From the IMG/VR virus record IMGVR_UViG_3300030104_005504, positions 7,145-71,144 of that record: DNA of 64,000 nucleotides; one strand, given 5' to 3'. Numbering within the stretch: the first letter of the stretch is position 1; each line of letters opens with the position of its first letter. Origin of the DNA: a virus. Shown in pieces: positions 1 through 64,000 of the stretch. The notes under the pieces were generated by a model. That model did no database searches, was not told the origin of the DNA, and saw only the letters and a list, made by a program, of their open reading frames with translations. Made by a program: the position numbers and the translations under genes.

Positions 1-258
1 TCTACTATCAAACCGGATCATTCCTTTGTCGTCCAATAGTAGTGTCGCCAATGGAGGTATTGTTGTTTCAAGCAGAGTGTAAATAGTTGGACTACCAGCT
101 CCATCATCTAGATATAGTGTTACTCTACAACTGTCGGTTAAGTCGTGATTTGTTATTGTTATAGAATTTATACCACCACTTATACCACCAGATTTTGCTA
201 TCAGTGTTGTTGTTGTTGGTGGGCTTCCACCTGTTATATTTTTATATACTACCGCCAT
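1..258 (-). CDS. partial hypothetical virion/tail-associated protein (runs off window start)
   Basis: ATG at 258 (MAVVYKNITGGSPPTTTTLIAKSGG...), open to base 1; starts 2 nt after the stop of 261..1001. Confidence 0.7.
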   Translation of the reverse strand, partial: MAVVYKNITGGSPPTTTTLIAKSGGISGGINSITITNHDLTDSCRVTLYLDDGAGSPTIYTLLETTIPPLATLLLDDKGMIRFDSR

Positions 259-260
259 AA

Positions 261-1001
261 TTATACCCCTATTACTTTACTTATATTTGCTGTTGCTACT
301 CCTTTAACTGTACCTATATTTGCTGTTGCCACCCCATTAACATTATTTCCATACCCCGAGGGTGCTAATGTGTAATCTAAATATGGATCCCTACTTGTAC
401 CAGTGTAGTTTTCATGATAATGAAAAAAACCATTTGTATCAGGAGACGTTCCAAGAGCTACATTTTTATAATCATGATCATACTCCATCATGCATATGTT
501 AACATTATTATTTAGCTGCATATCAGATTTAAGATCACTTGTTCCCGTAAAAGCGTTATAACCTGATGTCGACGACCCAGCATCAAAAACATTTGAATAA
601 TCTGTAGCAGGTCCGTCAAAACTACTACCAGCAGACCAATTATATAAATTATCAAAATCAGCGTTAGCTAGTGCTGTTCCCCCATCTCCTCCAAATATTG
701 AATTATCTGCTTTTACGCAAATCATTCGCGTACCAGCCTGTGAAGCTGTATACCTATAAAACTTAATATCAACATCAGCAACAGTGCCTGTTATACCCGA
801 CGTGTCAAAGTAAAAATAAGTTCTCAATACTCTCATCATCCCTGTTCCACCACCCCTTGCTGCAAACCTAATTGCATATGTGTAACCTTGAGGAAAAGAT
901 TCTATAGCAAAAGCTCCAGTGGTCGCATCTCTTACTGTTGCCCAGGTTGTACTAGCTGGACTTAATATGATTCCATCTCTTGAAGCATATAATACCGCCA
1001 T
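261..1001 (-). CDS. tail fibre/virion accessory protein
   Basis: G/T/D-rich beta-type protein with C-terminal GVATANI repeats; overlaps the upstream stop (TAATG); tail module. Confidence 0.6.
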   Translation of the reverse strand: MAVLYASRDGIILSPASTTWATVRDATTGAFAIESFPQGYTYAIRFAARGGGTGMMRVLRTYFYFDTSGITGTVADVDIKFYRYTASQAGTRMICVKADNSIFGGDGGTALANADFDNLYNWSAGSSFDGPATDYSNVFDAGSSTSGYNAFTGTSDLKSDMQLNNNVNICMMEYDHDYKNVALGTSPDTNGFFHYHENYTGTSRDPYLDYTLAPSGYGNNVNGVATANIGTVKGVATANISKVIGV

Positions 1002-1561
1002 TAGAATTCTTTTTTAGGTAAATAATAAGTATTAGAATTAAAATACATATTATCCACTGGATTAACACTAATAGCCTCGTACGTTGTACCATCTACAAAA
1101 AATACGTCATCTATATTCGTAAAATTATTCCACCAAGTTGCTTTACCTCCTGACTTCATTAATGTTGGTAAGGTTGTTTTAAAATTATCAATATTCTCAT
1201 CTCCAAAAGTATCATAAAATAAACCATCATAAGTAGACAATGAATCTTTAACATCATTCCAATCACCTTCAATTATAATAACATTTGATTTACCTTGTGC
1301 CCACGTTTTTAACCTTTCAATTATTTGTGGGTGGTTTTCTACTATAGTATGTGAGTTTATATTATTAGCTTGAATATAATCAGCTGATATACCCATGCCA
1401 AATCCTATCTCTAATATATCACCTCCGTTTTCACAAATATAATCCGCAGAGGCTTTCATGATATTATCTTCCCATGACATCATAACCTGTAATTCTTGAT
1501 CAGCATGTGTATAGTAGATTTTATCTTCTTCAAATATTAATGTTTCATCTATATATCCCAT
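1001..1561 (-). CDS. class I SAM methyltransferase, RMT2/guanidinoacetate-methyltransferase-like
   Basis: VMMSWE..IM, motif I ILEIGFGMGIS, HTIVENHP, IIEGDW, YDGLFYDTF; ATG at 1561 preferred over the ORF-track start at 1582. Confidence 0.85.
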   Translation of the reverse strand: MGYIDETLIFEEDKIYYTHADQELQVMMSWEDNIMKASADYICENGGDILEIGFGMGISADYIQANNINSHTIVENHPQIIERLKTWAQGKSNVIIIEGDWNDVKDSLSTYDGLFYDTFGDENIDNFKTTLPTLMKSGGKATWWNNFTNIDDVFFVDGTTYEAISVNPVDNMYFNSNTYYLPKKEF

Positions 1562-1563
1562 AA

Positions 1564-4500
1564 CTACGATTTTTCTACCCAAGTATTATCTGGATTAAAG
1601 TATATTTGACCATCTGTATCATCTAAGCAATACCCAATAACTCTAACAAAATCACCAGTACCACTTGGAGGTAATGGTGATATCCCGCCCGCTGTTGTGT
1701 GCACGTATAATGGATTACCAACATCACCCATATCAGAATCCATTGTTATTACACCTTTAATAAACATTCCATCAACATCAGGATCTGTTCCCAGTGCTAT
1801 AGCTAGCATACCCATAGCGTCTCTGTCTGCATCGTCACCTGTTGCTGCACCATCTGCATCTGCTTGTCCCCATTCTCCGTTTTCTTTTAGGTAGCAAAGA
1901 TCACCTTGAGTTGTACTACCTCCACCAAAATATAATACATCTCCTTGATGCTCAAAGTGAGTGGCACTTGTTGCGGTAAATTTACGATTAGCTTCTATAC
2001 CGGAAGTTGTAAACTTAGCCATTGTCACGGCGTCATCATTTAGTGTTATAGTACCGTTATCCGCATTTAATTCTATATCACCACTACAGTCAACGTCAAG
2101 ACTACCTGTAACCTCCATTGTTGGAGTTGAATCAAGATGGAACTGAAATCTTTCTGTGCCATTCTCTTTAAAGAATATATCTTCACCAGTGTGAGGGTCT
2201 AATATTATATCTCCATCAATATTAAATGTTAAATCTGCAGCTGACGCATTGTCGTCTACTGTTGACATAGTGGTGGCCCCATGAGTTGTTGTTGCTATAT
2301 AAAAGTAATCTCCTGTGTCAGCATGACTTCTACATAAAATATCAGGTGCCCCATCTATAACGGTAGTTCGTATACCATAAGTATCCTGGATATCACCCAC
2401 ACCATCTGTAAATACATTTAAATCAATACCTTTTCCAAATACATTACCAGCCGCGTTATCAGCATCGATATTTATATACATTCCCTTCATACTTACGTCG
2501 GCTGGAGCAACGTTTGTGGCGCTATCTTGGAGATCAATGGAGAGACCAGTCGTTACATTGTTGGCTCCACCGGTGGTTACCCCGCTTTTATCATAATCAA
2601 TATCAAGAATGGTTTTTTCGCTATCTCCAGTATTAGCATCATCAACGTCAATACGAACAATCTCACCATCGGTGTAAGAATTGCTATCAATATACAAAGC
2701 TCTTCCAGTAGTTAAAGGTCCAGCATCTATTTTTACAACGTCTGCTGTTGTATTTTCAGCATCAATACTTAATGCGATTTGATCAACATCATTATTATCT
2801 ATCTCCAACGCGGGTTGACCAGCAGTAGAGCCGTTTTGAACTTCAAAACCCCTACCATTAAAGGTAGTTTTCCCATCTACATTAAACGTTAAATGCGCGG
2901 CAGTTCCCGCGTTATCATGTGTTTCAAAAGTTGTCTCTGCATTTGACCCAACTGTTATAGAAAAATGATCATCACTGGTAACACCGCCTTCCTCATTCAT
3001 TACCAATCGACCATAATTACCATCTTCACCAATTACACTTAAAATAGGTTTTGCTACACCATCAATTTGCACGTTAAACATAATATCTGGGTTAGCGTCC
3101 GCAATCCAAGAAATGAATTGTCCATCTGGCTTAAAATTCATATGAGCTGTAGAACCACCACCAGCTTCAACTGTTGTAAATGTTGTTTCACCATCTTCTT
3201 TTGTATCTATAGTGAAATAATCCATGGCGTCAGCTGAGCTGCGAAGCTGTATGTCAGCACCTGCACCATCTTCACATTGTAGTTGTAGACCGTAGTTAAC
3301 ATCACTATCAGTTACAATCCCTCTAAATGCTACGTTTTGTGTTGTTCCACCAGTGCTAGAGGAGTCAACAGTAACGTTAACACCATACATATTCATGGTA
3401 CCAACATTGGTAGCAGCATCATTCATGCGAATATCCAAGCCTTGAGCAGTAACAGTGTTTAAGTTTTGAACCGCTCCAGATTTGTCGTAGTCTAAATACA
3501 ACATCGCGCTTTCACCTCCAATTCTATTTAAACTAGTTGTAGCGGTGTCGTTCCAGTCAATCTTTATACCTCCACCTGAGTCTGTTACAGATGCTAGGTT
3601 CATTACCATGCCATAGCCTGTCGTTAGGTCTTGACCATCTACATCTATTATATTGGCGGTAGTATTTTCAGCCTCTATGTCTAAGGCAATTTGATCAACA
3701 TCATTATTATCTATTTTTAGCGCCGCAGCTCCAGCAGCTGTACCAGTTTCTATTTCAACCCCTCCACCATCATTATCGGGAGATCTAAATTTAGTAAAAC
3801 CATCTACGTTGAATGTCAAGTCCGCAGCATGAGAGCTACCATTCACTGTAGCTATCTCGGTGGCACCATTTGTTGTTGTTGTCCAGGTAGAGTAGTCCGA
3901 GGAGTTAGCTGTACTATAATCTTGAAAAAATGCTCCACCATCTGTAATACTACTCTTAATTCCTAAGTTGGTTGTAGCGTCAGTTACCTGTAATGTCAAT
4001 CCTGTATTTTTATTACCTCCATTAGTATTAACAGAGTCAAGAGCTAATAACATACCAGTAAAATCAACAGTACTATTAGCATGGTTACTGCTAGCAGAAT
4101 CTGTAATATTTAAATTCAAACCTATTGTTCTATAGGTTTCACCATCTCCAGTGTTACCCGTCTTGGTAAAATCCCAGTCTCCAAATATTCCATCCAAATT
4201 ATTATAATTTGTTAATGAATTACTATTTGTAAGCTTGGTAAATGAAGCTGTTGTCAAGGCACCCCCATCAATACTAAGTATATCAGCTGTTGTGTTTGCC
4301 GCTGAAATATATAAAGCATTTTGATCTGTTTGCAACGCGTTTATATGTAAACCAGGTTGGCCGTGTCCAGATGCGCTGGTTATTTGCATTGGATGAGACG
4401 ATAACCACCTATCAGTAGCGGCTACCCAAGTTAACGATGCGTCATTTGAAGCATCAACAGCATCTTGAATTGTTATACCAGAACCATCTGCTGTTCCAGA

Positions 4501-5661
4501 TGTATCACTTGATGCGTTATAATTTAGTGTTATATTTTTATCTTCAACATTTAGGTTGGTAGTATTAATTGTTGTTGTTGTTCCACTAACAGTTAAATCA
4601 CTAGTTACTGTTAAATTACCACTTATCGTTGTTAATGATGCAGTACCGTTACCTATTATTACGTCTAATTCGTCTTCAGCGTCACCATCGCCAATCACTA
4701 TACCGGGTACCATTTCTCCATCGTGTGAAGCAACTTTAAATATCAATTTTCCACCTTCAGATCCATCGGTCGCTGTTTTTATTTGGCCTATTATTTCCGC
4801 AAAACTAGTTGCGTTATTACCATCATCATCAGCTTTAAAACGTATTAAACCTATTTCATCAGCATCCGCGCCGGTTGCAGTTTTTTGAAACATAAGTACA
4901 GGTGCCTCAGCATCAGTGTTATTGTTTACTAATGTAATGTCTGGTTTAGCCGAACCGCTTGCACCAACAGTAAATGACTCGCTAGAATAACTTAAAGCAC
5001 CACCACCAGCGCTAAATCCACCAGCTATTGTTGTCATTGAATTTGTACCGTAACCAAGACCTATATCAACAGTGTTATTTGTTGCGTGTCCAGTCGCTGT
5101 GAAAGCTTGTTGTGTTTGACTTGTTGAACCATCACTTGTTCTATTTAAAATCCGGGTTATACCAAATTCATCAGTGTCAACAGGTGAGCCTATAGCAACT
5201 TCGTACGAACCGTATTGTGTAGTAGATGGTGTACCATCATCCATCCCGTTCCAAGTAATAGTACCCAAGCTATCACTAGCCTGTCCATCATTACCACCCC
5301 TATTGTTAATAAAAGTAATATGACCATCGTTTGCATCGTTTGTATTTGATGTTATAGATAGCTGTGGTGCAGCAGCTGTTAAGTCCAAGTTACATATACT
5401 TGGATAATACTGGAATGAACCAGTGTCGTCTAATAGATTGTTTGATCCATCATGGAACACAACTGGATGATAACTACTATCATTATTGTCAGTTACAGTT
5501 ACTTTTCCAGTAGTAAGACCACTTGCGGTTCTTTTACTAACCTTACCATCAGAATCGGCAACAAGTATATTAGTTTCCGTAGTGGTGCTTAAGTCTTCAA
5601 AATAAACATCATTACGAAATCTAGATATAAAATCCCATATGTGGTGAGCTATCCATTTCAT
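1564..5661 (-). CDS. long tail fibre protein (1365 aa) with internal repeats
   Basis: GNLTVTSDLTVSGTTTTINTTNLNVEDKNITLN fibre motif; repeated IDNNDVDQIAL.I.AENTTA blocks; C-terminal W.QADAD...RVIGYC...YFNPDNTW domain. Confidence 0.75.
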   Translation of the reverse strand: MKWIAHHIWDFISRFRNDVYFEDLSTTTETNILVADSDGKVSKRTASGLTTGKVTVTDNNDSSYHPVVFHDGSNNLLDDTGSFQYYPSICNLDLTAAAPQLSITSNTNDANDGHITFINNRGGNDGQASDSLGTITWNGMDDGTPSTTQYGSYEVAIGSPVDTDEFGITRILNRTSDGSTSQTQQAFTATGHATNNTVDIGLGYGTNSMTTIAGGFSAGGGALSYSSESFTVGASGSAKPDITLVNNNTDAEAPVLMFQKTATGADADEIGLIRFKADDDGNNATSFAEIIGQIKTATDGSEGGKLIFKVASHDGEMVPGIVIGDGDAEDELDVIIGNGTASLTTISGNLTVTSDLTVSGTTTTINTTNLNVEDKNITLNYNASSDTSGTADGSGITIQDAVDASNDASLTWVAATDRWLSSHPMQITSASGHGQPGLHINALQTDQNALYISAANTTADILSIDGGALTTASFTKLTNSNSLTNYNNLDGIFGDWDFTKTGNTGDGETYRTIGLNLNITDSASSNHANSTVDFTGMLLALDSVNTNGGNKNTGLTLQVTDATTNLGIKSSITDGGAFFQDYSTANSSDYSTWTTTTNGATEIATVNGSSHAADLTFNVDGFTKFRSPDNDGGGVEIETGTAAGAAALKIDNNDVDQIALDIEAENTTANIIDVDGQDLTTGYGMVMNLASVTDSGGGIKIDWNDTATTSLNRIGGESAMLYLDYDKSGAVQNLNTVTAQGLDIRMNDAATNVGTMNMYGVNVTVDSSSTGGTTQNVAFRGIVTDSDVNYGLQLQCEDGAGADIQLRSSADAMDYFTIDTKEDGETTFTTVEAGGGSTAHMNFKPDGQFISWIADANPDIMFNVQIDGVAKPILSVIGEDGNYGRLVMNEEGGVTSDDHFSITVGSNAETTFETHDNAGTAAHLTFNVDGKTTFNGRGFEVQNGSTAGQPALEIDNNDVDQIALSIDAENTTADVVKIDAGPLTTGRALYIDSNSYTDGEIVRIDVDDANTGDSEKTILDIDYDKSGVTTGGANNVTTGLSIDLQDSATNVAPADVSMKGMYINIDADNAAGNVFGKGIDLNVFTDGVGDIQDTYGIRTTVIDGAPDILCRSHADTGDYFYIATTTHGATTMSTVDDNASAADLTFNIDGDIILDPHTGEDIFFKENGTERFQFHLDSTPTMEVTGSLDVDCSGDIELNADNGTITLNDDAVTMAKFTTSGIEANRKFTATSATHFEHQGDVLYFGGGSTTQGDLCYLKENGEWGQADADGAATGDDADRDAMGMLAIALGTDPDVDGMFIKGVITMDSDMGDVGNPLYVHTTAGGISPLPPSGTGDFVRVIGYCLDDTDGQIYFNPDNTWVEKS

Positions 5662-5662
5662 T

Positions 5663-5974
5663 TTAATCGTCTTTTCCTTTACTAAAATCTATGGGTTTTT
5701 GTCTACCCTTACTATCAGTGACAACACTCTTTGTTTTTAAAGCATCATAAGCTTGTTCTGATATATTTTTATTAATACCAGTATTCATAGTAAAAGTTAC
5801 TTGGTAAACATCTATAGGATCACTCGCACGTAATGCTTGTATTTTGTCTAAGTAAACTTTTACCTCAGCCATACTACTATGGTTCTCATAGTTATATCTT
5901 ATATGATCTATTCTATGATAACCTTCTTTTGCTTCTACTCCAGCGGAGCTTATGTATGGTAAAATTATCGCCAT
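5663..5974 (-). CDS. hypothetical protein, possible tail fibre assembly/chaperone
   Basis: 103 aa, directly upstream of the fibre; ISEQAYDALK motif. Confidence 0.5.
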   Translation of the reverse strand: MAIILPYISSAGVEAKEGYHRIDHIRYNYENHSSMAEVKVYLDKIQALRASDPIDVYQVTFTMNTGINKNISEQAYDALKTKSVVTDSKGRQKPIDFSKGKDD

Positions 5975-5995
5975 TACTTTATTTTTAATTAATTT

Positions 5996-6121
5996 TTAAT
6001 TTTCTTCAATAAACTTTTCTGCAACAGCTAATCTCTCATTATCATCATTGCAAGATATAAGATCTTTGTTGTAAATTGAAACAGCTATTTCATCTAACCT
6101 TTTTAATATATTTTTACTCAT
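5996..6121 (-). CDS. 41-aa hypothetical protein
   Basis: MSKNILKRLDEIAVSIYNKDL...EKFIEEN; ATGA overlap with the upstream micro-ORF. Confidence 0.6.
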   Translation of the reverse strand: MSKNILKRLDEIAVSIYNKDLISCNDDNERLAVAEKFIEEN

Positions 6122-6186
6122 TTTAATAATTTATAACTACATGCCGCAAGAACTATTGCCGCCACACATATAGGACATGGACACAT
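6118..6186 (-). CDS. 22-aa Cys-rich hydrophobic micropeptide
   Basis: MCPCPICVAAIVLAACSYKLLK; TAATG overlap upstream and ATGA overlap downstream. Confidence 0.55.
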   Translation of the reverse strand: MCPCPICVAAIVLAACSYKLLK

Positions 6187-6365
6187 TATATTTCAAATCC
6201 AAAGTTTAGCACCATCAATCTAAATCTAGGGCACGTTCCTTTGTTATTACAATTCCAACAAGGGCAAAACATTAATTCAAATACAGTTAACGTGCTTATT
6301 CTTATTGCTAATTCGTACTTATCTTTTTTATTACCTGATCTCCAGGAGTTTATCCAATTTATCAT
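6186..6365 (-). CDS. 59-aa hypothetical protein with CPCWNC...C
   Basis: MINWINSWRSGNKKDKYELAIRISTLTVFELMFCPCWNCNNKGTCPRFRLMVLNFGFEI; promoter-like motif just upstream. Confidence 0.7.
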   Translation of the reverse strand: MINWINSWRSGNKKDKYELAIRISTLTVFELMFCPCWNCNNKGTCPRFRLMVLNFGFEI

Positions 6366-6395
6366 ATTTAGTTCTTTATATTTATTATTACATGT

Positions 6396-9300
6396 TTATC
6401 GGTGAGCATAACATTTTTTACTCTTTCCATACTCACCCTTATTTCTACATCTAGTGCCAGAAGAAGTAGTACCAGTACATCTATATTCTTTTTTTCCGTC
6501 TCCATCTCTATCTTGACCTTCTTTAAATGAAGCATGATGAAAACACTTCCAACTCTTTTTATTAGTTTCAGTTGTCAAACCACATCTGCCACCACTTGAA
6601 TTAGAACCAGAACATCTAACTGTTTTTATACCTTCTTTTTTCTTTCTTTCTTCTTCAGCTTTTTCTTCTCTTTTCTTTTTATCCTCTTTTATAACCTTTC
6701 TAATCTCCTTGTCAACCTCTCTTTTTATCTTTTTTGATTCCTCTTTTTTCTCTTTAACTTTTGCTTTAGCTTTTTCTAGCTCTTCATCTTCAACACCTAA
6801 ACTCCACTTACTCCATCCAGATAGTAGCGCTACTTTTTGCCAAAGTTCATGATTACCTGTTAGTGCTTCTTCAACATTGTTAGCTTTATTTATTAACCTA
6901 GCAACTGGGGCATTTGTTAAAGCTTCAACCCAATTAGCCGCTATACTTAAGTTAGGGTTTTCAATTCTAAGACCTATCTCTTTGCTAACGCCCTTGTTCC
7001 ATTCTTCAGTTCTAATGGCTTGCATTATTTTTCTCATCTTAGTTCCTAATGGTGGAGAAAGATTTACTGCCTCTTGAGCTATATTCATATTTTCTCTTTT
7101 CCAACCCGGCTTTTCACGTTCTTCTTTCCATTTTACTAACACGTTTTTAAGAGTAGAAACCGCAGCGCCATAAATACCTGTACCTCTAAGTAAAGAATCT
7201 AAAGCTCCATTAGCAACTCTCTGTTCTAACGTTTCTTTTCTTTCCTCATCTTCATCCCAGCCGAATAGCATAAACATTAATCCAGTTTGAAGAGCACCAA
7301 AATATATATTTTGTATCAAGCCATAATAAGCTATACCTGATATATTAGCCATATCGCTTTGAAACTGTGTATAACCCGGTATTCTTCTTCTATTAACAAG
7401 ATCAGACATTTTCTTTTTCATCAATCTAGTCATCTGCATTGGTGTGTTTTGCCAAGCAAGTATTAATCTACCTAATGGACCAGCTTGTTGATTTGAGATT
7501 AAATCGGGTCTAGATGATTGTTGAGTTTCTTCAGCTACCTCTTGAAAATCCAACCAAGCTTGTTCTTTAGCTTTAGCTTCAGACATGCCTTGTTTTAAAT
7601 ATGTTTTTAGTCTATTTCTATAAAATGGAGCTCCACCTGCGGCTATAGCAAAACTATCCGCAACTTGAGTTGGTGTAAAACCTTTCTCTAATAACCAAGC
7701 TATTATAGCTTGAGGTTTATTTCTTCCATCATTAAAAGCTTTAGTTAATTCAGATGCCGATACATCTATCTGTAATCCAGCTCTTCTCTGTTTTAGCATG
7801 TCTGAATTAAATATGTAAACAAAGTCTTTAATAAACTGTGGCGCGTTAGCAAGAGCCGCTGCGGCAGCTACAGGATTGTTATCTGACATGTTTATAAAAT
7901 TAGCCATAGATATAGTCTGAAGTGTAGCTGATCTCATATTAAAGAACATTACAGCTCCAACTGAACCGTTAATCCAATCTAACAACCAGTTAACCTGAGA
8001 GTCTTTACCTGTTACCCTATTTTGACCAGTCTCCATTCTATATAACATCTTCTCAAGTTCATCTCTAAAACCTGTGCCATATATAGCTTCTATTTTATTT
8101 AAATTTTGTGGAGAAAATATTGTATTTTTATTATCTATCCATTTAGCAAAAAACTGTTTTCTACCTATTTCACGAACCGTGTTTGATAGATCACTAGCTA
8201 TAGATTCAACTGCCCAATAATCACTTGGTTTTATGTAACCCTCTGGAACTCTTGATATAATACCAAGCGCATCAGCAAAAGCTTTTAACTCAGCGTTATT
8301 ATTAATGTGATCTACTAATGTTTGTTTTTGACTATCAGATATTCCTGGTACTTCAAATCCAGACTTATCCCACAAATAAACTCTTATAGCGTTATCATTT
8401 GTAAAAGGTGTTCCCTTTACTTTCTTGTTTAAAATCTTTTTGATATTCTTAAACTCCTTCTTTAGAGCTTTATAGTCGTTAGACATGTTTTGTTTATAAG
8501 TGTTCCACTCTCTACTAGCTTCAGCAAAAGGATCCAATAGATGCTCTTTGAAAAATAAAGCATGGTTATTACCCTGCTCACCTCTACCTATAAAGGCATA
8601 TAACAAACCTTTAAAGTCTTCAGCTGATGGTGGGACAAAAAAGTTTTTAAATATATTTTTACCTTTACCAACACCTATCTTTCTAGCCTCTTGAGCTGAA
8701 AACATTTTACCAGCATTAATACCCTTTGTTTGTTCTAATATTTTATTAAAATCTAAAGCTCCCTTTTCACTAAACTTAATTCTAGCTTGAACAACCTTAG
8801 ATTTAATATCTAGCTGTTCTAGTACATCCTTAACAGCTTTTACGTTTGGTAAGGCATCATCTACGAAATACATATCATTATATCCCTCTGCAAACTTTTC
8901 TAACATCCAGTTGGCTTTAGATTCACCTCTACTATCTGCTAATCCTGTTATATTTTTAAATGGTATATTTACACCTTTAGATTTCAACCACTCGTGAATA
9001 GCAATATCAGCAGTTTGAGGTCTAGCTGTTAACACAAAAACATTATTAGGTCCATACTTTTTAATTTGATTTTTCATTTTCTGAAGCAATGGTCCGTCAA
9101 CTCCACCTCTTACATTTACAAAATCATCAAAGTTCATTTTGTAACCCTCAGCCATTAGCTCGGGACCTTTAATAGGCCAATCAGCTGAACTTATTTCTGT
9201 ATCTTGTCCAGTTATTGGATTTGTTGCTATAACAAAATTTTCTCCATCTATAATTAATGTCTCATCAAAATCAAACGTAGACATTCCTTTGCTTTTCTCA

Positions 9301-12300
9301 GATAATTTTGAATCAAACGTATAACCTCTTTTCTTTAGATCAGCCTCTATAGCATCGTTAATGTGCTTAACATCTAGTGGTGATTTTTTATGTTTAACTT
9401 TTGAGGCAGCTTTTATTTGCTCTGTAGCTTTTTGTTTTGTTATTTGTCCTGTTAGTATTCTAGTTATTAGTTCGTTTTGAATTGGAACAATGTGCTCCAT
9501 CTGAGCTTTTGTTAAACCCTTTACATTAACCCCAAAGTATTCTGTAACCGTCATGTTCTCACTGATTAAAAGATAATCATTAAGATTCACACCAGACTCT
9601 GTATACCTCACGATATTAGCTAAACCATCTGGCAGGTAATCTAATTTACCACTTAGTATTCTTGGGACAATTAATTCGTAAAATACATCTGGCATTTTAG
9701 AAGTGAAACCAGCATCAGCAACCATGTCATCATGAATAAGATCTAACGCCCATTGAGAATACGCCGCTCTAACAACCTTCATTGCATTCTTTATGTTGCC
9801 ATTTGGTTTTATAGCTTCAGCTAAAAGAATAGTCATTACCTCATTTTGAGGAAAACTATGTTCCTCTCTTACTTGTATGTAATTTATTTTATTATTCTTA
9901 TAAGGTATAACACTTAGTGGTGAAGATATTTTAACAACATGGTTCTGAGTGTTAGCACCCTCTTGAGCAAACAGTGCAAACACTGATGCAGAACCTTTAT
10001 TATCTTGGATATAATTCCTAATGTCTGTAAACATATCTTCTAACAAGTCTAGTCTACTTTTGTTATCATTTAAAAACTCCTTTTGACCAATCCACTTTCT
10101 TCCTTTTTTAAACTTAATTTTACCACCTTCAATTTTTATCTTATCTTTGTCTAGTTTTTCTCCTTTAGCGTAAGCATATCTTGTTAAAAGTTTTTTAATA
10201 TTCTCATCTGTTAAACCAGTTATCTCATAAAAAACATCTTTAACGCCAAATAAACTATTGCCATATCCACTTGCCATAGATGCTTGAAAGTACGGTATGT
10301 ACTGAGGATGTTTCTTTAAGAAACCACCTAGATCTTTTCTTATTTGTTTAGCTAGTTTAGAACTCTTTATGAAATCAACCAACTTTCTTTTCTTTGTTAT
10401 GTCCTTGTTTTTACCACCAAGATACTCTTCTACAATACGTATAACATCTAGAGATTTAACTCCAAGGTCTGACATTAATTTTCTAGTATTAAAATTAGCG
10501 TTCTTTTTAAACTCTAAAGATAAGTCTAAGTTAACCTTTTCGCTAAACATTACTTCTGATTTACCTTCACCAACCTTTTCAATAGTAGCCCTATCAATAC
10601 CTTGTTCGATAGCGTTCTTTCTTATTTGTTGGTTAGCTTCTAGTTGAGCAACTTGAGTTATAAAAGCTCTTAATGCACCATCTAATGATGTGCCTTTTTT
10701 ATTTGTTCCATCTGGATTAATACCAAATGCAGCTAAAAAATCTTTATTAGTTACATTGGGTTTCTTAACTTGAATAGGTAATCCAGCAGCAGTAGCTCCT
10801 TCTTTTACTTTAGCTCTACTACCTTTAATATAAAACTTATTTAAAAGACTAGGTGCAACACCAGTTGCTTTGCCACTTCTGTCGGTTCCTTCGGGTAGCA
10901 TGTCTATTAATTTACCTTTCTTAGATAGTTCAACTATTTTATTTCTAGCAGACTCTCTTTGTTTACCGTCTAGATCTTGGTTCTTTCTTATTCTATTAGC
11001 GTCAACACCAAAGTCCTTAGAAACAATATCTAATACTTTATTTAATGGACCGTTTGTAATTAATTTCTTAACACCCTTATATGTTAATTTAGATAAAGGT
11101 ACATTAGCTTCTTTAACAGTGTTTTCTATTTCAGAAACTTTTTTACTATCTAAACCTAATTCTTTATTAACTATTTTACCTTCAGCTTGTTTAGCACTAA
11201 CACCACCACCCGCTACTATATCTGTGTCTGCAATATCTATATCACCTTCTGGTGTAGATATAGAAACCGTTTCAGGGCCTTGACCCTTTGCTTCATCTAA
11301 TATTTGATTATATCTTGTTGGTAGAATTTTATTAACATAAGCACCAAATGGAACACCTTCTGCTGGATTCCAAGTTCTACCTAGATCAGCTAGTTCCATA
11401 AAGAAACCTGATTGAAATTCCTCAAGACTAACTCTTTTTGTGCCTGACATAACACCACCTTCATAAGCTTTTTTAGCCAACTTATTAGCGATAGCCATAT
11501 TGTTTTCAATTAGTTTATTTCTAAACCTATCTGACACAGCTTTATAAAACTTCTTGTCGTTTTCATAATACACTTCATCTAAACCTATTCCTTTGATCTT
11601 AGCGTTTTCTTTTATTTCATTATGAATCTTTTCGTTTATAGCAGCTATTTCTAAATTACTTTTAGATATATTTTCAGAGAGTTTAGTTTTAAACTCACTT
11701 TCGTTTCCATTAAACATTTCATCTATGAACTGAGCGTATTGAGATAACGTACTCTTTTTCATAGACTTTATATCTTTTATTGTAACTGTACCCGCCTTAA
11801 TCTTCTTAGCTAGGTTTGTTATAAAAGCCACGGCATCTGTTTCACCCTCAAAGTTGAAATCAAAATCTGAATTAGTTTCTTTAGCAACACCTTTGCTAAA
11901 TAAATAACCCATTAAACCTCCTAGTCCACTATTCTTTTTAGCTTCAAAATCTATTTTACCTTCAACAACCATTTCCATATATACGTTTAAAACTTCTTCA
12001 GGACTCTTACCATCTGTTTCAGCTAGTAGTAGCGCATATAGATTAGGATTTTTAGATTTAACATGTTGAAGTATTTGATTTGATATCTGAACAAAAGCCT
12101 CTGGATTTTTACCAAAAACCTCAGCAAATATAGTGTGACCAAGCTCATGTGTTCTTGTTTCAAGACGATCGTCTTTAGCCATGTTTTCCACAACCTGAAA
12201 TGGTATTCTTTCTCCATCTCTAGTAGGAACATTAGCACCATGACTACCATTTTCTATTTTACGTATAAGATTATCTTTTTCTTTTTGATCGATATTCATC

Positions 12301-15224
12301 TTATTTATTTCCTCAACAGCTTGTTCAACGGTTTGGTAGTTTCTTAATGACTTACCGAGTTTTGTTTTACCTCTTTTATTTTTGTAGTCGTTATTTATAT
12401 ATTGAGTGTTATATATTAATCTACCTTCCTCTTGCACTTGAGCATCACTAGGATTACTATTACCACCCTCTACTAGGTTGTTGTATGCTTCTTGAATTAT
12501 CTTTTCTCTTTTGTCAGTATCTTCTTTCGAATCACTAGCTAGAAAGCCATTGTATTTGTTACCAAATACCTTAGGATCTTTCATCATATCTATTTTAACT
12601 TGATTCTTATCAAATTTATTTTGAAGATTTTCTAATGCTTTCCTTTTTGTTTCAGCATCTAAAGATGAATCGTTGGTTATTTTCTTAGCTTGATTTCTTA
12701 TAACCTCTTGAGCTGAAACCGTCTTAAGAAATTCCTGAACAAATTTAGGAGACATGTTCTTCATTTGGTTTTCAACATTCTCCAGTATTTGATTGTTCTC
12801 TTTTTCTAATGCTTCAACTTGTTCATTTAAGATCTTAGCTGTCTCTGGTTTAATGTACCGCTTTGTACCATCTAGTTGTGTTTTGAGATCTGTTATTTTA
12901 TCTAGATTATCTCTATACTTTTGTTTGACTTCAGAGTTAGAAAATGTATTCATCATAACACCTTTAACAAAAGGTGTACCGCCGAATATAGTACCAAACA
13001 TACCACCGCTAAAAAGAGCATGATCTAGATTCTCTCCTATAGGTCTACCAGTTAAAACGTTTTGAGAAACCGTTGTTAAACCCTCTGATGACATTTCTAA
13101 TAGAGGATCTATTAATAATTGACGCTTACCATTTTGTATAAAATGCTGTTTAATACCATCTAAACCAGCTTGCATATTTTTACTACTAGTTCCGTACATA
13201 GCTGCCCAAGATCTTTTCATTACTGGTAGAGTCAAATATGTATCAAATATAAACTCCGCTGTACCATATCCAGCGCTTGTTAATGTTTTCTTTAATAGTG
13301 ATGATTCATTACCTGGATTTTCAGCATCTTTCCTTAACATTTCCGTCCAATTATCTCCAGCACTAGATAAACCTAAAGATGGTATACCAATACCTGGTAT
13401 AGCTATAGTAGCAAATATAGGTATTTGATTACCTATTTCTTGAGCAAGAAATCTACCGAAGTTACCCTTTTTAAAAGCGTTTTCAAACTTAACATCTGGT
13501 TGAAACTCGTTACGAGCAATTTGAGTTGCCCTGTCATAGCTAAGCATGGTTTTATCTAAGGTTTTATTATCAATACCCATTAAACCTCCAATAAGTTTAT
13601 TACCACCATAACCACCTTTAACTACTATTCTAGAAAACCCAGAAGTTATATTAAAAGCGAACTTTTCTAAGTCATTATAGTTTTTTTGTATAAGATTATT
13701 TTTATAATCACTATCTTGTAGATTTTCTATTTTATAAGAATTATCCTTAATCCACTCATCAAAGTTTTCAATAGAAGCTTTTGTTACGATATTTGAAACC
13801 TCATACTGCTCCCATTTATTTTTAGGAACCTTTCTTCCATCGTCTAATGTAACGTACTCTTCTCCCTCTCCTATAGCAAATCTAGCTGTTGGATCGTTAA
13901 AAAACTCAACCATGTCATTAACAACTTTTGTATGAGGATTTGTTTTTATAGCATCTATTTTTGATTTAAAGTTTAACTCGTAAGCCGCTAGTTCTTTTAT
14001 ATCTTTTTCATTTTTTAATAAAGAACCTATTTTAACTCTATTAATAATCCCCTCTCCTCCAAAAGTAAAAGTTTGACCCCCTCTAGTTACAGTTCTTCTT
14101 CTCGTACCCTCCACTTCATCGGAGTTCATTATATCTATAATATTTTTTTCTTGAGCTTCTTGTGTGTCTTTGATTATTAAGTTTTCTCTAGTAACAGCCT
14201 CTATTTGTTCTCTAGTTGGTTCTTTATAACCCTCCCTAATTAATTGTTGTTTTGCTTCCTCTAACTCTTCTTTATAAGGTTCAATAATAGTCTCGTATGG
14301 CGTCACTGTAAATTTGCCGGTATGATATTTTGTTTCTGTTCTAGGTTTAAATAAATCTTCGTTTATTTGAAAACCTTGCTCATCGATAGAAGCATATTTA
14401 TTTTTTATATCTCGCTTTTGTTGTTTGGTTAAATCCATGTTTAACGCCTCAACTTCACTAACAAGCTTACCCTGTTTTATTCTAGAGTTTAATTTATCTT
14501 CATCTGAAAGGGTGTTCTCTAGAAAGTTAATTAAATTATTACTAGAATTATTTCTTCTACGATCTACTTCTTCTTCTTTAAAAGCCAGCTTGTTTAATCC
14601 AAAATCTAAAATAGTATTTTCTCCAGATTCTTTATGTGTTATTTTTACTTGATTAGAGTTGTATCTATCCCCAGTTTCTTCATAAGAATAAATATCACCA
14701 AACATACTTTCTAATTGAACTATAGCTCCATCTTTGTCATTCTTAAAAAATTCATTAGTTCTACTGTTAGTTGTTTTTATATCTTCACCAATTATAAAAC
14801 TATATAAACCTTTATTTTTTTCTGATAAATCATATTGAAATTCATTTTCTTTTTTTCTATTTTCAAGAGTTTGTTTTTCTTTTCTATCTTTCTCAATTTG
14901 ATCGCTAGTTAAAACAGTGTAGTTACCAAAAATATCTTTTTGACTCTCAACGATATTACCTTGGGTGTCTCGTCTTTGTTGGTTTACCTGCTTCATAACA
15001 TCTTCGTTATACCATGATGGTAATTCCGAAGAAGTATTTCCCAAGTTGGATTCCGTATTTTCTTGTTGATTGTTTTGGGGCTGACTCGCCCCTTGCGACT
15101 TTCCCAACTCATCAGATTCTAGAGTTGCTGTCAGACCTTGTTTTTCTAATTGTTTTAAGAATTCCTGTTCTTTCTCTGGTGGAACCGATATAGGTCTACC
15201 ATCAGATAATATATAGTTTATCAT
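6396..15224 (-). CDS. giant virion cargo/ejection polyprotein (2942 aa): hydrophobic region, zincin HExxH, sigma70 region-2-like, HAD phosphatase, C-terminal CCCH zinc fingers
   Basis: THELGH at 12135-12149; LIENNMAIANKLAKKAY...WNPAEGVPFGAYV at ~11335-11530; FDFDETL/VLTAR/FVDDA at ~8780-9290; two C-x9-C...C-x2-H units at the C-terminus; next to ejection-type genes. Confidence 0.75.
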   Translation of the reverse strand: MINYILSDGRPISVPPEKEQEFLKQLEKQGLTATLESDELGKSQGASQPQNNQQENTESNLGNTSSELPSWYNEDVMKQVNQQRRDTQGNIVESQKDIFGNYTVLTSDQIEKDRKEKQTLENRKKENEFQYDLSEKNKGLYSFIIGEDIKTTNSRTNEFFKNDKDGAIVQLESMFGDIYSYEETGDRYNSNQVKITHKESGENTILDFGLNKLAFKEEEVDRRRNNSSNNLINFLENTLSDEDKLNSRIKQGKLVSEVEALNMDLTKQQKRDIKNKYASIDEQGFQINEDLFKPRTETKYHTGKFTVTPYETIIEPYKEELEEAKQQLIREGYKEPTREQIEAVTRENLIIKDTQEAQEKNIIDIMNSDEVEGTRRRTVTRGGQTFTFGGEGIINRVKIGSLLKNEKDIKELAAYELNFKSKIDAIKTNPHTKVVNDMVEFFNDPTARFAIGEGEEYVTLDDGRKVPKNKWEQYEVSNIVTKASIENFDEWIKDNSYKIENLQDSDYKNNLIQKNYNDLEKFAFNITSGFSRIVVKGGYGGNKLIGGLMGIDNKTLDKTMLSYDRATQIARNEFQPDVKFENAFKKGNFGRFLAQEIGNQIPIFATIAIPGIGIPSLGLSSAGDNWTEMLRKDAENPGNESSLLKKTLTSAGYGTAEFIFDTYLTLPVMKRSWAAMYGTSSKNMQAGLDGIKQHFIQNGKRQLLIDPLLEMSSEGLTTVSQNVLTGRPIGENLDHALFSGGMFGTIFGGTPFVKGVMMNTFSNSEVKQKYRDNLDKITDLKTQLDGTKRYIKPETAKILNEQVEALEKENNQILENVENQMKNMSPKFVQEFLKTVSAQEVIRNQAKKITNDSSLDAETKRKALENLQNKFDKNQVKIDMMKDPKVFGNKYNGFLASDSKEDTDKREKIIQEAYNNLVEGGNSNPSDAQVQEEGRLIYNTQYINNDYKNKRGKTKLGKSLRNYQTVEQAVEEINKMNIDQKEKDNLIRKIENGSHGANVPTRDGERIPFQVVENMAKDDRLETRTHELGHTIFAEVFGKNPEAFVQISNQILQHVKSKNPNLYALLLAETDGKSPEEVLNVYMEMVVEGKIDFEAKKNSGLGGLMGYLFSKGVAKETNSDFDFNFEGETDAVAFITNLAKKIKAGTVTIKDIKSMKKSTLSQYAQFIDEMFNGNESEFKTKLSENISKSNLEIAAINEKIHNEIKENAKIKGIGLDEVYYENDKKFYKAVSDRFRNKLIENNMAIANKLAKKAYEGGVMSGTKRVSLEEFQSGFFMELADLGRTWNPAEGVPFGAYVNKILPTRYNQILDEAKGQGPETVSISTPEGDIDIADTDIVAGGGVSAKQAEGKIVNKELGLDSKKVSEIENTVKEANVPLSKLTYKGVKKLITNGPLNKVLDIVSKDFGVDANRIRKNQDLDGKQRESARNKIVELSKKGKLIDMLPEGTDRSGKATGVAPSLLNKFYIKGSRAKVKEGATAAGLPIQVKKPNVTNKDFLAAFGINPDGTNKKGTSLDGALRAFITQVAQLEANQQIRKNAIEQGIDRATIEKVGEGKSEVMFSEKVNLDLSLEFKKNANFNTRKLMSDLGVKSLDVIRIVEEYLGGKNKDITKKRKLVDFIKSSKLAKQIRKDLGGFLKKHPQYIPYFQASMASGYGNSLFGVKDVFYEITGLTDENIKKLLTRYAYAKGEKLDKDKIKIEGGKIKFKKGRKWIGQKEFLNDNKSRLDLLEDMFTDIRNYIQDNKGSASVFALFAQEGANTQNHVVKISSPLSVIPYKNNKINYIQVREEHSFPQNEVMTILLAEAIKPNGNIKNAMKVVRAAYSQWALDLIHDDMVADAGFTSKMPDVFYELIVPRILSGKLDYLPDGLANIVRYTESGVNLNDYLLISENMTVTEYFGVNVKGLTKAQMEHIVPIQNELITRILTGQITKQKATEQIKAASKVKHKKSPLDVKHINDAIEADLKKRGYTFDSKLSEKSKGMSTFDFDETLIIDGENFVIATNPITGQDTEISSADWPIKGPELMAEGYKMNFDDFVNVRGGVDGPLLQKMKNQIKKYGPNNVFVLTARPQTADIAIHEWLKSKGVNIPFKNITGLADSRGESKANWMLEKFAEGYNDMYFVDDALPNVKAVKDVLEQLDIKSKVVQARIKFSEKGALDFNKILEQTKGINAGKMFSAQEARKIGVGKGKNIFKNFFVPPSAEDFKGLLYAFIGRGEQGNNHALFFKEHLLDPFAEASREWNTYKQNMSNDYKALKKEFKNIKKILNKKVKGTPFTNDNAIRVYLWDKSGFEVPGISDSQKQTLVDHINNNAELKAFADALGIISRVPEGYIKPSDYWAVESIASDLSNTVREIGRKQFFAKWIDNKNTIFSPQNLNKIEAIYGTGFRDELEKMLYRMETGQNRVTGKDSQVNWLLDWINGSVGAVMFFNMRSATLQTISMANFINMSDNNPVAAAAALANAPQFIKDFVYIFNSDMLKQRRAGLQIDVSASELTKAFNDGRNKPQAIIAWLLEKGFTPTQVADSFAIAAGGAPFYRNRLKTYLKQGMSEAKAKEQAWLDFQEVAEETQQSSRPDLISNQQAGPLGRLILAWQNTPMQMTRLMKKKMSDLVNRRRIPGYTQFQSDMANISGIAYYGLIQNIYFGALQTGLMFMLFGWDEDEERKETLEQRVANGALDSLLRGTGIYGAAVSTLKNVLVKWKEEREKPGWKRENMNIAQEAVNLSPPLGTKMRKIMQAIRTEEWNKGVSKEIGLRIENPNLSIAANWVEALTNAPVARLINKANNVEEALTGNHELWQKVALLSGWSKWSLGVEDEELEKAKAKVKEKKEESKKIKREVDKEIRKVIKEDKKKREEKAEEERKKKEGIKTVRCSGSNSSGGRCGLTTETNKKSWKCFHHASFKEGQDRDGDGKKEYRCTGTTSSGTRCRNKGEYGKSKKCYAHR

Positions 15225-15258
15225 ACTGTTTCGTTAGTTACCCGTTATTATTATTTTG

Positions 15259-16410
15259 TTATATATCTCCTCCTTCCCAAACTCTCCATCTTGGACTTGC
15301 GCTTTGAACTTTTCCAGTCTCTAAATTTACTCTGCTTTTTAATAATTGCTCTTGCTCCTCCATTGATAAGTCTCCACTTCGTAATCTTTGTGTTACGTCA
15401 GTTGGTAATTCGGAGTATTTCATATTTTCATTATTGAAATTTTGTTCAATAAAATTAGTGTAGTATTTTGTTAAATAATGCTTAGTCATATCCTCATTTT
15501 TTAACAATTCATCAGTTATTATTTTAGCTTCTTCTCTTGATATTCCATCGCTAAGTTTAACATTATCCAAAGACTCATCTATATTATTAAGCATGTCTTC
15601 TGTCACTCCTAAGGCTTGATATTCTGTTCCCACTAAGCTTTCCTGTAAGTCGTTGTAAAAAGTTCTACCAGGTATCATTTCACGATTAACTAATGATTCT
15701 ATTTTACCTGGATCTATCACGTTTCTTCTAACGTTCATTTCTGTTTCAGCATAATTAAACTTAGCTAAAGGATTTTTTGCATCTTCAAAAGCTTTATTTA
15801 TTTGCTCCATTAAAACACTAGAAGATCCAGTGTCAAACTTATATTTATCTAATAGCTTTTCAATTTGAGGGGCCGTCATAAATGTTTCACCTTGATCAGG
15901 TAGCCAAACCATGTATCCTAAGTCTCCATTTTCATTAGCTGTTGGTGTTGCCTTCATTGATTCAATTAAAGACATCCCAGTGTCACTTGATAAAAAATCT
16001 TTATCAATCTCCCCTTCGATATTCTTGTTATCGCCAAGTATGTTTTTTGATAAATTATTTTTAGTGGTTTTTAGCGCATCTAATTGAGTCTTTTGTTGCT
16101 CCATTTCTCTACGTAACATAGCTTGATCTTTTTGTCCACTCCAAGCATATTGTTCTTTTTTTCTATTAAGTTCTTCTGTTAAAGCTTGAAACTCGTCATC
16201 ATTTAAATCAGTAGCCCTCATTAACTCTTCATTAGCAAAGTCTTCAAAATAAGCTCTTCTTTCATTTAGTTTACTAGCTACTTGCTTACCTATTGTATCT
16301 GATATACTAGACAAACCTTTAGCTGCTGCTAAACCATAGTCTTCTATATTACCACCTGCTGCTGCAAATGCCCCTCTTACTAATGTTGTGTCTGCTGTAC
16401 TTCTTGCCAT
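15259..16410 (-). CDS. putative internal virion/ejection protein
   Basis: 383 aa, helical, Ala/Gly-rich N-terminus; lies between the pilot-like gene and the giant protein. Confidence 0.55.
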   Translation of the reverse strand: MARSTADTTLVRGAFAAAGGNIEDYGLAAAKGLSSISDTIGKQVASKLNERRAYFEDFANEELMRATDLNDDEFQALTEELNRKKEQYAWSGQKDQAMLRREMEQQKTQLDALKTTKNNLSKNILGDNKNIEGEIDKDFLSSDTGMSLIESMKATPTANENGDLGYMVWLPDQGETFMTAPQIEKLLDKYKFDTGSSSVLMEQINKAFEDAKNPLAKFNYAETEMNVRRNVIDPGKIESLVNREMIPGRTFYNDLQESLVGTEYQALGVTEDMLNNIDESLDNVKLSDGISREEAKIITDELLKNEDMTKHYLTKYYTNFIEQNFNNENMKYSELPTDVTQRLRSGDLSMEEQEQLLKSRVNLETGKVQSASPRWRVWEGGDI

Positions 16411-16420
16411 GTTATATTAT

Positions 16421-17203
16421 TTATGTTATACCGAAATTTCCTTGAGGTCCAGCAAACGAAGCTATGTTGCCCATTGTATTAGATATAGAATCCCACTTAG
16501 CTTGTTGAGCTTGCTGTGCTTGCTGCATGTATGCTGCTGTTTCTTGTTGAGACATACCCAATAAGGTTGCTTGCTTACCCATTTCCATTTGTTGTGATTG
16601 TTGTTCTCCTTGAGCTATTAATTGATCTACATTAGCTTGACCTTGAGCACTTCTAAGTGCTAAGTTTTCAGCACCTCTTGCCTGCATCTCTTGTAATCTA
16701 CCAGCCGTCGCTGCAGCAGCTCTTTGATTTTGAGCTTCTTGTTGACCTATACTAGCAGAAGATCTTTGTGCGGCTATTTGACCTGACTGAGCTAATTGTT
16801 GAGCTAAAGCAGCTATACCACTACCACCAGCTGACTCTCTTAAGTTACTCATTATATTAGCCTGACTTTGTTGGAATTGATCTCTTTCAAATTCAGCTTG
16901 TTGTTGATTAACCGTTAAATCTTCCATCGTGTTTTCTAAACCAGCATATGGATTCTGTATGTTTGCAAATTGATTCTGCATACCAGCAAATGGATTACTA
17001 GTATCTAGATTTTCATAGACACCCCTAAGTCTATTCATTTCCTCTCTAGCAGCTTCTTCTCTAGCCTCTGCATCTCTTTGAGCACTTCTAGCGCTAAAAA
17101 ACGAACCTATACCAGTTAGAGCTGATATACCGGCTCCAATAGCTAGTAATGGTACTGCTTTTAAAGGGCTTGAATTATTTGCGGATTCTATTTTTTTAGA
17201 CAT
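16421..17203 (-). CDS. putative DNA ejection/pilot protein
   Basis: SPLK followed by hydrophobic AVPLLAIGAGISALTGIGSFF and a Gln/Ala-rich coiled coil. Confidence 0.6.
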   Translation of the reverse strand: MSKKIESANNSSPLKAVPLLAIGAGISALTGIGSFFSARSAQRDAEAREEAAREEMNRLRGVYENLDTSNPFAGMQNQFANIQNPYAGLENTMEDLTVNQQQAEFERDQFQQSQANIMSNLRESAGGSGIAALAQQLAQSGQIAAQRSSASIGQQEAQNQRAAAATAGRLQEMQARGAENLALRSAQGQANVDQLIAQGEQQSQQMEMGKQATLLGMSQQETAAYMQQAQQAQQAKWDSISNTMGNIASFAGPQGNFGIT

Positions 17204-17216
17204 AATTTATTATTAT

Positions 17217-17236
17217 TTACTATTATATAGTTACAT
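17217..17236 (-). promoter_or_regulatory. putative late promoter (ATGTAACTATATAATAGTAA)
   Basis: 19/20 identical to 30441-30460; both intergenic just upstream of minus-strand starts. Confidence 0.6.
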
Positions 17237-17246
17237 TTTTTACCAC

Positions 17247-17660
17247 TTATTTACTAGATTCTACAAAACCACATGACGTTGCAAAAAGTTCAGCTGGTTC
17301 AGTAGAGTTATTTTTAAAAGTAACCATATTGTAATAACCTTTTATAGAGGTCGTATTACAACACGAATCTTTTAAGAAAAATATATAATCATTAGCCGAA
17401 GGGGGCGTTATCGCTATTAGTGATTCTACTGATATAGTGAATGTTGAAATTGTTGTTTCCGCTTGCGTCTGTATTTGAGGTGGATCATCATCTTTCACTA
17501 TAGAAACTATTTGCCCTACCGGATTATAGGAGGAAACGCCAACGTTGTCAGCGGTCACAAATCCACCTGTATTAGAGCTACCAGTAACATAATAAACAAA
17601 ATCACCTATTGCAATAGACGGATTAACTGGCATGTTTTGAAAAGTAATTGTAGTTATCAT
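17247..17660 (-). CDS. virion structural protein (tail-associated)
   Basis: N.SIAIGDFVYY...IFF.KD...SIKGYY..VTF.N.S...AELFA pattern; tail module. Confidence 0.55.
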   Translation of the reverse strand: MITTITFQNMPVNPSIAIGDFVYYVTGSSNTGGFVTADNVGVSSYNPVGQIVSIVKDDDPPQIQTQAETTISTFTISVESLIAITPPSANDYIFFLKDSCCNTTSIKGYYNMVTFKNNSTEPAELFATSCGFVESSK

Positions 17661-17669
17661 ATTTATATT

Positions 17670-19301
17670 TTAAGATGAAAGGCTAATTAATCTATCTGTA
17701 TCAAGCTCTATGGTTATATCTCTATTTCCAAATTGTTTTATATCAATATCATAGAAAAGTCTAGCTTGACTAGAACTTGCTCCAAGTGCTACAAAAATAT
17801 TTTGTATTTCAACAATTGTGCCGCCATTACTTGTAGAGTTGCTATTAGACCAACTAGATTTTCCATATTTATTGAATATTGGTTTTTTAAAAGATGTAAT
17901 AGTTTTACCTCCAGAAGATTCTTGTACTGTTAAAGCTACTTTAAAACTAGTTTTAAAACCCCTTTTTCCTTTATATAAACCATACGAACGCCCAGCGGGT
18001 CCTTCTAGCACTACATCATATTCCGCTCCAGCAGAAAGTCCAGTCGCTACATTATTTTGATGAGTAAAAGTCCACGCAACTCCAGCTGTAGAGTGTCTAA
18101 GTGTAACTCTTGTTGGTGCTAATTGAGAAAGTATATATGTTGGTGATTTGGTTGGTACACCCGAAGAAAGCGTTGATGTAGTTTTAAGCGCCTCGCTTGT
18201 CAACCTAGAAGTCTCTGATCTTGATGTTATTCTCTTCAACTTTTCTGTCCATTCAGGTATAATATCTATTGAATAAAATCTACTTCTACTAAAAGATACT
18301 GGATCACCATTAGATATACTAGTCAAAGCAGAACTAACTGTTAGTTCGTTTTCATTATCACCGTCTGGGTTAACGTGTGTAACCGTATATTTCGTTGGAT
18401 TCTGTGCTATAGATTTATATGTTAATCTATCGTTAACCCTAATGTTATTAGTGTTTTTAAAAGCCTTCTTAGTGGTAGTAGCTCCTCCGTCAGCTGTTGC
18501 TATCATAGTGGTTTTCTGAACAAATATACTAGGGAATTTTTGTAAAAACCTAAATTTACCATTTTTCCCTATAATTCCATTAATTATATCAATCTCTTTA
18601 CCGTAATCATAAGTAGCTTTGTCGTTTTTAGTTTTATAATCTAATATAGAGGTGTCGTTGATTTTATTAAAAAATGGAACATTAGCTTCATCGTACTCCA
18701 CAAAACGCTCGTTAACAGCTAAACCAAATTCTGCACCAGGAGTTCCTGTAATAATTATTTCTCTTGTCTCACCTTGTGGATTTATTGCTTCATTTCCAAA
18801 ATAAATATTATCTATTTGTTTTGTTTTATAAACTATATCTTCAAGATTATATATTAAATCTACATTTATACTATTCGCCAAAGAGGACGTGCCATTATAT
18901 ATTAAATCAAAAATATAAGATTTAACTTTATACTCTTTAGAAACAAGTGATCTTTCTAAAGATATTAATTTTAGTTTTAAAAATTTAGATCTTGTTTGTA
19001 TGTAAGGTTTATTTTTAAAATATTTTTCTAATTGATTATTTCCAGTATCTGCTTCCGGAGCTATAATTCTTATTCTAGCTATACTAGATGGAGTATTGCT
19101 TTTTACTTTACCAGATAGTTTTATTTTATTAGCACTACCGTTAACCCCTCTTGATGTATCACGATGTGTTAAATTTAGGTTTTGTAAAGTAATATTTGTT
19201 GGTGTAACAAACTCAGCTATACCATTGTTGTCTGTTATCACAATATTTATATCAACTGATTGTTTCCCCCTTGGCGATAAGTGTCTTATTATTTTTGCCA
19301 T
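17670..19301 (-). CDS. hypothetical structural protein (543 aa)
   Basis: Long beta-rich ORF in the tail module. Confidence 0.55.
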   Translation of the reverse strand: MAKIIRHLSPRGKQSVDINIVITDNNGIAEFVTPTNITLQNLNLTHRDTSRGVNGSANKIKLSGKVKSNTPSSIARIRIIAPEADTGNNQLEKYFKNKPYIQTRSKFLKLKLISLERSLVSKEYKVKSYIFDLIYNGTSSLANSINVDLIYNLEDIVYKTKQIDNIYFGNEAINPQGETREIIITGTPGAEFGLAVNERFVEYDEANVPFFNKINDTSILDYKTKNDKATYDYGKEIDIINGIIGKNGKFRFLQKFPSIFVQKTTMIATADGGATTTKKAFKNTNNIRVNDRLTYKSIAQNPTKYTVTHVNPDGDNENELTVSSALTSISNGDPVSFSRSRFYSIDIIPEWTEKLKRITSRSETSRLTSEALKTTSTLSSGVPTKSPTYILSQLAPTRVTLRHSTAGVAWTFTHQNNVATGLSAGAEYDVVLEGPAGRSYGLYKGKRGFKTSFKVALTVQESSGGKTITSFKKPIFNKYGKSSWSNSNSTSNGGTIVEIQNIFVALGASSSQARLFYDIDIKQFGNRDITIELDTDRLISLSS

Positions 19302-19316
19302 AACTATTTATTTATA

Positions 19317-20492
19317 TTAAAACCCACGTAAAACCGCGTTTCCATCTATATCTACATTTATATCTGATAAATCATTTATTTGAGCCCAATTGCTTTGTGC
19401 AGCATAACCACCAGTACTCTTTTTAAGTATTACTATAACTGCCACATCGTTACTAGGATTAGCTATGGTTGGTGGTTGACCACCACCCCACCAATCACTT
19501 GTGCTAACAAAGCCTGGATTGTTCACTACAGCGGTTACAGATCTAGTATTAAACATAACCACTTGATCAACCCTGTCATCCCATTTAGACGCGGCATCTT
19601 GTCCTGGTTCAACCCAAGAACCATGTACCCATCCAATGCCATCAACATAACCAGGTAAAGTAATCTGCTCACAAGCGTTTCCATCACTGTCAAGACCACT
19701 ATATGAACCAATTAAATTACCCCAATCATCATACAAATCTCCATATGGTTTATCACCATACTTCTTGACCATCCACTCTTTAAAAACTCTATATGGCGCA
19801 ACAGCAGTAATTCCCTCTGTAGCAGGCAGGTAATTAGACGTGCTACCATTGAGGGTAGCGGTAAGTCTACTAAAAGCATTTTGTGCAATTGATGAGTTAC
19901 CACCATTTTGAAACATTTGGCTATCAGTGCCTTGGTTTTCTAGTGATGCAGGAATGTTAGGCGCTAAAGCAACCATTCCCAAACCTTCATAAGTTCTACC
20001 ATTGTAAGTATATGGCGCTGAACCATTTAATCCAGAAGCTTTATATCGGTGTGGATCAAATCTAGTGTTTTTTAATGGGTTATCCTCATGACACTCACCA
20101 AAGCCAGTGTATAAAGCATTAACATAATTCCCGACGTATTGATTGTACATTGGCATTCTCCAATCCTCCGAAGTGTAGCCATGATATCCACTTATAGTTA
20201 AATTGTCATGACATAACACGTAGTCACCCGTGGGATAACCAGCCCATCCAGTCATTCCTGGGTCATAGGGACTTACTGTTATTTTAAAAGCATCAGCTAT
20301 AGTTTCACCATTGTTAGGAATGATTTCAGGATTTGATGAAGGTTCTACATACAAGACTCCAACACCATCTAACGTGTTAGCAAAACCAGCATCTTGTTGA
20401 GATATATACGAGTCACTAATAGTTGCTACTATAGAACCAGCGGTATAAGGACCTAATGTCTCTCTTGTTACTACACAATTTGTTAATGGCAT
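19317..20492 (-). CDS. hypothetical structural protein (391 aa)
   Basis: G/Y/N-rich ORF ending INVDIDGNA; tail module. Confidence 0.55.
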   Translation of the reverse strand: MPLTNCVVTRETLGPYTAGSIVATISDSYISQQDAGFANTLDGVGVLYVEPSSNPEIIPNNGETIADAFKITVSPYDPGMTGWAGYPTGDYVLCHDNLTISGYHGYTSEDWRMPMYNQYVGNYVNALYTGFGECHEDNPLKNTRFDPHRYKASGLNGSAPYTYNGRTYEGLGMVALAPNIPASLENQGTDSQMFQNGGNSSIAQNAFSRLTATLNGSTSNYLPATEGITAVAPYRVFKEWMVKKYGDKPYGDLYDDWGNLIGSYSGLDSDGNACEQITLPGYVDGIGWVHGSWVEPGQDAASKWDDRVDQVVMFNTRSVTAVVNNPGFVSTSDWWGGGQPPTIANPSNDVAVIVILKKSTGGYAAQSNWAQINDLSDINVDIDGNAVLRGF

Positions 20493-20507
20493 AATCTATA
20501 TTTTTTA

Positions 20508-23500
20508 TTAATCATAATTTGTTGCTGCTTCTGAATCATCACCATCATTTTGAACCGTCAACTCAGATACTTCTGCTGGATACTCACAACCATACTGTAT
20601 AGCCAAACCATCCACATCGTCCGATGAACCAGGTATAATACATCCATCACAAGGTGAATTAGCTAGTTCTACGTAGTTTGTTGCGGTCGGGTCCATACAA
20701 CCATAGTTGAACGCAATACATGGACTATCTGGATTGTTAGCACTTGTTTCATTTGTATTTGCTAAGGGATCATAATTGTAAGCTGTTTCATCTGTGCAAC
20801 CATACACAATGCTTTCACACGAGCCATCATCCTCGTTGGCTAACGGATTAAAGTTAAAAGCAGTAATATCCATGCAACCAGGAACTACAGCGACACATGA
20901 ACCATCATCATCCGTTGCATCTGGATTGTAGTTTAACGCTGTTGGATCTGTACAACCAGGTACATATGTTACGCAGTTACATGAACCATCATCAACAGTG
21001 GCTAATGGATTATAATTACTACACAAATATTCACCCATAGAATTCATACTACTGTCGGTACAACCCTCTATTATACCATCACCACTACAATCTTCAATTG
21101 CAGGATCACAATCTACACCACCTTCACAACATACGCAGGCTGAGCAGTCTATACACTCCACCGTAGCATTAGGATCATAGTTGACGTCGTTTTCATCCAT
21201 GCAACCATATAGAAGTTCGTTTCCACTATCCCCATCGTATTCACATGGTGCGCAAAAGTTAGCTGGCGCACTAGAATAATCAGCTATAGCTTGAATTTGA
21301 TCTTCAGTTAAACTACTACAGTCTAGTGTTGCATCACTATTATAGTTTAGAGCAGTTGGGTCCATACATCCCCAACAGTCATAATTGCAAACACCTTGTA
21401 TTGTTGCTAAAGAATTATAATTACATGCTTGGGGTTCTACGCATCCAACCTCATTTTCCTGTATTACTACTAGTTCGCCACAGCAATCTGGCACTCCATC
21501 ACCATCAGCGTCCGCACACGATGTTGTTGCTGCTGGATTATAGAATTCATAACTATTATCCATACAACCAACTTGTTCTTCTCCTTCTTCGAAGCAATCC
21601 TCGCACTCAACTAATGGTCCACACTCTTCTTCACCATCATCATTAACTATAATATTTTGACAAAATAAACAACTCCAAGAATAAACCTCAGTCCATGTTA
21701 CTACTCCACCAGACGTTAGTTCACCAAAGTCGGTTAAGTACCCATCTTGCGTTGCGTTTGCATTATAGTTTGTTGCGTTTTCATCTTGGCAACCAATAAC
21801 ATAACTATCACACGAACCGTCTTCAATACTAGCTATTGGATTATAGTTTGGAGCAGCTGGATCTGTACATCCTTGAACATTATATAAGCAGCTTCCATCA
21901 TCAATATCTGCTGGTAGCATTTCATTAAAATTGTCCGCCATTGGATCAGTACATCCTACAATATATCCAGTTTCATCACATTCAGCACCAGTACAATCAG
22001 TAACTATAACTTGAGCAGCCATACCTATTCCTTGAACTAAAAATTGACTAGGATCTGTTACAATACCACTATTACTACCATTTATTTTATTAAACCATTT
22101 CCCTTCTTTTTTTATAAACTCATTAACTTTACCTGTCTCTAAGTCTGTTTTAGCTAAAGAAACCCACCATCCATCTTTTTGATTTAAATTATAGTATTCT
22201 TTATCATTTAAAGCTACTTCAGTAGTTTCGTAACCAACGGGTATAACTTCTTGAACATAATTCATTTTTCCAGTGGTAACATCTTGAACTGTGCCTTGAA
22301 ACTCATTGATTCGAGCTTGAGAGCCTTCGTAATTTATTGTTTTAAAAGATTTAACAGTACTAGGTAGGTCATTAAATGAAACAGTTAACTCGGAATCGAA
22401 AACTTGCCCATAAAATAGGTTTCTAGATACATCTGAATTATCAGAGTATTTACTTCTATAGTGTTCGTATATACTATTTCTATATGTAGTATAATACTTT
22501 CCAGCAATAGATAAACCTTGAGATGGTACAAATGACTTAAAACTAACCCAACCCTTAGCTGCTTCGTTAAAAGAAACTGTTGTGTCTAAGTTTTGAAAAG
22601 CTTTTCTATGTTTTAATGACAAGTTGTATTCTCCAGAAACTTTATCAAAAGATCCCAGTAAACTTTCTGTTGCCCGCATATTATCTCTAAACCAAGTCTT
22701 CATGCCAACATCAGATATTGGTGTTAATCCATCTCTTGATAATCTTAATACAGCACCTCTTTGTTTGTCTGTGAAATACATTCTATATTGATCTGCTGTT
22801 AGAGATTCTGGATTTTTAGATATTCCATAATCTCCAACAAAAGGAATAGCTGTACCCAACACCTTGTCTGTTGCTGTTAACTGTGGATTACCATCAGCAT
22901 TAAACAAAGCATCTTTACTTGATAAAATCTTTAACACCTTGTCTTCAGTAAATACCACAATATCTGTATCTCTAGTTTTCATAGCCTGAATAGAGCCATA
23001 CGATGGATTTAATTCTTTAGTTATTTTCTCCGCCATGTTAAATTCATTCAGATTATTAATCTGTGAAGTAGAATTATATAAGCCAGAATATATTAAACCA
23101 CTACTAATATTCTCTTCTTTATAACCAGAAAATGTTGTTGACACTTTAACACCATTATCTAATTGAGGGGCATTATAATCGTCTCTAATTCTGTCTGATT
23201 CAACTCCATTACCAAACGAATAACAGTTAAACCAGGGTAGTTTAACAGGTTTATTCCAAGTTTCTATTTCCACTCCATAATAACCTGTTATACGTTTAAA
23301 GTGAAAATTAAAACGAACTGACGTAGAGCTTCCAGGAGGAGTTAATTGTATACCAGAGTACTGGATAGCGGAAATACTACCTATAGGTGTTACACCAGGA
23401 GTTATTATAGAAACTGGATAAAATGAATCTGGTGAAGCTATCGGGTTTTCAGCATCCCACTCTATAAAACTAAAAACATAAGTTGGTGTTATATTAGTAA

Positions 23501-26500
23501 AATTATATTCACAAACTTCCCCATCCAACGCTGCAACTTCACAAGCGTTCTGGGTTGTGTATGAAATTCCACTTGTTGTATTGTAGTACTGTGATACACC
23601 CGTTATTATATCACCCCATTGAACAGCATTAGAATTATATTGCGCCAATAAATTTCCCGCGCTAGTTAATATAACTTCACATTCCCTATCTCCTTCTTTT
23701 ATAAATGTTTTAGGAGTACTAGTTAAACCACCACTTTTGTCTTCGTCTGTTAATTCTGGAAATCCAGAAAGATTGTTACTTGCGGGATCATACGCCACGC
23801 CATCCACAGGTGAATATAAATCTTTAATAACTGTTTTGGTTTCAGTACCATCTCCATGTTCAAAAACCAACTCATCACCAATTAGTATTTCGTGTCTATG
23901 TAATTCTGTCCTACCATCATAATTCCAATCAGAAACAATTGCAACAATCGCTCTATTATCTTCTGACGTGAAATATAAATTTTTAACCCTATGATTATCA
24001 TAATTCTCTCCAAGCTCAACTGGTGTCATCACGCCGTCTACCTCTCTATTAACTTTTACTTTAGAATTTATAGGCATGTAATCGTACATGTTTGTACTAT
24101 TAATTCTCATTGGTATAGCTTTAGAAGCCTCATAATATAAATCTAAGCCCACATCTTCTTTGGGTTCAGTTTCAAAACAAGCACCTTTCTGCGCGTCGGG
24201 ATTAATAGTCTCGTAACTAACAGTTTGGACTGTTAAAAATTTTATTTTAATACTTTCACTACCATCATGTTTCATCCGACCACGTGGATCATAGGTACTT
24301 GTATCTAAACCTAAGTTTGTTAAAGTGTTAGTATCTTGTTCTATTTTTCTAAAATGAATTCTATATGAACGTCTTTCACACACATAAGGGTTATCTGTTA
24401 CAGGGCCACCAGGTTGACCGTCTGCCATAGTTAGTTCTTCAACCATATCACATGGTGCACAACCAGTATCTTCATTGGGTTGGTAAAACTCCATTGTATA
24501 ACCAAACCACACTGGTTGTGTTATGTTTCTAGAGTAATTTTTTACCTCAGTGGCTTCATTAACTCGTATAACTTTATAAATATCAGAGTCTCCTTCAAAC
24601 TGAAACAACTGATCAATAGTGGTTATTTTTCCAATAAATTCATTAGTTTGAGCACCATACTGAGTAGATTTCACTGCTGATATTGTTATTTCACCCTTAG
24701 TACCGTTAGAAGCTCCACCATCACTTAAAGATTCTGGTTCGTAAAAGTTTCCACCTGCGGGCGAAAATCCAGTTTCATTTGGAAATATCATTCTTCTAGC
24801 TTTAGCACCATCTATAAAAGCATGGCTTGTTGGCACCGTGGTACCAGAAGCGTTAGTTGTTTGTTTAGACACACTGTACGATCGCCAAAATGCCCTAGTC
24901 ATTTCATTATGCTGCCATGTACAAGAACCCATTACAGGGCCACCATTAGCACCTATAAGGCTTGTGTTATAAGAACCCGAGTTGATTTGACTCATAGATG
25001 GAATTAAAGTCACGGCATCTGATCCTAATATAGTGTCATAAATTTGTATAGTACCCTGTTGATACCACTCTGCCCCAAGTAATGTTGATGTAATATCATC
25101 TGGATCCCATATGTAAAAAGCTCCTTCATCAACAAAATCAAAGGTACTTTCACTAGTAAAACTCAATACAGCATTATCGAAAAAGTCAGGGTCTTCGTCT
25201 TCAGTAAAAGTATATTCTCCAGGAGAATCATCAACACTTGACCATATGTCAGTTATACCATCAAACGCTCCAAAAAACCAATTTGCACCATTATCAACTG
25301 GATTTGTAGCGGCTGGATCAAGTGAGAATGTAGCCTCGTCATTAGCGTGATCACCAACGGTAGCTTCGTTTTGAGACGAACTAGATATATAAGATAAATC
25401 ATATTCGCCATCAGATTGATATTCTATTGATTGACCCAACACCATAACACCTTGTGCTAATGCTTGGTCTTTTTCTATTTTAACAAAAAACTTACCATCA
25501 TACTCTGGCTTGTGTTGTACTACGGCTTCTCTAAACTCTATTGTATAAACTAAATAAGATTTTAGCCAACTAGCATCAGGAAAATCCGCAGCCCAAGCAC
25601 CACTTGTTATATATGGGTCGCTACAATTACTATCATCAGCAACCGAGTCTCCGTCGTCATCACAAGTAGCATCACATTCACAAAAGAATTGATAATGGTT
25701 AATATCATTTTCAGCAAAAGGATCGGTCCATGCTACTTCAACGTTAGCATTAGAGTCGGTTAATCTCCAATTAGATAGTGTTCTCCAAGCACTTTTTCTA
25801 GTGTACCGTATGGGGCACGTAGCAGCTGAACCATTAGCCTCACCAGCGTGATAACCTATTATTCTAAACTCTACTAATCCCTCAATTTTTCTACCAAAAA
25901 TACCCTCATCAGATTCAGTGTTAAAATAGTTGTTCCATGTGTTGGCTTGGATTTTAAACCTAGTACCTCCTTGAACAAGTCCAGCCGGAGGATTACTATT
26001 AGCATCACCGGTTAACCATATGCCCGTTGTATTAGTTGCGTCAAGACCACCAACACCAATACCAGTTGTTTCATCGTTAGGGTGGCCAATAAAACCTAAT
26101 CTAAGATATTTTGTTTTAACAAAATCTGGAGCTTCATTTTCAATAGCTATAATTTTATATCTAGCCTTTTCTAAAACCGGCTCCTCTTCTCCATGTCTAT
26201 TTTTTAATATTAAATAGGTTTCTTCATCAACCTTATTTCTATCAGATGAGTTAAAAGATATCCATATATTTTCATCTCCAGCGTCATACCATCTATCCAT
26301 TATAAGATTGTAGTATTCATTGGATGTTTCCTTAACATAATACTTAACGTAATCAATCCAGTCAGCTGGTGGTTCATCATCACTCCAATTTTGAGAAACA
26401 ACGAAATTGTTTTGTAAGGCGCAAAGTGTTTTTTCTACAGAAATATCACCTGTTAGTGAATCGTAAATTTCTCCCTCTGCGTCGATTGTACTACTATAGC

Positions 26501-28634
26501 CAGGTGTTATAACTGGTGTTTCTCTACCATACTTATCACCAAATACAACTCCAATTTTATAATCTCTTAATGATTTTATAGATTTTTTAGGATTATTTAT
26601 ATTAGCAGAATCATTACTTTCTATAGTTTGAGTTAAATTAATAGGTCCATTTAAATTATAACCTTGTAAATAATTACCATACACCACTCTATTTCCAACA
26701 ATCTCTTGGCTCAATGCTTTTCTTGGAACATTATCCCACGCTCTAAGTATTTGGTTGGAATCTAAAACTCTATGTATCATTTCTGAGGTTATAGATAAAT
26801 AACCAGTTTTTATGTCTGAAGAATCTTTATTTGGTGTAAAGTAATCCCATTCGTTATCTTTTCCTCTGTCAATACTACTTACAACATAAACATTAGATGA
26901 GTCTGTAGACTTGTAAAGTACATCAACACTTTTAACGTCTTCTGGGATATTTACAGGTATAAAATCTTTTATGGCTAAATGTCTAATTGTATTTACCATT
27001 CCAAGATTATAGGCTTTACTAATTTTATAATCAAATCTATCTGGTAAGAAAGCTAATTCAGACCATGGAGAAAACGCAGAATATTCACCATCTTCATATT
27101 TATATCTATATCCAAATCTAACTAACTTCAATTCAAATAGTGGTTTGCTTAATTCTAATGAAACATCCCAAGTACTCATATTAACTGTGATACCTGCGTT
27201 ACCAGAAATTATAATAACTCTAATATTTTTTTGATTACTTAATGTTTCATTTCCTTCATCGTCTTCATAACAAACAAAATTACAAGTAAATGTTATGTCA
27301 GGATTTAAACTACTTGTAAAAACTAGGATATCATTTTTTCTAAATTGAGTATTTTTAAAACCATCTCCAGCTGGAGTTAGAACCTTTATATCGCCTATAA
27401 CTAAAAGACTATTTTCATCAATTCCACCCTGTTGAGTTATTGTGGATTCATTTAAAATAACACCTGTTACTTGAATATTGGTTTCGCCAAAAGGTCTATC
27501 AGATGAACGCATTTCTAGTGTTGGTGGTGTTTTAGGAGCTTGTCGCAATACTGCTACGTGTTTTTCAAGTAAATCCGTTTTGATTGGATTGCTACCTATT
27601 CCATCACTTAAATCACTAACATTAACTAAAACCTCTGTTGAAGGGTCTTCTACATATAATTTTGTGTGAACAAAACCATTGTTGCTATAACCATCAATAT
27701 TTGTACCAGCTTTACATCTTTCTATATTTATTTTTTTAGGTTCAGAATAACCATCTGTCCAAAGTAATAAATCATCAATAATGTTTATTCCGTTTATAGT
27801 ATTTAGATGAGAACTATTACCAGTGAATAAAGTACCTGGATTAAAGTTTAAAACTCTTTCAGCTTCAAATAAATAATAATGCATACCAACCACACTAAAA
27901 GTAGATCCTTCATAACCACTTATAGATACCACTCTATCAAGTAGTATTCTCAAGGTTCCATCATCATCCGTTGTTACACCTATCACGCCTGCGGGGTCAG
28001 TTAATAAATCATCACCACTTTCGCTAAGAATCCGCATTGTCATACCTGGTCTAAGTGTGTTTTTATATGATCTACCCTGAGGACTGGTTATATAAGCACT
28101 AAGTTCATTAAATCCGTTTATATCACCACCAGTACCTAAACTATCTGGCGTAAGAAAATCTGCGCTTTTTGCTAATACTCCAAAAATATCAACAACCACT
28201 AAACTTGAATCATTAAATTCATCAACCTCAACTATGTAATCAGCGTATACTCTTTGCCCTAACGCATCGCTATCTGCAGTACCGTTATCAACGTAAAAGT
28301 TTTTAGGTGCTATAAGTTTTGACGCCATAAAGTAATACGCTTTATTGGTTTTTTCGTCAGCAACACTACCAACGCAATTGGGAAAAGCATCTGGAATTGA
28401 AGCTGAGACAGGACCACTTACATCTGAAAACCAAGTTTGTGTAGGAGAAAAAGCTTCCGCTACATTACCTTTTATGTTCTGAACAGCGCCAGCTGCACCA
28501 CCTTCTTGACCAGCAGAATCCGTTGTTCTAACTTGGATATTCATAGCGTGTCTATATTCTCCGTTCTTAACGAGTCTTTCGTCAAGATCTTTGTTCATCT
28601 TTCCACCCGTAAAAGTATGTTTAATTTCTGGCAT
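20508..28634 (-). CDS. tail stabilisation/nozzle protein (P22 gp10/T7 gp12-type position) with Cys-rich C-terminal repeats
   Basis: N-terminal GKMNKDLDERLV..GEYR.AMN, FGYRYKYEDGEYSAFSPWS, GNRVVYGNY, FGNGVESDRIRDD, YGISKNPES, KEGKWF, typical of crAss-like/Flavobacteria podovirus tail proteins. Confidence 0.8.
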   Translation of the reverse strand: MPEIKHTFTGGKMNKDLDERLVKNGEYRHAMNIQVRTTDSAGQEGGAAGAVQNIKGNVAEAFSPTQTWFSDVSGPVSASIPDAFPNCVGSVADEKTNKAYYFMASKLIAPKNFYVDNGTADSDALGQRVYADYIVEVDEFNDSSLVVVDIFGVLAKSADFLTPDSLGTGGDINGFNELSAYITSPQGRSYKNTLRPGMTMRILSESGDDLLTDPAGVIGVTTDDDGTLRILLDRVVSISGYEGSTFSVVGMHYYLFEAERVLNFNPGTLFTGNSSHLNTINGINIIDDLLLWTDGYSEPKKINIERCKAGTNIDGYSNNGFVHTKLYVEDPSTEVLVNVSDLSDGIGSNPIKTDLLEKHVAVLRQAPKTPPTLEMRSSDRPFGETNIQVTGVILNESTITQQGGIDENSLLVIGDIKVLTPAGDGFKNTQFRKNDILVFTSSLNPDITFTCNFVCYEDDEGNETLSNQKNIRVIIISGNAGITVNMSTWDVSLELSKPLFELKLVRFGYRYKYEDGEYSAFSPWSELAFLPDRFDYKISKAYNLGMVNTIRHLAIKDFIPVNIPEDVKSVDVLYKSTDSSNVYVVSSIDRGKDNEWDYFTPNKDSSDIKTGYLSITSEMIHRVLDSNQILRAWDNVPRKALSQEIVGNRVVYGNYLQGYNLNGPINLTQTIESNDSANINNPKKSIKSLRDYKIGVVFGDKYGRETPVITPGYSSTIDAEGEIYDSLTGDISVEKTLCALQNNFVVSQNWSDDEPPADWIDYVKYYVKETSNEYYNLIMDRWYDAGDENIWISFNSSDRNKVDEETYLILKNRHGEEEPVLEKARYKIIAIENEAPDFVKTKYLRLGFIGHPNDETTGIGVGGLDATNTTGIWLTGDANSNPPAGLVQGGTRFKIQANTWNNYFNTESDEGIFGRKIEGLVEFRIIGYHAGEANGSAATCPIRYTRKSAWRTLSNWRLTDSNANVEVAWTDPFAENDINHYQFFCECDATCDDDGDSVADDSNCSDPYITSGAWAADFPDASWLKSYLVYTIEFREAVVQHKPEYDGKFFVKIEKDQALAQGVMVLGQSIEYQSDGEYDLSYISSSSQNEATVGDHANDEATFSLDPAATNPVDNGANWFFGAFDGITDIWSSVDDSPGEYTFTEDEDPDFFDNAVLSFTSESTFDFVDEGAFYIWDPDDITSTLLGAEWYQQGTIQIYDTILGSDAVTLIPSMSQINSGSYNTSLIGANGGPVMGSCTWQHNEMTRAFWRSYSVSKQTTNASGTTVPTSHAFIDGAKARRMIFPNETGFSPAGGNFYEPESLSDGGASNGTKGEITISAVKSTQYGAQTNEFIGKITTIDQLFQFEGDSDIYKVIRVNEATEVKNYSRNITQPVWFGYTMEFYQPNEDTGCAPCDMVEELTMADGQPGGPVTDNPYVCERRSYRIHFRKIEQDTNTLTNLGLDTSTYDPRGRMKHDGSESIKIKFLTVQTVSYETINPDAQKGACFETEPKEDVGLDLYYEASKAIPMRINSTNMYDYMPINSKVKVNREVDGVMTPVELGENYDNHRVKNLYFTSEDNRAIVAIVSDWNYDGRTELHRHEILIGDELVFEHGDGTETKTVIKDLYSPVDGVAYDPASNNLSGFPELTDEDKSGGLTSTPKTFIKEGDRECEVILTSAGNLLAQYNSNAVQWGDIITGVSQYYNTTSGISYTTQNACEVAALDGEVCEYNFTNITPTYVFSFIEWDAENPIASPDSFYPVSIITPGVTPIGSISAIQYSGIQLTPPGSSTSVRFNFHFKRITGYYGVEIETWNKPVKLPWFNCYSFGNGVESDRIRDDYNAPQLDNGVKVSTTFSGYKEENISSGLIYSGLYNSTSQINNLNEFNMAEKITKELNPSYGSIQAMKTRDTDIVVFTEDKVLKILSSKDALFNADGNPQLTATDKVLGTAIPFVGDYGISKNPESLTADQYRMYFTDKQRGAVLRLSRDGLTPISDVGMKTWFRDNMRATESLLGSFDKVSGEYNLSLKHRKAFQNLDTTVSFNEAAKGWVSFKSFVPSQGLSIAGKYYTTYRNSIYEHYRSKYSDNSDVSRNLFYGQVFDSELTVSFNDLPSTVKSFKTINYEGSQARINEFQGTVQDVTTGKMNYVQEVIPVGYETTEVALNDKEYYNLNQKDGWWVSLAKTDLETGKVNEFIKKEGKWFNKINGSNSGIVTDPSQFLVQGIGMAAQVIVTDCTGAECDETGYIVGCTDPMADNFNEMLPADIDDGSCLYNVQGCTDPAAPNYNPIASIEDGSCDSYVIGCQDENATNYNANATQDGYLTDFGELTSGGVVTWTEVYSWSCLFCQNIIVNDDGEEECGPLVECEDCFEEGEEQVGCMDNSYEFYNPAATTSCADADGDGVPDCCGELVVIQENEVGCVEPQACNYNSLATIQGVCNYDCWGCMDPTALNYNSDATLDCSSLTEDQIQAIADYSSAPANFCAPCEYDGDSGNELLYGCMDENDVNYDPNATVECIDCSACVCCEGGVDCDPAIEDCSGDGIIEGCTDSSMNSMGEYLCSNYNPLATVDDGSCNCVTYVPGCTDPTALNYNPDATDDDGSCVAVVPGCMDITAFNFNPLANEDDGSCESIVYGCTDETAYNYDPLANTNETSANNPDSPCIAFNYGCMDPTATNYVELANSPCDGCIIPGSSDDVDGLAIQYGCEYPAEVSELTVQNDGDDSEAATNYD
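20580..21960 (-). repeat. ~12 tandem GC[TM]D.xA.NYNPxAxxDDGSC peptide repeats
   Basis: Counted in the translation of 20508..28634. Confidence 0.85.
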
Positions 28635-28638
28635 AATA

Positions 28639-29508
28639 TTATTTTATAGGTTTACTCAACCCTTTTAAAACTTGAGTAAATTCTTCCATTTTAATATTAG
28701 ATAATCTTATTTTTGCTTTTCTAGTTTCAGCAAATTTTTCTTTCTTATATCTAAGTATAATAAACTCTGGTATATTAGATCTTGTAGATAATATACCGTA
28801 AGCTATCCACTTGTAGCAAGCCTCTTCACAAAACTTATGCACAACCATTTCATTATCAGTTCCAAGTCCATCACTTATATATTTTAATATAATAGTTTCA
28901 CCAGCTAAACTAGATCCAAAATGTATCATGCCTCTAGCATAGTCAATATAAAATGTTCCGTTAGACTGTGCATGTTGTGGATCTAGTCCATACCTTCTAC
29001 CCTTATTATCTATTTCTATATCGGTAGAATCATTAGAGTATACATCAGTTTCTTTTTTATCTTGGTATTTAGATAATGTGTTACTAGGTACTTGTTCTGT
29101 TAAATTTAAGTCACCTATAAATTGATAAACACCATCTGCATCTTGGGTGATAGCAAATGGATTAGATGTTTTATTGGTTGGATACAAAACTCTTTCAATA
29201 CCATTACTATCTGATCGAGTCACTTTAACATAGTTAACATAATCTTGTGGTAATACCATTTTTAAAGTATTTGGGACTTCTATCTCTTGAGATTTAACAG
29301 AACGAAAAACATCGTATGATAGTTCTTGAATAGCACGCATAGCATGAAATTGAACTTCAGTTCTTTCTACCCTAGGTATTATCTTACCCTCTCCCACGTG
29401 CGATATCATAAATGCGCTAATAATGTTATCTAGCGATGTAAATTGATAAGTACCAAAATCACTTCCAGTGTAATATGCTTTTTGCGTCTGATTGTCTAAT
29501 AATCCCAT
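28639..29508 (-). CDS. tail tubular/ring (adaptor) protein
   Basis: RAIQELSYD, LPQDYVNYVK, ILKYISDGL, AKIRLSN; lies between capsid and stabilisation genes. Confidence 0.7.
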   Translation of the reverse strand: MGLLDNQTQKAYYTGSDFGTYQFTSLDNIISAFMISHVGEGKIIPRVERTEVQFHAMRAIQELSYDVFRSVKSQEIEVPNTLKMVLPQDYVNYVKVTRSDSNGIERVLYPTNKTSNPFAITQDADGVYQFIGDLNLTEQVPSNTLSKYQDKKETDVYSNDSTDIEIDNKGRRYGLDPQHAQSNGTFYIDYARGMIHFGSSLAGETIILKYISDGLGTDNEMVVHKFCEEACYKWIAYGILSTRSNIPEFIILRYKKEKFAETRKAKIRLSNIKMEEFTQVLKGLSKPIK

Positions 29509-29510
29509 AA

Positions 29511-30263
29511 TTAACTATTTTGTTCTTGTCTTGTTTGTTGTTTATCAACCGCTATGGCTTGTTGAAGTTCAGGACTTTCTATTGCCACACCTGCTAATTG
29601 TAGTATTCTGGTAACTAAAGCCTCTTCATCTGATGGCGATAATATAAAGTGTGTAGAATTGTTATAATTGTACAGGGGTTTTTCACTAACAACAACATAG
29701 CTCCAATTAGGTGAAACAGGTCTTACGAAGTATTCTAATCTAATTGAGCTTGATCCAGTATCAATTGGATCTGGGTGAATCTCCATAATCATAGCTTGTT
29801 GACTTGTGTTTGTTGCAGATGGATTAAGGTTTGTTCTTCTTACAAAAACAGGTCTAGAACTTACAGGTGCGGTTAAAGGGTTTCTTTTTATATCTAGCAA
29901 TCTATTCATATCAACTTCAGTTATTTCAACTAAACCATTATCTCCTCCTGTATTTAAATAAGCAGTTGCTATCATGTAGCAAGATTTAGGTATGCTCACA
30001 AGTCCTCCAGAACTTATTGTAATACTATTATTTCTTGTCTTTATATAACTCAACTTTTCTCTCAACATTTCCCCCTCATCAAAAGCTTCTGTTTGATTCT
30101 TTGGTTTTAGTTGAGCCATTTTAAAAGCATGAAAATGATTATTAATAATATCTAATTGTGCTTTATCTGCTAATAAATTAAACTCTTGAGGAGTTATATA
30201 TCCTCTTTGTTCTTTATTAGATATTGTTAATACTTTTTTATATACTACATTTACATCTACCAT
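29511..30263 (-). CDS. ring/head-tail connector protein
   Basis: NKEQRGYITPQEFNLLA.KAQLDI motif; synteny. Confidence 0.7.
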   Translation of the reverse strand: MVDVNVVYKKVLTISNKEQRGYITPQEFNLLADKAQLDIINNHFHAFKMAQLKPKNQTEAFDEGEMLREKLSYIKTRNNSITISSGGLVSIPKSCYMIATAYLNTGGDNGLVEITEVDMNRLLDIKRNPLTAPVSSRPVFVRRTNLNPSATNTSQQAMIMEIHPDPIDTGSSSIRLEYFVRPVSPNWSYVVVSEKPLYNYNNSTHFILSPSDEEALVTRILQLAGVAIESPELQQAIAVDKQQTRQEQNS

Positions 30264-30268
30264 TATTA

Positions 30269-30427
30269 TTATTTTTTATAAGGAAATTGTTTGTTAAGCC
30301 AATTTTTCCTTTTATTACATCCACAATCTTTAGCACCAACAGCTCTTGCTGCTATTTGAGCTAATGATTTAATTCCAGTAGCTGTTGTGAATTTATGTAT
30401 TGTATCTCCTAATCCTTTTGATTTCAT
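30269..30427 (-). CDS. 52-aa conserved phage protein (GLGD...TGI...DCGC..R..LN)
   Basis: MKSKGLGDTIHKFTTATGIKSLAQIAARAVGAKDCGCNKRKNWLNKQFPYKK; below the ORF-track cutoff. Confidence 0.75.
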   Translation of the reverse strand: MKSKGLGDTIHKFTTATGIKSLAQIAARAVGAKDCGCNKRKNWLNKQFPYKK

Positions 30428-30440
30428 ATTAATATATATT

Positions 30441-30460
30441 TTACTATAATATAGTTACAT
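30441..30460 (-). promoter_or_regulatory. putative late promoter (ATGTAACTATATTATAGTAA)
   Basis: Near-identical to 17217-17236; downstream of a terminator and upstream of the 30427 start. Confidence 0.6.
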
Positions 30461-30483
30461 AATAAAGTGAAAGGTTAGCCCTT

Positions 30484-30518
30484 AAATAAAAATAGCCACT
30501 CCTTTCGGGTGGCTATTT
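30484..30518 (-). terminator. rho-independent terminator
   Basis: Minus strand AATAGCCACCC-GAAA-GGAGTGGCTATT followed by a T-rich tract, after gene 30537..31379. Confidence 0.8.
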
Positions 30519-30536
30519 CTATCAGTTAAAAGATTA

Positions 30537-31379
30537 TTAATTTAATCTCTTTTCTATATTTGAATATATTTCCATACCTTCGTCAGTTTTAAACCATTGT
30601 GCTAACGCAGAATACGGATGCTCATCAAATGGGACAGTCATTAACTTTTTGTCGTTTGAAGCCCACATAAAATGTCTTTGATCACTTGATAATTTTAATA
30701 TTCTAGCTTCAGTAGCTTTAATACCAAAATTTCTAAGTTGGATATTTTCATCATTAGCTAGTTCTATGAATAACTTAGGATTTTTCTTAGCAAATAGTAA
30801 TAAATCTCTTTTTAATTCTTTAGAACTCATACTAGATACCTTAGATCCGCTTTCTACTCTCATTATAGATTCAGCCATATTAATATCCATATTCATAGCC
30901 GCATTTAAAGCTTTTAATTCTTGTTCTATAATATCAACTTGATTTGCAGCTTGAACTTTTGGTTTTAATTCAACCCAAGTTTTACCAGCTTGTGGATGGT
31001 ATTTAGACATAAGTTTTTGAAGATTAACCTTATTCTTCTTAACATGTAATATTCCTGATCTAAATATAATGTGAGATAATCTTTGATCACCTTTCATTTC
31101 ATCTACAAAAACTGTTCTTTGATTTTCACAGTATTTCAATTCTCTTTCGTAACCCTTTTCTTCATCAAACCAATATATATTTGTAGCTTTAATAGATTTG
31201 CTTAGTGGTTTTGTACCATTTCTTAACACGTAAGTTCTATCTTTTATTTCCCATTCATCTCTCTTTGGTTTGGGTTTAACTTCTTTTACTTTAGGAGTTT
31301 CAACCACCGGTTCTTCCATAACAACCGTTTCTTCAACTACAGGTTCTTCAACTATAGTTTCTTTCTTTTTCTTTGCCAT
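30537..31379 (-). CDS. conserved capsid-region protein
   Basis: WEIKDRTYVL, RELKYCENQ, ELKRDLLLFA; directly downstream of the MCP. Confidence 0.65.
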   Translation of the reverse strand: MAKKKKETIVEEPVVEETVVMEEPVVETPKVKEVKPKPKRDEWEIKDRTYVLRNGTKPLSKSIKATNIYWFDEEKGYERELKYCENQRTVFVDEMKGDQRLSHIIFRSGILHVKKNKVNLQKLMSKYHPQAGKTWVELKPKVQAANQVDIIEQELKALNAAMNMDINMAESIMRVESGSKVSSMSSKELKRDLLLFAKKNPKLFIELANDENIQLRNFGIKATEARILKLSSDQRHFMWASNDKKLMTVPFDEHPYSALAQWFKTDEGMEIYSNIEKRLN

Positions 31380-31402
31380 AATATAATATAATAAAAATTA
31401 AT

Positions 31403-31436
31403 AAAAAAATAGAGGCAGCATTTAGCTGCCCCTATC
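31403..31436 (-). terminator. rho-independent terminator after the major capsid gene
   Basis: Minus strand ATAGGGGCAGC-TAAAT-GCTGCCTCTAT followed by a T run. Confidence 0.8.
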
Positions 31437-31448
31437 TTCAACTAAGTA

Positions 31449-32909
31449 CTAGTTCAATAACATAAAGTTATTAGCACCTTGTACAACCATGCATCTTTCT
31501 GATAAGAAGTTAACTTGCATTGCATCTAATTTAGATGTAACTGCACCAACAGATCCAGTGATCCAAGTCTTCATTCTTCTACTCTCCATTTGAGAAGCTC
31601 TATAACGAACGTGTAGGAAAGGTCTTTTCATATTCTTTCCTAAACTTTCATCATAAACCGAAGAAACACCAGCAGGTACCATTATACCTCTAATGTCTTC
31701 ACCAGCAGTAGCAGCAGCATTAATACCACCTCTAGTAGCCAAGTCATTTAGATATTTCCAATCGGATTTGTAGAAGTCATAAGAACCTCTTCTAAATCCT
31801 GAGAAACCTAAGTTTAATGCCATATCTTCGTCGTTGTCAAATACTCCATAAGAAGTACCACCAGCTCCGTAAGAATTCATTGAAGCAAGCATATCGTCTA
31901 TTGCAAGAGCAGTTGCTCTGTTTACAAACATCATGTTTTCTTCGATAGCACCATTCTTATCAAACTCAGCTAAGATAGCATCAAATTCAGCTAAATCAGT
32001 AGCAGCGTTAACACCTGTTACACCAGATGACTGATGTCCTCTAGTTTTAACAGCTGAGAATAAACCTTCTGTACCAACCAAACCGTTAGCACCACCTAAA
32101 ATAGTAGAATCATCATGAGCTTTTTCAGACTCAATACATACCATTTCTAAGTAATCAGAGAAACGAGCTCTTGTATCACCCTCTGCTTTTAGATACCAGT
32201 AGTAACCATTTTGTCCGTCTTCACCGCTTACTTCAACCCAACCGATTTGTGCAGCATCAGATCCCGATACTTCGTATAAATCTTTTAATATAATTGGCTT
32301 GTTAGTAAAAGTTGTGAACGAAGGTTCGTTAGCAGCGCTTCTACCATCTGTTCCTTTGCTAAATTCAGATCCAAATACTAATATAGTACAAGTGTCATCA
32401 CCATCAACAAAATTCATATTAGTTAAGTGAGCTGCGCCATAAGGTAGAACTGTTATATAGTTATTTGACGATGTTGCGCCACTACCTGATGAATCTAAAT
32501 CAACAGCCGTTACACGACCAGTTACTGTTTGACCACCACCAGCTAATAGTACCATATCACCAACTCTTATTCCATGACTTGTTCCTAACGTAAACGCCGA
32601 TCCACTTTCATCGATATCGTTGGTAATTTTTACTAAACTTGTTGCAGCAGTTTGAATTTCACATTTATAAGATAGATGTAATCTACCTTGTTCTGACCAA
32701 ATAACTTGATCAGCTGACATAGCTTCTTCTGCACCTACTTGAGCAAGAAAACCTGAGATAGTTCTTTTACCGAACACCTCAGCTTCTTTCTCCATTAAGT
32801 CTGGAAGATACTGTGCCGCCCATCCAGAGTTCTGGATGTCTAAGTAATTATCAGATAAAGTTGCTTGTACTGAAGCAGCTCTAGTCTGAGATCCTGGAGT
32901 AATTGCCAT
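31449..32909 (-). CDS. major capsid protein
   Basis: QYLPDL, WSEQGRLH, NKPIILKD, LNLGFSGFRRGSYDFYK, FLSERC; follows the scaffold and has its own terminator. Confidence 0.85.
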   Translation of the reverse strand: MAITPGSQTRAASVQATLSDNYLDIQNSGWAAQYLPDLMEKEAEVFGKRTISGFLAQVGAEEAMSADQVIWSEQGRLHLSYKCEIQTAATSLVKITNDIDESGSAFTLGTSHGIRVGDMVLLAGGGQTVTGRVTAVDLDSSGSGATSSNNYITVLPYGAAHLTNMNFVDGDDTCTILVFGSEFSKGTDGRSAANEPSFTTFTNKPIILKDLYEVSGSDAAQIGWVEVSGEDGQNGYYWYLKAEGDTRARFSDYLEMVCIESEKAHDDSTILGGANGLVGTEGLFSAVKTRGHQSSGVTGVNAATDLAEFDAILAEFDKNGAIEENMMFVNRATALAIDDMLASMNSYGAGGTSYGVFDNDEDMALNLGFSGFRRGSYDFYKSDWKYLNDLATRGGINAAATAGEDIRGIMVPAGVSSVYDESLGKNMKRPFLHVRYRASQMESRRMKTWITGSVGAVTSKLDAMQVNFLSERCMVVQGANNFMLLN

Positions 32910-32931
32910 AATTAATTTGTTTTAAATATTT

Positions 32932-34167
32932 TTAATTCTTTTTTCTAATTTTAAAGGATCTATTTTTTATATCAGAAGAAGTATTACCCAGCACTCTATA
33001 CTTAACACCCCCAACATTTGTTTCGCCGTGAGTTTGTCTAGGTTCAAGATTAATATTTTTATCTTTAGCAACTCTTGTTTTAATCGCGTCAGCTTTACCT
33101 TGTTCATAAAAATGACTAGCAATAGCATCAGCATTCATAGCGGTAAATAAAGATTTGTGATAACCTTTAGCGTCTTCAATAGTTGAATTATCTTCACTAA
33201 CAAATTTGTTAACGAAATTATTAATATCACTTTGATTAGCTTTTACTTTATCAACATCTTTAACATTAAACCGATATTTCTTATCTCCAACATTGTATTC
33301 AAAACCTTTGAATTCTTTATTAAAAACATTATCAGTTTTTTGCTTGAACTTTAATTTACTTGCTTCAGATAATTTCTTCTGTTCTTCAGATTCCTTATTG
33401 TATCTATTAAAAAAATCAATAGCCTTTTGTTGATCTTGGGTCAACTTTGACCCAGCTTTGATATCTTCATAGTATTTAGACTTTTGCCCGTCTAGATAGG
33501 CTTTAGCCTCGGCAACTTGCTCTTTTAAGGCTATTTTCTTTTTACGTATTGCTCTTTCGTCGTCTACATCTTCATCCACACCAAATGTGTCTTCTAATAA
33601 GAAGCCTCTTTCTTCAGCTGTTAAATGAGATTTAGTAGCTCTATAGTATTCATCTAATACTTCAGAGTCGTCCATTTTAGTTACGTCTCTATTTAGTTTC
33701 ACGTAGTCTTGTATGTCACCACCTGTTTCATCCATAAAGTCTATTAACTTTTGTATATTTTCTGGAAGTGGTTTTCCAGTTGTCTCTGATTCTGCTATAG
33801 CTTCTTCTATTTTTTCTTCAACAACTTCAGGTTCTTTAAGATCCTCCATCGTGATTTCTTCTATAACAGGTTGTTCTTCTTCTTTAGTTTCCTCTACTAT
33901 TTCTTCCTTAACTTCTTCAACAACTTCACTTTCTTTTTCTTCAACTACGTCATTATTTTCTTCTACGGATTGCTCCTCAACTTCTTCACTTTGATCTGGT
34001 AGTGGTTTACTTAAATCTACTTTAACAACACTATCGTCGCCAGCACTTGCAAACTTAGATTTAAATTGTCCCTTTTCGTCTCGTGGTTGCTCCGCTTTAT
34101 TTTCTACAACCTCTTCAGTGGGTTGCTCAGTGACTTCTTCAATCACATCTTTATTTTCTTCTGCCAT
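32932..34167 (-). CDS. capsid scaffolding protein
   Basis: Very acidic N-terminus, LPENIQKL..FMDETGG, HFYEQGKADA; between portal and MCP. Confidence 0.7.
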   Translation of the reverse strand: MAEENKDVIEEVTEQPTEEVVENKAEQPRDEKGQFKSKFASAGDDSVVKVDLSKPLPDQSEEVEEQSVEENNDVVEEKESEVVEEVKEEIVEETKEEEQPVIEEITMEDLKEPEVVEEKIEEAIAESETTGKPLPENIQKLIDFMDETGGDIQDYVKLNRDVTKMDDSEVLDEYYRATKSHLTAEERGFLLEDTFGVDEDVDDERAIRKKKIALKEQVAEAKAYLDGQKSKYYEDIKAGSKLTQDQQKAIDFFNRYNKESEEQKKLSEASKLKFKQKTDNVFNKEFKGFEYNVGDKKYRFNVKDVDKVKANQSDINNFVNKFVSEDNSTIEDAKGYHKSLFTAMNADAIASHFYEQGKADAIKTRVAKDKNINLEPRQTHGETNVGGVKYRVLGNTSSDIKNRSFKIRKKN

Positions 34168-34201
34168 AATAAAATTTTATAAAATATTAAAAATTAGGTG
34201 A

Positions 34202-36595
34202 TTACAAGTTTAAACCAGCATCTCCCGTTAGTATATCATTACCTGATGATTCAAATTTATTAAGAGAATTACCCTTATTTCTTTGATCTATCATATCTTT
34301 TTGATGAGCAGCCTGTCTGTCTACTCTATCATCTTTTCTATCTTCTCTTTTAGATTCGTTACGTTCTGTAATCTCTCTTTCCATTCCTTTTAATTGAGAG
34401 TTTAACTCAAACTCTAATTGCATTAATTCTTTCTTAGATTGAACTTCTTCTTGTAGATATTTTATTTTTAACTCATTTTTTGTTTGCTCTAATTGAGCAT
34501 CGGTTTGAGCTTTAGCTTGATTCTTTTGAACCTCCATTTGAGCAGCTGCCTGTTGTTGTTGAGCATTTGCTTGAGCTTGAGCTTGAATATTTTGTTGCTG
34601 TATCTGCTGATCTCTTTGCAGTTTATTTTTTCTTTTTATTTTTAATAACTGATTAGCTAGTTTTATATTTCTAACATCTCTAAGATCAATAGCATCATCT
34701 AAGTCAATAGATTTTTGAGCCAACGCTTGTTGTATATTATTTTCTAATATAGCTTTTTCTTCTTCATCTGGTAGCATTTCTATGAATATACCAAAATCAT
34801 GAAGATGTAAATTTTTCATTTCTTCTAATGTAGCCACATTATGAGCGCCCACAGCTTGAATAAAAGCTTCTTTTGTTGGTGAATATTCTACTATATCAGC
34901 TATTCTTAGAGATAAGCATTCTGCTGTTTCAGCTGTTAAGTATAACATTGATTGCAATATATGTCTAGTAGCTGTATTAGAATTTGCAGCAGCTAGTTTT
35001 TGAACACCAACTAAAGCATTAGCGTCAGGCATACTACCATCTCTAGCTTCATTTAATCCAGTCACATCCCTTATCATCTGCATGTAATAATTATAAGTTG
35101 TAATTAAACTTTGTATCTTATTACCTCCAGCCCCATTTTGTATTTGCTGAATTGGTACTTTACCTGGATTTTGATCTCCTTCAGATGTAAAACTTCTACC
35201 AATAACACTACCAGTTTGGAAGAACATGTTTAAGGCTTCTTGCGGATTGTAGTTTGTTCCATTACCAAGATCAACCTCAGCTAAACCATCAGCATCTAAA
35301 AATACTCCATCAGGAACCATTCGAGCCATTACTTGTTGCAACTTTAAGTGTGTTAGTTGAATCATGTCAGCAAAACCAGTTATTCTACCAACAAGAGATT
35401 CTATTCTACCCTCATACATTCTAGGTGCTACTATCTGGTAATTCATCTTAACTGATTTAAAGTCTGAATCAGATCTCATCATGTTGTCACACATTTTCCA
35501 TCTTAATAATTTATCACAACCAGGTAAGTAAACTCCTTCATATAAAGTTTCAACAACTCTTTCTAATTTACTAAATTCCCCATCCATACTTTCTATAGGT
35601 GGATTAAACGTGTCATCTTTTTGTATTACTCTTTCTGCTCCAGTAGATAATTTTTTTAATTTATAAACATCATTCATGTGAGTCTTGTAATTAAAATATA
35701 AAACTTCTATTTTATTTTTATCAGTATCACTTCTATATTTAGCTCTACTTGAAGCTGTTTGTCCAGAGTTATCTGTTATTTCTTTTATCTCCTCTTCAGT
35801 TAAATGTTCAAACTCTTTAACTAATTCATTTATTGGAATCTCTTTTACTTCACCAATATAATATATATCATCAAAATACGGTGAATCAGTATGTGACCAC
35901 ACTAAATTAACTGGATCAACGTATTTGCTTTTTGCACCATCAGCCCAATCAAATGTTGTCTTTGTTGCTGCTATACCTATAGTAGTTAAATCATATAAGC
36001 ATCTTCTTCTAACAAGATCATAATCACTATTTTCTAATAATACATTTATAGCTTGTTCTTCAGCTACTTCTACAGCTTGTTTGTATGTAAGTTGCATATG
36101 CAATGCTAGTTCCTCTTCTGTATCAGGTAATATGTCTGGATCATTTTCATACAAATCTATATCAAAGTTAGCTTTTGCTGCATCAATGAAATCTTTAGCC
36201 CTCATATCTCTAAGCATAGATTCCATATACTCTGTTCTTTTGCTTACCCCATAAGAATCCTGAGAGAAAGCGTTTATTTCATAGGATCTTTGTGCCATAC
36301 CATTAACAACAATATCCACGAACTTGGGAATAATAGGAACGGGTTTCCAGTCTAAATTTAAATAAGATAAATCACCATTAATAGATAATTCATTTTTATA
36401 TTTTTGTATTGATTGTTCACCTCTGGCGTACAATCTCAATTGATGAAACTTAGTTAATTGATCATCAAATTTAGACGTTGTTCCAGTGAACCATTCTTGT
36501 TTTATAGCTTTAGCTACTTTTAAACCATAATCATCACTTAGTTTTTCTAAATCACTAACTGCTTGTGATGGAAAGTTTATAACAGACTCTGTCAT
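34202..36595 (-). CDS. portal protein
   Basis: LRLYARGEQS, SYLNLDWKPVPIIPKFVDIVVNG, TGLNEARDG, Gln-rich C-terminal coil; next to TerL. Confidence 0.88.
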   Translation of the reverse strand: MTESVINFPSQAVSDLEKLSDDYGLKVAKAIKQEWFTGTTSKFDDQLTKFHQLRLYARGEQSIQKYKNELSINGDLSYLNLDWKPVPIIPKFVDIVVNGMAQRSYEINAFSQDSYGVSKRTEYMESMLRDMRAKDFIDAAKANFDIDLYENDPDILPDTEEELALHMQLTYKQAVEVAEEQAINVLLENSDYDLVRRRCLYDLTTIGIAATKTTFDWADGAKSKYVDPVNLVWSHTDSPYFDDIYYIGEVKEIPINELVKEFEHLTEEEIKEITDNSGQTASSRAKYRSDTDKNKIEVLYFNYKTHMNDVYKLKKLSTGAERVIQKDDTFNPPIESMDGEFSKLERVVETLYEGVYLPGCDKLLRWKMCDNMMRSDSDFKSVKMNYQIVAPRMYEGRIESLVGRITGFADMIQLTHLKLQQVMARMVPDGVFLDADGLAEVDLGNGTNYNPQEALNMFFQTGSVIGRSFTSEGDQNPGKVPIQQIQNGAGGNKIQSLITTYNYYMQMIRDVTGLNEARDGSMPDANALVGVQKLAAANSNTATRHILQSMLYLTAETAECLSLRIADIVEYSPTKEAFIQAVGAHNVATLEEMKNLHLHDFGIFIEMLPDEEEKAILENNIQQALAQKSIDLDDAIDLRDVRNIKLANQLLKIKRKNKLQRDQQIQQQNIQAQAQANAQQQQAAAQMEVQKNQAKAQTDAQLEQTKNELKIKYLQEEVQSKKELMQLEFELNSQLKGMEREITERNESKREDRKDDRVDRQAAHQKDMIDQRNKGNSLNKFESSGNDILTGDAGLNL

Positions 36596-38826
36596 ACTTT
36601 ATTCTTTATTATTGTTGATTGAAATCCTTTGTTATTATATTTGGATATATTGAGGTTTAATTGTGTTGGTTTTTTATCTTGATTTGGTTTATATAAATGT
36701 CTATTACAAGCCATTATTGCTAATCCCGAACTTATTGAAGCATCATGTTTAGTTCTTTTGTTTATATCAAATCTAGACCAATCATTTAGTGTATCATTAA
36801 AATACATGTCACCATAACTTCCATCCTCACCTAAACCAACATGGTCGTTAATATACATTTCAATAGCAGCAGCATGAGCCTGTTTTATATCTTCACTTGA
36901 GTTTGGTATTCCACCAACTTCTTTTTCTGCAACTGATAGTTTATTCCAAATTTTATCTGGTCTATTCATGCTAAATTTTCTATAACCTCTTCTTCTTAGG
37001 TAATATAGTAATCTTGGTTTATTGTTCTCCGCTAGTAACGGCATACCATAAAATACCAATGCCATTAAAACGTCTTCAAAAAATATCTCAGCTGTTTGAG
37101 GTCTAGCTATATATTCTAAAAAGAACGTGTTGGCTGGAGCATCTTCCATTGAAAATTTAGTTAAACCGTGTAAAGCTCCTTTCGATCCAGTACCATCAAC
37201 TGTCCCAGATATATCATATGAGTCACATCCGAAAGCACCCATATGTTCATTGCCTGGATATTTTACGCCATTTTTTAAAATGACGTTGTTTTGCAATCTT
37301 TGACTTGGAACCCAACTTATTTTAAACCTACCGTTTGGATCTGGATTAAAAGTAACTTGTGTGTCTTTAACTCCATTAAACCATTGAAAGTTTCCAGTAG
37401 TTAATACAGACGAGTTTCTATTTCCTTCGTTATAGTCTATTTGCTCGTATATTTTTATAAGATTAAATAAACTATTTTTAGTCTCATCTCTAAAGGCGTG
37501 TTCTTCAGTTCTTGGAAACTGACGATAAAATTCATTTAAAGCATCTTGATCATCTTTCAAACCCTCAGCTTCATTTTCCCAGTGATCTATTACACCATAA
37601 TCTATATCTACTCCATGGGGATCTTGCTTGTGTCTTTTAGGAGTATCAAACACGGGTTGTCCATATTCATCAATAAATCCCTCGTAGTTCCATTCCATAG
37701 GGATAAACAAAGAATATAATCCTGACTTAGTCTGTCCATTGCGATTTCGTTTTGTGACATCTGAATTATAGTATAAATTTTTAAAGTTATCACCTCCTTT
37801 ATCTAACGCGTTACTTGTACTACCCATCATACATTTGCCTATAATCCTACTACCTAATCGTAAACAAGTTTTTGTAACTCTCCAGTTATTTTTTATATTA
37901 TCAGGTCTCTCCCACTTACCACTTTCATCATGTACTAATAGAGAAAGTTTTTCACCGTCATAACTATTATCACCTGTATTTTTCCAATCAATAGTAGTAT
38001 CAAGACCTTCCATATCATCTTGTTCCTCTCTTTCCCTCATTTTTTTACGAGTAAATTTTTTAGCAGGAACTCTATACGCTAGTTCAGACTTTGGTCGGTC
38101 CATACCATCTTGTATTGGTTTAAAGAAGAATGGATAATTAATACTAATCGGCACCACCTTGTCTGTAAACATCTTTTTAGCGTCAGCACCCGTTTTAGAT
38201 AATATACCAAATCTACTATCACTTGCTAGTGTTGCTTGATGTACTGTTTCAGCTGAACTCATAAAAGAAAAACCAGAACGTCTATTTTTTAAATAACACA
38301 TTCCATAACTTCTATTATCAGCTTTGCAACCTTCCCAAAATATAAAGAATAATCTATTCGCCTCTCTAAAGTCAGGAGCACCAACATCAATTTTACTCCA
38401 CTGTAAATACATGTAGTGAGTTCCCGTTATGTATGTTGGTTTACCATTGTTCATAAACCAAAAACCCTCCTCTCTTCTTCTAAACTCTTCATCTATATAT
38501 CCATAGTGTTTCTCTTTAAAATCATCAGGATACTCTTGCCAATCAAATACAGTTTTAATTCTTTTAAACTCAGGATTAGTTGGAAACTGTCTCCATTTCT
38601 GTTCCGATTTATTTTTACTACAAGAGTATACTTCTTTTGGTTGTTTTGGTAGTGCTATTCTAAAACCTTGTATTTCAAGTATTTCACCTATCATACCCGT
38701 TTTAGATATCACCACAATATCATTTTCCTTGTTATAACCGTATTTCCATTTTTTAGATTTGTTAAGTCTTTTAATGGTATTTAATTTTATAGGCTCTACA
38801 ACCTTATATAATGTTTGTTTATACAT
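36592..38826 (-). CDS. terL: terminase large subunit
   Basis: KNRRSGFS Walker A region, LLVHDESGKW Walker B, MMGST, nuclease GCDSYD...HDASIS. Confidence 0.92.
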   Translation of the reverse strand: MYKQTLYKVVEPIKLNTIKRLNKSKKWKYGYNKENDIVVISKTGMIGEILEIQGFRIALPKQPKEVYSCSKNKSEQKWRQFPTNPEFKRIKTVFDWQEYPDDFKEKHYGYIDEEFRRREEGFWFMNNGKPTYITGTHYMYLQWSKIDVGAPDFREANRLFFIFWEGCKADNRSYGMCYLKNRRSGFSFMSSAETVHQATLASDSRFGILSKTGADAKKMFTDKVVPISINYPFFFKPIQDGMDRPKSELAYRVPAKKFTRKKMREREEQDDMEGLDTTIDWKNTGDNSYDGEKLSLLVHDESGKWERPDNIKNNWRVTKTCLRLGSRIIGKCMMGSTSNALDKGGDNFKNLYYNSDVTKRNRNGQTKSGLYSLFIPMEWNYEGFIDEYGQPVFDTPKRHKQDPHGVDIDYGVIDHWENEAEGLKDDQDALNEFYRQFPRTEEHAFRDETKNSLFNLIKIYEQIDYNEGNRNSSVLTTGNFQWFNGVKDTQVTFNPDPNGRFKISWVPSQRLQNNVILKNGVKYPGNEHMGAFGCDSYDISGTVDGTGSKGALHGLTKFSMEDAPANTFFLEYIARPQTAEIFFEDVLMALVFYGMPLLAENNKPRLLYYLRRRGYRKFSMNRPDKIWNKLSVAEKEVGGIPNSSEDIKQAHAAAIEMYINDHVGLGEDGSYGDMYFNDTLNDWSRFDINKRTKHDASISSGLAIMACNRHLYKPNQDKKPTQLNLNISKYNNKGFQSTIIKNKV

Positions 38827-39101
38827 TATTTAGATCTCCCTTCTGCGAATCCTTTAAAAGCAGTTTTCTTTTCTTCTTCTATCGGTCTTCCCTCAAGCAT
38901 TGCTTCTTCCTCGTGAATCCTATTTAATATTTCAAAAGCATCGAATATAGCTAACTTCTTTGTAGCTGCTGCATTCTTTAATCTATCAGCTGATATATCT
39001 TCGTCTGAATCAACTATTTCTTCTCTAGCAACTTTAATTAGTTCTTCAACCGCCTTGTGCCCAGCTTGGATTATATTCTTCTTCGTTTCCTTGATATTCA
39101 T
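38826..39101 (-). CDS. putative terminase small subunit
   Basis: 91 aa directly upstream of TerL; ADRLKNAAATKKLAIFDAFEIL, ends GFAEGRSK. Confidence 0.65.
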   Translation of the reverse strand: MNIKETKKNIIQAGHKAVEELIKVAREEIVDSDEDISADRLKNAAATKKLAIFDAFEILNRIHEEEAMLEGRPIEEEKKTAFKGFAEGRSK

Positions 39102-39624
39102 ATTTAATTGTAATAAATTTATTCATAACCCTATACAATCTCTCTCCGTTGATAACAAACTCATATTCACTACCTGGACGAAATCCAATAAGTTCTCTTT
39201 TGTTAAATGTTCCATCAGAATACTTAATAATACCTACTAATGGTCTTTCTTCTTCAATATTAAAATTATCATTACTTTCTAAAGGTTTAACGAAACTATA
39301 ACCAGGCATAGCTTTTCTGTTATATAAAAATATTTGATCTTCAGTAACTAGATACTGATCTTCTTTCCAATAAGATCTACTATTTTTCTCTCTACCTTTA
39401 ACATCATGCCATCTTCTAAAAATATTATGATGCACTATTACTTCATCACCCACATTAATAGGTGATTGAAATAATAGTGGAGTAGCGATTACTTTTGCTA
39501 ATCTATTTACATACTGATGATTGAATACTTCAGTATTAAGTATAAGTTCTTTTTCACCAACTTTTGTAGAGTTATTATATCTTTGGCCTATTGGTGATAC
39601 TATAAAATCTTTATAAGCTTTCAT
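39046..39624 (-). CDS. GroES-like fold protein (possibly tandem domain)
   Basis: AKVIATP...INVGDEVIVHHN and FVKP...GIIKY...YEFVINGERLYRV resemble two Cpn10-like halves. Confidence 0.5.
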   Translation of the reverse strand: MKAYKDFIVSPIGQRYNNSTKVGEKELILNTEVFNHQYVNRLAKVIATPLLFQSPINVGDEVIVHHNIFRRWHDVKGREKNSRSYWKEDQYLVTEDQIFLYNRKAMPGYSFVKPLESNDNFNIEEERPLVGIIKYSDGTFNKRELIGFRPGSEYEFVINGERLYRVMNKFITIKYEYQGNEEEYNPSWAQGG

Positions 39625-39848
39625 TAGTACTCTAAGTTATACTCAATTGATATAGCCATGTTTTTATTAAAATCTTTCCAAGGTATAACTACTTCTCCTT
39701 TTCTAATATAAATACAGTATTTATCTTCTTCTTCTATTATATCACAGATTTGATGCCCGCCGTAAACCTCTTGATCTACAGCGTAGTGCATCGAATCGTT
39801 TTTGTAGTCTTTACCTATAGTTATCTTTCTAATGATATTACTTTTCAT
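39624..39848 (-). CDS. conserved hypothetical phage protein
   Basis: IRKITIGKDYKNDSMHYAV.QEVYGGH...WKDFNKNMAISIEY; coupled ORF. Confidence 0.7.
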   Translation of the reverse strand: MKSNIIRKITIGKDYKNDSMHYAVDQEVYGGHQICDIIEEEDKYCIYIRKGEVVIPWKDFNKNMAISIEYNLEY

Positions 39849-40128
39849 CTTTATTGTCCTCTTCTTCTTTAGGCCAATTTATTGTTCCATCTTGTAAGTT
39901 AACATCAAAAGTTCCATACTCTTTTTTTAATGTATCCTGAAAAACACTTATTCTATCTTGAGTCATTGTGAACCTATGTAGTAATTCGTGTTTTTGTGTT
40001 GATATTTTACCTATGTTAAATTGAATAGTATTTATAGCATTTACTAAATTTTGCATATGCTGTAAATGTTCATCTGAAATTTTTTCTGCTTTTACTTTTA
40101 ATTCAACTTCTTTTTCTTTATTTGCCAT
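39838..40128 (-). CDS. coiled-coil hypothetical protein
   Basis: Ends LKKEYG..DVNLQDGTI. Confidence 0.65.
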   Translation of the reverse strand: MANKEKEVELKVKAEKISDEHLQHMQNLVNAINTIQFNIGKISTQKHELLHRFTMTQDRISVFQDTLKKEYGTFDVNLQDGTINWPKEEEDNKDEK

Positions 40129-40165
40129 TTTATTTAATTTTATTTAGTTATTGTTTAGTTATTGT

Positions 40166-41314
40166 TTATGCTAGTCCATATTTTTCATATAGACTAAGTA
40201 ATACTGTTGTTATTTCATCGTTTGCTAAAGCACCTTTATATGCTATTATTTCATAAAATTCACCTCCAAAACCACTTCCAGGTTGAGAAGCGTCTGGTCC
40301 ATTCCATTCTCTACCTATTTCAAAACTACCTGTTTTAAACTCAACACTTGTTGCGGTTGGGGATGTCATATTTGGCTGTTGGCCATCTGAGCTAGAGAAC
40401 AAATGTGATGTATTAGTACCAGCTTCAAATTTGCCCATTAAAACTGTGATACCAGTAGTAACTGTCGCCGCATCACCAACAGTTGTGGTTCCATTACTGT
40501 TTGATCCTGATAATTTAAAATATGCTGTACCACCACCCAATCCACTTCCAGCTGTATAAGCTTCGAAGTTTGCTGAACTACCAACAGCGTTGTTTAATTT
40601 CCAATGATGCATCTTAGCACTACCACTAGGATTTGCTGTGTCTGGTTTTATAACCCAAAAAAAGGTTATATCACTAGTGTTTATAGTTGATAAAGAAAAG
40701 GTATTAGCATAATCACCACTTTGTCCATTAGTTAAAAATGGAGTATATTGACTACCATCAACAGCATCATCATCAAGAAGTCCACTATGTGGAGCATATA
40801 AATTCACACCAAGTAAACCCACGCCTCCACCATGACCTCTGCTATCCCAATCATAATAAGAATTAGACATTAGACCTTCACCAAAACCACCCATTCCAGT
40901 TCTATCAAACTCTGCATAACTATGACCATTAACTCCATTCAATTTAAATGTAGGAGCGCTAATTCCCCCATCTCCATTTGGTCCTATTATTGATAAACCT
41001 GAACCACCTGGAGAAGGATCTACTGTAGCACCTCTCCATGCTCTTAAGAAATAACCTAATCCATGTGCGCGATTAGGTCCGTTTTCGTAACCAAGAAGAT
41101 GAAACATCTTGTTATCTATTCTACCAATTCTCTCGTCTTTAGCTATAGTTTTAGTACCAGAGTTATTTTTGTAAACTGTTGATTGATCAGTAAAATCATA
41201 CCAAGCAACAAGAGGGTGATTAGTAGAGTCATGCAAAGAAATCACGGTGTTATAGTGATTAGACTTTAATGCTCTATTAGAAGCCTGTGGTAATCCTGTT
41301 GGTAAAGATAACAT
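40166..41314 (-). CDS. virion surface protein with possible LamG/concanavalin-like domain
   Basis: LVAWYDFTD N-terminus; IG...FGGEFYEIIAYKGAL...I...L.EKYG C-terminus. Confidence 0.55.
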   Translation of the reverse strand: MLSLPTGLPQASNRALKSNHYNTVISLHDSTNHPLVAWYDFTDQSTVYKNNSGTKTIAKDERIGRIDNKMFHLLGYENGPNRAHGLGYFLRAWRGATVDPSPGGSGLSIIGPNGDGGISAPTFKLNGVNGHSYAEFDRTGMGGFGEGLMSNSYYDWDSRGHGGGVGLLGVNLYAPHSGLLDDDAVDGSQYTPFLTNGQSGDYANTFSLSTINTSDITFFWVIKPDTANPSGSAKMHHWKLNNAVGSSANFEAYTAGSGLGGGTAYFKLSGSNSNGTTTVGDAATVTTGITVLMGKFEAGTNTSHLFSSSDGQQPNMTSPTATSVEFKTGSFEIGREWNGPDASQPGSGFGGEFYEIIAYKGALANDEITTVLLSLYEKYGLA

Positions 41315-41643
41315 TAGTCTCCATAATAAAGTATAGCAGCACCTTGACTTAATTCTATTTTAGTCCATCTACCATATATTGTTATACCAGCTGGAAATGT
41401 CTCATCAGTAGGTACAACTTGACTACCAGCTCCATTTGCATCAACATCTGCATCACCAAAATAAGCTACACCTCCATCAAGATTACTTCTATCAGCCGAT
41501 AACTCTTCAAACTTACAATCTACAACAACCGTTATGGCTACTATCACTTTTCCAGTAGGTGGAGTTACCTCGTCACCATTAGTAGTATAACCACTACCTA
41601 GTTGTCCAAATCCATATTGTGTTGCGTTGTCTTTATAACCCAT
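41314..41643 (-). CDS. small virion protein (paralog of 41657..42247)
   Basis: PPTGKVIVAI ... FPAGITIYGRW ... ILYYGD. Confidence 0.65.
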   Translation of the reverse strand: MGYKDNATQYGFGQLGSGYTTNGDEVTPPTGKVIVAITVVVDCKFEELSADRSNLDGGVAYFGDADVDANGAGSQVVPTDETFPAGITIYGRWTKIELSQGAAILYYGD

Positions 41644-41656
41644 AATTTAAGTTTTA

Positions 41657-42247
41657 CTATTCTCCGAAATAAGCGATAATACCGTGACCATCTGATGTTG
41701 CTGGTCTAACAGTATGCCATCTACCAAATAAAGTATGCCCCTCAGCAACTACTCCCATGTTAGTGCCAGTAGTTATATTTCTACCACCTGTACCATGTAC
41801 TTTATCATTAGGATTAGTGAAATATATTGTTTGTCCATCTACTAAATCAACATTTGTATCTAAAGTTATTTCTTTAACAGCATCACCAACATTTACAGCT
41901 GCTACTTTTGTTCCATAAGGAATACCCACACCATCAACATACCAACCAACAGCATAACCTTTAGTTACATAACTAGTATCCATAGTAAACGTAGCTGCTC
42001 CAGATACATCACCACTTTCGTCTACTGTGTCAGATGTTGTTCCAACGTGTGCTGCTGCAACTGAGTTAACAAACAATGAAGAATCTTCTGCTACTAACTC
42101 TACAAGAATATTACCCTGCGCGGTTGTGCCTACAGCGTCTATGGCTATAATAACTTTACCGTGCGGTGCTGTTATTTTATTATCGGTATGATCTGAGTAA
42201 GCTGAACCAGTTATTTTTGCTGTCCAATCATATGTAATTTTTCCCAT
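41657..42247 (-). CDS. small virion protein (paralog of 41314..41643, with insertion)
   Basis: APHGKVIIAI ... GHTLFGRW ... IIAYFGE. Confidence 0.65.
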   Translation of the reverse strand: MGKITYDWTAKITGSAYSDHTDNKITAPHGKVIIAIDAVGTTAQGNILVELVAEDSSLFVNSVAAAHVGTTSDTVDESGDVSGAATFTMDTSYVTKGYAVGWYVDGVGIPYGTKVAAVNVGDAVKEITLDTNVDLVDGQTIYFTNPNDKVHGTGGRNITTGTNMGVVAEGHTLFGRWHTVRPATSDGHGIIAYFGE

Positions 42248-42255
42248 TTTATTTA

Positions 42256-42675
42256 TTATTTATTTTGTTGTTCATTTTTCTTTGACGATCCTCCAAAGAA
42301 GAAATCGACTACCGTGTTTACTTTAGCACTCATAGCGCCAAATATTGTAGAGATAAAACTTATCTCAAATTCTCCCATGTCTAGATCTCCTGTTACGAAG
42401 TATCTAAACATCATAAAGCTTAATCCGAAGTATGCAATTGTAAATAACGTCGCAAGTATCTTTTGAATAATTGCGTCGTCTTTGTACATATCTCTAGCGC
42501 TCTTTCTGTCCTCGACCTCTTGCTTAAAGGCTTCTTGCTCCGCTTCAAGTAGTAGCCGCTTGAGTGCAAGCTTTGCTTCATCTCTCTCTTTGTCTGTTGT
42601 AATAACTTTGTCAAGTATTCCTTCTGCATTTTCTACTACTGTGCTGAATAAGCCACCTACTAAATTCTTTATCAT
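42256..42675 (-). CDS. holin-like membrane protein (3TM-holin type)
   Basis: ILDKVITTDKER, DRKSAR, two hydrophobic helices, FFFGGSS. Confidence 0.7.
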   Translation of the reverse strand: MIKNLVGGLFSTVVENAEGILDKVITTDKERDEAKLALKRLLLEAEQEAFKQEVEDRKSARDMYKDDAIIQKILATLFTIAYFGLSFMMFRYFVTGDLDMGEFEISFISTIFGAMSAKVNTVVDFFFGGSSKKNEQQNK

Positions 42676-43112
42676 CGTTCATTATCTTTTATCATATCAT
42701 CGATAGACTTATTCATTACCTTATCGGTGTATGATTTGTTATTAAAAAAAATACTATTCTCAGAGGTTGGTATATCCTCTTCACCAAGTAGTATTCTATA
42801 AATTCTACTTATTAAGTGTGAACACTTAAAGGAGGTTTTGAATACAGAGTATTTGATGGTTGTTCTATTTCTATGTCTCCAAGCTTCTATCCAACCATTC
42901 CTCCTTAATTTCTCCCAACGATTCTTATTCCAACTCATTGTGTAAGTACCGTCGATAAATTCTTGACGCGTGAATCTCCCTTTACAATCTAAATAAATAA
43001 GAAGTTCTAATTCAGCATCAGTCAACCCGTAAGTTTTACAGGCCCATTTTCTAACGAGCCTGTAATACTTAAGGATTTGTAAATCACGTAAATCGTGACT
43101 AGTTAATCGCAT
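42672..43112 (-). CDS. putative winged-helix DNA-binding protein
   Basis: GLTDAELELLIYL...L.RNGWIE, a MarR-like pattern. Confidence 0.5.
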   Translation of the reverse strand: MRLTSHDLRDLQILKYYRLVRKWACKTYGLTDAELELLIYLDCKGRFTRQEFIDGTYTMSWNKNRWEKLRRNGWIEAWRHRNRTTIKYSVFKTSFKCSHLISRIYRILLGEEDIPTSENSIFFNNKSYTDKVMNKSIDDMIKDNER

Positions 43113-43115
43113 TTA

Positions 43116-43475
43116 TTATGATGCGTCAACAACTGCTACTGAAGCACAAGCTGTAATATCTGCATGTAAAAACTTAGAGTTTTCACTATCAGCTACTACA
43201 ATGAATGGAGAGTTGATAGCATTAGCACTAGCAATAGCTCCAGTTATAGCTTCCATAACTTCTTTGTGTTTACCAGAAGTAACAGTAAGCTGAACAACAG
43301 GTGCATCTATACCTGCATCATTATCTAATTCTTGGTTAGAAGTAAAATAACATCTAAGCGCAGTTGATGTGTGCATTTCAAGATGAGATAGTTTATCAGC
43401 AGGAAAGCATACTACTTCTTCATCAGCTGTATTGTCATTAGCAGCAGCTGATGCAAAATATAAAAATTTCTTCAT
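43116..43475 (-). CDS. hypothetical (possibly capsid decoration) protein
   Basis: 119 aa, Ala-rich; long A/T leader with a promoter-like motif at 43556-43576. Confidence 0.55.
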   Translation of the reverse strand: MKKFLYFASAAANDNTADEEVVCFPADKLSHLEMHTSTALRCYFTSNQELDNDAGIDAPVVQLTVTSGKHKEVMEAITGAIASANAINSPFIVVADSENSKFLHADITACASVAVVDAS

Positions 43476-43594
43476 TGTTTAAATTTTTTTATGATTATTA
43501 ATTAATTGATTTTGATTTTATGTTTGTTGTTTATGGTTTATAGTTTGCGTATAATCTACTTTAATAGATATTACATGCTTTTTAAGAATAGTAA

Positions 43595-43852
43595 CTATTC
43601 TACTAGTACTATGTCTCTCATACGTATAACTCTATATAATTCGTCGTTATATCCAATATCATGCCCAGCGTGTTTATCATAGTATATAGTATCACCTTTT
43701 GTTACTATCTCTACCATATTACCAACTGAAACTATATTAGCTTTTTTATAACGATTTGATTCATCAGTTTCATCTGTTAAGATTAAACCACTAACTTTCT
43801 TTGGTTCTTCTTTTATTATATCAACTATAACGTAATCATTAACTGCTTGCAT
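43595..43852 (-). CDS. groES: co-chaperonin GroES
   Basis: SGLIL, IVSVG...V.KGD.IYY, adjacent to GroEL. Confidence 0.85.
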   Translation of the reverse strand: MQAVNDYVIVDIIKEEPKKVSGLILTDETDESNRYKKANIVSVGNMVEIVTKGDTIYYDKHAGHDIGYNDELYRVIRMRDIVLVE

Positions 43853-45407
43853 TTTCTACTCTTATATTTGAAATTACACAATCTGCTGACATAACAGTTA
43901 AAGCTACACTCACAGCATTTTTAAGCGCAGATTTAGTTACTAATACTGGATCGATAATACCCTCGCGAACCATGTTAGGAAATGTTCCGTTTATAACATT
44001 ACAACCATAACCTTCTTTTAGATTACTAGGTTTCATCATTAAACCAGCATTGTCCATTATTGTTTCATATGGTGAAGATAGAGCATCTAACAATACCTTA
44101 CCAGCATCGCTGGTCGAAATTTTTTGAGATGCATTTAATAGTGCTATACCACCTCCTGGTACAATACCTTCTTGTAGTGCAGCTTTAGTTGCATATATAG
44201 CATCTTCTATTCTATCTTTCTTTTCTTTCAGCTCAACCTTAGAATTAGCACCAACCTTAATTATACCTACACTACCTGATAACGTAGCTAATCTTTGCTC
44301 TAGTTTCTTTTTAATAAAACCATTCTTTTCTTCAGCTAACTTTTTATTTAATTCATCTATTCTATCTTCAATACTATCCGTCATACCTTCTAGTGTTAGC
44401 ACTGTGCTTTTATCATTTGTTACAGCAAACTCAGCTTCTCCTAAGTGCTCTGGTTTCATAAGATCTAAATCATCACCTAACTCTTCATTAAGTACTGTTG
44501 CTCCAGTTAGTATAGCTAAATCCTCGGTGGCATCCTTTTTAGTAGGACCAAATCCTGGAAGATCTACTATATTGACCTTTATATTACCTTTAACCTTATT
44601 CATCATGAGTGCCGACTTTACTTGCTGTGCTACTGGTGCTACTATAAGTAAAGATCGGTTACTTTTAATAACGTGTTCTAGTATAGATTGTATTTTTCTA
44701 ACATTTGGTATCTCAGATGAACATATAAGTATTAGCGGATTATCCAATTCACATGTATGTTTTTCTGTATTAGTTGTAAAGTGTGGTGAAGTTAATCCAC
44801 AATCAACTTGAACTCCATCTACTATATCAACATATGTGTCTTCAGTTGGTGATTCTTCCATAAGAACAACACCATTCTTACCTACTTTTTCGTAGGCTTC
44901 AGATATTATAGCACCTAACTCCTTATCATTATTACATGATATAGAGCTAACAGACTTTAACATATCGCCTTCTACGTCAATAGCTATAGTGTTTAAGTAG
45001 CTAATGACACTATCTAGTGTTTCATTTACTCCGTCTTTAATTTCTCTGATTGTAAGACCATCTGCGACCGCAGTGTCTATTTGTTTGATTAACGCCTCTG
45101 CTAATACTGTAGCGGTTGTAGTACCATCTCCAGCTTCTTTAACTGTATTTCTAGCAGCTTCTTTGATTAGTGTTGCTCCCATGTTCTCAACCGGATCATA
45201 TAAGACTACGCTCTCTGCAACGGTTACACCGTCTTTTGTTATGACCGGTTTGCCTCTCCCGTCTTCATAGATGACACATTTTCCTGACGCACCTAATGTA
45301 GACTTAACGGCTTGGGCTAATTTATTTATTCCTGATATTACTTTATCTTTGGCTTCACCTCCAAAGGCGAGGTCCTTCACCAATTCACTTGGTAAGTTGT
45401 ATTCCAT
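43839..45407 (-). CDS. groEL: chaperonin GroEL
   Basis: ITKDGVTVA, AGDGTTTATVLA, GIVPGGG, GIIDPVLVT; no GGM tail. Confidence 0.95.
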   Translation of the reverse strand: MEYNLPSELVKDLAFGGEAKDKVISGINKLAQAVKSTLGASGKCVIYEDGRGKPVITKDGVTVAESVVLYDPVENMGATLIKEAARNTVKEAGDGTTTATVLAEALIKQIDTAVADGLTIREIKDGVNETLDSVISYLNTIAIDVEGDMLKSVSSISCNNDKELGAIISEAYEKVGKNGVVLMEESPTEDTYVDIVDGVQVDCGLTSPHFTTNTEKHTCELDNPLILICSSEIPNVRKIQSILEHVIKSNRSLLIVAPVAQQVKSALMMNKVKGNIKVNIVDLPGFGPTKKDATEDLAILTGATVLNEELGDDLDLMKPEHLGEAEFAVTNDKSTVLTLEGMTDSIEDRIDELNKKLAEEKNGFIKKKLEQRLATLSGSVGIIKVGANSKVELKEKKDRIEDAIYATKAALQEGIVPGGGIALLNASQKISTSDAGKVLLDALSSPYETIMDNAGLMMKPSNLKEGYGCNVINGTFPNMVREGIIDPVLVTKSALKNAVSVALTVMSADCVISNIRVENASS

Positions 45408-45460
45408 AATGTATTATATTTTATTAAATTAAATTTGGTTTTATATGGTATTATAAAATA

Positions 45461-46207
45461 TTATTTTTTATAATATCCTTTCTTGTAGTTTTTTAAAGGG
45501 GAATTCATTTTGTATCCTCTTTTCTTTTTCATTGGTGGATCCATTTTTCCACTTTGAGTATCTCTTCTAAGCTCTGATGTTCCTTTAGTTTTTTTCTCTT
45601 CTATATTAGCCATATCAGACCAATATTTCTTAGAAGCTTTTTCAAAGTCCTCATATCCAGTTGCATCATCAAATACATTTTCTGGAGCATGCTTAGCTCT
45701 TCTCTTTTTTACACCATCTTCCTCAAAAGTTTCCCATCTACTCGCGTCATCCCAAGCTTCTTTATAAGATGCTAATGATTTCTTTTTAGTTTTAGGATCT
45801 GTTTTAACAAACTCCTTAAGCTCTGGTTTAGAATCTGAAAATTCAACTCTTCCTGGTTTTTTAGTTTTCGCCTCACTATCTGTAGATGGTGAATCAAAGT
45901 AACCTTTTTTCTGTCTAAACTTACCAACCATACCTCCAGAAGCAGAAAGACCTGGGTTAACTGTTTTTATTTTAGCATCCTGATACATTTTATCTCCGAA
46001 TAAACCTCCACCATACATTTTTTTAGTATCATCTGCTTTAGTTACTTGAACCTTTTTACCAAGATACTGATTTGTTTCAGGATCGTAATACTTAGTAACA
46101 TCTCTTTTTCTACCAAATATATTTAATGTAGGTTTCTTTTCTTCTCTATATTTAGGTTCATCTCTAAGAGCTCCTTTTTTATGGTGCTTACCCATTTTAA
46201 ATGCCAT
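45461..46207 (-). CDS. basic low-complexity protein (MAFKM N-terminus, SPLK motif)
   Basis: 248 aa, Lys-rich. Confidence 0.6.
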   Translation of the reverse strand: MAFKMGKHHKKGALRDEPKYREEKKPTLNIFGRKRDVTKYYDPETNQYLGKKVQVTKADDTKKMYGGGLFGDKMYQDAKIKTVNPGLSASGGMVGKFRQKKGYFDSPSTDSEAKTKKPGRVEFSDSKPELKEFVKTDPKTKKKSLASYKEAWDDASRWETFEEDGVKKRRAKHAPENVFDDATGYEDFEKASKKYWSDMANIEEKKTKGTSELRRDTQSGKMDPPMKKKRGYKMNSPLKNYKKGYYKK

Positions 46208-46210
46208 AGT

Positions 46211-46594
46211 TTATTCTTTATTGTTGTTAATTTTTTCAGCAGCTATTGCTTCCGCCTCCCATGGATGGTTAGGGTGACCTTCCGGCCACCTACCATTTGG
46301 TCCATCTATAACGGCAATGCCGTCCTCTTCTTTTCTAAAGTATATATCTCCTTCCCACATCACCCAATTATCTCCATAAGCAGCTCTTCCTTCTTCAATT
46401 TGTCTGATATGTGCTTCTTCGTGCCTAATAATTCTTTGAGCTTCTTTACTATTCATATCAACACTAACGTCAATATCAATAGATCCATCCATGTTAGCTT
46501 GGGCTAAAGAACCATCACCTAAATTCTTTTTAAATAGGTTGGTATTACTCGGGGTCTTAAACCCTCTACTTTCTTTCCCTAGCTTAAATGCCAT
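46211..46594 (-). CDS. small zincin metalloprotease-like protein
   Basis: IIRHEEAHIRQ (HExxH) plus downstream PWEAEA third-ligand motif. Confidence 0.7.
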   Translation of the reverse strand: MAFKLGKESRGFKTPSNTNLFKKNLGDGSLAQANMDGSIDIDVSVDMNSKEAQRIIRHEEAHIRQIEEGRAAYGDNWVMWEGDIYFRKEEDGIAVIDGPNGRWPEGHPNHPWEAEAIAAEKINNNKE

Positions 46595-46595
46595 A

Positions 46596-46889
46596 TTACT
46601 TGAATGTTTTAACTACTTTAGGTCCTTTTATATACTCTATTTTTTTAGCAAAATGATCAACACTACTTTCTATAGCTTGCTCAGCTCCTTCTAGTGTTTC
46701 TCTTCTGGTAATATCAACCCATTGATCTTCATCTTCAGGTTTATTAACCTCTGTTTGATAATATCCGTTTGCTAATTGTGTAATTCTCCAATTCTTTTTT
46801 TCGGCTAGATGTTGCCATTCGTCGAATTGTTTTTGTGAAATTTTTGGTTCAGAAGTACGCGTAGTACCTCTATAATAAAAATAAGTCAT
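46596..46889 (-). CDS. conserved hypothetical phage protein
   Basis: KKNWRITQLANGYYQTE...W.DITRRETLEGAE. Confidence 0.7.
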   Translation of the reverse strand: MTYFYYRGTTRTSEPKISQKQFDEWQHLAEKKNWRITQLANGYYQTEVNKPEDEDQWVDITRRETLEGAEQAIESSVDHFAKKIEYIKGPKVVKTFK

Positions 46890-46923
46890 ATTGGTTTTTG
46901 TTTTATTGGTTATTAATTTTGTT

Positions 46924-47196
46924 TTATTGTATTCGGTTATCTATCCTTCCCCTTCGATAACTACCAGCGGCAGATGTAACATGACCTATTGTTAGGTCTC
47001 TTAAATTACTATCTCCGTTGTAAATAGCTACAGCAACTTCATTTTGCTTGTTATTATTTAGTTTTTTGGTCTTTACTTTGTTTTTAGACTTCTTTTCCAT
47101 CTTTCTTTTCGCAAGAGCTAACTTCTTTATAAGTAGTTCTTTCTTAGAAAGCTTTTTCTTTTTCTTTTTTCTATGTCTTTTTAACTTGAATGCCAT
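46924..47196 (-). CDS. very basic protein (MAFKL N-terminus)
   Basis: Poly-Lys tract; tight spacing with neighbours. Confidence 0.55.
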   Translation of the reverse strand: MAFKLKRHRKKKKKKLSKKELLIKKLALAKRKMEKKSKNKVKTKKLNNNKQNEVAVAIYNGDSNLRDLTIGHVTSAAGSYRRGRIDNRIQ

Positions 47197-47198
47197 AA

Positions 47199-47753
47199 TT
47201 ATCCTCTATCAAATCTCCAGTATTCTAGTTCAGGTGTTCCAGTAGCGGCTTGCCAATGTAAATCGCCGACATAATCCCATGGAAACCATGCAAATTCACC
47301 TGGTTTTAACGTCATTGTTCTTAAAGTGTCGTGAGTATCATTATCTAGACATGTTGTTGTTCCACCAGAACCACCCGCTGCTGGAGCAGTAGGTGCTTGA
47401 AAATCTCCACTATTAACACTTGAACTAACAATACCAATAAATATATTCTCACCTGTTGTTGTAGAATTGTTCTTTAAATAAACAAACCCTCCAACTGTAC
47501 CAGCTGTTACATTATCATTACCATCTGAATCAGCACCACTTAATGTAGCTAGAGCACTACCATCTATCGGTCCATTTGTACCATTAGCATTAGCATTTAA
47601 GGTTGTCGATGTTTCAATTAGTTGTTGATCTAGTAAATCTACAGTTAAAATATCGTCTATTGATAGAGCTAAAGACCAACTAGACGGCCCAGGATTTGTT
47701 GTAGCTGTATCAGCATTTGATGTTAAATTCAATTGCGGTTTTATTACTCCCAT
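47199..47753 (-). CDS. virion-type beta protein, paralog of 47772..48266
   Basis: GGFVYLKN...MTLKPGEFAWFPWDY...LEYWRFDRG. Confidence 0.7.
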   Translation of the reverse strand: MGVIKPQLNLTSNADTATTNPGPSSWSLALSIDDILTVDLLDQQLIETSTTLNANANGTNGPIDGSALATLSGADSDGNDNVTAGTVGGFVYLKNNSTTTGENIFIGIVSSSVNSGDFQAPTAPAAGGSGGTTTCLDNDTHDTLRTMTLKPGEFAWFPWDYVGDLHWQAATGTPELEYWRFDRG

Positions 47754-47771
47754 AATTTATGATTTTATTTA

Positions 47772-48266
47772 TTAAGCTCCTCTATCGAATAACCAGTACT
47801 CTAACTTTTGACCTGAGGTACTAGCACCAACGTAAATATCTTGCATGTAATCCCAAGGCATCCATGCGAACTCACCAACTTTCAATGTCATTAGTCTAGT
47901 TGTTGCATCATCAGCATGATCAAGGGCTGTTCCGTTTGCACCGAAATCATCTGGATCAGCTGCTCCTTGAAACACAGTACCAACATATATTAGATTTGTT
48001 GTACTAGCTGCTGATATGTTCTTCATATATAAGAAACCACCGTGTGTACCTGGTGTATCTGCTGAGTCACCAGCGAAACTATCTCCTGCGAGCATTAATG
48101 TTGGTGCACCTGAATGAGCTGGTGTTATAATCTCTGATCTAACTATGTCTACACTTAGCAAATCTGTTGTACTTAAACTTAAAGCAACGCTAAGAGGACC
48201 AGGGTTGGTCGTAACACTTGATTTGTTTGCCGTTACCGTTATTGTAGGTTTTATATAATTTGGCAT
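47772..48266 (-). CDS. virion-type beta protein, paralog of 47199..47753
   Basis: GGFLYMKN...MTLKVGEFAWMPWDY...LEYWLFDRGA. Confidence 0.7.
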   Translation of the reverse strand: MPNYIKPTITVTANKSSVTTNPGPLSVALSLSTTDLLSVDIVRSEIITPAHSGAPTLMLAGDSFAGDSADTPGTHGGFLYMKNISAASTTNLIYVGTVFQGAADPDDFGANGTALDHADDATTRLMTLKVGEFAWMPWDYMQDIYVGASTSGQKLEYWLFDRGA

Positions 48267-48391
48267 TTGTTAATATTTTTAATTTTAATAATTGTACGAT
48301 TCTTTATCGCTTTTCTACAATGAAGATAATTACACAGAAGAATTGATATTTACTATTTATCCCGTATTATAAATATAGGAATAAAGTGCAG

Positions 48392-48473
48392 CCCCCCTTC
48401 CCCCCAGGCCCCCACCCCCCTATGAAAGTCAAATCATTTCACCCAGCCCCCCAATATACCCCCATTTTCCCCC
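48392..48473. repeat. two clusters of four C-runs (G-quadruplex potential on the minus strand)
   Basis: C6-TT-C6-AGG-C5-A-C6 (48392-48420) and C3-AG-C6-AATATA-C5-ATTTT-C5 (48442-48473). Confidence 0.85.
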
Positions 48474-48511
48474 ATATATTCTGACTTTTTTTCTCAAATA
48501 CATATTCACTC

Positions 48512-48545
48512 ACTAACTAACTACGAATCCACTAAGATAATATAT
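48512..48545 (+). promoter_or_regulatory. early promoter motif copy 1
   Basis: ACTAACTAACTACGA-N9-GATAATAT. Confidence 0.65.
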
Positions 48546-48569
48546 ATGTAACAAATAAATAATATACTT

Positions 48570-48641
48570 ATGATAATAACATTTATAATAATAAAGACAA
48601 TTGATTTAATAATTAAAAATAAAATCGAAAGTACAAAGTAA
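48570..48641 (+). CDS. 23-aa hydrophobic micropeptide
   Basis: MIITFIIIKTIDLIIKNKIESTK, between promoter copies 1 and 2. Confidence 0.4.
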   Translation: MIITFIIIKTIDLIIKNKIESTK

Positions 48642-48664
48642 ATACGAAGTATAATAGATAATAA
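48633..48664 (+). promoter_or_regulatory. early promoter motif copy 2
   Basis: ACAAAGTAAATACGA-N9-GATAAT. Confidence 0.75.
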
Positions 48665-48698
48665 TAATATAAATAATAACTTACTAAAATATAATAAT

Positions 48699-48917
48699 AT
48701 GACTTTAAAAAGATTTGTAATAAGAAAGTCCTTAATAGGCAAGAACGAAGTAATAACGTTTACTAACAAGAAAGGTGAAGTAGTAAAGTATAATCATGAC
48801 GATGTGTATAACGCTCACAAAGATAGATTTGAAGCAATGAACTGTTTCGCTAAGTATAAAAGTTATACTAATACTAATGCTATGCCAGCATTCTGCCGAG
48901 ATATGAAGATTCAGTAG
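48699..48917 (+). CDS. early 72-aa protein (paralog of 49402..49632)
   Basis: KRFV.R.SL.GKN...YNHD.V...EAM.C.AKYKSYT shared with the paralog. Confidence 0.8.
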   Translation: MTLKRFVIRKSLIGKNEVITFTNKKGEVVKYNHDDVYNAHKDRFEAMNCFAKYKSYTNTNAMPAFCRDMKIQ

Positions 48918-48937
48918 TATCTCGCACACTAAAAACA

Positions 48938-48984
48938 GTGACAATTGCCTATTACTCTTATAAGTATAATTAGCTAATGTCACA
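48938..48984. repeat. imperfect inverted repeat GTGACA..GCCT-N~20-GCTAATGTCAC (copy 1)
   Basis: Same arms and nearly the same length as 55148-55193. Confidence 0.65.
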
Positions 48985-49073
48985 CTTTTAAAAATAATAA
49001 GTAATTGTGGAGTGAGAGAAGTGGCGGAGTAACTGTAACTAATTTTAATAATGTAAACAAAACTACTACTTTT

Positions 49074-49105
49074 ACAAACTAAATACGAATAAGAAAAGAT
49101 AATAT
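49074..49105 (+). promoter_or_regulatory. early promoter motif copy 3
   Basis: ACAAACTAAATACGA-N9-GATAATAT. Confidence 0.75.
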
Positions 49106-49127
49106 AAACGTAACTAAAATATAACAA

Positions 49128-49202
49128 ATGGAATTTATAATACTAGTAACAATAGCAATAATAGTAAAAACCGCTGAGAAATTAGCTAAAATTGAAGAAT
49201 GA
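49128..49202 (+). CDS. 24-aa hydrophobic micropeptide
   Basis: MEFIILVTIAIIVKTAEKLAKIEE; ATGA-coupled to the next ORF. Confidence 0.5.
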   Translation: MEFIILVTIAIIVKTAEKLAKIEE

Positions 49203-49330
49203 TGATAGATTTGAAAACATTAAGTAAAGAACAATTAGAATTAGTACTTCATAATATGAGAATATATGGAGTAAGCAACGAGAAGCGTCAAAATGTTATT
49301 GACGAGTTAAACTCTCGAAATGAAGAATAA
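49199..49330 (+). CDS. 43-aa hypothetical protein
   Basis: MMIDLKTLSKEQLELVLHNMRIYGVSNEKRQNVIDELNSRNEE. Confidence 0.6.
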   Translation: MMIDLKTLSKEQLELVLHNMRIYGVSNEKRQNVIDELNSRNEE

Positions 49331-49342
49331 TTGTGAGTCGTC

Positions 49343-49374
49343 ACAATATAAATACGAACAAGTGTAGATAATAT
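49343..49374 (+). promoter_or_regulatory. early promoter motif copy 4
   Basis: ACAATATAAATACGA-N9-GATAATAT. Confidence 0.75.
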
Positions 49375-49401
49375 AAATATAACTAAATAAAATATATAAT
49401 T

Positions 49402-49632
49402 ATGACTAATGTAATAGAATCAAAGAGATTTGTAGTAAGACAATCTCTAGTCGGAAAAAATGCGACTATAAATGTAACTTTTAAAAATGGTAAAACTGCG
49501 ACTTATAATCACGATAAAGTGTTCGCAATAATGAAAGATAAGCTAGAAGCAATGGCTTGTTGGGCGAAGTACAAGTCGTACACATCAAGTGGTAATTTAC
49601 CAATGTCGGTAAGAAATGAAGACATTGCCTAA
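49402..49632 (+). CDS. early 76-aa protein (paralog of 48699..48917)
   Basis: Shared motifs with the paralog. Confidence 0.8.
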   Translation: MTNVIESKRFVVRQSLVGKNATINVTFKNGKTATYNHDKVFAIMKDKLEAMACWAKYKSYTSSGNLPMSVRNEDIA

Positions 49633-49650
49633 TGCGAAAGTTTAATCATG

Positions 49651-49915
49651 AAGTGGTGTTTAAGAGTTTATTAAACACCATTTATATCGCCAGCGGAATT
49701 GTGCTATTGATATTAATGATTAGTAATATGTAAATCATACAAAACCACTAATGAAGTGCTGATTAGTTAGTGGTGATTTAAAGTCGTAGTTGACTACGTT
49801 TAGCGACTTATAAAAAATGCGAACGAGTAAGTAGTGAAGGCGGCTGTAGTCCTCTGTGAAAAACCAGTTAACTCCGAGTGATGACAATCAAGTGGTTCGA
49901 GTCCACAACTACTAC
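49651..49915 (+). ncRNA. structured non-coding block ending in a degenerate tRNA-like element
   Basis: Hairpins 49651-49683, 49744-49774, 49781-49809; T-loop GTGG-TTCGAGT-CCAC at 49892-49906; AGTAGT/ACTACT acceptor-like pairing. Confidence 0.45.
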
Positions 49916-49917
49916 AA

Positions 49918-49994
49918 GGTAATTATGGTAAAGCGATACTGATAGCGACCGAATGCGCAGAAAAGCTTAGTGAGTTCGATTCTCACTATTACCA
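49918..49994 (+). ncRNA. tRNA-like RNA/pseudo-tRNA
   Basis: Acceptor GGTAAT/ATTACC-A, D-like GGTA/TACT, T arm GTGAG-TTCGATT-CTCAC; no canonical anticodon arm. Confidence 0.6.
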
Positions 49995-49996
49995 CT

Positions 49997-50266
49997 ATGA
50001 ATATAGAGATAATAATGAGTAATACTTACGGAGTATTAACAAACAAGTGTTCCGTAGAAGATATTCTTAACCAATATGAAGGTGAAGATGCAATGTTTTA
50101 TGGTAATCCATACGATATGGAATGTACTGATATTGATGAAGTAATAAACTTCTACGAGAATACTGAAGAATATGAAAAGTGTAGCGAATTGTTAAGTGTT
50201 AAAAATGACATTATAGCAGAAAAATTAACTAAAAAATTGATAAGAAAATGCCTTATAGAGAATTAA
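49997..50266 (+). CDS. hypothetical protein with UVR-like EEYEKC motif
   Basis: FYENTEEYEKCSELL; start moved to ATG 49997 because the GTG start lies inside the tRNA-like element. Confidence 0.65.
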   Translation: MNIEIIMSNTYGVLTNKCSVEDILNQYEGEDAMFYGNPYDMECTDIDEVINFYENTEEYEKCSELLSVKNDIIAEKLTKKLIRKCLIEN

Positions 50267-50343
50267 CAAACGAAGAGTACAATCAAGAACAGCATGATTA
50301 TTATGCTAGTTACTTGGAAGATCAAGTGGAATTCCACATAAAT

Positions 50344-50417
50344 GGTTGAGTAGCTTAACTGGATAAAGCAACAGCCTTCTAAGCTGTAGAGTGTAGGTTC
50401 GAATCCTACCTCAATCA
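50344..50417 (+). tRNA. tRNA-Arg (UCU)
   Basis: Acceptor GGTTGAG/CTCAATC-A, D arm GCTT...AAGC, anticodon arm ACAGC-CTTCTAA-GCTGT, T arm GTAGG-TTCGAAT-CCTAC; CCA not encoded. Confidence 0.92.
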
Positions 50418-50448
50418 CAATGTAAATACGATTAGTGTAAGATAATAT
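50417..50448 (+). promoter_or_regulatory. early promoter motif copy 5
   Basis: ACAATGTAAATACGA-N9-GATAATAT. Confidence 0.75.
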
Positions 50449-50452
50449 AATT

Positions 50453-50575
50453 ATGAAAATACGACGAAAAGACATAAAAACTAGAGACCCTTATTGGAAA
50501 TTAGCGTCCTTCAAACGTGTTCATAAGAGTAAAAAGACTTATACTAGAAAGAAAAAACATAAGAATAATGAGTAA
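50453..50575 (+). CDS. 40-aa basic peptide, ArfA-reminiscent
   Basis: MKIRRKDIKTRDPYWKLASFKRVHKSKKTYTRKKKHKNNE; directly after a promoter copy. Confidence 0.6.
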   Translation: MKIRRKDIKTRDPYWKLASFKRVHKSKKTYTRKKKHKNNE

Positions 50576-50747
50576 ATTAACAACAGTAACAGTGTTAGAC
50601 TTCATAAAAGGTGAAGTTCACCAATATGATATTGACAAATGGAACATAGATAAGTATTCTATAGAAGATTTTCTATACAATAACGACCATAATGTGAGTA
50701 ATTGTCAGTGGATGGTACACGAAGATGCTACAATATATGTAAAATAA
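50568..50747 (+). CDS. hypothetical protein
   Basis: MSKLTTVTVLDF...NCQWM; ATG 50568 preferred. Confidence 0.65.
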   Translation: MSKLTTVTVLDFIKGEVHQYDIDKWNIDKYSIEDFLYNNDHNVSNCQWMVHEDATIYVK

Positions 50748-50748
50748 T

Positions 50749-51339
50749 ATGAAAAAAGTAAGAACAATGCAAGAAGCATACCGAGTATTTGAATTACTTG
50801 GTATCAAAGAAGTCACTAAACCGTGGCAAAAACGTAAAGGTACTGAAGTATGGGAGTTACCATTTAAAACTATGTACTATAATGGTAGTACAGAAATCAA
50901 TAGATTTACTATTTATAAGAACGGTTATGTTCGTAAAATGATAGTTTATGGTGAAAATAACGCTAGTAAAAGCTGTTATCAACTAAATAGAGTGCGTAAA
51001 GTAGCTAGTTTTATTAAAGATTACAAGTGGTGTGATGAGAGAAATGACTCATTTTGGACTGGTAAATACCGTAAAGTATACAACAACGAGCGAATTATGA
51101 TAGATACTCATAGAGATCGAGTAGTATATTTATGTAATTACATACTAAAAAACTACTATAGGAACAGTAAGTGTGGTTTAGTTGGCGAATATACTATGAA
51201 AAGAGTATCAGAAGTACATGGTGAATGGTGGAGAAACGAAAGAAAACATGACCAATTACCATTTAAATGTGAATCAGAGACTTTCACTAAAGATGAAGTC
51301 AAAGTAATAATCAACGGACACCGTTATAATTTAAGTTAA
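50749..51339 (+). CDS. hypothetical early protein (196 aa)
   Basis: Long ORF with tight spacing. Confidence 0.7.
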   Translation: MKKVRTMQEAYRVFELLGIKEVTKPWQKRKGTEVWELPFKTMYYNGSTEINRFTIYKNGYVRKMIVYGENNASKSCYQLNRVRKVASFIKDYKWCDERNDSFWTGKYRKVYNNERIMIDTHRDRVVYLCNYILKNYYRNSKCGLVGEYTMKRVSEVHGEWWRNERKHDQLPFKCESETFTKDEVKVIINGHRYNLS

Positions 51340-51342
51340 AAT

Positions 51343-51480
51343 ATGTATAAAGTAATAGGAATTTATAAAGGTAATGAAGAAGTATTGGAAAAACAAGTAG
51401 AAACCAAACAAGAAGCTAATCGATTAACACAAGAATATCAAATGTCGTTTGGTAGAGAATGGATAATTTATAATAAATAA
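51343..51480 (+). CDS. 45-aa hypothetical protein
   Basis: MYKVIGIYKGNEEVLE...EANRLTQEYQMSFGREWII. Confidence 0.65.
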   Translation: MYKVIGIYKGNEEVLEKQVETKQEANRLTQEYQMSFGREWIIYNK

Positions 51481-51486
51481 TAAGAT

Positions 51487-51738
51487 ATGATAGAGAAATT
51501 AAAAGACTTAGAACAAGAAGCAATGGACGAGTTAACGCCTGAAGATTACATGGCGATAACCTCTAATGTAATGGACGACTATGAGCGACCAATATACCAA
51601 AGTGGATATATAGATGGCTTACAAACCGCTATAAGATTACTTAGTGAAAATGACTCAAACATGAGCTACAATATAGAGATTGATGAGATGTTTGGTGAAG
51701 ATTATGCTACGATTGATGAAGATGAAAACACAAAATAA
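51487..51738 (+). CDS. acidic hypothetical protein
   Basis: YQSGYIDGL..AI motif; 83 aa. Confidence 0.65.
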   Translation: MIEKLKDLEQEAMDELTPEDYMAITSNVMDDYERPIYQSGYIDGLQTAIRLLSENDSNMSYNIEIDEMFGEDYATIDEDENTK

Positions 51739-51761
51739 ATACGATAACTCGTAGATAATAT
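51730..51761 (+). promoter_or_regulatory. early promoter motif copy 6
   Basis: ACAAAATAAATACGA-N9-GATAATAT. Confidence 0.75.
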
Positions 51762-51765
51762 ATAT

Positions 51766-51975
51766 ATGAAATGTAAATGTAATAAAATAATACCAGAAGG
51801 CCGCCTGCGATTAGGCTTTAAAGTTTGTGTAGATTGCTCGACTGTTTCAAGATACGGTTGTGCTCCAGTCATAAACCACAAAACGGGTAATACTATCCAG
51901 ATAATGTCTAGTGAAGATGCTGCGAAAGTCGCTAAGCTATTCCGCAGGAGAGGCTACGGTACAATGCTAAGATAA
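51766..51975 (+). CDS. DksA/TraR-type C4 zinc finger protein
   Basis: CKC..IPEGRL.....CVDC. Confidence 0.65.
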   Translation: MKCKCNKIIPEGRLRLGFKVCVDCSTVSRYGCAPVINHKTGNTIQIMSSEDAAKVAKLFRRRGYGTMLR

Positions 51976-51976
51976 T

Positions 51977-52387
51977 ATGAATAAAGAAGAATTAAATAAA
52001 GAAATAGAGAAACTAAAGGTTTCACTTGAAGCCCATGAGGAACAAGTAAAAGATTTAAATCACGATTTAAGAACTGCTACGCAGAGATTAGAAGATATTG
52101 ATAAGCCAAAGTTAACTCCAAAACAATTTGATGAGTTGCATAAAGTTATAGAAACTAGCGTGGAAAACTTCGATTTTAACCAAGCTGATAACTATAATGT
52201 AGAAATGGCAATGGAATATGATAATAAAGTGGTATTAGAGCACATAGAATTTGAATGCCATGCTGATTTATACGAGCAAATCATAAGAGATGTTGAAAGT
52301 TTATTTGGCGTAGCTGATGAAAGTGACGACGACAAAAATACACGCTATTGGGATAGCGATGGAAATGTTGCCTCGCCAAGCGAATAA
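51977..52387 (+). CDS. hypothetical protein with N-terminal coiled coil
   Basis: 136-aa ORF. Confidence 0.65.
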   Translation: MNKEELNKEIEKLKVSLEAHEEQVKDLNHDLRTATQRLEDIDKPKLTPKQFDELHKVIETSVENFDFNQADNYNVEMAMEYDNKVVLEHIEFECHADLYEQIIRDVESLFGVADESDDDKNTRYWDSDGNVASPSE

Positions 52388-52399
52388 TCAGTTATAAAC

Positions 52400-52866
52400 G
52401 AGCGTGGGTTGTAATCACCTGAACAAAATAATGCGCTCAAACGCGAGGGAATAAAGTCGAAAATGTGACTTGTCCTAGGAAAAAAAGACTTCCCTCGCAC
52501 GTCTCCAGAGATAATAACCTTTACGTGGTTGGAGATATAAGTAGGAAGTGTTTAGATACAACTGAAACTAATAATTATCAAGTGATCTGACTATATCTAT
52601 GTATAAAGATGAGGTTGGTCACCGTGAACTAGGTGGTTCAATGTAGGATAAAGCGATTAAAACAAACTCTAAGGTTCGCGATGGAATAGTAGGCGAAGTC
52701 ATGCTATAGAAGTCGAAGGGATAAGGTTTTATAGAACCACTCCTACGGTTCACAACAGCTTGAACTGGGCGATGTCCGCAAAGAGGGGATGACGTGAGCA
52801 ATCACAAGTATTACCCGCTGGGTCGTTACCTGACGAGGTGGGAGGTTCGATCCCTCCCCAAGCTGC
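52400..52866 (+). ncRNA. large structured ncRNA candidate with tRNA-like 3' domain
   Basis: GC-richer ~470-nt gap with consecutive stems (52400-52438, 52443-52498, 52502-52535, 52624-52753), then CAGCTTG/CAAGCTG acceptor and GGAGG-TTCGATC-CCTCC T arm. Confidence 0.65.
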
Positions 52867-52870
52867 TAAC

Positions 52871-52902
52871 ACAAATTAAATACGAATAAAGTAAGATAAT
52901 AT
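52871..52902 (+). promoter_or_regulatory. early promoter motif copy 7
   Basis: ACAAATTAAATACGA-N9-GATAATAT. Confidence 0.75.
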
Positions 52903-52906
52903 ATTT

Positions 52907-53137
52907 ATGAAGAATTTATACAACAGACTCAAACCAGATATTCTGGCGAGTATAAACGAAGATAAACAAAAGTATCCTTTTACAACTAGAGCATTAAAGC
53001 TTAAACTTAAATCTACTTATGATTGGTCAGAGTTGTCAATAGGTAATGTTCATTCAATAATTAACCATTCTCATATAAATTTAGTTGATATTTGTCAAAC
53101 AGATTTATTATTCGGAGTCAGTTTTTTGAAAAAATAA
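52907..53137 (+). CDS. hypothetical protein
   Basis: MKNLYNRLKP...KYP; directly after a promoter copy. Confidence 0.7.
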   Translation: MKNLYNRLKPDILASINEDKQKYPFTTRALKLKLKSTYDWSELSIGNVHSIINHSHINLVDICQTDLLFGVSFLKK

Positions 53138-53141
53138 CAAT

Positions 53142-53246
53142 ATGGAGTGGGAAATAATAAATAATGGAAATATGTTAAGTATAACAGGAGTAATATTAGC
53201 TTATTTGATATTTTTTATAATATCTATAATAGGTGTAAAACAATAA
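53142..53246 (+). CDS. 34-aa membrane micropeptide
   Basis: MEWEIINNGNMLSITGVILAYLIFFIISIIGVKQ; fills the gap between genes. Confidence 0.5.
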   Translation: MEWEIINNGNMLSITGVILAYLIFFIISIIGVKQ

Positions 53247-53249
53247 AAT

Positions 53250-53669
53250 ATGGCAACAAGAGCAACAATAAGTATTGCTAGACGTGAAGAAGGAGTATCG
53301 TTTAGCGAAAAACCAAACAAGACAATTGTGGACATCTATCATCACTATGATGGATATCCTGAAGGATTAGGTGTGACATTAGCATCTTATCTTGATGATA
53401 AAGCAATTACAAATGGATTAGGTAATAGAGATGATTATGATTATTTCAATGGATTGGGTTGTTTAGCTGCATCACTTATAGCTGAACTAAAAGATGGTCC
53501 AGGAAACGTGTATATAGAAGACAAAGATCGACCACATGGTTGGTTAGATTATAAGTATTATGTGTGGGGAGATGATAATAAAGGTATATGGATTAGTATA
53601 TTTGATGGTGACGAATGTATATTTGTAGGAAAACCTAGACATTTATTAAAAAAATACTATCAAGGATAA
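53250..53669 (+). CDS. conserved phage protein (MxTR...YxHxDGYP family)
   Basis: MATRATI...IYHHYDGYPEGLG. Confidence 0.75.
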   Translation: MATRATISIARREEGVSFSEKPNKTIVDIYHHYDGYPEGLGVTLASYLDDKAITNGLGNRDDYDYFNGLGCLAASLIAELKDGPGNVYIEDKDRPHGWLDYKYYVWGDDNKGIWISIFDGDECIFVGKPRHLLKKYYQG

Positions 53670-53670
53670 C

Positions 53671-53702
53671 ACGAACTAAATACGATAACCTATGGATAAT
53701 AT
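53671..53702 (+). promoter_or_regulatory. early promoter motif copy 8
   Basis: ACGAACTAAATACGA-N9-GATAATAT. Confidence 0.65.
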
Positions 53703-53979
53703 AAAAGATGAAAATTTAAAACGACTAGGTAAATTTATAGCTGAAGAGCTAATTGACCTAGCAAGAGAAACTAACAGTGAAGATTGGGTGGAAGAGAATA
53801 TGCGAGACCACATGATTGGCGAGTTAGCACGTTGTGTCACCCTTCAAAATCTATACTTAGATCGCGAAGAGTTCGAAAAATGTGCTATCATGAAAATAAG
53901 AATTATGGAATTAAGTGATAGGCTTGACCTACCAATCGACACTGATTTAACAAACTTAGAAGATGAAGATGAAATATAA
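53692..53979 (+). CDS. hypothetical protein with UVR-like EEFEKC motif
   Basis: YLDREEFEKCAIMK; start uncertain. Confidence 0.6.
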   Translation: MDNIKDENLKRLGKFIAEELIDLARETNSEDWVEENMRDHMIGELARCVTLQNLYLDREEFEKCAIMKIRIMELSDRLDLPIDTDLTNLEDEDEI

Positions 53980-54811
53980 ACCAATGTTAGCTTACCCAGT
54001 AAGCGCAAAACCAATAGACTATAGTAAACCAGTGTTTATGCAACCAAAACTAGATGGCGTTAGATGCTTAATACAGTATGACAATGGCGTAGTAACTGCG
54101 TACTCACGTACAGGTAAAGTGTGGAAAAATATCGACCATATAACCTGGAACTTATACAAGTTCTTTGACAAACACCCAAATGTTGTACTTGACGGTGAGT
54201 TGTATAATCATGATTTTAGAGATGATTTCGAACAAATCATATCTATGGTCAGAAAAACAAAACCAACTGCCGAGGCACGTATTAAATCACGCGAAAACGT
54301 ACAGTTTCATTGTTACGATATTGTAAATAAAAAGATGAAGTTTAGTACACGTGACAAATGGTTGTTAGACAACTTAGTAGAAAGCTACTGTGTAAAACAT
54401 GTAGACACCATATCTATAAACTCTGATAATCAAGCCTCGAGAGAGCATTTGATAAATCTTAATGGAGGTTACGAAGGTTCTATTGTAAGATTAGATACAC
54501 CCTACCAATGTAGGAGGTCTCATAGTCTTAGAAAGTTCAAAGATTTCAGCGATGCTGAAGCTAATATTGTTGGTTATGAAGAGGGTAAAGGCAAAAGAAC
54601 CGGCACGCTAGGTAAGTTTATAATGCAAGATGATGATGGAAATCAATTCGGTTGTCCACCAGGTAAAGGTCATAATTATAAAGATCTTGCACTGATGCTT
54701 GCTAATATCCATGAATACATGGGTCAGCGTGCTACCTTTACATATTTTGAGAGAACTAAGGCGGGATCGTACCGCCATCCACTATATAAATGTATAAGAA
54801 ATTATGAATAA
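53963..54811 (+). CDS. ATP-dependent DNA ligase
   Basis: PMLA, QPKLDGVRC, LDGELY, YEGSIVR, KFK, OB-fold C-terminus. Confidence 0.92.
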   Translation: MKMKYKPMLAYPVSAKPIDYSKPVFMQPKLDGVRCLIQYDNGVVTAYSRTGKVWKNIDHITWNLYKFFDKHPNVVLDGELYNHDFRDDFEQIISMVRKTKPTAEARIKSRENVQFHCYDIVNKKMKFSTRDKWLLDNLVESYCVKHVDTISINSDNQASREHLINLNGGYEGSIVRLDTPYQCRRSHSLRKFKDFSDAEANIVGYEEGKGKRTGTLGKFIMQDDDGNQFGCPPGKGHNYKDLALMLANIHEYMGQRATFTYFERTKAGSYRHPLYKCIRNYE

Positions 54812-55055
54812 AGAAATATTAAAGTATGTAGATGATAATGATTGGGAACTTAAACATAGTGTCGATGCGTTATCTTATGCTGCTATAAAAACAGCTAATT
54901 TATTCTCAGATGTAGAACCTATGGAGGTTATAAAATTTATGCTAGGTGATATACCAATAAAAGCACGTTTCACGCATAGCTATGGATTTCATACTAGAGA
55001 AGGCAGAGGAATAAGAGAGTTTTTTGGCACTAAATACCACGAATATGCAGAATAA
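54804..55055 (+). CDS. hypothetical protein
   Basis: THSYGFHT..GR; overlaps the ligase stop. Confidence 0.6.
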   Translation: MNKEILKYVDDNDWELKHSVDALSYAAIKTANLFSDVEPMEVIKFMLGDIPIKARFTHSYGFHTREGRGIREFFGTKYHEYAE

Positions 55056-55147
55056 AAGATTAAAAATAGCAATAGAAAAATTTAATAAGATTAAATATAA
55101 AAAAGATAATTCTAAAAGAATTATTATAGGAACGTTAAAACCAAACT

Positions 55148-55193
55148 GTGACAAAAGCCTTAAATAACTATATAGTAGGAGGCTAATGTCACA
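55148..55193. repeat. imperfect inverted repeat GTGACAAAAGCCT-N~19-AGGCTAATGTCAC (copy 2)
   Basis: Matches 48938-48984; 12 nt upstream of the HTH gene. Confidence 0.7.
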
Positions 55194-55204
55194 AATTAAA
55201 TAAC

Positions 55205-55825
55205 ATGGATAGAAGATTTAAATACTTATGGGACAAGCAGGTTGTCTATAGGAGAGATCCAATAACCGATATACCAGATGAAGAAACGGATACATACATG
55301 TTTTATAAAGATGGTACACACCAGTGTTATGATTTATTTAGAAGTAAAGCGAAAATTACAACATGGAGATCGTTTTACTGGCACATGCTAGTATTATGGC
55401 ATTTAAATCCTGAGTGGGAAGATTCTGATGCTATGGAAGTGGCAACTTACTTAGCATATAAACCAAATGGCTTTACTACATTCAACATGAACAAGTGGAA
55501 TATAGCTAGATTGGTATACGAGGTGTCTGTGTTGGATTTAGAAACACCTCCACAAAATAAGCTTAGAAAAATTATATTTAAACCTAATTGTGGTTTAGAT
55601 AAAACAGAAAAGTTAAAGATAGTGGGTAAACTAATAGGTAGATTAAGAGGTATTCAAAAAGAAGACATATATGAAACCATGTTATTAATGAACGAGGAAG
55701 ATCAAAAGGTAACTATAGCTAAATTAGCTGATAGTTTAAGAGTAACACCTAGAACTATACATCGACATATGTGTAAAGAGTTGAAACAAATAAAAGAAGA
55801 ATTAAATGAAGAGATTAATATATGA
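55205..55825 (+). CDS. DNA-binding protein with C-terminal HTH (Rep/initiator-like candidate)
   Basis: VTIAKLADSLRVTPRTIHRH helix-turn-helix. Confidence 0.6.
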   Translation: MDRRFKYLWDKQVVYRRDPITDIPDEETDTYMFYKDGTHQCYDLFRSKAKITTWRSFYWHMLVLWHLNPEWEDSDAMEVATYLAYKPNGFTTFNMNKWNIARLVYEVSVLDLETPPQNKLRKIIFKPNCGLDKTEKLKIVGKLIGRLRGIQKEDIYETMLLMNEEDQKVTIAKLADSLRVTPRTIHRHMCKELKQIKEELNEEINI

Positions 55826-55913
55826 CCTGTATTATGCAGATAAAATAACTAAAGAAGTAGCTATACAGTTATTAGATAAATGGAGTTACGGATATAATAA
55901 AAGAAAATACTAA
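55806..55913 (+). CDS. 35-aa hypothetical protein
   Basis: MKRLIYDLYYADKITKEVAIQLLDKWSYGYNKRKY. Confidence 0.5.
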   Translation: MKRLIYDLYYADKITKEVAIQLLDKWSYGYNKRKY

Positions 55914-55914
55914 T

Positions 55915-56274
55915 ATGACTAGAATAAACGTGGGAATACACCCAGCTGAGTTAACAGATAAACATCTGTTAGCTGAACACAGAGAAATAAAACGTATACC
56001 AAACTGTGTAGCTAAAGGTAAATACAATATGGATGGTGTACCAAATAGATTTAAATTAGGTAAGGGACATGTTAAGTTCTTTTATAATAAGTTATTATAT
56101 TTAAGTAAAAGATACCTACAGTTATACAAAGAATGTATAGCAAGAGGTTTTAATGTACAAAACTATATAGAGGCATGGACAGATATACCAATAGAACTAA
56201 TGAATGATTACTATCCAACAAAAGAAGATAGGTTGATAGTACAACAAAGAATTAACGAAAAATTAAATAAATGA
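55915..56274 (+). CDS. denV: pyrimidine dimer DNA glycosylase/endonuclease V
   Basis: MTRIN, LTDKHLLAEHREIKRI, FKLGKGHVKFFYNKL, ECIARGF. Confidence 0.92.
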   Translation: MTRINVGIHPAELTDKHLLAEHREIKRIPNCVAKGKYNMDGVPNRFKLGKGHVKFFYNKLLYLSKRYLQLYKECIARGFNVQNYIEAWTDIPIELMNDYYPTKEDRLIVQQRINEKLNK

Positions 56275-57026
56275 AGAAATATCACGTACAAAACTATGTA
56301 AGATGGAAAAAAGATATGGAACAGTCTTTAAAAAGATTACCTAGCACATCTTATGATAAACTTAATAGAAGTCAATTGATAACTAAATTTTTACCATTAG
56401 TAGAGAATTTAGCTAGGAGGTTTTCAACATCCCAACAAGCTAGTGGAGTTATGAGTATAATGGATATTATACAAGAAGGTAATTACGGTCTATGCGCTGG
56501 TGTAGATCGAATAGAGTGGGATACTGTATTAGCAGCTGAAGATCAAGAAAAAAGATTAAAGTCATTTTTATCTAAAAGAATTAAAGGTGCTATACGTAGA
56601 GGTATTGATACAAACAGGGGTAGCATGCGTATACCAGAGCACAAACTAAATGAAATACGTAAAGACTTTGGAGAAGACAAGCGTATGGTATCTATGTTTT
56701 TTAATTCTGTGTTTACCAGTCTAGATGCTGGCACACCAGAGCAGCAGAATGCAGCTTATAATATACCCGAGGTTAAAGAGTATAACAAAGAACTCTTATC
56801 GGCTTATGTAAAAAGCTTAATGCTACAACACTTAAATCCTAAAGAATATCAAGTGCTAAGACTATCTTATGGACTTGATTGTGATAAGCATTCTGCTAAA
56901 GAAATAGCGTATATACTAGGTATAAAAGGTAGTAGTTCTTATGTTAGAATTTCACAGTTAAAAAAACAAGCAATTAACAAGTTAATTGACAACGTTTCAC
57001 ACTCGCAAGTGATTGACTATCTGTAG
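56271..57026 (+). CDS. phage sigma70-family factor
   Basis: LPLVENLARRF...DIIQEGNYGL (region 2), MRIPEH (region 3), L..KEYQVLRLSYGL...SAKEIA..LG...RISQLK..AI.KL (region 4). Confidence 0.85.
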   Translation: MKKYHVQNYVRWKKDMEQSLKRLPSTSYDKLNRSQLITKFLPLVENLARRFSTSQQASGVMSIMDIIQEGNYGLCAGVDRIEWDTVLAAEDQEKRLKSFLSKRIKGAIRRGIDTNRGSMRIPEHKLNEIRKDFGEDKRMVSMFFNSVFTSLDAGTPEQQNAAYNIPEVKEYNKELLSAYVKSLMLQHLNPKEYQVLRLSYGLDCDKHSAKEIAYILGIKGSSSYVRISQLKKQAINKLIDNVSHSQVIDYL

Positions 57027-57064
57027 GTTAGAAGTAATTTACTAATGTAAATAATAAATAGAAT

Positions 57065-57083
57065 ATGTAATTATATATATAGA
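57065..57083 (+). promoter_or_regulatory. putative middle/late promoter (ATGTAATTATATATATAGA)
   Basis: Same TGTAA[CT][TA]AT core as the minus-strand late motifs; upstream of ERF. Confidence 0.45.
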
Positions 57084-57099
57084 CCAAAACCAATAAACC

Positions 57100-57657
57100 A
57101 TGAAGAATTTAAACCAAAAACTAGCAGTCATACAGACTGAATTAAAAGCAAAAAAATCTTCGTATAATTCTTTCGGAAAATACTATTTCCGTAAAGCCGA
57201 AGATATACTCGAGGCAGTAAAGCCTTTCTTACTTAGAGAAGGTGTATCAGTTAGGGTCGATGAAGACCTTATATATGAATCACCACCTACAATTCAATCA
57301 ACAGCCACAATTTCCGATGGCGAAAATTCAATTAAAGCAACAGCAATAGTTGGTGTAGACCTTAATCAAAAAGGTATGCAGACGGCTCAACAATTTGGAG
57401 CAGCTTCATCTTACGGGAAAAAGTATGCATTAGGCAACTTATTTCTAATTGATGATACAGCTGATGCTGACTCGACTAATAGTCATGGGAAAGCAGCACA
57501 AATAGTTAATAAAGCTAAAGCTAAAATGACTGAAGAACAATATAAAAAAGCTGTTGAGTTTGTTAAAGGAGGAGGAGCTATTACTGCTATCGAGTCTAAA
57601 TATGCTGTTACACCAGACCAAAAATCAGGATTAACAAGAATAAAAATATCTAATTAA
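57100..57657 (+). CDS. ERF-family ssDNA annealing protein
   Basis: LKAKKS.YNSFGKY.FR..EDILEAVKP, Q..GAASSYGKKYAL.NLFLIDD..DAD. Confidence 0.88.
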   Translation: MKNLNQKLAVIQTELKAKKSSYNSFGKYYFRKAEDILEAVKPFLLREGVSVRVDEDLIYESPPTIQSTATISDGENSIKATAIVGVDLNQKGMQTAQQFGAASSYGKKYALGNLFLIDDTADADSTNSHGKAAQIVNKAKAKMTEEQYKKAVEFVKGGGAITAIESKYAVTPDQKSGLTRIKISN

Positions 57658-58397
57658 TGGATAAAAAAATAATAGAAAAACTAAAACAGGACGAACATTA
57701 CTATGGAGATTATGGTAAACAGTTCTTAAGTAATTCAAACATATCTACATTACTTAAAAATCCTAGGTTGTTAAGAGAAGATAAACCTAAAACATCAGCA
57801 ATGGTGATAGGAGGCTATTTTCACACTACAATACTAGAACCTGATAAGCTTGATAAATTCAAGATTATTAAGTCTACAACTAGGAATACTAAGCATTATA
57901 AAGAGATGTCTGGAGGTGAGATCTGTCTACTTCAACACGAGGTTGATAAAATAGAATTAATGAAAGAAGCTGTTATGGATAATGAAGTTTGTAGAGATCT
58001 TATATTAGGATCTGACTTTGAAAGAACTGTTGATTACGAGGTTCCAGGTTATACTGAGATATTCGGTAATAACTGGAAAGGTAAAGCAGATATTATTAAC
58101 CATGATGAACAATTAATTATAGACTTAAAAACTACTAGTGATCTAGATAAGTTCAGATGGTCTGCTTCTAAGTTTAACTATGATAGTCAAGCTTATATCT
58201 ATAGACTCCTATTTGATTATGATATGTTATTTATGGTAATAGATAAAGAAACATTACAAATAGGATTGTTCGACTGTTCTGGTGATTTTTATGCGTCCGG
58301 TATGGACAAAGTGCGTAAAGCTACTGACGCGTACGATCTGTTCTATAAGACAGATGATTTTGACAGTAAGCAATATTTAATAACTAAAACCTTATAA
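57657..58397 (+). CDS. PD-(D/E)XK exonuclease (RecE/DUF3799-like)
   Basis: LSNS, G..FH..ILEP, KGKAD, IDLKTT, YDSQAYIY. Confidence 0.82.
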   Translation: MDKKIIEKLKQDEHYYGDYGKQFLSNSNISTLLKNPRLLREDKPKTSAMVIGGYFHTTILEPDKLDKFKIIKSTTRNTKHYKEMSGGEICLLQHEVDKIELMKEAVMDNEVCRDLILGSDFERTVDYEVPGYTEIFGNNWKGKADIINHDEQLIIDLKTTSDLDKFRWSASKFNYDSQAYIYRLLFDYDMLFMVIDKETLQIGLFDCSGDFYASGMDKVRKATDAYDLFYKTDDFDSKQYLITKTL

Positions 58398-58400
58398 ACC

Positions 58401-58592
58401 ATGAGTAAATATAAGATGAAAACCTGTTTAATATCAGGCAAGAGATTTAAGGCAACGAAGGACAATTTTTATTTCAATGCAAGCTCCGCTGATAAGCTAC
58501 ACCCTTATCATAAAAAATATGATAATTTCAGAAGAGTTACAGGTGCTTCTGTTGATAAAGTAAAAGAATTAGTAACATTAATAAATGGATAA
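58401..58592 (+). CDS. small hypothetical protein
   Basis: KTCLISGKRF....NFY...ADKLHPYHK, resembles a degenerate zinc knuckle. Confidence 0.55.
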   Translation: MSKYKMKTCLISGKRFKATKDNFYFNASSADKLHPYHKKYDNFRRVTGASVDKVKELVTLING

Positions 58593-58594
58593 AT

Positions 58595-58900
58595 ATGGCA
58601 AGTATAATAAAAACTTCTATAAATCTTTCTGAAATACCGAAAGATAAAATATTCGTAGGGAAGAAAGGTAAGTACCTACCAATAACAATAACACTGAACG
58701 ATGAAGTCGATCAATTTGGAAATCAAGGTCCAGTAGTTGTTGAGCAAACTAAAGATGAAAGAGAGGCTAAAGTAGCTAAAACTTATCTTGGTAATGCTAG
58801 AGTAATTTGGACAAATGGAGATAATGTTGCTCCAGCTCCAAGAGATAATCAACCAGCGGCTGAACCAGCACCCGTTAAAGAAGCTGATCTACCGTTTTAA
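58595..58900 (+). CDS. putative single-stranded DNA-binding protein (Bacteroidota phage type)
   Basis: INLSEIPK...GKKGKYL...DQFGN...YLGN; C-terminal DLPF tail. Confidence 0.7.
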   Translation: MASIIKTSINLSEIPKDKIFVGKKGKYLPITITLNDEVDQFGNQGPVVVEQTKDEREAKVAKTYLGNARVIWTNGDNVAPAPRDNQPAAEPAPVKEADLPF

Positions 58901-60621
58901 TGAATATTGAGAATACAGAGATCAATGGATTCTTGATTGATAAATTCAATCAATATAGTCTAAAACCTGGAAGCACCCAAGGCATTTGCCCTTTGTGCTC
59001 CCACACTAGGCAACCTAAAAATAGGAAGTTACAATGTGCTTCTTACGATTGGGAACGTGGTCTCGGCACTTGTCATAACTGTGACACTAGTTTTCAATTA
59101 CACACTTACCAACGTAAGGGTAATGCCACTAGAGAATATGTAAAACCAATACCGGTTGAAGTATTCGAACCAGTTAAAGACAAGGCTGTTGAATGGTTTA
59201 AAACTAGAGGTATATCTCAACAAACGTTAGACGACTTATACGTTACAACAGGCGATGAGTTTATGCCTCAAACAGGCCAAAAAGAAAATACTATACAATT
59301 TAATTACATTATGGGTGATGAGCTTGTTAATGTAAAGTATAGAGATGGTCGCAAAAACTTTAAACTATACAAAGGTGCTGAAAAGATATTCTACAATATA
59401 AATAGTATTGTAGGTTATGACTGGTGTGTTATCACTGAAGGTGAAATGGATGCGTTAGCGTTACACGAAGCTGGAATTAAAAATGTGATATCAGTTCCTA
59501 ACGGTGCCACGTTGAACAGCAATAATCTAGATTATCTAGATAATTGTATTGATTATTTTGAAGACAAGGAAAAAATTATATTAGCAGTCGATGCTGATGA
59601 GGCTGGTCAAGCTTTAAGATATGAGTTTATTAGGCGTCTTGGTGCTGAGGTTTGCTATTTAGTAGATTTCAACGGCAATAAAGATCCTAATGACTTCTTA
59701 ATAGAACATGGAGCGGAGGAACTTAGAAATGTTATAACATCTGCCATACAGGTTCCACTAGAGGGCGTTTCAACTCTTAAAGATATAGAAGCTGAACTAC
59801 TCGACTTTGTACACAATGGTTTTAAACCTGGCTTTCAAGTTGGTTTAGAGAACTTTGATAGAATATTCTCTACATATACCTCACAGTTTATAACTGTTAC
59901 AGGCATACCATCATCTGGTAAGTCAGATTTTGTAGACCAAATGTGTATAGGTTATAATAAGAATTATGGTTGGAAGACAGCTTATGCTTCTCCTGAGAAC
60001 AAACCTAATTTTTTACATGCCCACAAGCTAATACGTAAAACATGGGAAGGAATGCCAACGAAAGATGATGTTGGCAGTGATAAGTGGAAACAAATCACTG
60101 AACATATTAATGATAATTATTTCTTTATTGATATGGATAGGTATACACTTGAAGACGTATTGCGTAAGGGCGCTGAGCTTGTAAAACGTAAAGGTATTAA
60201 ATGTTTAGTCATTGATCCTTTTAATAAAATTAGAGATGTTGACTGTAAGACTGAAGATGTTAATCGTTATACTATGGAGTACTTAACTAAGATCGAGACG
60301 TTTGCTAAAAAGTATGATGTGTTGGTGATGGTTGTTGCTCACCCTACTAAAATGTATAGAGACAAAGAAGGTAAGATTGAAGAACCTACGATGTATAGTA
60401 TTAAGGGTGGTGGCGAATGGTATGACGCGAGTTATCACGGCTTACTTGTACATAGGGATTACGAAGCTGGAACCGTTAAGGTTAAAGTTCTCAAGGTCAA
60501 GTTTCAAAACCTAGGTGAAAACCAAGCTGAAGCTCATTTTAATTGGGAACCAAAATCGGGTAGTTACATACCGTTAGTAACCGACACAGCTGATGTTGGA
60601 CCTTTACCATGGGAAAGTTAA
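58900..60621 (+). CDS. primase-helicase (T7 gp4/Twinkle-like)
   Basis: CPLC...CHNC zinc ribbon, TOPRIM ITEGEMDAL and D.DEAG, Walker A GIPSSGKS, VIDPFN, VAHP. Confidence 0.92.
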   Translation: MNIENTEINGFLIDKFNQYSLKPGSTQGICPLCSHTRQPKNRKLQCASYDWERGLGTCHNCDTSFQLHTYQRKGNATREYVKPIPVEVFEPVKDKAVEWFKTRGISQQTLDDLYVTTGDEFMPQTGQKENTIQFNYIMGDELVNVKYRDGRKNFKLYKGAEKIFYNINSIVGYDWCVITEGEMDALALHEAGIKNVISVPNGATLNSNNLDYLDNCIDYFEDKEKIILAVDADEAGQALRYEFIRRLGAEVCYLVDFNGNKDPNDFLIEHGAEELRNVITSAIQVPLEGVSTLKDIEAELLDFVHNGFKPGFQVGLENFDRIFSTYTSQFITVTGIPSSGKSDFVDQMCIGYNKNYGWKTAYASPENKPNFLHAHKLIRKTWEGMPTKDDVGSDKWKQITEHINDNYFFIDMDRYTLEDVLRKGAELVKRKGIKCLVIDPFNKIRDVDCKTEDVNRYTMEYLTKIETFAKKYDVLVMVVAHPTKMYRDKEGKIEEPTMYSIKGGGEWYDASYHGLLVHRDYEAGTVKVKVLKVKFQNLGENQAEAHFNWEPKSGSYIPLVTDTADVGPLPWES

Positions 60622-60872
60622 GAGAGGAACACGGTAAATACCCTAAACACGAAAGACAAGATTTAACGTCTTATAGTTGGTGTTTTAATAATGGTATTAA
60701 AATAGGACCGATTCCTCTTTGGAATGAAAACTATGGTAATTGGACAGTGGAAATAACAATGAACGGTAAAAGAAACACTGATCCTAATAAATACAAAAAG
60801 GAAAGTATTATGCATAAAGTGTATGAATACTGTGATTACTATTATAATAAATATAAAAAAGATGGAGAATAG
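60609..60872 (+). CDS. hypothetical protein
   Basis: WCFNNGIKI...YYYNKY; overlaps both neighbours. Confidence 0.65.
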   Translation: MGKLREEHGKYPKHERQDLTSYSWCFNNGIKIGPIPLWNENYGNWTVEITMNGKRNTDPNKYKKESIMHKVYEYCDYYYNKYKKDGE

Positions 60873-61512
60873 ATTTAAAAATGCAAATGAAGCTTTTAAG
60901 TATTTTAAATGGCAAATACCAGAATATGGTATTGAATTTGATGACACACAAGCTTTATTTAATGTTGGTTTCTACTTAGAAAATCCAATGGACAATTTAA
61001 TTGAAGATCAAGATCGTAATTGGAAATGGGATTATGCTGAAGCTGAATGGCAATGGTATTTATCTGGCGATAACAATATAGAAAAGTTAGGTGAACTGTA
61101 TGGTAAAGTACCTGAGATATGGAAACGCATGGCTGATGATAGTGGTTGTGTTAATTCTAACTATGGTTGGCAATGGGAAAGAAATGACCAACTAGATTGT
61201 GTTATAGATTTACTAAAGCATAATCCTAAAACTAGACAAGCTGCTATATCTATATACGATCGTAAGGAAGGTTACATATACGATAATGACACACCATGTA
61301 CTTACGCTGTACAGTTTACAATTATAGGACAAAAGCTTAATATGTGTGTTGCGATGCGTTCTAATGACCTCTGGTACGGTTTTTGTAACGATCAATACTG
61401 TTTTTCTAAGTTACAGGAATTAGTTGCTACAGAGACAGGTTTATTAATAGGTAGTTATTACCATTTCGCACACAATTTACATCTTTATGATAATATAATT
61501 GAAAAGCTATGA
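60862..61512 (+). CDS. thymidylate synthase family, dCMP hydroxymethylase (T4 gp42)-like
   Basis: VNSNYGW, TRQA, DTPCT, MRSNDLWYGFCND, NLHLY; ATG 60862 preferred. Confidence 0.8.
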   Translation: MENRFKNANEAFKYFKWQIPEYGIEFDDTQALFNVGFYLENPMDNLIEDQDRNWKWDYAEAEWQWYLSGDNNIEKLGELYGKVPEIWKRMADDSGCVNSNYGWQWERNDQLDCVIDLLKHNPKTRQAAISIYDRKEGYIYDNDTPCTYAVQFTIIGQKLNMCVAMRSNDLWYGFCNDQYCFSKLQELVATETGLLIGSYYHFAHNLHLYDNIIEKL

Positions 61513-62333
61513 TAGATAATAAATATGTAATATACCACATACCAGGAAAAAAGATCGGTGTTACAAACGACTTGTATAATAGAGTTGAATGTCAACAAGG
61601 TTATGAGGTAGGTGAGTATGAAGTTCTTGAATCATCTGATGATATAGATTATATATCTAAGCGTGAAATAGAGCTTCAAAAAAGTTATGGTTATAGAGTT
61701 GATCTAAAACCATACAACGAACTGAGTGTTAATTTAAAATTAAAAAATATGAAGATAAACGTTACGGAACAAACTACTACGTTTCCGTGTCCACTCAACA
61801 AACTTAAAGGTCAGTTGATGGATAATCTTGAAATGCATTGGACAACAGAACATGGCAATGCTTATTTAGATACTGATCTAATTAAATGGATAGTTAAAAA
61901 CGCTAAAACATCTATGTTTAATAACGACAGGTGTTATGTTTACAACAAAGCTATGATTAAGTATTTAGATCACAAAAGATATAAGAATGAAATCGATGAA
62001 CTTCCATTTAAAGAAGATTTCTATGAACATGAAGACGATGTAGTTTTTTACTTTGATATGATTAGAGACTGGGCTGAAGAGCGTGGTATATACGCGAATG
62101 GAGATCCTAAAACTCAATCACTAAAATTAGTTGAAGAAGTTGGCGAGACTTGTCGAGCTATACTTAAACAAAACAAAGATGATGCTATGGATGGTATCGG
62201 TGATTGCGTTGTTGTGTTAACTAATTTAGCTGAGTTATTAGATACATCAATTGAAGAGTGTGTTGAAAGAGCTTATGCTGAGATAAGTAATAGAACTGGT
62301 AAAATGAAAAATGGAACATTTGTAAAAGATTAA
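61509..62333 (+). CDS. fusion protein: N-terminal GIY-YIG-like region plus C-terminal MazG-like NTP pyrophosphohydrolase
   Basis: YVIYHIPGKKIGVT..L..R; WAEERGI...KLVEEVGE...DGIGD..VVL...AYAEI..RTGKM.NGTFVKD. Confidence 0.75.
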   Translation: MIDNKYVIYHIPGKKIGVTNDLYNRVECQQGYEVGEYEVLESSDDIDYISKREIELQKSYGYRVDLKPYNELSVNLKLKNMKINVTEQTTTFPCPLNKLKGQLMDNLEMHWTTEHGNAYLDTDLIKWIVKNAKTSMFNNDRCYVYNKAMIKYLDHKRYKNEIDELPFKEDFYEHEDDVVFYFDMIRDWAEERGIYANGDPKTQSLKLVEEVGETCRAILKQNKDDAMDGIGDCVVVLTNLAELLDTSIEECVERAYAEISNRTGKMKNGTFVKD

Positions 62334-62336
62334 TAT

Positions 62337-62618
62337 ATGAGTAGTAGAGAAATAATGGAAGCTAAGGGTTTCAGTAGAAACGACTATAATGGAGAGTTTA
62401 GAGATCCTGTTGTAAAACGTGTAGTACAAAAATTCAGAGACAGATCAGACGCTGGTTTTGTAAAGTATGGTACGACTCTAGATGAAGAGAGAACAACGAA
62501 AATGAAAGGTCTTATGAAGTATTTAATTGATATTCAAGAAGAACTTATGGATGCAATACTGTATATACAGACTGCACAGGAAGAACTTAAAGAACAGTTA
62601 GATGAGAAAAAGACGTAA
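62337..62618 (+). CDS. all-alpha NTP-PPase-like small protein
   Basis: RS..G..KYGTTL...QEELMDAILY. Confidence 0.6.
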   Translation: MSSREIMEAKGFSRNDYNGEFRDPVVKRVVQKFRDRSDAGFVKYGTTLDEERTTKMKGLMKYLIDIQEELMDAILYIQTAQEELKEQLDEKKT

Positions 62619-63042
62619 AAAAAATGGACCTGTCAGGTCTAAAAAGGTTATGTTTGACGGTATAACCTTTGCTTCTGGTCTAGAAAGGTATATGTATCAA
62701 GCTCTTAAAAAAGCTAAAATAAAAGCTGATTATGAAGGTGAAACATTTACTTTAATAGATGGGTTTGAATTTGATACTACTAGTTATGAAAGACAATCTA
62801 ACGGTAAAGGAGAATTTAAAAACAGGGGAGACAAAAAGATATTACCAATACGATACACACCAGACTTTGTTAATAGTAAGTTTATAATAGAGTGTAAGGG
62901 TCGAGCGAACGAAAGTTTTCCTATGAGATGGAAACTGTTCAAGAGAATGATTAATAAACAACGACCATATGTAACTTTATATAAGCCTCAAAACCAGAAA
63001 GAGTGTGATCAGGTAGTAGAGTTAATAACTAAAAATAAATAA
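62602..63042 (+). CDS. T7 endonuclease I-like nuclease/resolvase
   Basis: FASGLE, YTPDF, IECKG. Confidence 0.8.
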   Translation: MRKRRKKNGPVRSKKVMFDGITFASGLERYMYQALKKAKIKADYEGETFTLIDGFEFDTTSYERQSNGKGEFKNRGDKKILPIRYTPDFVNSKFIIECKGRANESFPMRWKLFKRMINKQRPYVTLYKPQNQKECDQVVELITKNK

Positions 63043-63043
63043 T

Positions 63044-63187
63044 ATGAATTGGGAATTTAGTGTAGGATTTTATCCTGGTATACTTTTTGGAATGAGAAGC
63101 TATACCGAACGAAATAAACAAAACCACGTAATATATCTACCACTTGTAGATTTTTGTTTAACAATATTTAAAAAGAAAGGAAAATAA
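63044..63187 (+). CDS. 47-aa hypothetical protein
   Basis: MNWEFSVGFYPGILFGMRSY...HVIYLPLVD; TAATG-coupled to the RNR. Confidence 0.65.
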   Translation: MNWEFSVGFYPGILFGMRSYTERNKQNHVIYLPLVDFCLTIFKKKGK

Positions 63188-64000
63188 TGAAAGAGATTAA
63201 TAGTAACATTTTATCTGATATCACTGTTCATATGAAATATGCTAAATATGTTCCTGAGTTAAACCGTAGAGAAACTTGGAATGAATTAGTAGATAGAAAT
63301 ATAGCAATGCATATTAAGAAATATCCAAAGTTGGAAGTAGAAATAAGAAAAGCATATAGTTATGTGTATGCTAAAAAGATTTTACCATCTATGAGAAGTT
63401 TACAGTTTGCTGGAAAGCCAATTGAAATCTCACCTAATAGATTGTATAATTGTTCTTATCTACCAGTTGATAGCTTAGACGCATTCAACGAGATAATGTT
63501 CCTATTGTTATCAGGATGTGGAGTCGGTTATTCGGTTCAACAGCACCATATAAAACAATTACCATTTTTAATGAAACCGTTTAGAGGAAGATCTAGACGT
63601 TTTGTTATAGGTGATTCGATTGAAGGTTGGTCTGACGCTGTTAAGGTGTTAATTAGATCTTATCTTGGAGAGAAAAGAGCTTCAAGAATAATATTTGATT
63701 ATACTGATATCAGACCTAAAGGTGCTAGGCTAGTGACATCAGGTGGTAAAGCACCTGGTCCACAGCCTCTGAAAGAGTGCTTAATTAAAATTGAAGGTAT
63801 TCTTGAATCCAAAGACGATGGTTCAACGTTGACATCATTAGAAACACATGATATTATATGTCATATAGCCGATGCTGTATTAGCTGGTGGTATTAGACGA
63901 GCTGCATTAATTAGTTTGTTTACTGCTACTGACGATGATATGATATCTTGTAAGTCTGGTAATTGGTGGGAAACTAATCCACAAAGAGGTAGATCAAATA
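63187..64000 (+). CDS. nrdJ: class II (adenosylcobalamin) ribonucleotide reductase, partial
   Basis: RRETW, LPSMRSLQFAG, YNC, LLSGCGVGYS, IRPKGARL.TSGGKAPGP.PL, AGGIRRAALI; runs off window end. Confidence 0.9.
   Translation, partial: MKEINSNILSDITVHMKYAKYVPELNRRETWNELVDRNIAMHIKKYPKLEVEIRKAYSYVYAKKILPSMRSLQFAGKPIEISPNRLYNCSYLPVDSLDAFNEIMFLLLSGCGVGYSVQQHHIKQLPFLMKPFRGRSRRFVIGDSIEGWSDAVKVLIRSYLGEKRASRIIFDYTDIRPKGARLVTSGGKAPGPQPLKECLIKIEGILESKDDGSTLTSLETHDIICHIADAVLAGGIRRAALISLFTATDDDMISCKSGNWWETNPQRGRSN

Follow-up and report, generated by a model that had tools for sequence, protein, structure and literature searches.

A giant phage protein built of bordered modules

It was found that the giant ORF P0001 of an uncultured marine phage, a polyvalent-type virion-module protein of 2,942 aa (6396..15224, minus strand, as for all of its features below), is a string of enzyme-like modules with the same short peptide at the borders. 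Judging from the sequences, this border peptide probably marks the points at which P0001 is divided into separately functioning pieces. Observed directly were the words, where they lie at the borders, how they are conserved, and that some lineages have rewritten them in concert. In order, the modules are a zincin-motif region, a sigma-2-like fold, a domain D3, a HAD phosphatase of the Pnkp type, and a helical C-terminal domain that is conserved. The gene shares a same-strand block with the portal, large terminase, and virion structural genes, and its relatives amount to 590 proteins and 537 IMG/VR loci. P0001 combines multiple unrelated enzymatic or binding domains in one phage polypeptide and has an HExxH motif with a conserved downstream Glu; this agrees with the class of polyvalent phage proteins in the literature, as the first-pass annotation had implied. 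The sole strongly hydrophobic, TM-like segment lies at aa 601-619 (13368..13424; mean 1.76 in a Kyte-Doolittle window of 19 residues).

Border words and their conservation

The five words of P0001 are S1 DLSEK (14817..14831, aa 132-136), S2 KLSEN (11670..11684, aa 1181-1185) between the zincin region and the sigma-like module, S3 MFSEK (10536..10550, aa 1559-1563) between the sigma-like module and D3, S4 KLSEK (9294..9308, aa 1973-1977) between D3 and the HAD module, and S5 KFSEK (8763..8777, aa 2150-2154) between the HAD module and the C-terminal domain, the best-conserved junction. The first-pass annotation had already listed these [LF]SE[KN] words and an HELGH motif, and all were confirmed, its word ranges covering the first four residues of each. 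Its claim that the words sit at domain borders holds for four of the five (S2-S5); the fifth, DLSEK at aa 132, is not conserved.

Given how rich P0001 is in Lys, Glu, and Ser, may this be a chance recurrence? The pattern was set only after inspection, and SEK occurring four times is unremarkable by itself. P0001 has five copies of [LF]SE[KN], whereas 5,000 shuffles that preserve composition average 0.306 and never reach five; the looser [LF]SE occurs five times versus 1.67 in shuffles (p 0.027). In the window (the whole stretch of 64,000 nucleotides analyzed), the 45 other ORFs that lie on the coding strands and reach 100 aa or more hold one copy of [LF]SE[KN], at residue 18 of the ORF at 53250-53669. 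Since the pattern was picked post hoc, this enrichment counts little on its own, and the independent support comes from the homologues.

The family version of the word is approximately [IV]-[KM]-[FYL]-S-[KERQ], or [KM]-F-S-[KERQ] in short form. The [KM][LF]SE form of the first-pass annotation turned out to be lineage-private, and P0002, which is the closest homologue of full length, lacks it. When [FYL]S[KERQ] or FKR was counted within 10 aa of each site among the representatives aligned there, the word was present at S2 in 26/93, at S3 in 50/84, at S4 in 40/91, and at S5 in 83/118 (28-70%), versus 8.1% of random positions. The related word is thus 3.5- to 8.6-fold more frequent at the borders than at random positions, while it is absent from 30-72% of the representatives per border. 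At S3, conservation of Ser1561 reaches at least 90%, the family consensus at S5 is VVQAK[IVL]KFSK, and the lineage word of P0001 at S2 recurs in L013, L044, P0094, and P0121. Thus, the border words S2-S5 are conserved in relatives. At S1, where the aligned residues in relatives are [LIV]-[SND]-x, the word was found in only one of 38 aligned representatives, under the background of 8.1%. By these alignments, DLSEK is probably a chance match outside the junction system. For S2-S5, chance is largely refuted by the homologues, which are out of sample, and by an unbiased 4-mer scan that recovered the border words (described below); as an account of the whole pattern I regard it as very improbable.

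The Ser codons of the words vary between sites (TCA, TCT, AGC, TCT, and AGT in P0001; AGT, AGC, TCT, and TCA in L044), and therefore the selection is on the protein and not on the DNA. In the AlphaFold models, examined as proposed for whether the words fall in linkers, S3, S4, and S5 lie in or beside low-confidence loops that separate confident domains, and S2 lies inside a confident helix (1175-1186, block pLDDT 84). The pLDDT is below 50 at aa 1561-1565 in the S3 loop, at aa 1965-1990 around S4 in model A (block pLDDT 55 in model B), and at aa 2148-2150 in the S5 loop, which leads from the last HAD strand to the first C-terminal helix.

Modules between the words

The zincin-motif region (11715..12257, about aa 990-1170) contains HELGH (aa 1026-1030, 12135-12149), the only HExxH in P0001, and Glu1077 (11994-11996). 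N1014, H1026, E1027, H1030, and E1077 are each at least 90% conserved, and HExxH is present in 178/184 complete homologues. As in gluzincins, an HExxH helix is followed by a later Glu helix (model residues 182-198 and 236-249, respectively). The beta-sheet that precedes the active-site helix in zincins was sought in the model, which has short predicted strands at residues 157-173 with block pLDDT 44-63. The region gave no match to a peptidase family in Pfam or PHROG. The fold searches gave no peptidase for it either; other domains filled the lists.

The bracketing of a sigma-like, an in-between, and a HAD domain by the words, as originally described, is supported by a sigma-2-like fold over aa 1172-1313, a confident middle domain, and a HAD fold over aa 1977-2150 with DxDxT. 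For the sigma-like module (10551..11669, aa 1186-1558), the stretch at aa 1172-1313 resembles sigma regions 1.2-2.4. This stretch was aligned by VIA-align with sigma32 (8hkc_E; Z 8.7, rmsd 3.7, 112 aligned) and with regions 1.2-2 of RpoS (5h6x_B; Z 8.0, rmsd 2.9, 96/96). The match to 8ftd_L reached Z 9.2, about 40 of the 50 listed rows were RNAP-holoenzyme or sigma entries, and most of the top 11 in an earlier structural listing were sigma entries; the Z scores of 8.0-9.2, which were to sigma32, RpoS, and sigma70, are within the range where helical folds can match by arrangement alone. No Sigma70_r2 or Sigma70_r4 Pfam match was found in P0001 or 42 relatives. A sigma-4 helix-turn-helix was sought in aa 1349-1558, which are confidently folded and gave no structural match.

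D3 (9309..10535, aa 1564-1972) has a conserved EHxxP and a mostly confident model, and no match to it was found in Pfam, PDB sequences, or the Atlas. The homologue comparison suggested earlier, in search of swaps at the words, revealed that homology is lost right after S3 and regained at S4: 20 HSPs end at aa 1560-1579, and 46 begin at aa 1940-1979. Therefore, D3, bounded by S3 and S4, is the swappable module. Among the 22 representatives with another cassette at this position, six have a strict word just ahead of the HAD domain.

The HAD 3′-phosphatase-like module of Pnkp type (8778..9293, aa 1978-2149) carries DxDxT at aa 1985-1989 and motifs II-IV; little or no variation is seen at D1985, D1987, T1989, T2066, K2103, and D2122-D2123. 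The best structural match of aa 1977-2150 is the T4 Pnkp phosphatase (5uj0_B; Z 10.7, rmsd 3.2, 127/142 aligned), followed by 4xrp_A (Z 10.6) and 1ltq_A (Z 9.8), all consistent with a Rossmann-like HAD fold nearest to that of Pnkp phosphatase, and Foldseek gave HAD phosphatases with a probability of 0.97-0.99. The structural alignment starts and stops within 1-4 residues of S4 and S5; it opens on the final residue of S4 and closes on the initial residue of S5. P0001 thus resembles the T4 Pnkp 3′-phosphatase domain both in fold and in the conserved DxDxT, T, K, and DD motifs. In contrast to T4 Pnkp, which has a kinase fused in front, P0001 lacks a kinase, and relatives have a P-loop kinase inside the HAD domain (AAA_33 or Zeta_toxin Pfam matches). 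This nested kinase accounts for 12 of 22 insertions relative to P0001, with the word at neither end; none of the 22 has the word at both ends. The inserted modules of P0190, P0123, and P0193 are flanked by KFSK-type words.

The helical C-terminal domain (6399..8762, aa 2155-2942) is the most conserved part of the family (50-81% identity) and ends in two C-x9-C-x12/13-C-x1/2-H knuckles (aa 2871-2941, 6402-6614). It has 79 BFVD structural matches at E ≤ 0.001. Some of them bear the names "Large polyvalent protein associated domain", "PolyVal ADP-ribosyltransferase", or "Phage MuF C-terminal domain", and A0A6J7WSF1_2 (E 1.9e-7, TMq 0.42) is an example of these.

Concerted rewriting of the borders

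I performed an unbiased scan of every exact 4-mer with at least three copies in 185 homologues. It gave 737 cases versus 309-375 in shuffles, and border words make up seven of the 12 most improbable ones. FSRS occurs four times in L044 (aa 812, 1235, 1633, and 2009; p 8e-9). The other top border 4-mers are IKFS four times in P0094 and in P0121, FSKD four times in P0031, IMFS three times in L024, and KFKR four times in P0077 and in L013. The four copies in L044, P0094, P0121, P0077, and L013 are spaced as S2-S5 are, for example 376/425/179 residues versus 378/414/177 in P0001. In some relatives, all four borders have thus been changed alike (to KFKR, FSRS, or IKFS), while the codons differ. The same rewrite at four borders with different codons suggests that a single reader serves them all. 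The best candidate for this reader is a protease with site specificity, most economically the zincin of P0001 itself.

S3 and S5 were also compared for co-variation. They have the same residue after Ser in 37/73 proteins (18.9 in shuffles) and agree at the position following it in 24 (8.0 in shuffles). In a phylogenetically paired test of "K or not K" with 11 pairs, 6.8 changed the same way, 0.2 changed the opposite way, and 3.9 showed no difference (median p 0.031). The same test for "E" was not significant, with 2.7 pairs the same way versus 1.0 opposite. The agreement is incomplete, being seen in 12/24 proteins with a non-K-type S5 and a known S3. On these alignments, the S3-S5 co-variation appears modest after phylogenetic correction. 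An anchored test for at least three borders with a common non-SK word gave one observed case versus 0.154 expected (p 0.14), and an unbiased 3-mer scan ranked a border word top in just 1/113 proteins.

Might the word instead be a conserved seam that is never cut? It would then be a structural or docking element (for packaging or a chaperone) or a joint kept for cassette exchange, and P0001 would work as one chain. S5 comes right after the last HAD strand, S2 is in a helix, and the structural alignments to sigma factors take in this helix from aa 1172, so that parts of the word may belong to folds. FS words are found inside the C-terminal domain too; the same regular expression matches there in 46 representatives near aa 2375 (helix, pLDDT 91) and in 16 near aa 2178. 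In P0190, the junction and the following helix are duplicated on both sides of the inserted kinase module, as expected from recombination at joints. However, a purely structural seam does not explain why one word is common to the borders of unrelated folds, and the joint change of four borders (KFKR, FSRS), with differing codons and unrelated flanks, is likewise unexplained by a purely structural role. Twelve bases with varying codons would also be a poor recombination substrate. The N4 virion RNA polymerase, which carries a zincin, is packaged uncut, while P1 DdrB is processed before packaging (PMC5512222, in the portion drawn on here). Therefore, the presence of a zincin alone does not settle the processing of P0001. 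Both are virion-delivered proteins with a zincin-like domain. I consider an uncut seam a serious but rather unlikely alternative.

Proposed processing of P0001

Returning to the cleavage reading, P0001 may be a polyprotein whose border word is the site of a single sequence-specific endopeptidase, most economically its own zincin; this full scheme is tentative, and I would place it somewhat short of an even prospect. P0001, as a phage polyvalent protein, would putatively be delivered with or alongside the virion. In the polyprotein, an N-terminal region would precede the HExxH...E zincin-like peptidase region. The border word ([KM]-[LF]-S-E-[KN] here) would be read by one endopeptidase, with the zincin of the same chain favored. 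Cutting by this predicted peptidase, either in the capsid or after ejection, would yield about five pieces. Thermolysin-like zincins prefer a hydrophobic P1′ residue, and for this reason the bond before the hydrophobic residue was chosen. If it is cut, the pieces would be approximately aa 1-1181, 1182-1559, 1560-1973, 1974-2150, and 2151-2942. I infer the cutting at the words, the zincin as the cutter, and the bond.

It may be that the word is a cleavage site read by another protease, either an unrecognized phage maturation protease or a host one, and that the zincin has another job, for example on host proteins or the cell wall. The zincin region has no curated peptidase family match, and six shorter homologues without HExxH still have the words at S3 and S5. 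Alternative zincin roles have been published, namely as an effector (PMC5512222) and in peptidoglycan degradation for phi24B gp47 (bioRxiv 10.64898/2026.04.10.717836), as given in the parts of these reports used here. Against another protease, no peptidase family was found among the 30 other ORFs of the genome, though most of these ORFs are without any annotation. The word is missing from the neighboring virion genes here and at five related loci (no lineage word in 1,592-3,856 neighboring residues per locus), whereas prohead proteases usually have sites in multiple substrates. Lineage-private rewrites such as the fourfold KFKR would be unexplained by a host protease. I regard a separate protease as improbable.

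Comparison with known systems

Prohead proteases cut just after Glu at short motifs common to many head proteins (L/I-x-E for T4 gp21, S/A/G-x-E for the phiKZ type). These are short consensus words in packaged and ejected proteins, and the L/F-S-E of P0001 resembles them. Sites of this x-x-Glu type were nevertheless rejected, since Glu makes up 11% of the family junction words at that position and the word is absent from other virion genes, being confined to one protein; no prohead protease was found in the 30 other ORFs of the genome. Phe-Ser self-cleaving modules of the Nup98, ZU5, and FIIND type have a Ser nucleophile inside a dedicated fold. Such a module was also rejected, since the KFKR lineage has Lys for Ser at four borders and the borders lie between unrelated folds. 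RNA virus polyproteins have a resident protease and a consensus cut site at every module border, which co-evolves with the protease. P0001 is alike in having one chain, a putative resident protease, and a short border word, with cleavage predicted. The RNA virus proteases are of Cys or Ser type, whereas P0001 belongs to a dsDNA tailed phage and its predicted peptidase is a zinc one.

phi24B gp47 is a polyvalent virion protein of 2,811 aa with a metallopeptidase domain; proteomics has detected it in virions, and a role as an ejection protein has been proposed (bioRxiv 10.64898/2026.04.10.717836). It is similar in size to P0001, which also has a metallopeptidase-like region. Unlike P0001, it has LPD and Muf-C domains that Pfam recognizes; peptidoglycan is the proposed target of its peptidase, and the part of that report consulted here describes no border motif.

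Self-processing by a zincin-like MPTase hub has been proposed for phage-type polyvalent proteins (Iyer, Burroughs, Anand, de Souza, Aravind 2017, PMC5512222). By the portion of that paper drawn on here, P0001 is alike in being a giant multi-domain phage protein with HExxH and a downstream Glu, and in having modules suited to jump-starting infection, which in P0001 are the sigma-like module and the RNA-end phosphatase. Its C-terminal domain resembles BFVD entries annotated as polyvalent or LPD. P0001 differs in that no Pfam LPD, MuF, or peptidase model matches it. The same portion of the paper gives no cleavage motif, while P0001 has a concrete border word with lineage-specific versions. Zincin processing of polyvalent proteins is a published framework. 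What appears to be new is a concrete word at the junctions, for which the cut sites are predicted exactly.

Giant protein and its relatives

The giant ORF lies on the minus strand (6396..15224) and encodes 2,942 aa. It was found that 590 proteins are related to it at E <= 0.001, the best 120 of which were listed. In IMG/VR, a relative is encoded in 537 of 577 candidate stretches, of which the best 80 were kept. In every complete locus the giant gene is a single ORF of 2,135-4,134 aa, and in none of the 80 loci kept (best 80 of 537) is it split over two ORFs. Shorter homologues in the databases mostly start at arbitrary sites within D3, a domain in the middle of the protein, and thus resemble genes that are truncated or miscalled. 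A tblastn search of 50,697 cultured-phage records gave no match at 1e-5.

Domain anatomy

Curated families recognise no part of the giant protein. Neither the whole protein nor any of eight segments of it had a match in Pfam or PHROGs that passed the threshold; the top sub-threshold match was DUF2608 for the HAD segment (19.8 bits versus a cutoff of 22.6). Pfam searches of 43 aligned fragments found a kinase in three relatives and nothing else, and a profile search against PDB sequences gave a best E of 0.52. Thus, two long fragments were folded on the basis of alignments of the fetched loci, giving model A (aa 840-1990, mean pLDDT 76.2) and model B (aa 1960-2942, mean pLDDT 72.1). Foldseek found no PDB match at E <= 0.001 for the 1,151-residue model, and the ESM Atlas gave no usable match for D3.

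In model A, the HELGH sequence (aa 1026-1030; 12135-12149, minus strand) is helical and E1077 is part of a later helix. The residues N1014, H1026, E1027, H1030, and E1077 are each at least 90% conserved, and 178 of 184 homologues have the HExxH motif. According to Iyer et al. (PMC5512222), HExxH with a later Glu is the pattern of the zincin-like peptidase of polyvalent proteins, and the giant ORF has the same pattern. The next fold is sigma-2-like (aa 1172-1313; 11286-11711, minus strand). It matches sigma32 (Z 8.7), the RpoS region 1.2-2 fragment (Z 8.0, rmsd 2.9, 96/96 residues), and sigma70 (Z up to 9.2), and about 40 of the 50 rows of a second structural comparison are sigma entries. For a helical fold such Z values are middling; the consistency of the matches nevertheless supports the "sigma-like" label that the first-pass annotation had given. 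It is followed by about 200 confidently folded residues (aa 1349-1558) with no structural match, and then by D3 (aa 1564-1965), a confidently modelled domain with a conserved EHxxP.

Model B begins with a HAD fold whose best match is the 3′-phosphatase of T4 Pnkp (Z 10.7, rmsd 3.2, 127/142 residues), followed by Pnkp1 (Z 10.6). DxDxT and the remaining HAD motifs are invariant. Many relatives have a P-loop kinase (Pfam AAA_33 / Zeta_toxin) nested in the HAD domain just past DxDxT, for example at aa 2931-3080 of the homologue P0074 and at aa 3020-3167 of the giant ORF of the IMG/VR locus L026. This nested kinase-phosphatase recalls Pnkp, while the window protein has no kinase. The helical C-terminal domain (about 790 aa) matched nothing in the PDB. 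In BFVD, it has 79 matches at E <= 0.001, whose annotations include large-polyvalent-protein-associated, PolyVal ADP-ribosyltransferase, and MuF C-terminal. Two tandem C-x9-C-x12/13-C-x1/2-H motifs, whose Cys and His are conserved in the family, lie at the end of the protein (aa 2871-2941; 6402-6614, minus strand) and are probably zinc knuckles.

A short word at the module borders

The first-pass annotation had reported HELGH and five copies of a short word, which it took to be a cleavage site between modules. All six features were found in the giant ORF. The copies, all on the minus strand, are S1 (DLSEK, aa 132-136, 14817-14831), S2 (KLSEN, aa 1181-1185, 11670-11684), S3 (MFSEK, aa 1559-1563, 10536-10550), S4 (KLSEK, aa 1973-1977, 9294-9308), and S5 (KFSEK, aa 2150-2154, 8763-8777). 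Five copies of [LF]SE[KN] compare with 0.306 expected, and none of 5,000 shuffles reached five. Since the pattern was chosen post hoc, this enrichment was taken as a lead only. The 45 other window ORFs of at least 100 aa have one copy, the FSEK of a 139-aa ORF (residue 18; 53250-53669, plus strand), which is probably due to chance.

The predicted structures agree with a location in linkers for three of the four border copies. S3 is in a loop (pLDDT <50 at aa 1561-1565, model A). S4 is in a stretch with pLDDT <50 in model A and a block pLDDT of 55 in model B. S5 is in the loop joining the last HAD strand to the following helix (pLDDT <50 at aa 2148-2150, model B). The Pnkp structural alignment covers aa 1977-2150, that is, from S4 to S5. 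S2, however, lies within a helix (aa 1175-1186, block pLDDT 84) which is included in the sigma alignments. Model A also has several further low-confidence loops that carry no word.

The exact word is not conserved. The homologue P0002, which is 58% identical over its full length, has no copy, and no homologue among those listed has more than three. Rather, the positions aligned to the borders carry a related word: VVQAK[IVL]KFSK at S5, [MVK]FS[KERQ] at S3, and often [KM][FYL]S[KR] at S2 and S4. The word pooled from 254 anchored sites is approximately [IV]-[KM]-F-S-K, its F and S being partly fixed by the anchoring method. A strict word ([FYL]S[KERQ] or FKR) lies within 10 aa of the border in 26/93 representatives for S2, 50/84 for S3, 40/91 for S4, and 83/118 for S5, compared with 8.1% at random positions. 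For S1 it is found in only 1/38, so this copy does not hold up as a conserved site. Chance recurrence of the word is likely for S1 only; as an explanation of the pattern as a whole it is hardly credible. The regular expression of the word also matches conserved sites within the C-terminal domain, which weakens the case.

Concerted rewriting of the word

Every exact 4-mer present at least three times in any of 185 homologues was collected, giving 737 cases versus 309-375 in shuffles. Border words make up seven of the 12 most improbable cases, and three of the remaining five are low-complexity runs. FSRS occurs four times in the giant protein of locus L044 (aa 812, 1235, 1633, and 2009), IKFS four times in P0094 and P0121, FSKD four times in P0031, IMFS three times in L024, and KFKR four times in P0077 and L013. 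Except in P0031, the spacing of the four-copy words is that of S2-S5 in the window protein.

The codons vary between the copies, both in these rewritten relatives and in the window protein. Thus, the border words are not DNA repeats, and an explanation at the DNA level was ruled out. A frameshift-type signal was also rejected, as the codon frame of the words forms no standard slippery heptamer. Internal translation starts cannot account for the other borders, because Met precedes Phe at S3 only (51% of representatives).

S3 and S5 have an identical residue following Ser in 37 of 73 proteins versus 18.9 in shuffles. When scored as "K or not K" in phylogenetically independent pairs (n = 11), 6.8 pairs changed the same way and 0.2 the opposite way (median p 0.031). 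In such pairs, the "E" state by itself was not significant. Three results weaken the case: where S5 has a non-K word and S3 is known, the two agree in 12 of 24 proteins; a stricter anchored test of shared border words gave p 0.14; and the border word did not stand out in a 3-mer scan.

Cassette exchange at the borders

The first-pass annotation also held that modules are swapped at the words, and this is borne out between S3 and S4. Homology to relatives is lost just past S3, where 20 HSPs end (aa 1560-1579), and regained at S4, where 46 HSPs start (aa 1940-1979). Thus, the domain between them is an exchanged cassette. The family thereby distinguishes exchangeable cargo from a fixed chassis, to which the C-terminal domain and the N-terminal part with the zincin region belong. 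None of 22 insertions has words at both ends in this count, while the individual cases P0190, P0123, and P0193 have both. Twelve of the 22 are the kinase nested in the HAD domain, with a word at neither end. Where another cassette takes the place of D3, only 6/22 representatives keep a strict word ahead of the HAD domain. These insertions and the latter count weaken the case.

It is somewhat unlikely that the words mark an uncut seam, or a docking or recombination joint.

Some relatives carry, exactly at the S5 border, one to three inserted copies of a small module (W-[LI]-[IV]-D-x-T-T-x-E-G-[RK]-x-F) that is about 45 residues long (P0123 aa 565-748; also P0125, P0209, P0031, P0009, and P0021).

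Possible reader of the border words

A word that unrelated folds share at their borders, and that changes at all borders together in several lineages, would need a common reader. The simplest candidate is a site-specific protease, and the resident zincin is the predicted cutter, which would act in cis. It is the most economical choice because its catalytic motif is conserved, because the word is confined to the giant protein, because a search of 30 ORFs of the genome revealed no other peptidase family, and because self-processing is the expectation published for the polyvalent class (PMC5512222). The same paper names the N4 polymerase as a known counter-example that stays uncut, which speaks against cleavage in cis. 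On the alignments and models, cis cleavage by the zincin at the border words is tentatively proposed, at a little less than an even chance. Cutting of the same words by another protease is quite improbable.

A stronger proposal is that, in each lineage of these marine phages, the four border words (KFSK, KFKR, FSRS, and L/F-S-E) co-evolve with the resident zincin as a private code, by which a phage polyprotein is cut into exchangeable effectors including a sigma-like factor. I consider this doubtful. Zincin residues that track the border word were looked for and gave no signal separable from phylogeny, since the zincin subtypes follow the clades. If the code were true, a dsDNA phage would deliver a genuine polyprotein. 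The family suggests that the sigma-like module and the RNA-end phosphatase are among the earliest proteins such phages bring into the cell. The sigma-like module, as a piece released under such a code or otherwise active on entry, could redirect host RNA polymerase.

Phages and plasmids commonly encode polyvalent proteins. The class and the idea of zincin processing are already known; cutting by their own zincin domains has been supposed since 2017 (PMC5512222). In the papers searched, no motif for a junction or a cleavage site of polyvalent proteins came up, nor did a defined border word that has lineage-specific versions. With at least 590 proteins and 537 viral loci, this family supplies four exact candidate sites in each protein, naturally rewritten words usable as specificity controls, and predicted fragment sizes. 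Thus, the old hypothesis becomes simple to put to experiment.

Genomic context

The window covers bases 7145-71144 of the 71,144-base IMG/VR virus record, which is rated complete. The giant ORF shares a same-strand block with the portal, the large terminase, and several virion structural proteins. A GroEL/GroES pair and a second giant ORF, which encodes 2,708 aa, belong to this block too. Among cultured phages, the portal is closest to podoviruses of Flavobacterium, Cellulophaga, Tenacibaculum, and Maribacter, with identities that all stay under 60% (87 records). The second giant ORF (20508-28634, minus strand) matches PHROG 14478 "virion structural protein" (E 2.5e-118) and has no [LF]SE[KN]. 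The GroEL-like chaperonin (43839-45407, minus strand) matches phrog_5725 (E 3.8e-137) and the GroES-like co-chaperonin (39046-39624, minus strand) matches phrog_13932; such a pair is also found in Maribacter phage Panino (PP540027.1). At the equivalent end of its structural block, Panino has a 1,829-aa ORF annotated as "tRNA methyltransferase" (locus L002, 35399-40888), whose relation to the giant protein is not detectable. This suggests that the slot houses different giant proteins across related phages. Around 48300-50700 of the window, the GC skew and the AT skew flip sign and the coding strand changes from minus to plus, marking the boundary of two divergently transcribed gene blocks.

Follow-up and report, generated by a model that had tools for sequence, protein, structure and literature searches.

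The window, by which we mean the whole 64,000-nucleotide stretch of viral DNA that was analysed, carries a giant open reading frame, P0001, in the late, structural arm close to its downstream end and, in the early arm, a series of promoter-like sites followed by the gene of a free-standing sigma factor, P0103 (Table 1). TerL, the portal and capsid-type proteins are encoded upstream of P0001 on the same strand. The phage does not belong to the crAss-like phages, with which the sequence-only reading had compared it; by portal its nearest cultured phages are Flavobacteriaceae podoviruses (elemoviruses, Callevirus and Maribacter phage Panino).

Table 1 Features of the window, with residue numbers of P0001 where they apply
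Feature	Position	Strand	Details
Giant ORF P0001	6396..15224	-	2942 aa; ORF list and translation
FDFDETL, HAD-type DxDxT motif	9255..9275	-	residues 1984-1990; motif only
MFSE, downstream bracketing motif	10539..10550	-	residues 1559-1562; ends G-x-G-K-S-x-x-M-F-S-[KRE]
Conserved basic domain d2	10551..11177	-	residues 1350-1558, ~210 residues; AF2, family searches
Acidic, probably disordered linker	11178..11276	-	residues 1317-1349; holds VSIS...DIAD
Sigma domain-2-like four-helix domain	11277..11552	-	residues ~1225-1316; AF2, VIA, Foldseek, Atlas
KLSE, upstream bracketing motif	11673..11684	-	residues 1181-1184; regular-expression search of P0001
HELGH, zincin-type motif	12135..12149	-	residues 1026-1030; motif only
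Eight promoter-like TACGA-N9-GATAAT sites	48522..53700	+	starts 48522, 48643, 49084, 49353, 50427, 51740, 52881, 53681
Free-standing phage sigma P0103	56271..57026	+	251 aa; PF04542 24.8 bits, PF04545 32.5 bits

Relatives of P0001 range from 1770 to 4246 aa and have added SLT, Zeta_toxin/AAA_33 and DUF5763 parts. One homologue, P0059, has an SLT transglycosylase domain at its start, and Zeta_toxin/AAA_33 kinase domains, of a type also carried by many injected polyvalent proteins, occur in 16 of 100 homologues. The H-E-x-x-H of the zincin-type motif is invariant in an alignment of 15 type-B homologues (A4; the types are described below), and the HELGH piece of P0001 gave neither a Pfam family match nor a significant PDB sequence match. 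The best PDB match of the HAD-type piece was the PNKP phosphatase domain with a non-significant E of 0.94. P0001 itself matched no Pfam family, so that its conserved central region is also without a match to LPD-type domains. Against 50,697 GenBank phage records tblastn returned no match to the whole of P0001 or to its C-terminal 793 residues, and no homologue of the central region at E<=1. A search for related loci with the single protein P0029 found nothing, while the same search with alignment A4 did find loci.

Residues ~1183-1558 form one conserved three-part module, made of a sigma-2-like domain, an acidic linker and the basic domain d2. This module is the best-conserved portion of giant proteins that make up a large family (497 clusters), is bracketed by conserved F-S-[EKR] motifs and is fused to other effector-type domains throughout. 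For 10551-11672, PHROGs and single-sequence Pfam searches gave nothing useful, and phmmer against the PDB listed nothing but two rows of haemagglutinin at E>1. As for a free-standing unit, the search with the module gave just two short proteins, both on short contigs (759 and 3170 bp), and there is thus no sign of a free-standing form: the domain is encoded within a 2942-aa ORF and not as a free, dissociable subunit of the sigma type.

The likeness of this region to sigma region 2, which the sequence-only reading had proposed from an alignment by eye, was borne out above chance by fold searches (VIA and Foldseek) and by a language-model look-up, whereas tests on sequence alone stayed under threshold. 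The peptide on which the proposal was based (RNKLIENN...GAYVNKIL) is present as residues 1235-1301, window positions 11322-11522, within 10551-11672. In an AF2 model of residues 1221-1478, four helices form a domain at model residues 5-96, with a pLDDT of 63-82. When this model was compared by VIA, which is independent of Foldseek, with 48,161 PDB chains, the top 22 rows were all sigma domain 2 (Z 10.1-6.8), and unrelated folds began only at rank 23. Of these 22 rows, 21 are named sigma factors and the remaining one, 3les_A, is aligned over a chain range identical to that of the Taq sigmaA rows. The best row was 8b3z_A (Z 10.1, rmsd 2.7 over 80 residues), and the matches to the SigE N-terminal domain (8b3z), RpoS (5h6x), sigma32 (8hkc), SigB (8x6g), sigma70 (1sig) and sigma28 (6pmj) span Z 10.1-8.6 and rmsd 1.9-3.4 over 75-83 residues; with this tool, a Z under about 13 for a helical bundle can reflect a common arrangement. 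All 48 of the listed Foldseek rows were sigma chains or sigma-RNA polymerase models, at weak E-values of 0.086-1.3. In the language-model look-up (Atlas) of a 96-aa piece, 25 of 30 matches fell in Sigma70_r2 clusters, with a top score of 0.95. As modelled, residues ~1225-1316 are a genuine but very divergent sigma domain-2 fold.

At the sequence level this divergence is marked. At E<=10, Pfam gave no Sigma70 family match for either P0001 or its 374-aa stretch, the Sigma70_r2 gathering score was not reached, and a genome-wide PF04542 search matched only the free sigma. Two of 21 aligned relatives gave Sigma70_r2 matches, all under the cut-off (best E 0.0051), and 5 of the 11 PDB matches of the family profile were sigma factors (E 0.1-0.73), aligned in the correct region-2 register. 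As in Sigma70 domain 2 (PF04542), regions 2.1-2.3 follow in order together with an 'x-[FYW]-[DN]-P ... aromatic' signature. A region-2.2/2.3-type signature, [FYW][DN]P-x(2,12)-[GSTAN][WYF][ILVM], was found ahead of d2 in 57 of 128 library representatives as against 5 of 1580 control windows, and two HMMs placed a sigma-2-like segment directly before d2 in 85 of the 128 (62 of type A and 23 of type B). The aromatic residue at the position of sigma70 Y430 (Y76 of alignment A1) hardly varies among 21 relatives. The places that we take to be those of the sigma70 W433/W434 pair are occupied by K and I in the alignment, the tryptophan pair being lost. The sigma-2 part is under purifying selection (dN/dS 0.15, 0.26 and 0.26 against the related loci L003, L004 and L005). 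It has also been swapped independently of d2, as L004 is 49% identical in sigma-2 and 91% in d2, and L005 79% and 39%, respectively. In a profile-profile comparison the free sigma P0103 aligns in the same register over domain 2; the weakness of this likeness (P 0.0039, probability 8.6%) means that the embedded domain is not a recent copy of P0103.

Sigma factors use domain 2 to dock on the clamp helices of beta-prime and to open the -10 element. In complex prediction, the sigma-2-like part with residues 220-360 of Flavobacterium johnsoniae beta-prime scored 0.60, against 0.01 for the best control, and the result was graded weak: in calibration, 58 of 80 solved complexes but just 2 of 110 mismatched pairs attained the mark, and scores at or below 0.60 comprise only 7 of the 80 solved complexes and both of the passing mismatches. 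The runs agreed in at least 71% of contacts, with a partner pLDDT of at least 75. Since like complexes have already been solved, the score may show likeness only.

For the remainder of the module we found no likeness to a sigma factor. The stretch VSIS...DIAD, which the sequence-only reading had likened to region 3, lies within model residues 95-129, a part with pLDDT values under 50 and no secondary structure; it belongs to a linker that is acidic family-wide, with a mean net charge of -12.5 per 100 aa in 21 relatives. The AF2 model of d2 is a single compact domain (pLDDT 85.8, pTM 0.84) with a mean pI of 9.7 in the family. This domain occurs in 100 of 100 homologues and in 497 clusters (50% identity) of a 1.84-billion-protein library. 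Foldseek found nothing in the PDB for d2 at E<=0.001, the best VIA row had a Z of 4.8 (0 chains at Z>=5), and neither search returned sigma rows or an enzymatic fold. The sole return from BFVD was a family member from an uncultured virus, and Atlas gave no usable match. On the basis of this model, d2 is an orphan fold with no known relative in the searches. We had considered d2 as a sigma-3 or sigma-4 domain, including the likeness of 'DFGVDANRIRKNQ' to region 4.2, and rejected this for a compact domain without sigma fold rows. The d2 profile matched no sigma in the PDB, hhalign of d2 with P0103 gave a probability of 0.09%, and a sigma-4 search (PF04545, E<=1) matched P0103 only and nothing in P0001. 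What is embedded in P0001 is less than a complete sigma: region 3 is missing, and no sigma-4 was found.

The motifs on either side of the module recur at preferred places in the family. Among 99 homologues, x-[FLMYW]-S-[KREQ] is enriched 140-200 residues before the d2 block: three 20-residue bins there contain 71 occurrences, where about 8 would be expected in each. The block ends with [FLMY]S[KREQNS] in 73 of 98 homologues; this motif forms a positional peak and is visible in alignment A3. These flanking F/L-S-[EKR] motifs are possible candidate processing sites, at which we infer that the module may be cleaved and released.

We found no recognisable RNA polymerase in the whole 71,144-bp record. 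The DFDID/NADFDGD-type motif, already reported as missing from the window, is absent from all six frames of the record, as are DF[DE][IVL]D, DxDGD and T7-type motifs. PF00623 has no match in the record; neither has the PF00940 profile, but its control was also without any match. Some spacers of relatives, such as ...ACACTATAGG..., resemble T7-class promoters; this candidate was dropped, as the likeness is absent from the eight sites here and no single-subunit polymerase was found.

The TACGA-N9-GATAAT early promoters proposed from sequence were confirmed as a statistical signal, with 8 exact copies against 1.76 expected and a count of 8 reached in 0 of 100 shuffles. Their extended consensus is CACAAAnTAAA-TACGA-N8-A-GATAAT-ATA, in which the conserved block CACAAAnTAAA lies about 19 bp ahead of GATAAT. 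This upstream block would suit a sigma with a sigma-4 domain, which could be the host sigma or the free phage sigma. Promoters of Bacteroidota have the consensus TTG / TAnnTTTG. The early motif is unlike it, and TTG-N17-21-TAnnTTTG has 0 plus-strand matches beyond 48 kb. Inspection by eye of the minus-strand intergenic gaps for late promoters showed no common motif. One metatranscriptome run contained 0.05 of the sampled words, in the form of contigs, which cannot show transcript starts.

The separate sigma gene at 56271 was confirmed by matches to PF04542 and PF04545, corresponding to regions 2 and 4. Homologues of it were found in 10 of 10 relatives examined, and the gene lies downstream of the early promoters here and in all 10. 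With 51-69% identity its conservation exceeds that of the module region (24-35% at most loci), and a search with this sigma gave at least 8000 proteins at E<=0.001, the best 120 of which are 81-94% identical. Judged from sequence data, the phage group is abundant in marine metagenomes.

Of 13 relatives that bear the module and have a completeness of at least 90%, 11 carry 3-11 exact copies of the motif. Four records with 0 exact copies each (G006-G008, 55-60% complete, and G009, 72%) were left out because they probably lack the early arm, and three others that are 82-87% complete (G015, G019 and G020, with 1, 4 and 0 exact copies) are not among the 13. In a single case, G018, a TACGT variant of the motif was seen. 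Four genomes (G011-G014) have a sigma-2-like segment of type B (SLFGWLTG), which the type-A HMM does not detect even at E<=10, yet their promoter motif is unchanged. The co-variation of domain and promoter motif that the sequence-only reading had named as a check is therefore not seen, and the identity of the motif across two very different sigma-2 types means that nothing ties it specifically to the embedded domain. Module, motif and free sigma occur jointly in the relatives, and three outgroup phages with a related portal have none of the three. This joint occurrence does not separate a link of the motif with the module from a link with the free sigma, so that the two candidate readers are not distinguished. 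Of the two-sigma cascade that had been proposed, the order is at least possible, because the free sigma gene is downstream of the promoters; a specific link between the motif and the embedded domain, the other part of the proposal, was not found.

The reading that we favour, tentatively and with somewhat less than even confidence, is that the module is an injected sigma-like factor for the first phage transcripts; its packaging, cleavage, RNA polymerase binding and any promoter reading are inferred. The giant protein would enter the cell together with the DNA, and the module, possibly freed by the protein's own zincin cutting at the flanking motifs, would bind host core RNA polymerase through its sigma-2-like domain. 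There it would either be a minimal initiation factor that lacks sigma-4 or act as a recruiter, and the free phage sigma made from the first transcripts would then take over. The need for such a pre-made factor is suggested by the combination of no phage RNA polymerase, eight non-host-like promoters opening the early arm and a free sigma gene behind them. A more far-reaching version, which we regard as unlikely, is that widespread marine Flavobacteriia podoviruses use a third route of early transcription, neither a virion RNA polymerase nor the plain host holoenzyme. A two-domain factor would be injected and cut from the giant ejection protein, its sigma-2-like domain opening GATAAT and d2 replacing sigma-3/sigma-4 in reading TACGA and CACAAAnTAAA; short, partly leaderless transcripts would result, including the message of the free sigma.

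It is also conceivable, although we think it rather doubtful, that the early promoters are read by the host holoenzyme or the free phage sigma and that the embedded domain descends from a captured sigma gene as a diverged helical remnant, serving for example in DNA or ssDNA handling at ejection or in capsid packing. A complete sigma would suit the conserved -35-like block with its 19-bp spacing, and the motif is always accompanied by the free sigma and does not vary over divergent sigma-2 types. The failure of Pfam to recognise the domain agrees with a remnant, as does a VIA Z in the range where a common helical arrangement may be matched. Against this reading stand the ranking of 48,161 chains, in which sigma-2 takes all of the first 22 places ahead of any unrelated fold (from rank 23), the Sigma70_r2 assignment by an independent sequence-feature method, and the purifying selection on the domain. 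Moreover, the free sigma gene lies behind the very promoters that it must first read, and no host-type promoter was found on the early strand.

Docking without sigma function appears still less likely. Here the domain would anchor the injected protein or its enzymatic parts (the zincin, the HAD and the kinase of relatives) to host RNA polymerase, or occupy the sigma site of a few polymerases, so as to modify, block or position them. This agrees with the presence of the core-docking domain alone out of a sigma, with a weak beta-prime docking score (0.60) that speaks to binding only, with the constant fusion of the module to effector-type domains, with a promoter motif that is constant across sigma-2 sequence types and with the independent exchange of sigma-2 and d2 at L004 and L005. 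Yet the few copies that virions usually deliver would presumably be unable to shut off the polymerases of a cell, the near-invariant aromatic at the Y430 position fits DNA opening better, and no enzymatic fold was found for d2.

An injected sigma-like factor presupposes that P0001 is packaged. We regard P0001 as most probably one of the internal virion proteins (of the ejection or 'polyvalent' kind) of a marine Flavobacteriia podovirus, and gene position, synteny and the SLT domain of one homologue indicate that it is probably packaged. Its location in the structural module and its giant multi-domain build are those of an ejection protein; T7 gp16 and N4 gp50 are podovirus ejection proteins that P0001 matches in position, size and multi-domain build. 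In Cellulophaga phage phi40:1 the last large gene, which is syntenic, encodes gp101, annotated as a structural protein from MS/MS, whose likeness to P0001 is weak (28% over 61 residues, E 1e-4) and far from the module. That P0001 is instead unpackaged and acts late inside the producing cell, for example as a late-transcription or assembly factor, would agree with a late-arm gene, whose protein is made late, and with 50,697 GenBank phage records that offered tblastn no homologue giving direct packaging evidence, but is improbable in view of the synteny with an MS/MS-verified virion protein, the SLT domain in a homologue and the match to podovirus ejection proteins.

Compared with known Sigma70 factors, the P0001 domain differs in being under the Pfam threshold, in being embedded at residue ~1225 of 2942 aa and in having no sigma-3 or sigma-4 that could be found. 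T4 gp55 (7d7d_F) is in its fold list at Z 5.9. This minimal late sigma, a sigma-2-like domain without sigma-4, is a small free protein, made during infection, that needs gp33 and the sliding clamp. The P0001 domain is instead fused to a new basic domain within a probable virion protein. AR9 gp226 (7s01_A, Z 6.5), the promoter-specificity subunit of a non-virion RNA polymerase, is likewise a very divergent phage sigma-like promoter recogniser, but is part of a phage-encoded multisubunit polymerase, of which there is none in the present genome. N4 vRNAP and gp66 of the crAss-like Cellulophaga phage phi14:2 are virion RNA polymerases within giant injected proteins. Like these, P0001 is a giant podovirus structural-module protein that would bring early transcription capacity at entry; unlike them, it has no polymerase domain or catalytic motif. 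With a polymerase-docking domain alone, synthesis would still be done by the host enzyme. T4 Alt is similar as a large protein that is delivered with the DNA and acts on host RNA polymerase. Polyvalent proteins of phages and conjugative elements have been described as large, multi-domain, DNA-delivered and acting on host machinery (Iyer et al. 2017, PMC5512222), in an article whose main text does not contain the word 'sigma'. In the literature searched, which included PMC5512222, PMC12282133 and PMC6487183, we found no description of an embedded sigma-2 module.

The reading of the first phage genes is a basic step of infection. The well-described solutions are the use of the host holoenzyme and the injection of a complete RNA polymerase, as by N4, crAss-like and phiKZ-like phages. 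If our reading is true, a phage with a sigma-2 domain in its giant, probably virion-borne protein would have an intermediate solution, bringing along only the specificity or docking part. The module family goes with a strictly conserved, non-host-like promoter and with a second, free sigma. Should the domain prove not to be a sigma, a conserved effector of a new kind that docks on RNA polymerase, together with an orphan fold of 210 residues, would still be of interest.

The sequence-only reading had proposed a sigma region 2-like domain embedded in a virion cargo protein, and the likeness to region 2 is corroborated by structural modelling. The stretch falls within a single 2942-codon ORF encoding the giant protein P0001, and the peptide on which the proposal was based corresponds to P0001 residues 1235-1301. 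Pfam detected no Sigma70 family at E<=10 in P0001 or in the 374-aa stretch, PHROGs returned nothing for them and phmmer against the PDB gave nothing relevant. Searching residues 1150-1650 against 5.8 billion proteins led to the identification of 100 giant proteins (1770-4246 aa) from marine metagenomes, 21 segments of which were aligned (alignment A1: the sigma-2-like part, a linker and the start of the following domain, d2). Of 11 PDB matches of the A1 profile at E<=10, five were sigma factors aligned over region 2 (E 0.1-0.73), and the two top rows, moesin and uS10, map to the low-complexity linker. Sigma70_r2 was reached by two of the 21 A1 members (best E 0.0051); at profile level the likeness is below threshold and suggestive. 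A sequence-feature look-up with 96 residues alone placed 25 of 30 matches in Sigma70_r2 clusters (score 0.95).

The AlphaFold2 model computed from A1 (mean pLDDT 65.2) consists of a four-helix domain (model residues 5-96, block-mean pLDDT 63-82), an unstructured part (residues 95-129, pLDDT <50) and a second helical part. A Foldseek comparison, which had been suggested as a check, gave zero PDB matches at E<=0.001; among the matches listed, all 48 come from sigma factors, as chains of initiation complexes, as isolated domains or as sigma-RNAP models, including the SigE N-terminal domain (8b3z_C, probability 0.99, TM 0.74, rmsd 2.3 over 78 columns). VIA-align, which works independently of Foldseek, ranked sigma domain 2 at every position from 1 to 22 among 48,161 chains (Z 10.1 to 6.8), the earliest clearly unrelated fold appearing at rank 23. 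Because Z values in this range are common by chance among helical bundles, we put weight on the unbroken run of one family and not on Z. With model, both structural searches and look-up in agreement, residues ~1225-1316 very probably adopt a sigma-2 fold.

The searches give no support for a whole sigma factor. The 'VSIS...DIAD' stretch, previously taken as region 3-like, is a probably disordered acidic linker (acidic in 21/21 relatives, mean -12.5 per 100 residues), and d2 behind it has no sigma matches. Alignment A3 (32 rows, built from the window and locus references and covering the part behind the linker) yields for d2 a model of a single compact alpha/beta domain of ~210 residues (pLDDT 85.8, pTM 0.84) that is basic (mean pI 9.7). 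Foldseek found no PDB match to it at E<=0.001, VIA none among 48,161 chains at Z>=5 (best 4.8), and its single match in BFVD is a member of the same family. No sigma was found among the PDB matches of the d2 profile, nor any likeness between d2 and regions 3-4 of P0103, the free sigma factor and the only protein of the genome reached by Pfam Sigma70_r4.

Across the 100 homologues the most conserved stretches of P0001 are residues ~1350-1550 and ~2000-2850. All 100 contain d2, directly preceded in 42 by a match to the sigma-2-like HMM; the remaining 58 have a different segment in that slot, in which the same sigma signature can be recognized by eye (...FDPxKNDSLFGWLTG..., ...STEFSTWINS...). A library of 1.84 billion proteins contains d2 in 497 representative clusters at E<=0.001. 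By length, 91 of the best 150 of these 497 reach 2000 aa or more, 33 fall at 1000-1999 aa and 26 below that; for the 128 with enough upstream sequence, the HMMs assigned type A to 62, type B only to 23 and neither to 43. A region-2.2/2.3-type signature stands ahead of d2 in 57 of the 128, compared with 5 of 1580 control windows. Compared with three relatives, the sigma-2 part has a dN/dS of 0.15-0.26. In the related locus L004 the sigma-2 part is 49% and d2 91% identical to P0001, whereas in L005 the values are 79% and 39%; this mosaic argues that the two parts were exchanged independently and points to domain-wise recombination within the giant gene. Residues 1561-1970 show just 24-25% identity in all three pairs compared. 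We conclude that the embedded domain is a real, selected and very divergent sigma-2 module fused to a new basic domain.

The module ends in the motif G-x-G-K-S-x-x-M-F-S-[KRE] in 73 of 98 homologues (simple regex), and an x-F/L-S-[KRE] motif is located 140-200 residues ahead of d2. In P0001 the bracketing motifs, KLSE (1181-1184) and MFSE (1559-1562), coincide exactly with the borders of the stretch, and like motifs flank a HAD-type piece at 1974 and 2151. Together with a HELGH zincin motif, this arrangement fits a self-processing polyprotein with putative cleavage. The P0001 C-terminus carries two Cys-rich repeats (R-C-x7-8-R-C ... C-x-H-H/R), and the same end in homologue P0033 is Pfam DUF5763 (26.5 bits).

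Features of the phage genome (window positions unless stated)
Feature	Position	Strand
621-aa ORF, outside the window	genome bases 633-2498	+
P0001	6396-15224	-
Cys-rich repeats, P0001 C-terminus	6399-6600	-
Sigma-like stretch	10551-11672	
Second giant protein, fibre-like, 2708 aa	20508-28634	-
Further structural protein	28639-29508	-
Capsid-type 'virion structural protein'	31449-32909	-
Portal	34202-36595	-
Large terminase	36592-38826	-
G runs (minus-strand reading: GGGGGGTGGGGGCCTGGGGGGAAGGGGGG)	48392-48473	
Full conserved promoters	48487-53703	+
TACGA-N9-GATAAT, 8 copies	48522-53700	+
Sites with ATG 6 nt after GATAAT	50427, 51740, 52881	+
P0103, free sigma	56271-57026	+

The source record (71,144 bp; the window is bases 7145-71144) is rated complete by CheckV. 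Late genes form a minus-strand arm at about 0-48.3 kb, in which the 2708-aa protein is followed by P0001 and then by a 1365-aa protein. Many Cys-rich repeats (C-T-D-P-x-A-x-N-Y-N-x-x-A) make up the C-terminal third of the 2708-aa protein, which resembles a fibre or adhesin. The sign of the GC skew flips near 48 kb, where the plus-strand arm starts, and the G runs lie exactly where the two arms switch. The 621-aa ORF, which by eye looks like a ribonucleotide reductase, extends the plus-strand arm across the record ends. The nearest GenBank phages by portal infect Flavobacterium (68), Cellulophaga (15), Tenacibaculum (2) and Maribacter (1) or are uncultured (1), all at <60% identity. Since these relatives come from Flavobacteriaceae hosts or are uncultured, we place the phage with the flavobacterial podoviruses (elemoviruses, Callevirus) and not with the crAss-like phages. 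The closest by portal, MW202828.1 (50.5% identity), has in the giant-protein position a 3859-aa gene (record 741-12320) annotated 'reticulocyte binding/rhoptry protein'; the d2 match is absent from this gene and the promoter motif from the record, which suggests an old giant-protein slot into which the sigma-like module came later.

The lack of an RNA polymerase catalytic motif, noted earlier for the window, extends to the whole 71,144-bp record. The 7144 bases outside the window contain the 621-aa ORF and small ORFs, PF00623 found nothing in the genome and no frame of the record contains a catalytic motif typical of two-barrel or T7-type polymerases; a virion RNA polymerase encoded elsewhere in the genome was likewise not found.

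The proposed early motif TACGA-N9-GATAAT is real: its eight copies, all on one strand, compare with 1.76 expected, and none occurs in the rest of the record. The full conserved promoter spans ~36 nt (CACAAAnTAAA-TACGA-N8-A-GATAAT-ATA). At three of the eight sites the ATG of a 40-76-codon ORF follows closely, which is consistent with GATAAT as a -10 element and suggests leaderless early messages. The Bacteroidota promoter consensus, TTG...TAnnTTTG, has zero plus-strand matches beyond 48 kb.

We then compared module, motif and free sigma across genomes; IMG/VR yielded 490 relatives. Exact motif copies number 3-11 in 11 of 13 module-bearing relatives at least 90% complete (G001, 6; G002, 11; G003, 7; G004, 7; G005, 5; G010, 6; G011, 6; G012, 10; G013, 7; G016, 3; G017, 5); G014 has two and G018 one, plus seven TACG[TCG] variants. 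The copies lie on a single strand in 10 of the 11, the exception being G001 with one plus-strand copy among six. In G018 (the record of locus L082) the seven one-mismatch TACG[TCG]-N9-GATAAT sites lie on one strand at 41037-46589, five of them TACGT, beside one exact TACGA; its d2 has diverged (75.5 bits, '...GTATNLP...'), a single case in which motif and d2 are possibly changing together. G011-G014 carry a type-B sigma-2-like segment with the motif unchanged, and therefore the motif does not co-vary with sigma-2 sequence type.

A free sigma homologue is present in all ten relatives tested (G001-G005, G010-G014; 51-69% identity). In the six genomes compared (G001, G004, G005, G011-G013) this gene shares its strand with the majority of motif copies, and most or all copies lie upstream of it; P0103 lies downstream of all eight. 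G003 has two copies of the free sigma (3695-4444 and 64909-65658), perhaps in a terminal repeat. Marine data contain the free sigma in very large numbers (at least 8000 proteins at E<=0.001, the best 120 of these being 81-94% identical). Three GenBank phages share the portal: neither A1 nor A3 matches phi40:1 or Panino, and A3 does not match MW202828. In all three the number of exact motif copies is 0, sites with one mismatch are as frequent as in the controls, and a Sigma70_r2 gene is missing. This joint presence and joint absence argue that module, motif and free sigma are one package.

The package and the downstream free sigma are compatible with the suggested two-sigma cascade, in which an injected factor directs host RNA polymerase to the early promoters before P0103 acts, but the embedded domain, the free sigma and a host sigma are alike candidates to read the motif. 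A non-transcriptional role of the module, with the promoters read by the host or free sigma, we regard as rather improbable.

Co-folding of A1 residues 1-100 with residues 220-360 (141 residues) of Flavobacterium johnsoniae beta-prime scored 0.60 (runs 0.56, 0.60, 0.66) against 0.01 for the best control, which the tool rates 'weak support'. The runs share at least 71% of contacts, with partner pLDDT of at least 75. Among 80 solved complexes, 58 pass the docking mark, as do 2 of 110 mismatched pairs; both of these mismatches score <=0.60, a range that holds just seven of the 80 solved complexes. The predicted docking on F. johnsoniae beta-prime is weak and may show likeness to solved complexes only, because sigma-2/beta-prime complexes are already solved. 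Plain docking on, or hijack of, RNA polymerase would agree with this contact; few injected copies would not silence a cell, and we consider it rather more doubtful still.

In the GenBank phage set, neither the module nor the P0001 C-terminal part has a homologue. Cellulophaga phage phi40:1 gp101 (1691 aa), annotated as structural from MS/MS, is the last large gene in the same module order; it shares the gene position of P0001, but likeness is limited to 61 residues in the N-terminal half (28% identity, E 1e-4). This synteny, the SLT transglycosylase domain at the N-terminal start of homologue P0059, and the Zeta_toxin/AAA_33 (16/100) and DUF5763 (9/100) domains of homologues indirectly support a virion location, and the most probable role of P0001 is that of an ejected virion protein. 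A late protein that is not packaged would suit the late-arm position and is very unlikely beside this evidence. In the literature, supplementary files apart, we found no virion or polyvalent protein described as containing a sigma-like domain, and 'sigma' has 0 occurrences in the main text of the 2017 polyvalent-protein paper (PMC5512222).

We therefore place first, tentatively, a module that acts as a delivered initiation or recruitment factor, because a few injected copies would be enough to start a few transcripts, though not to silence the cell.
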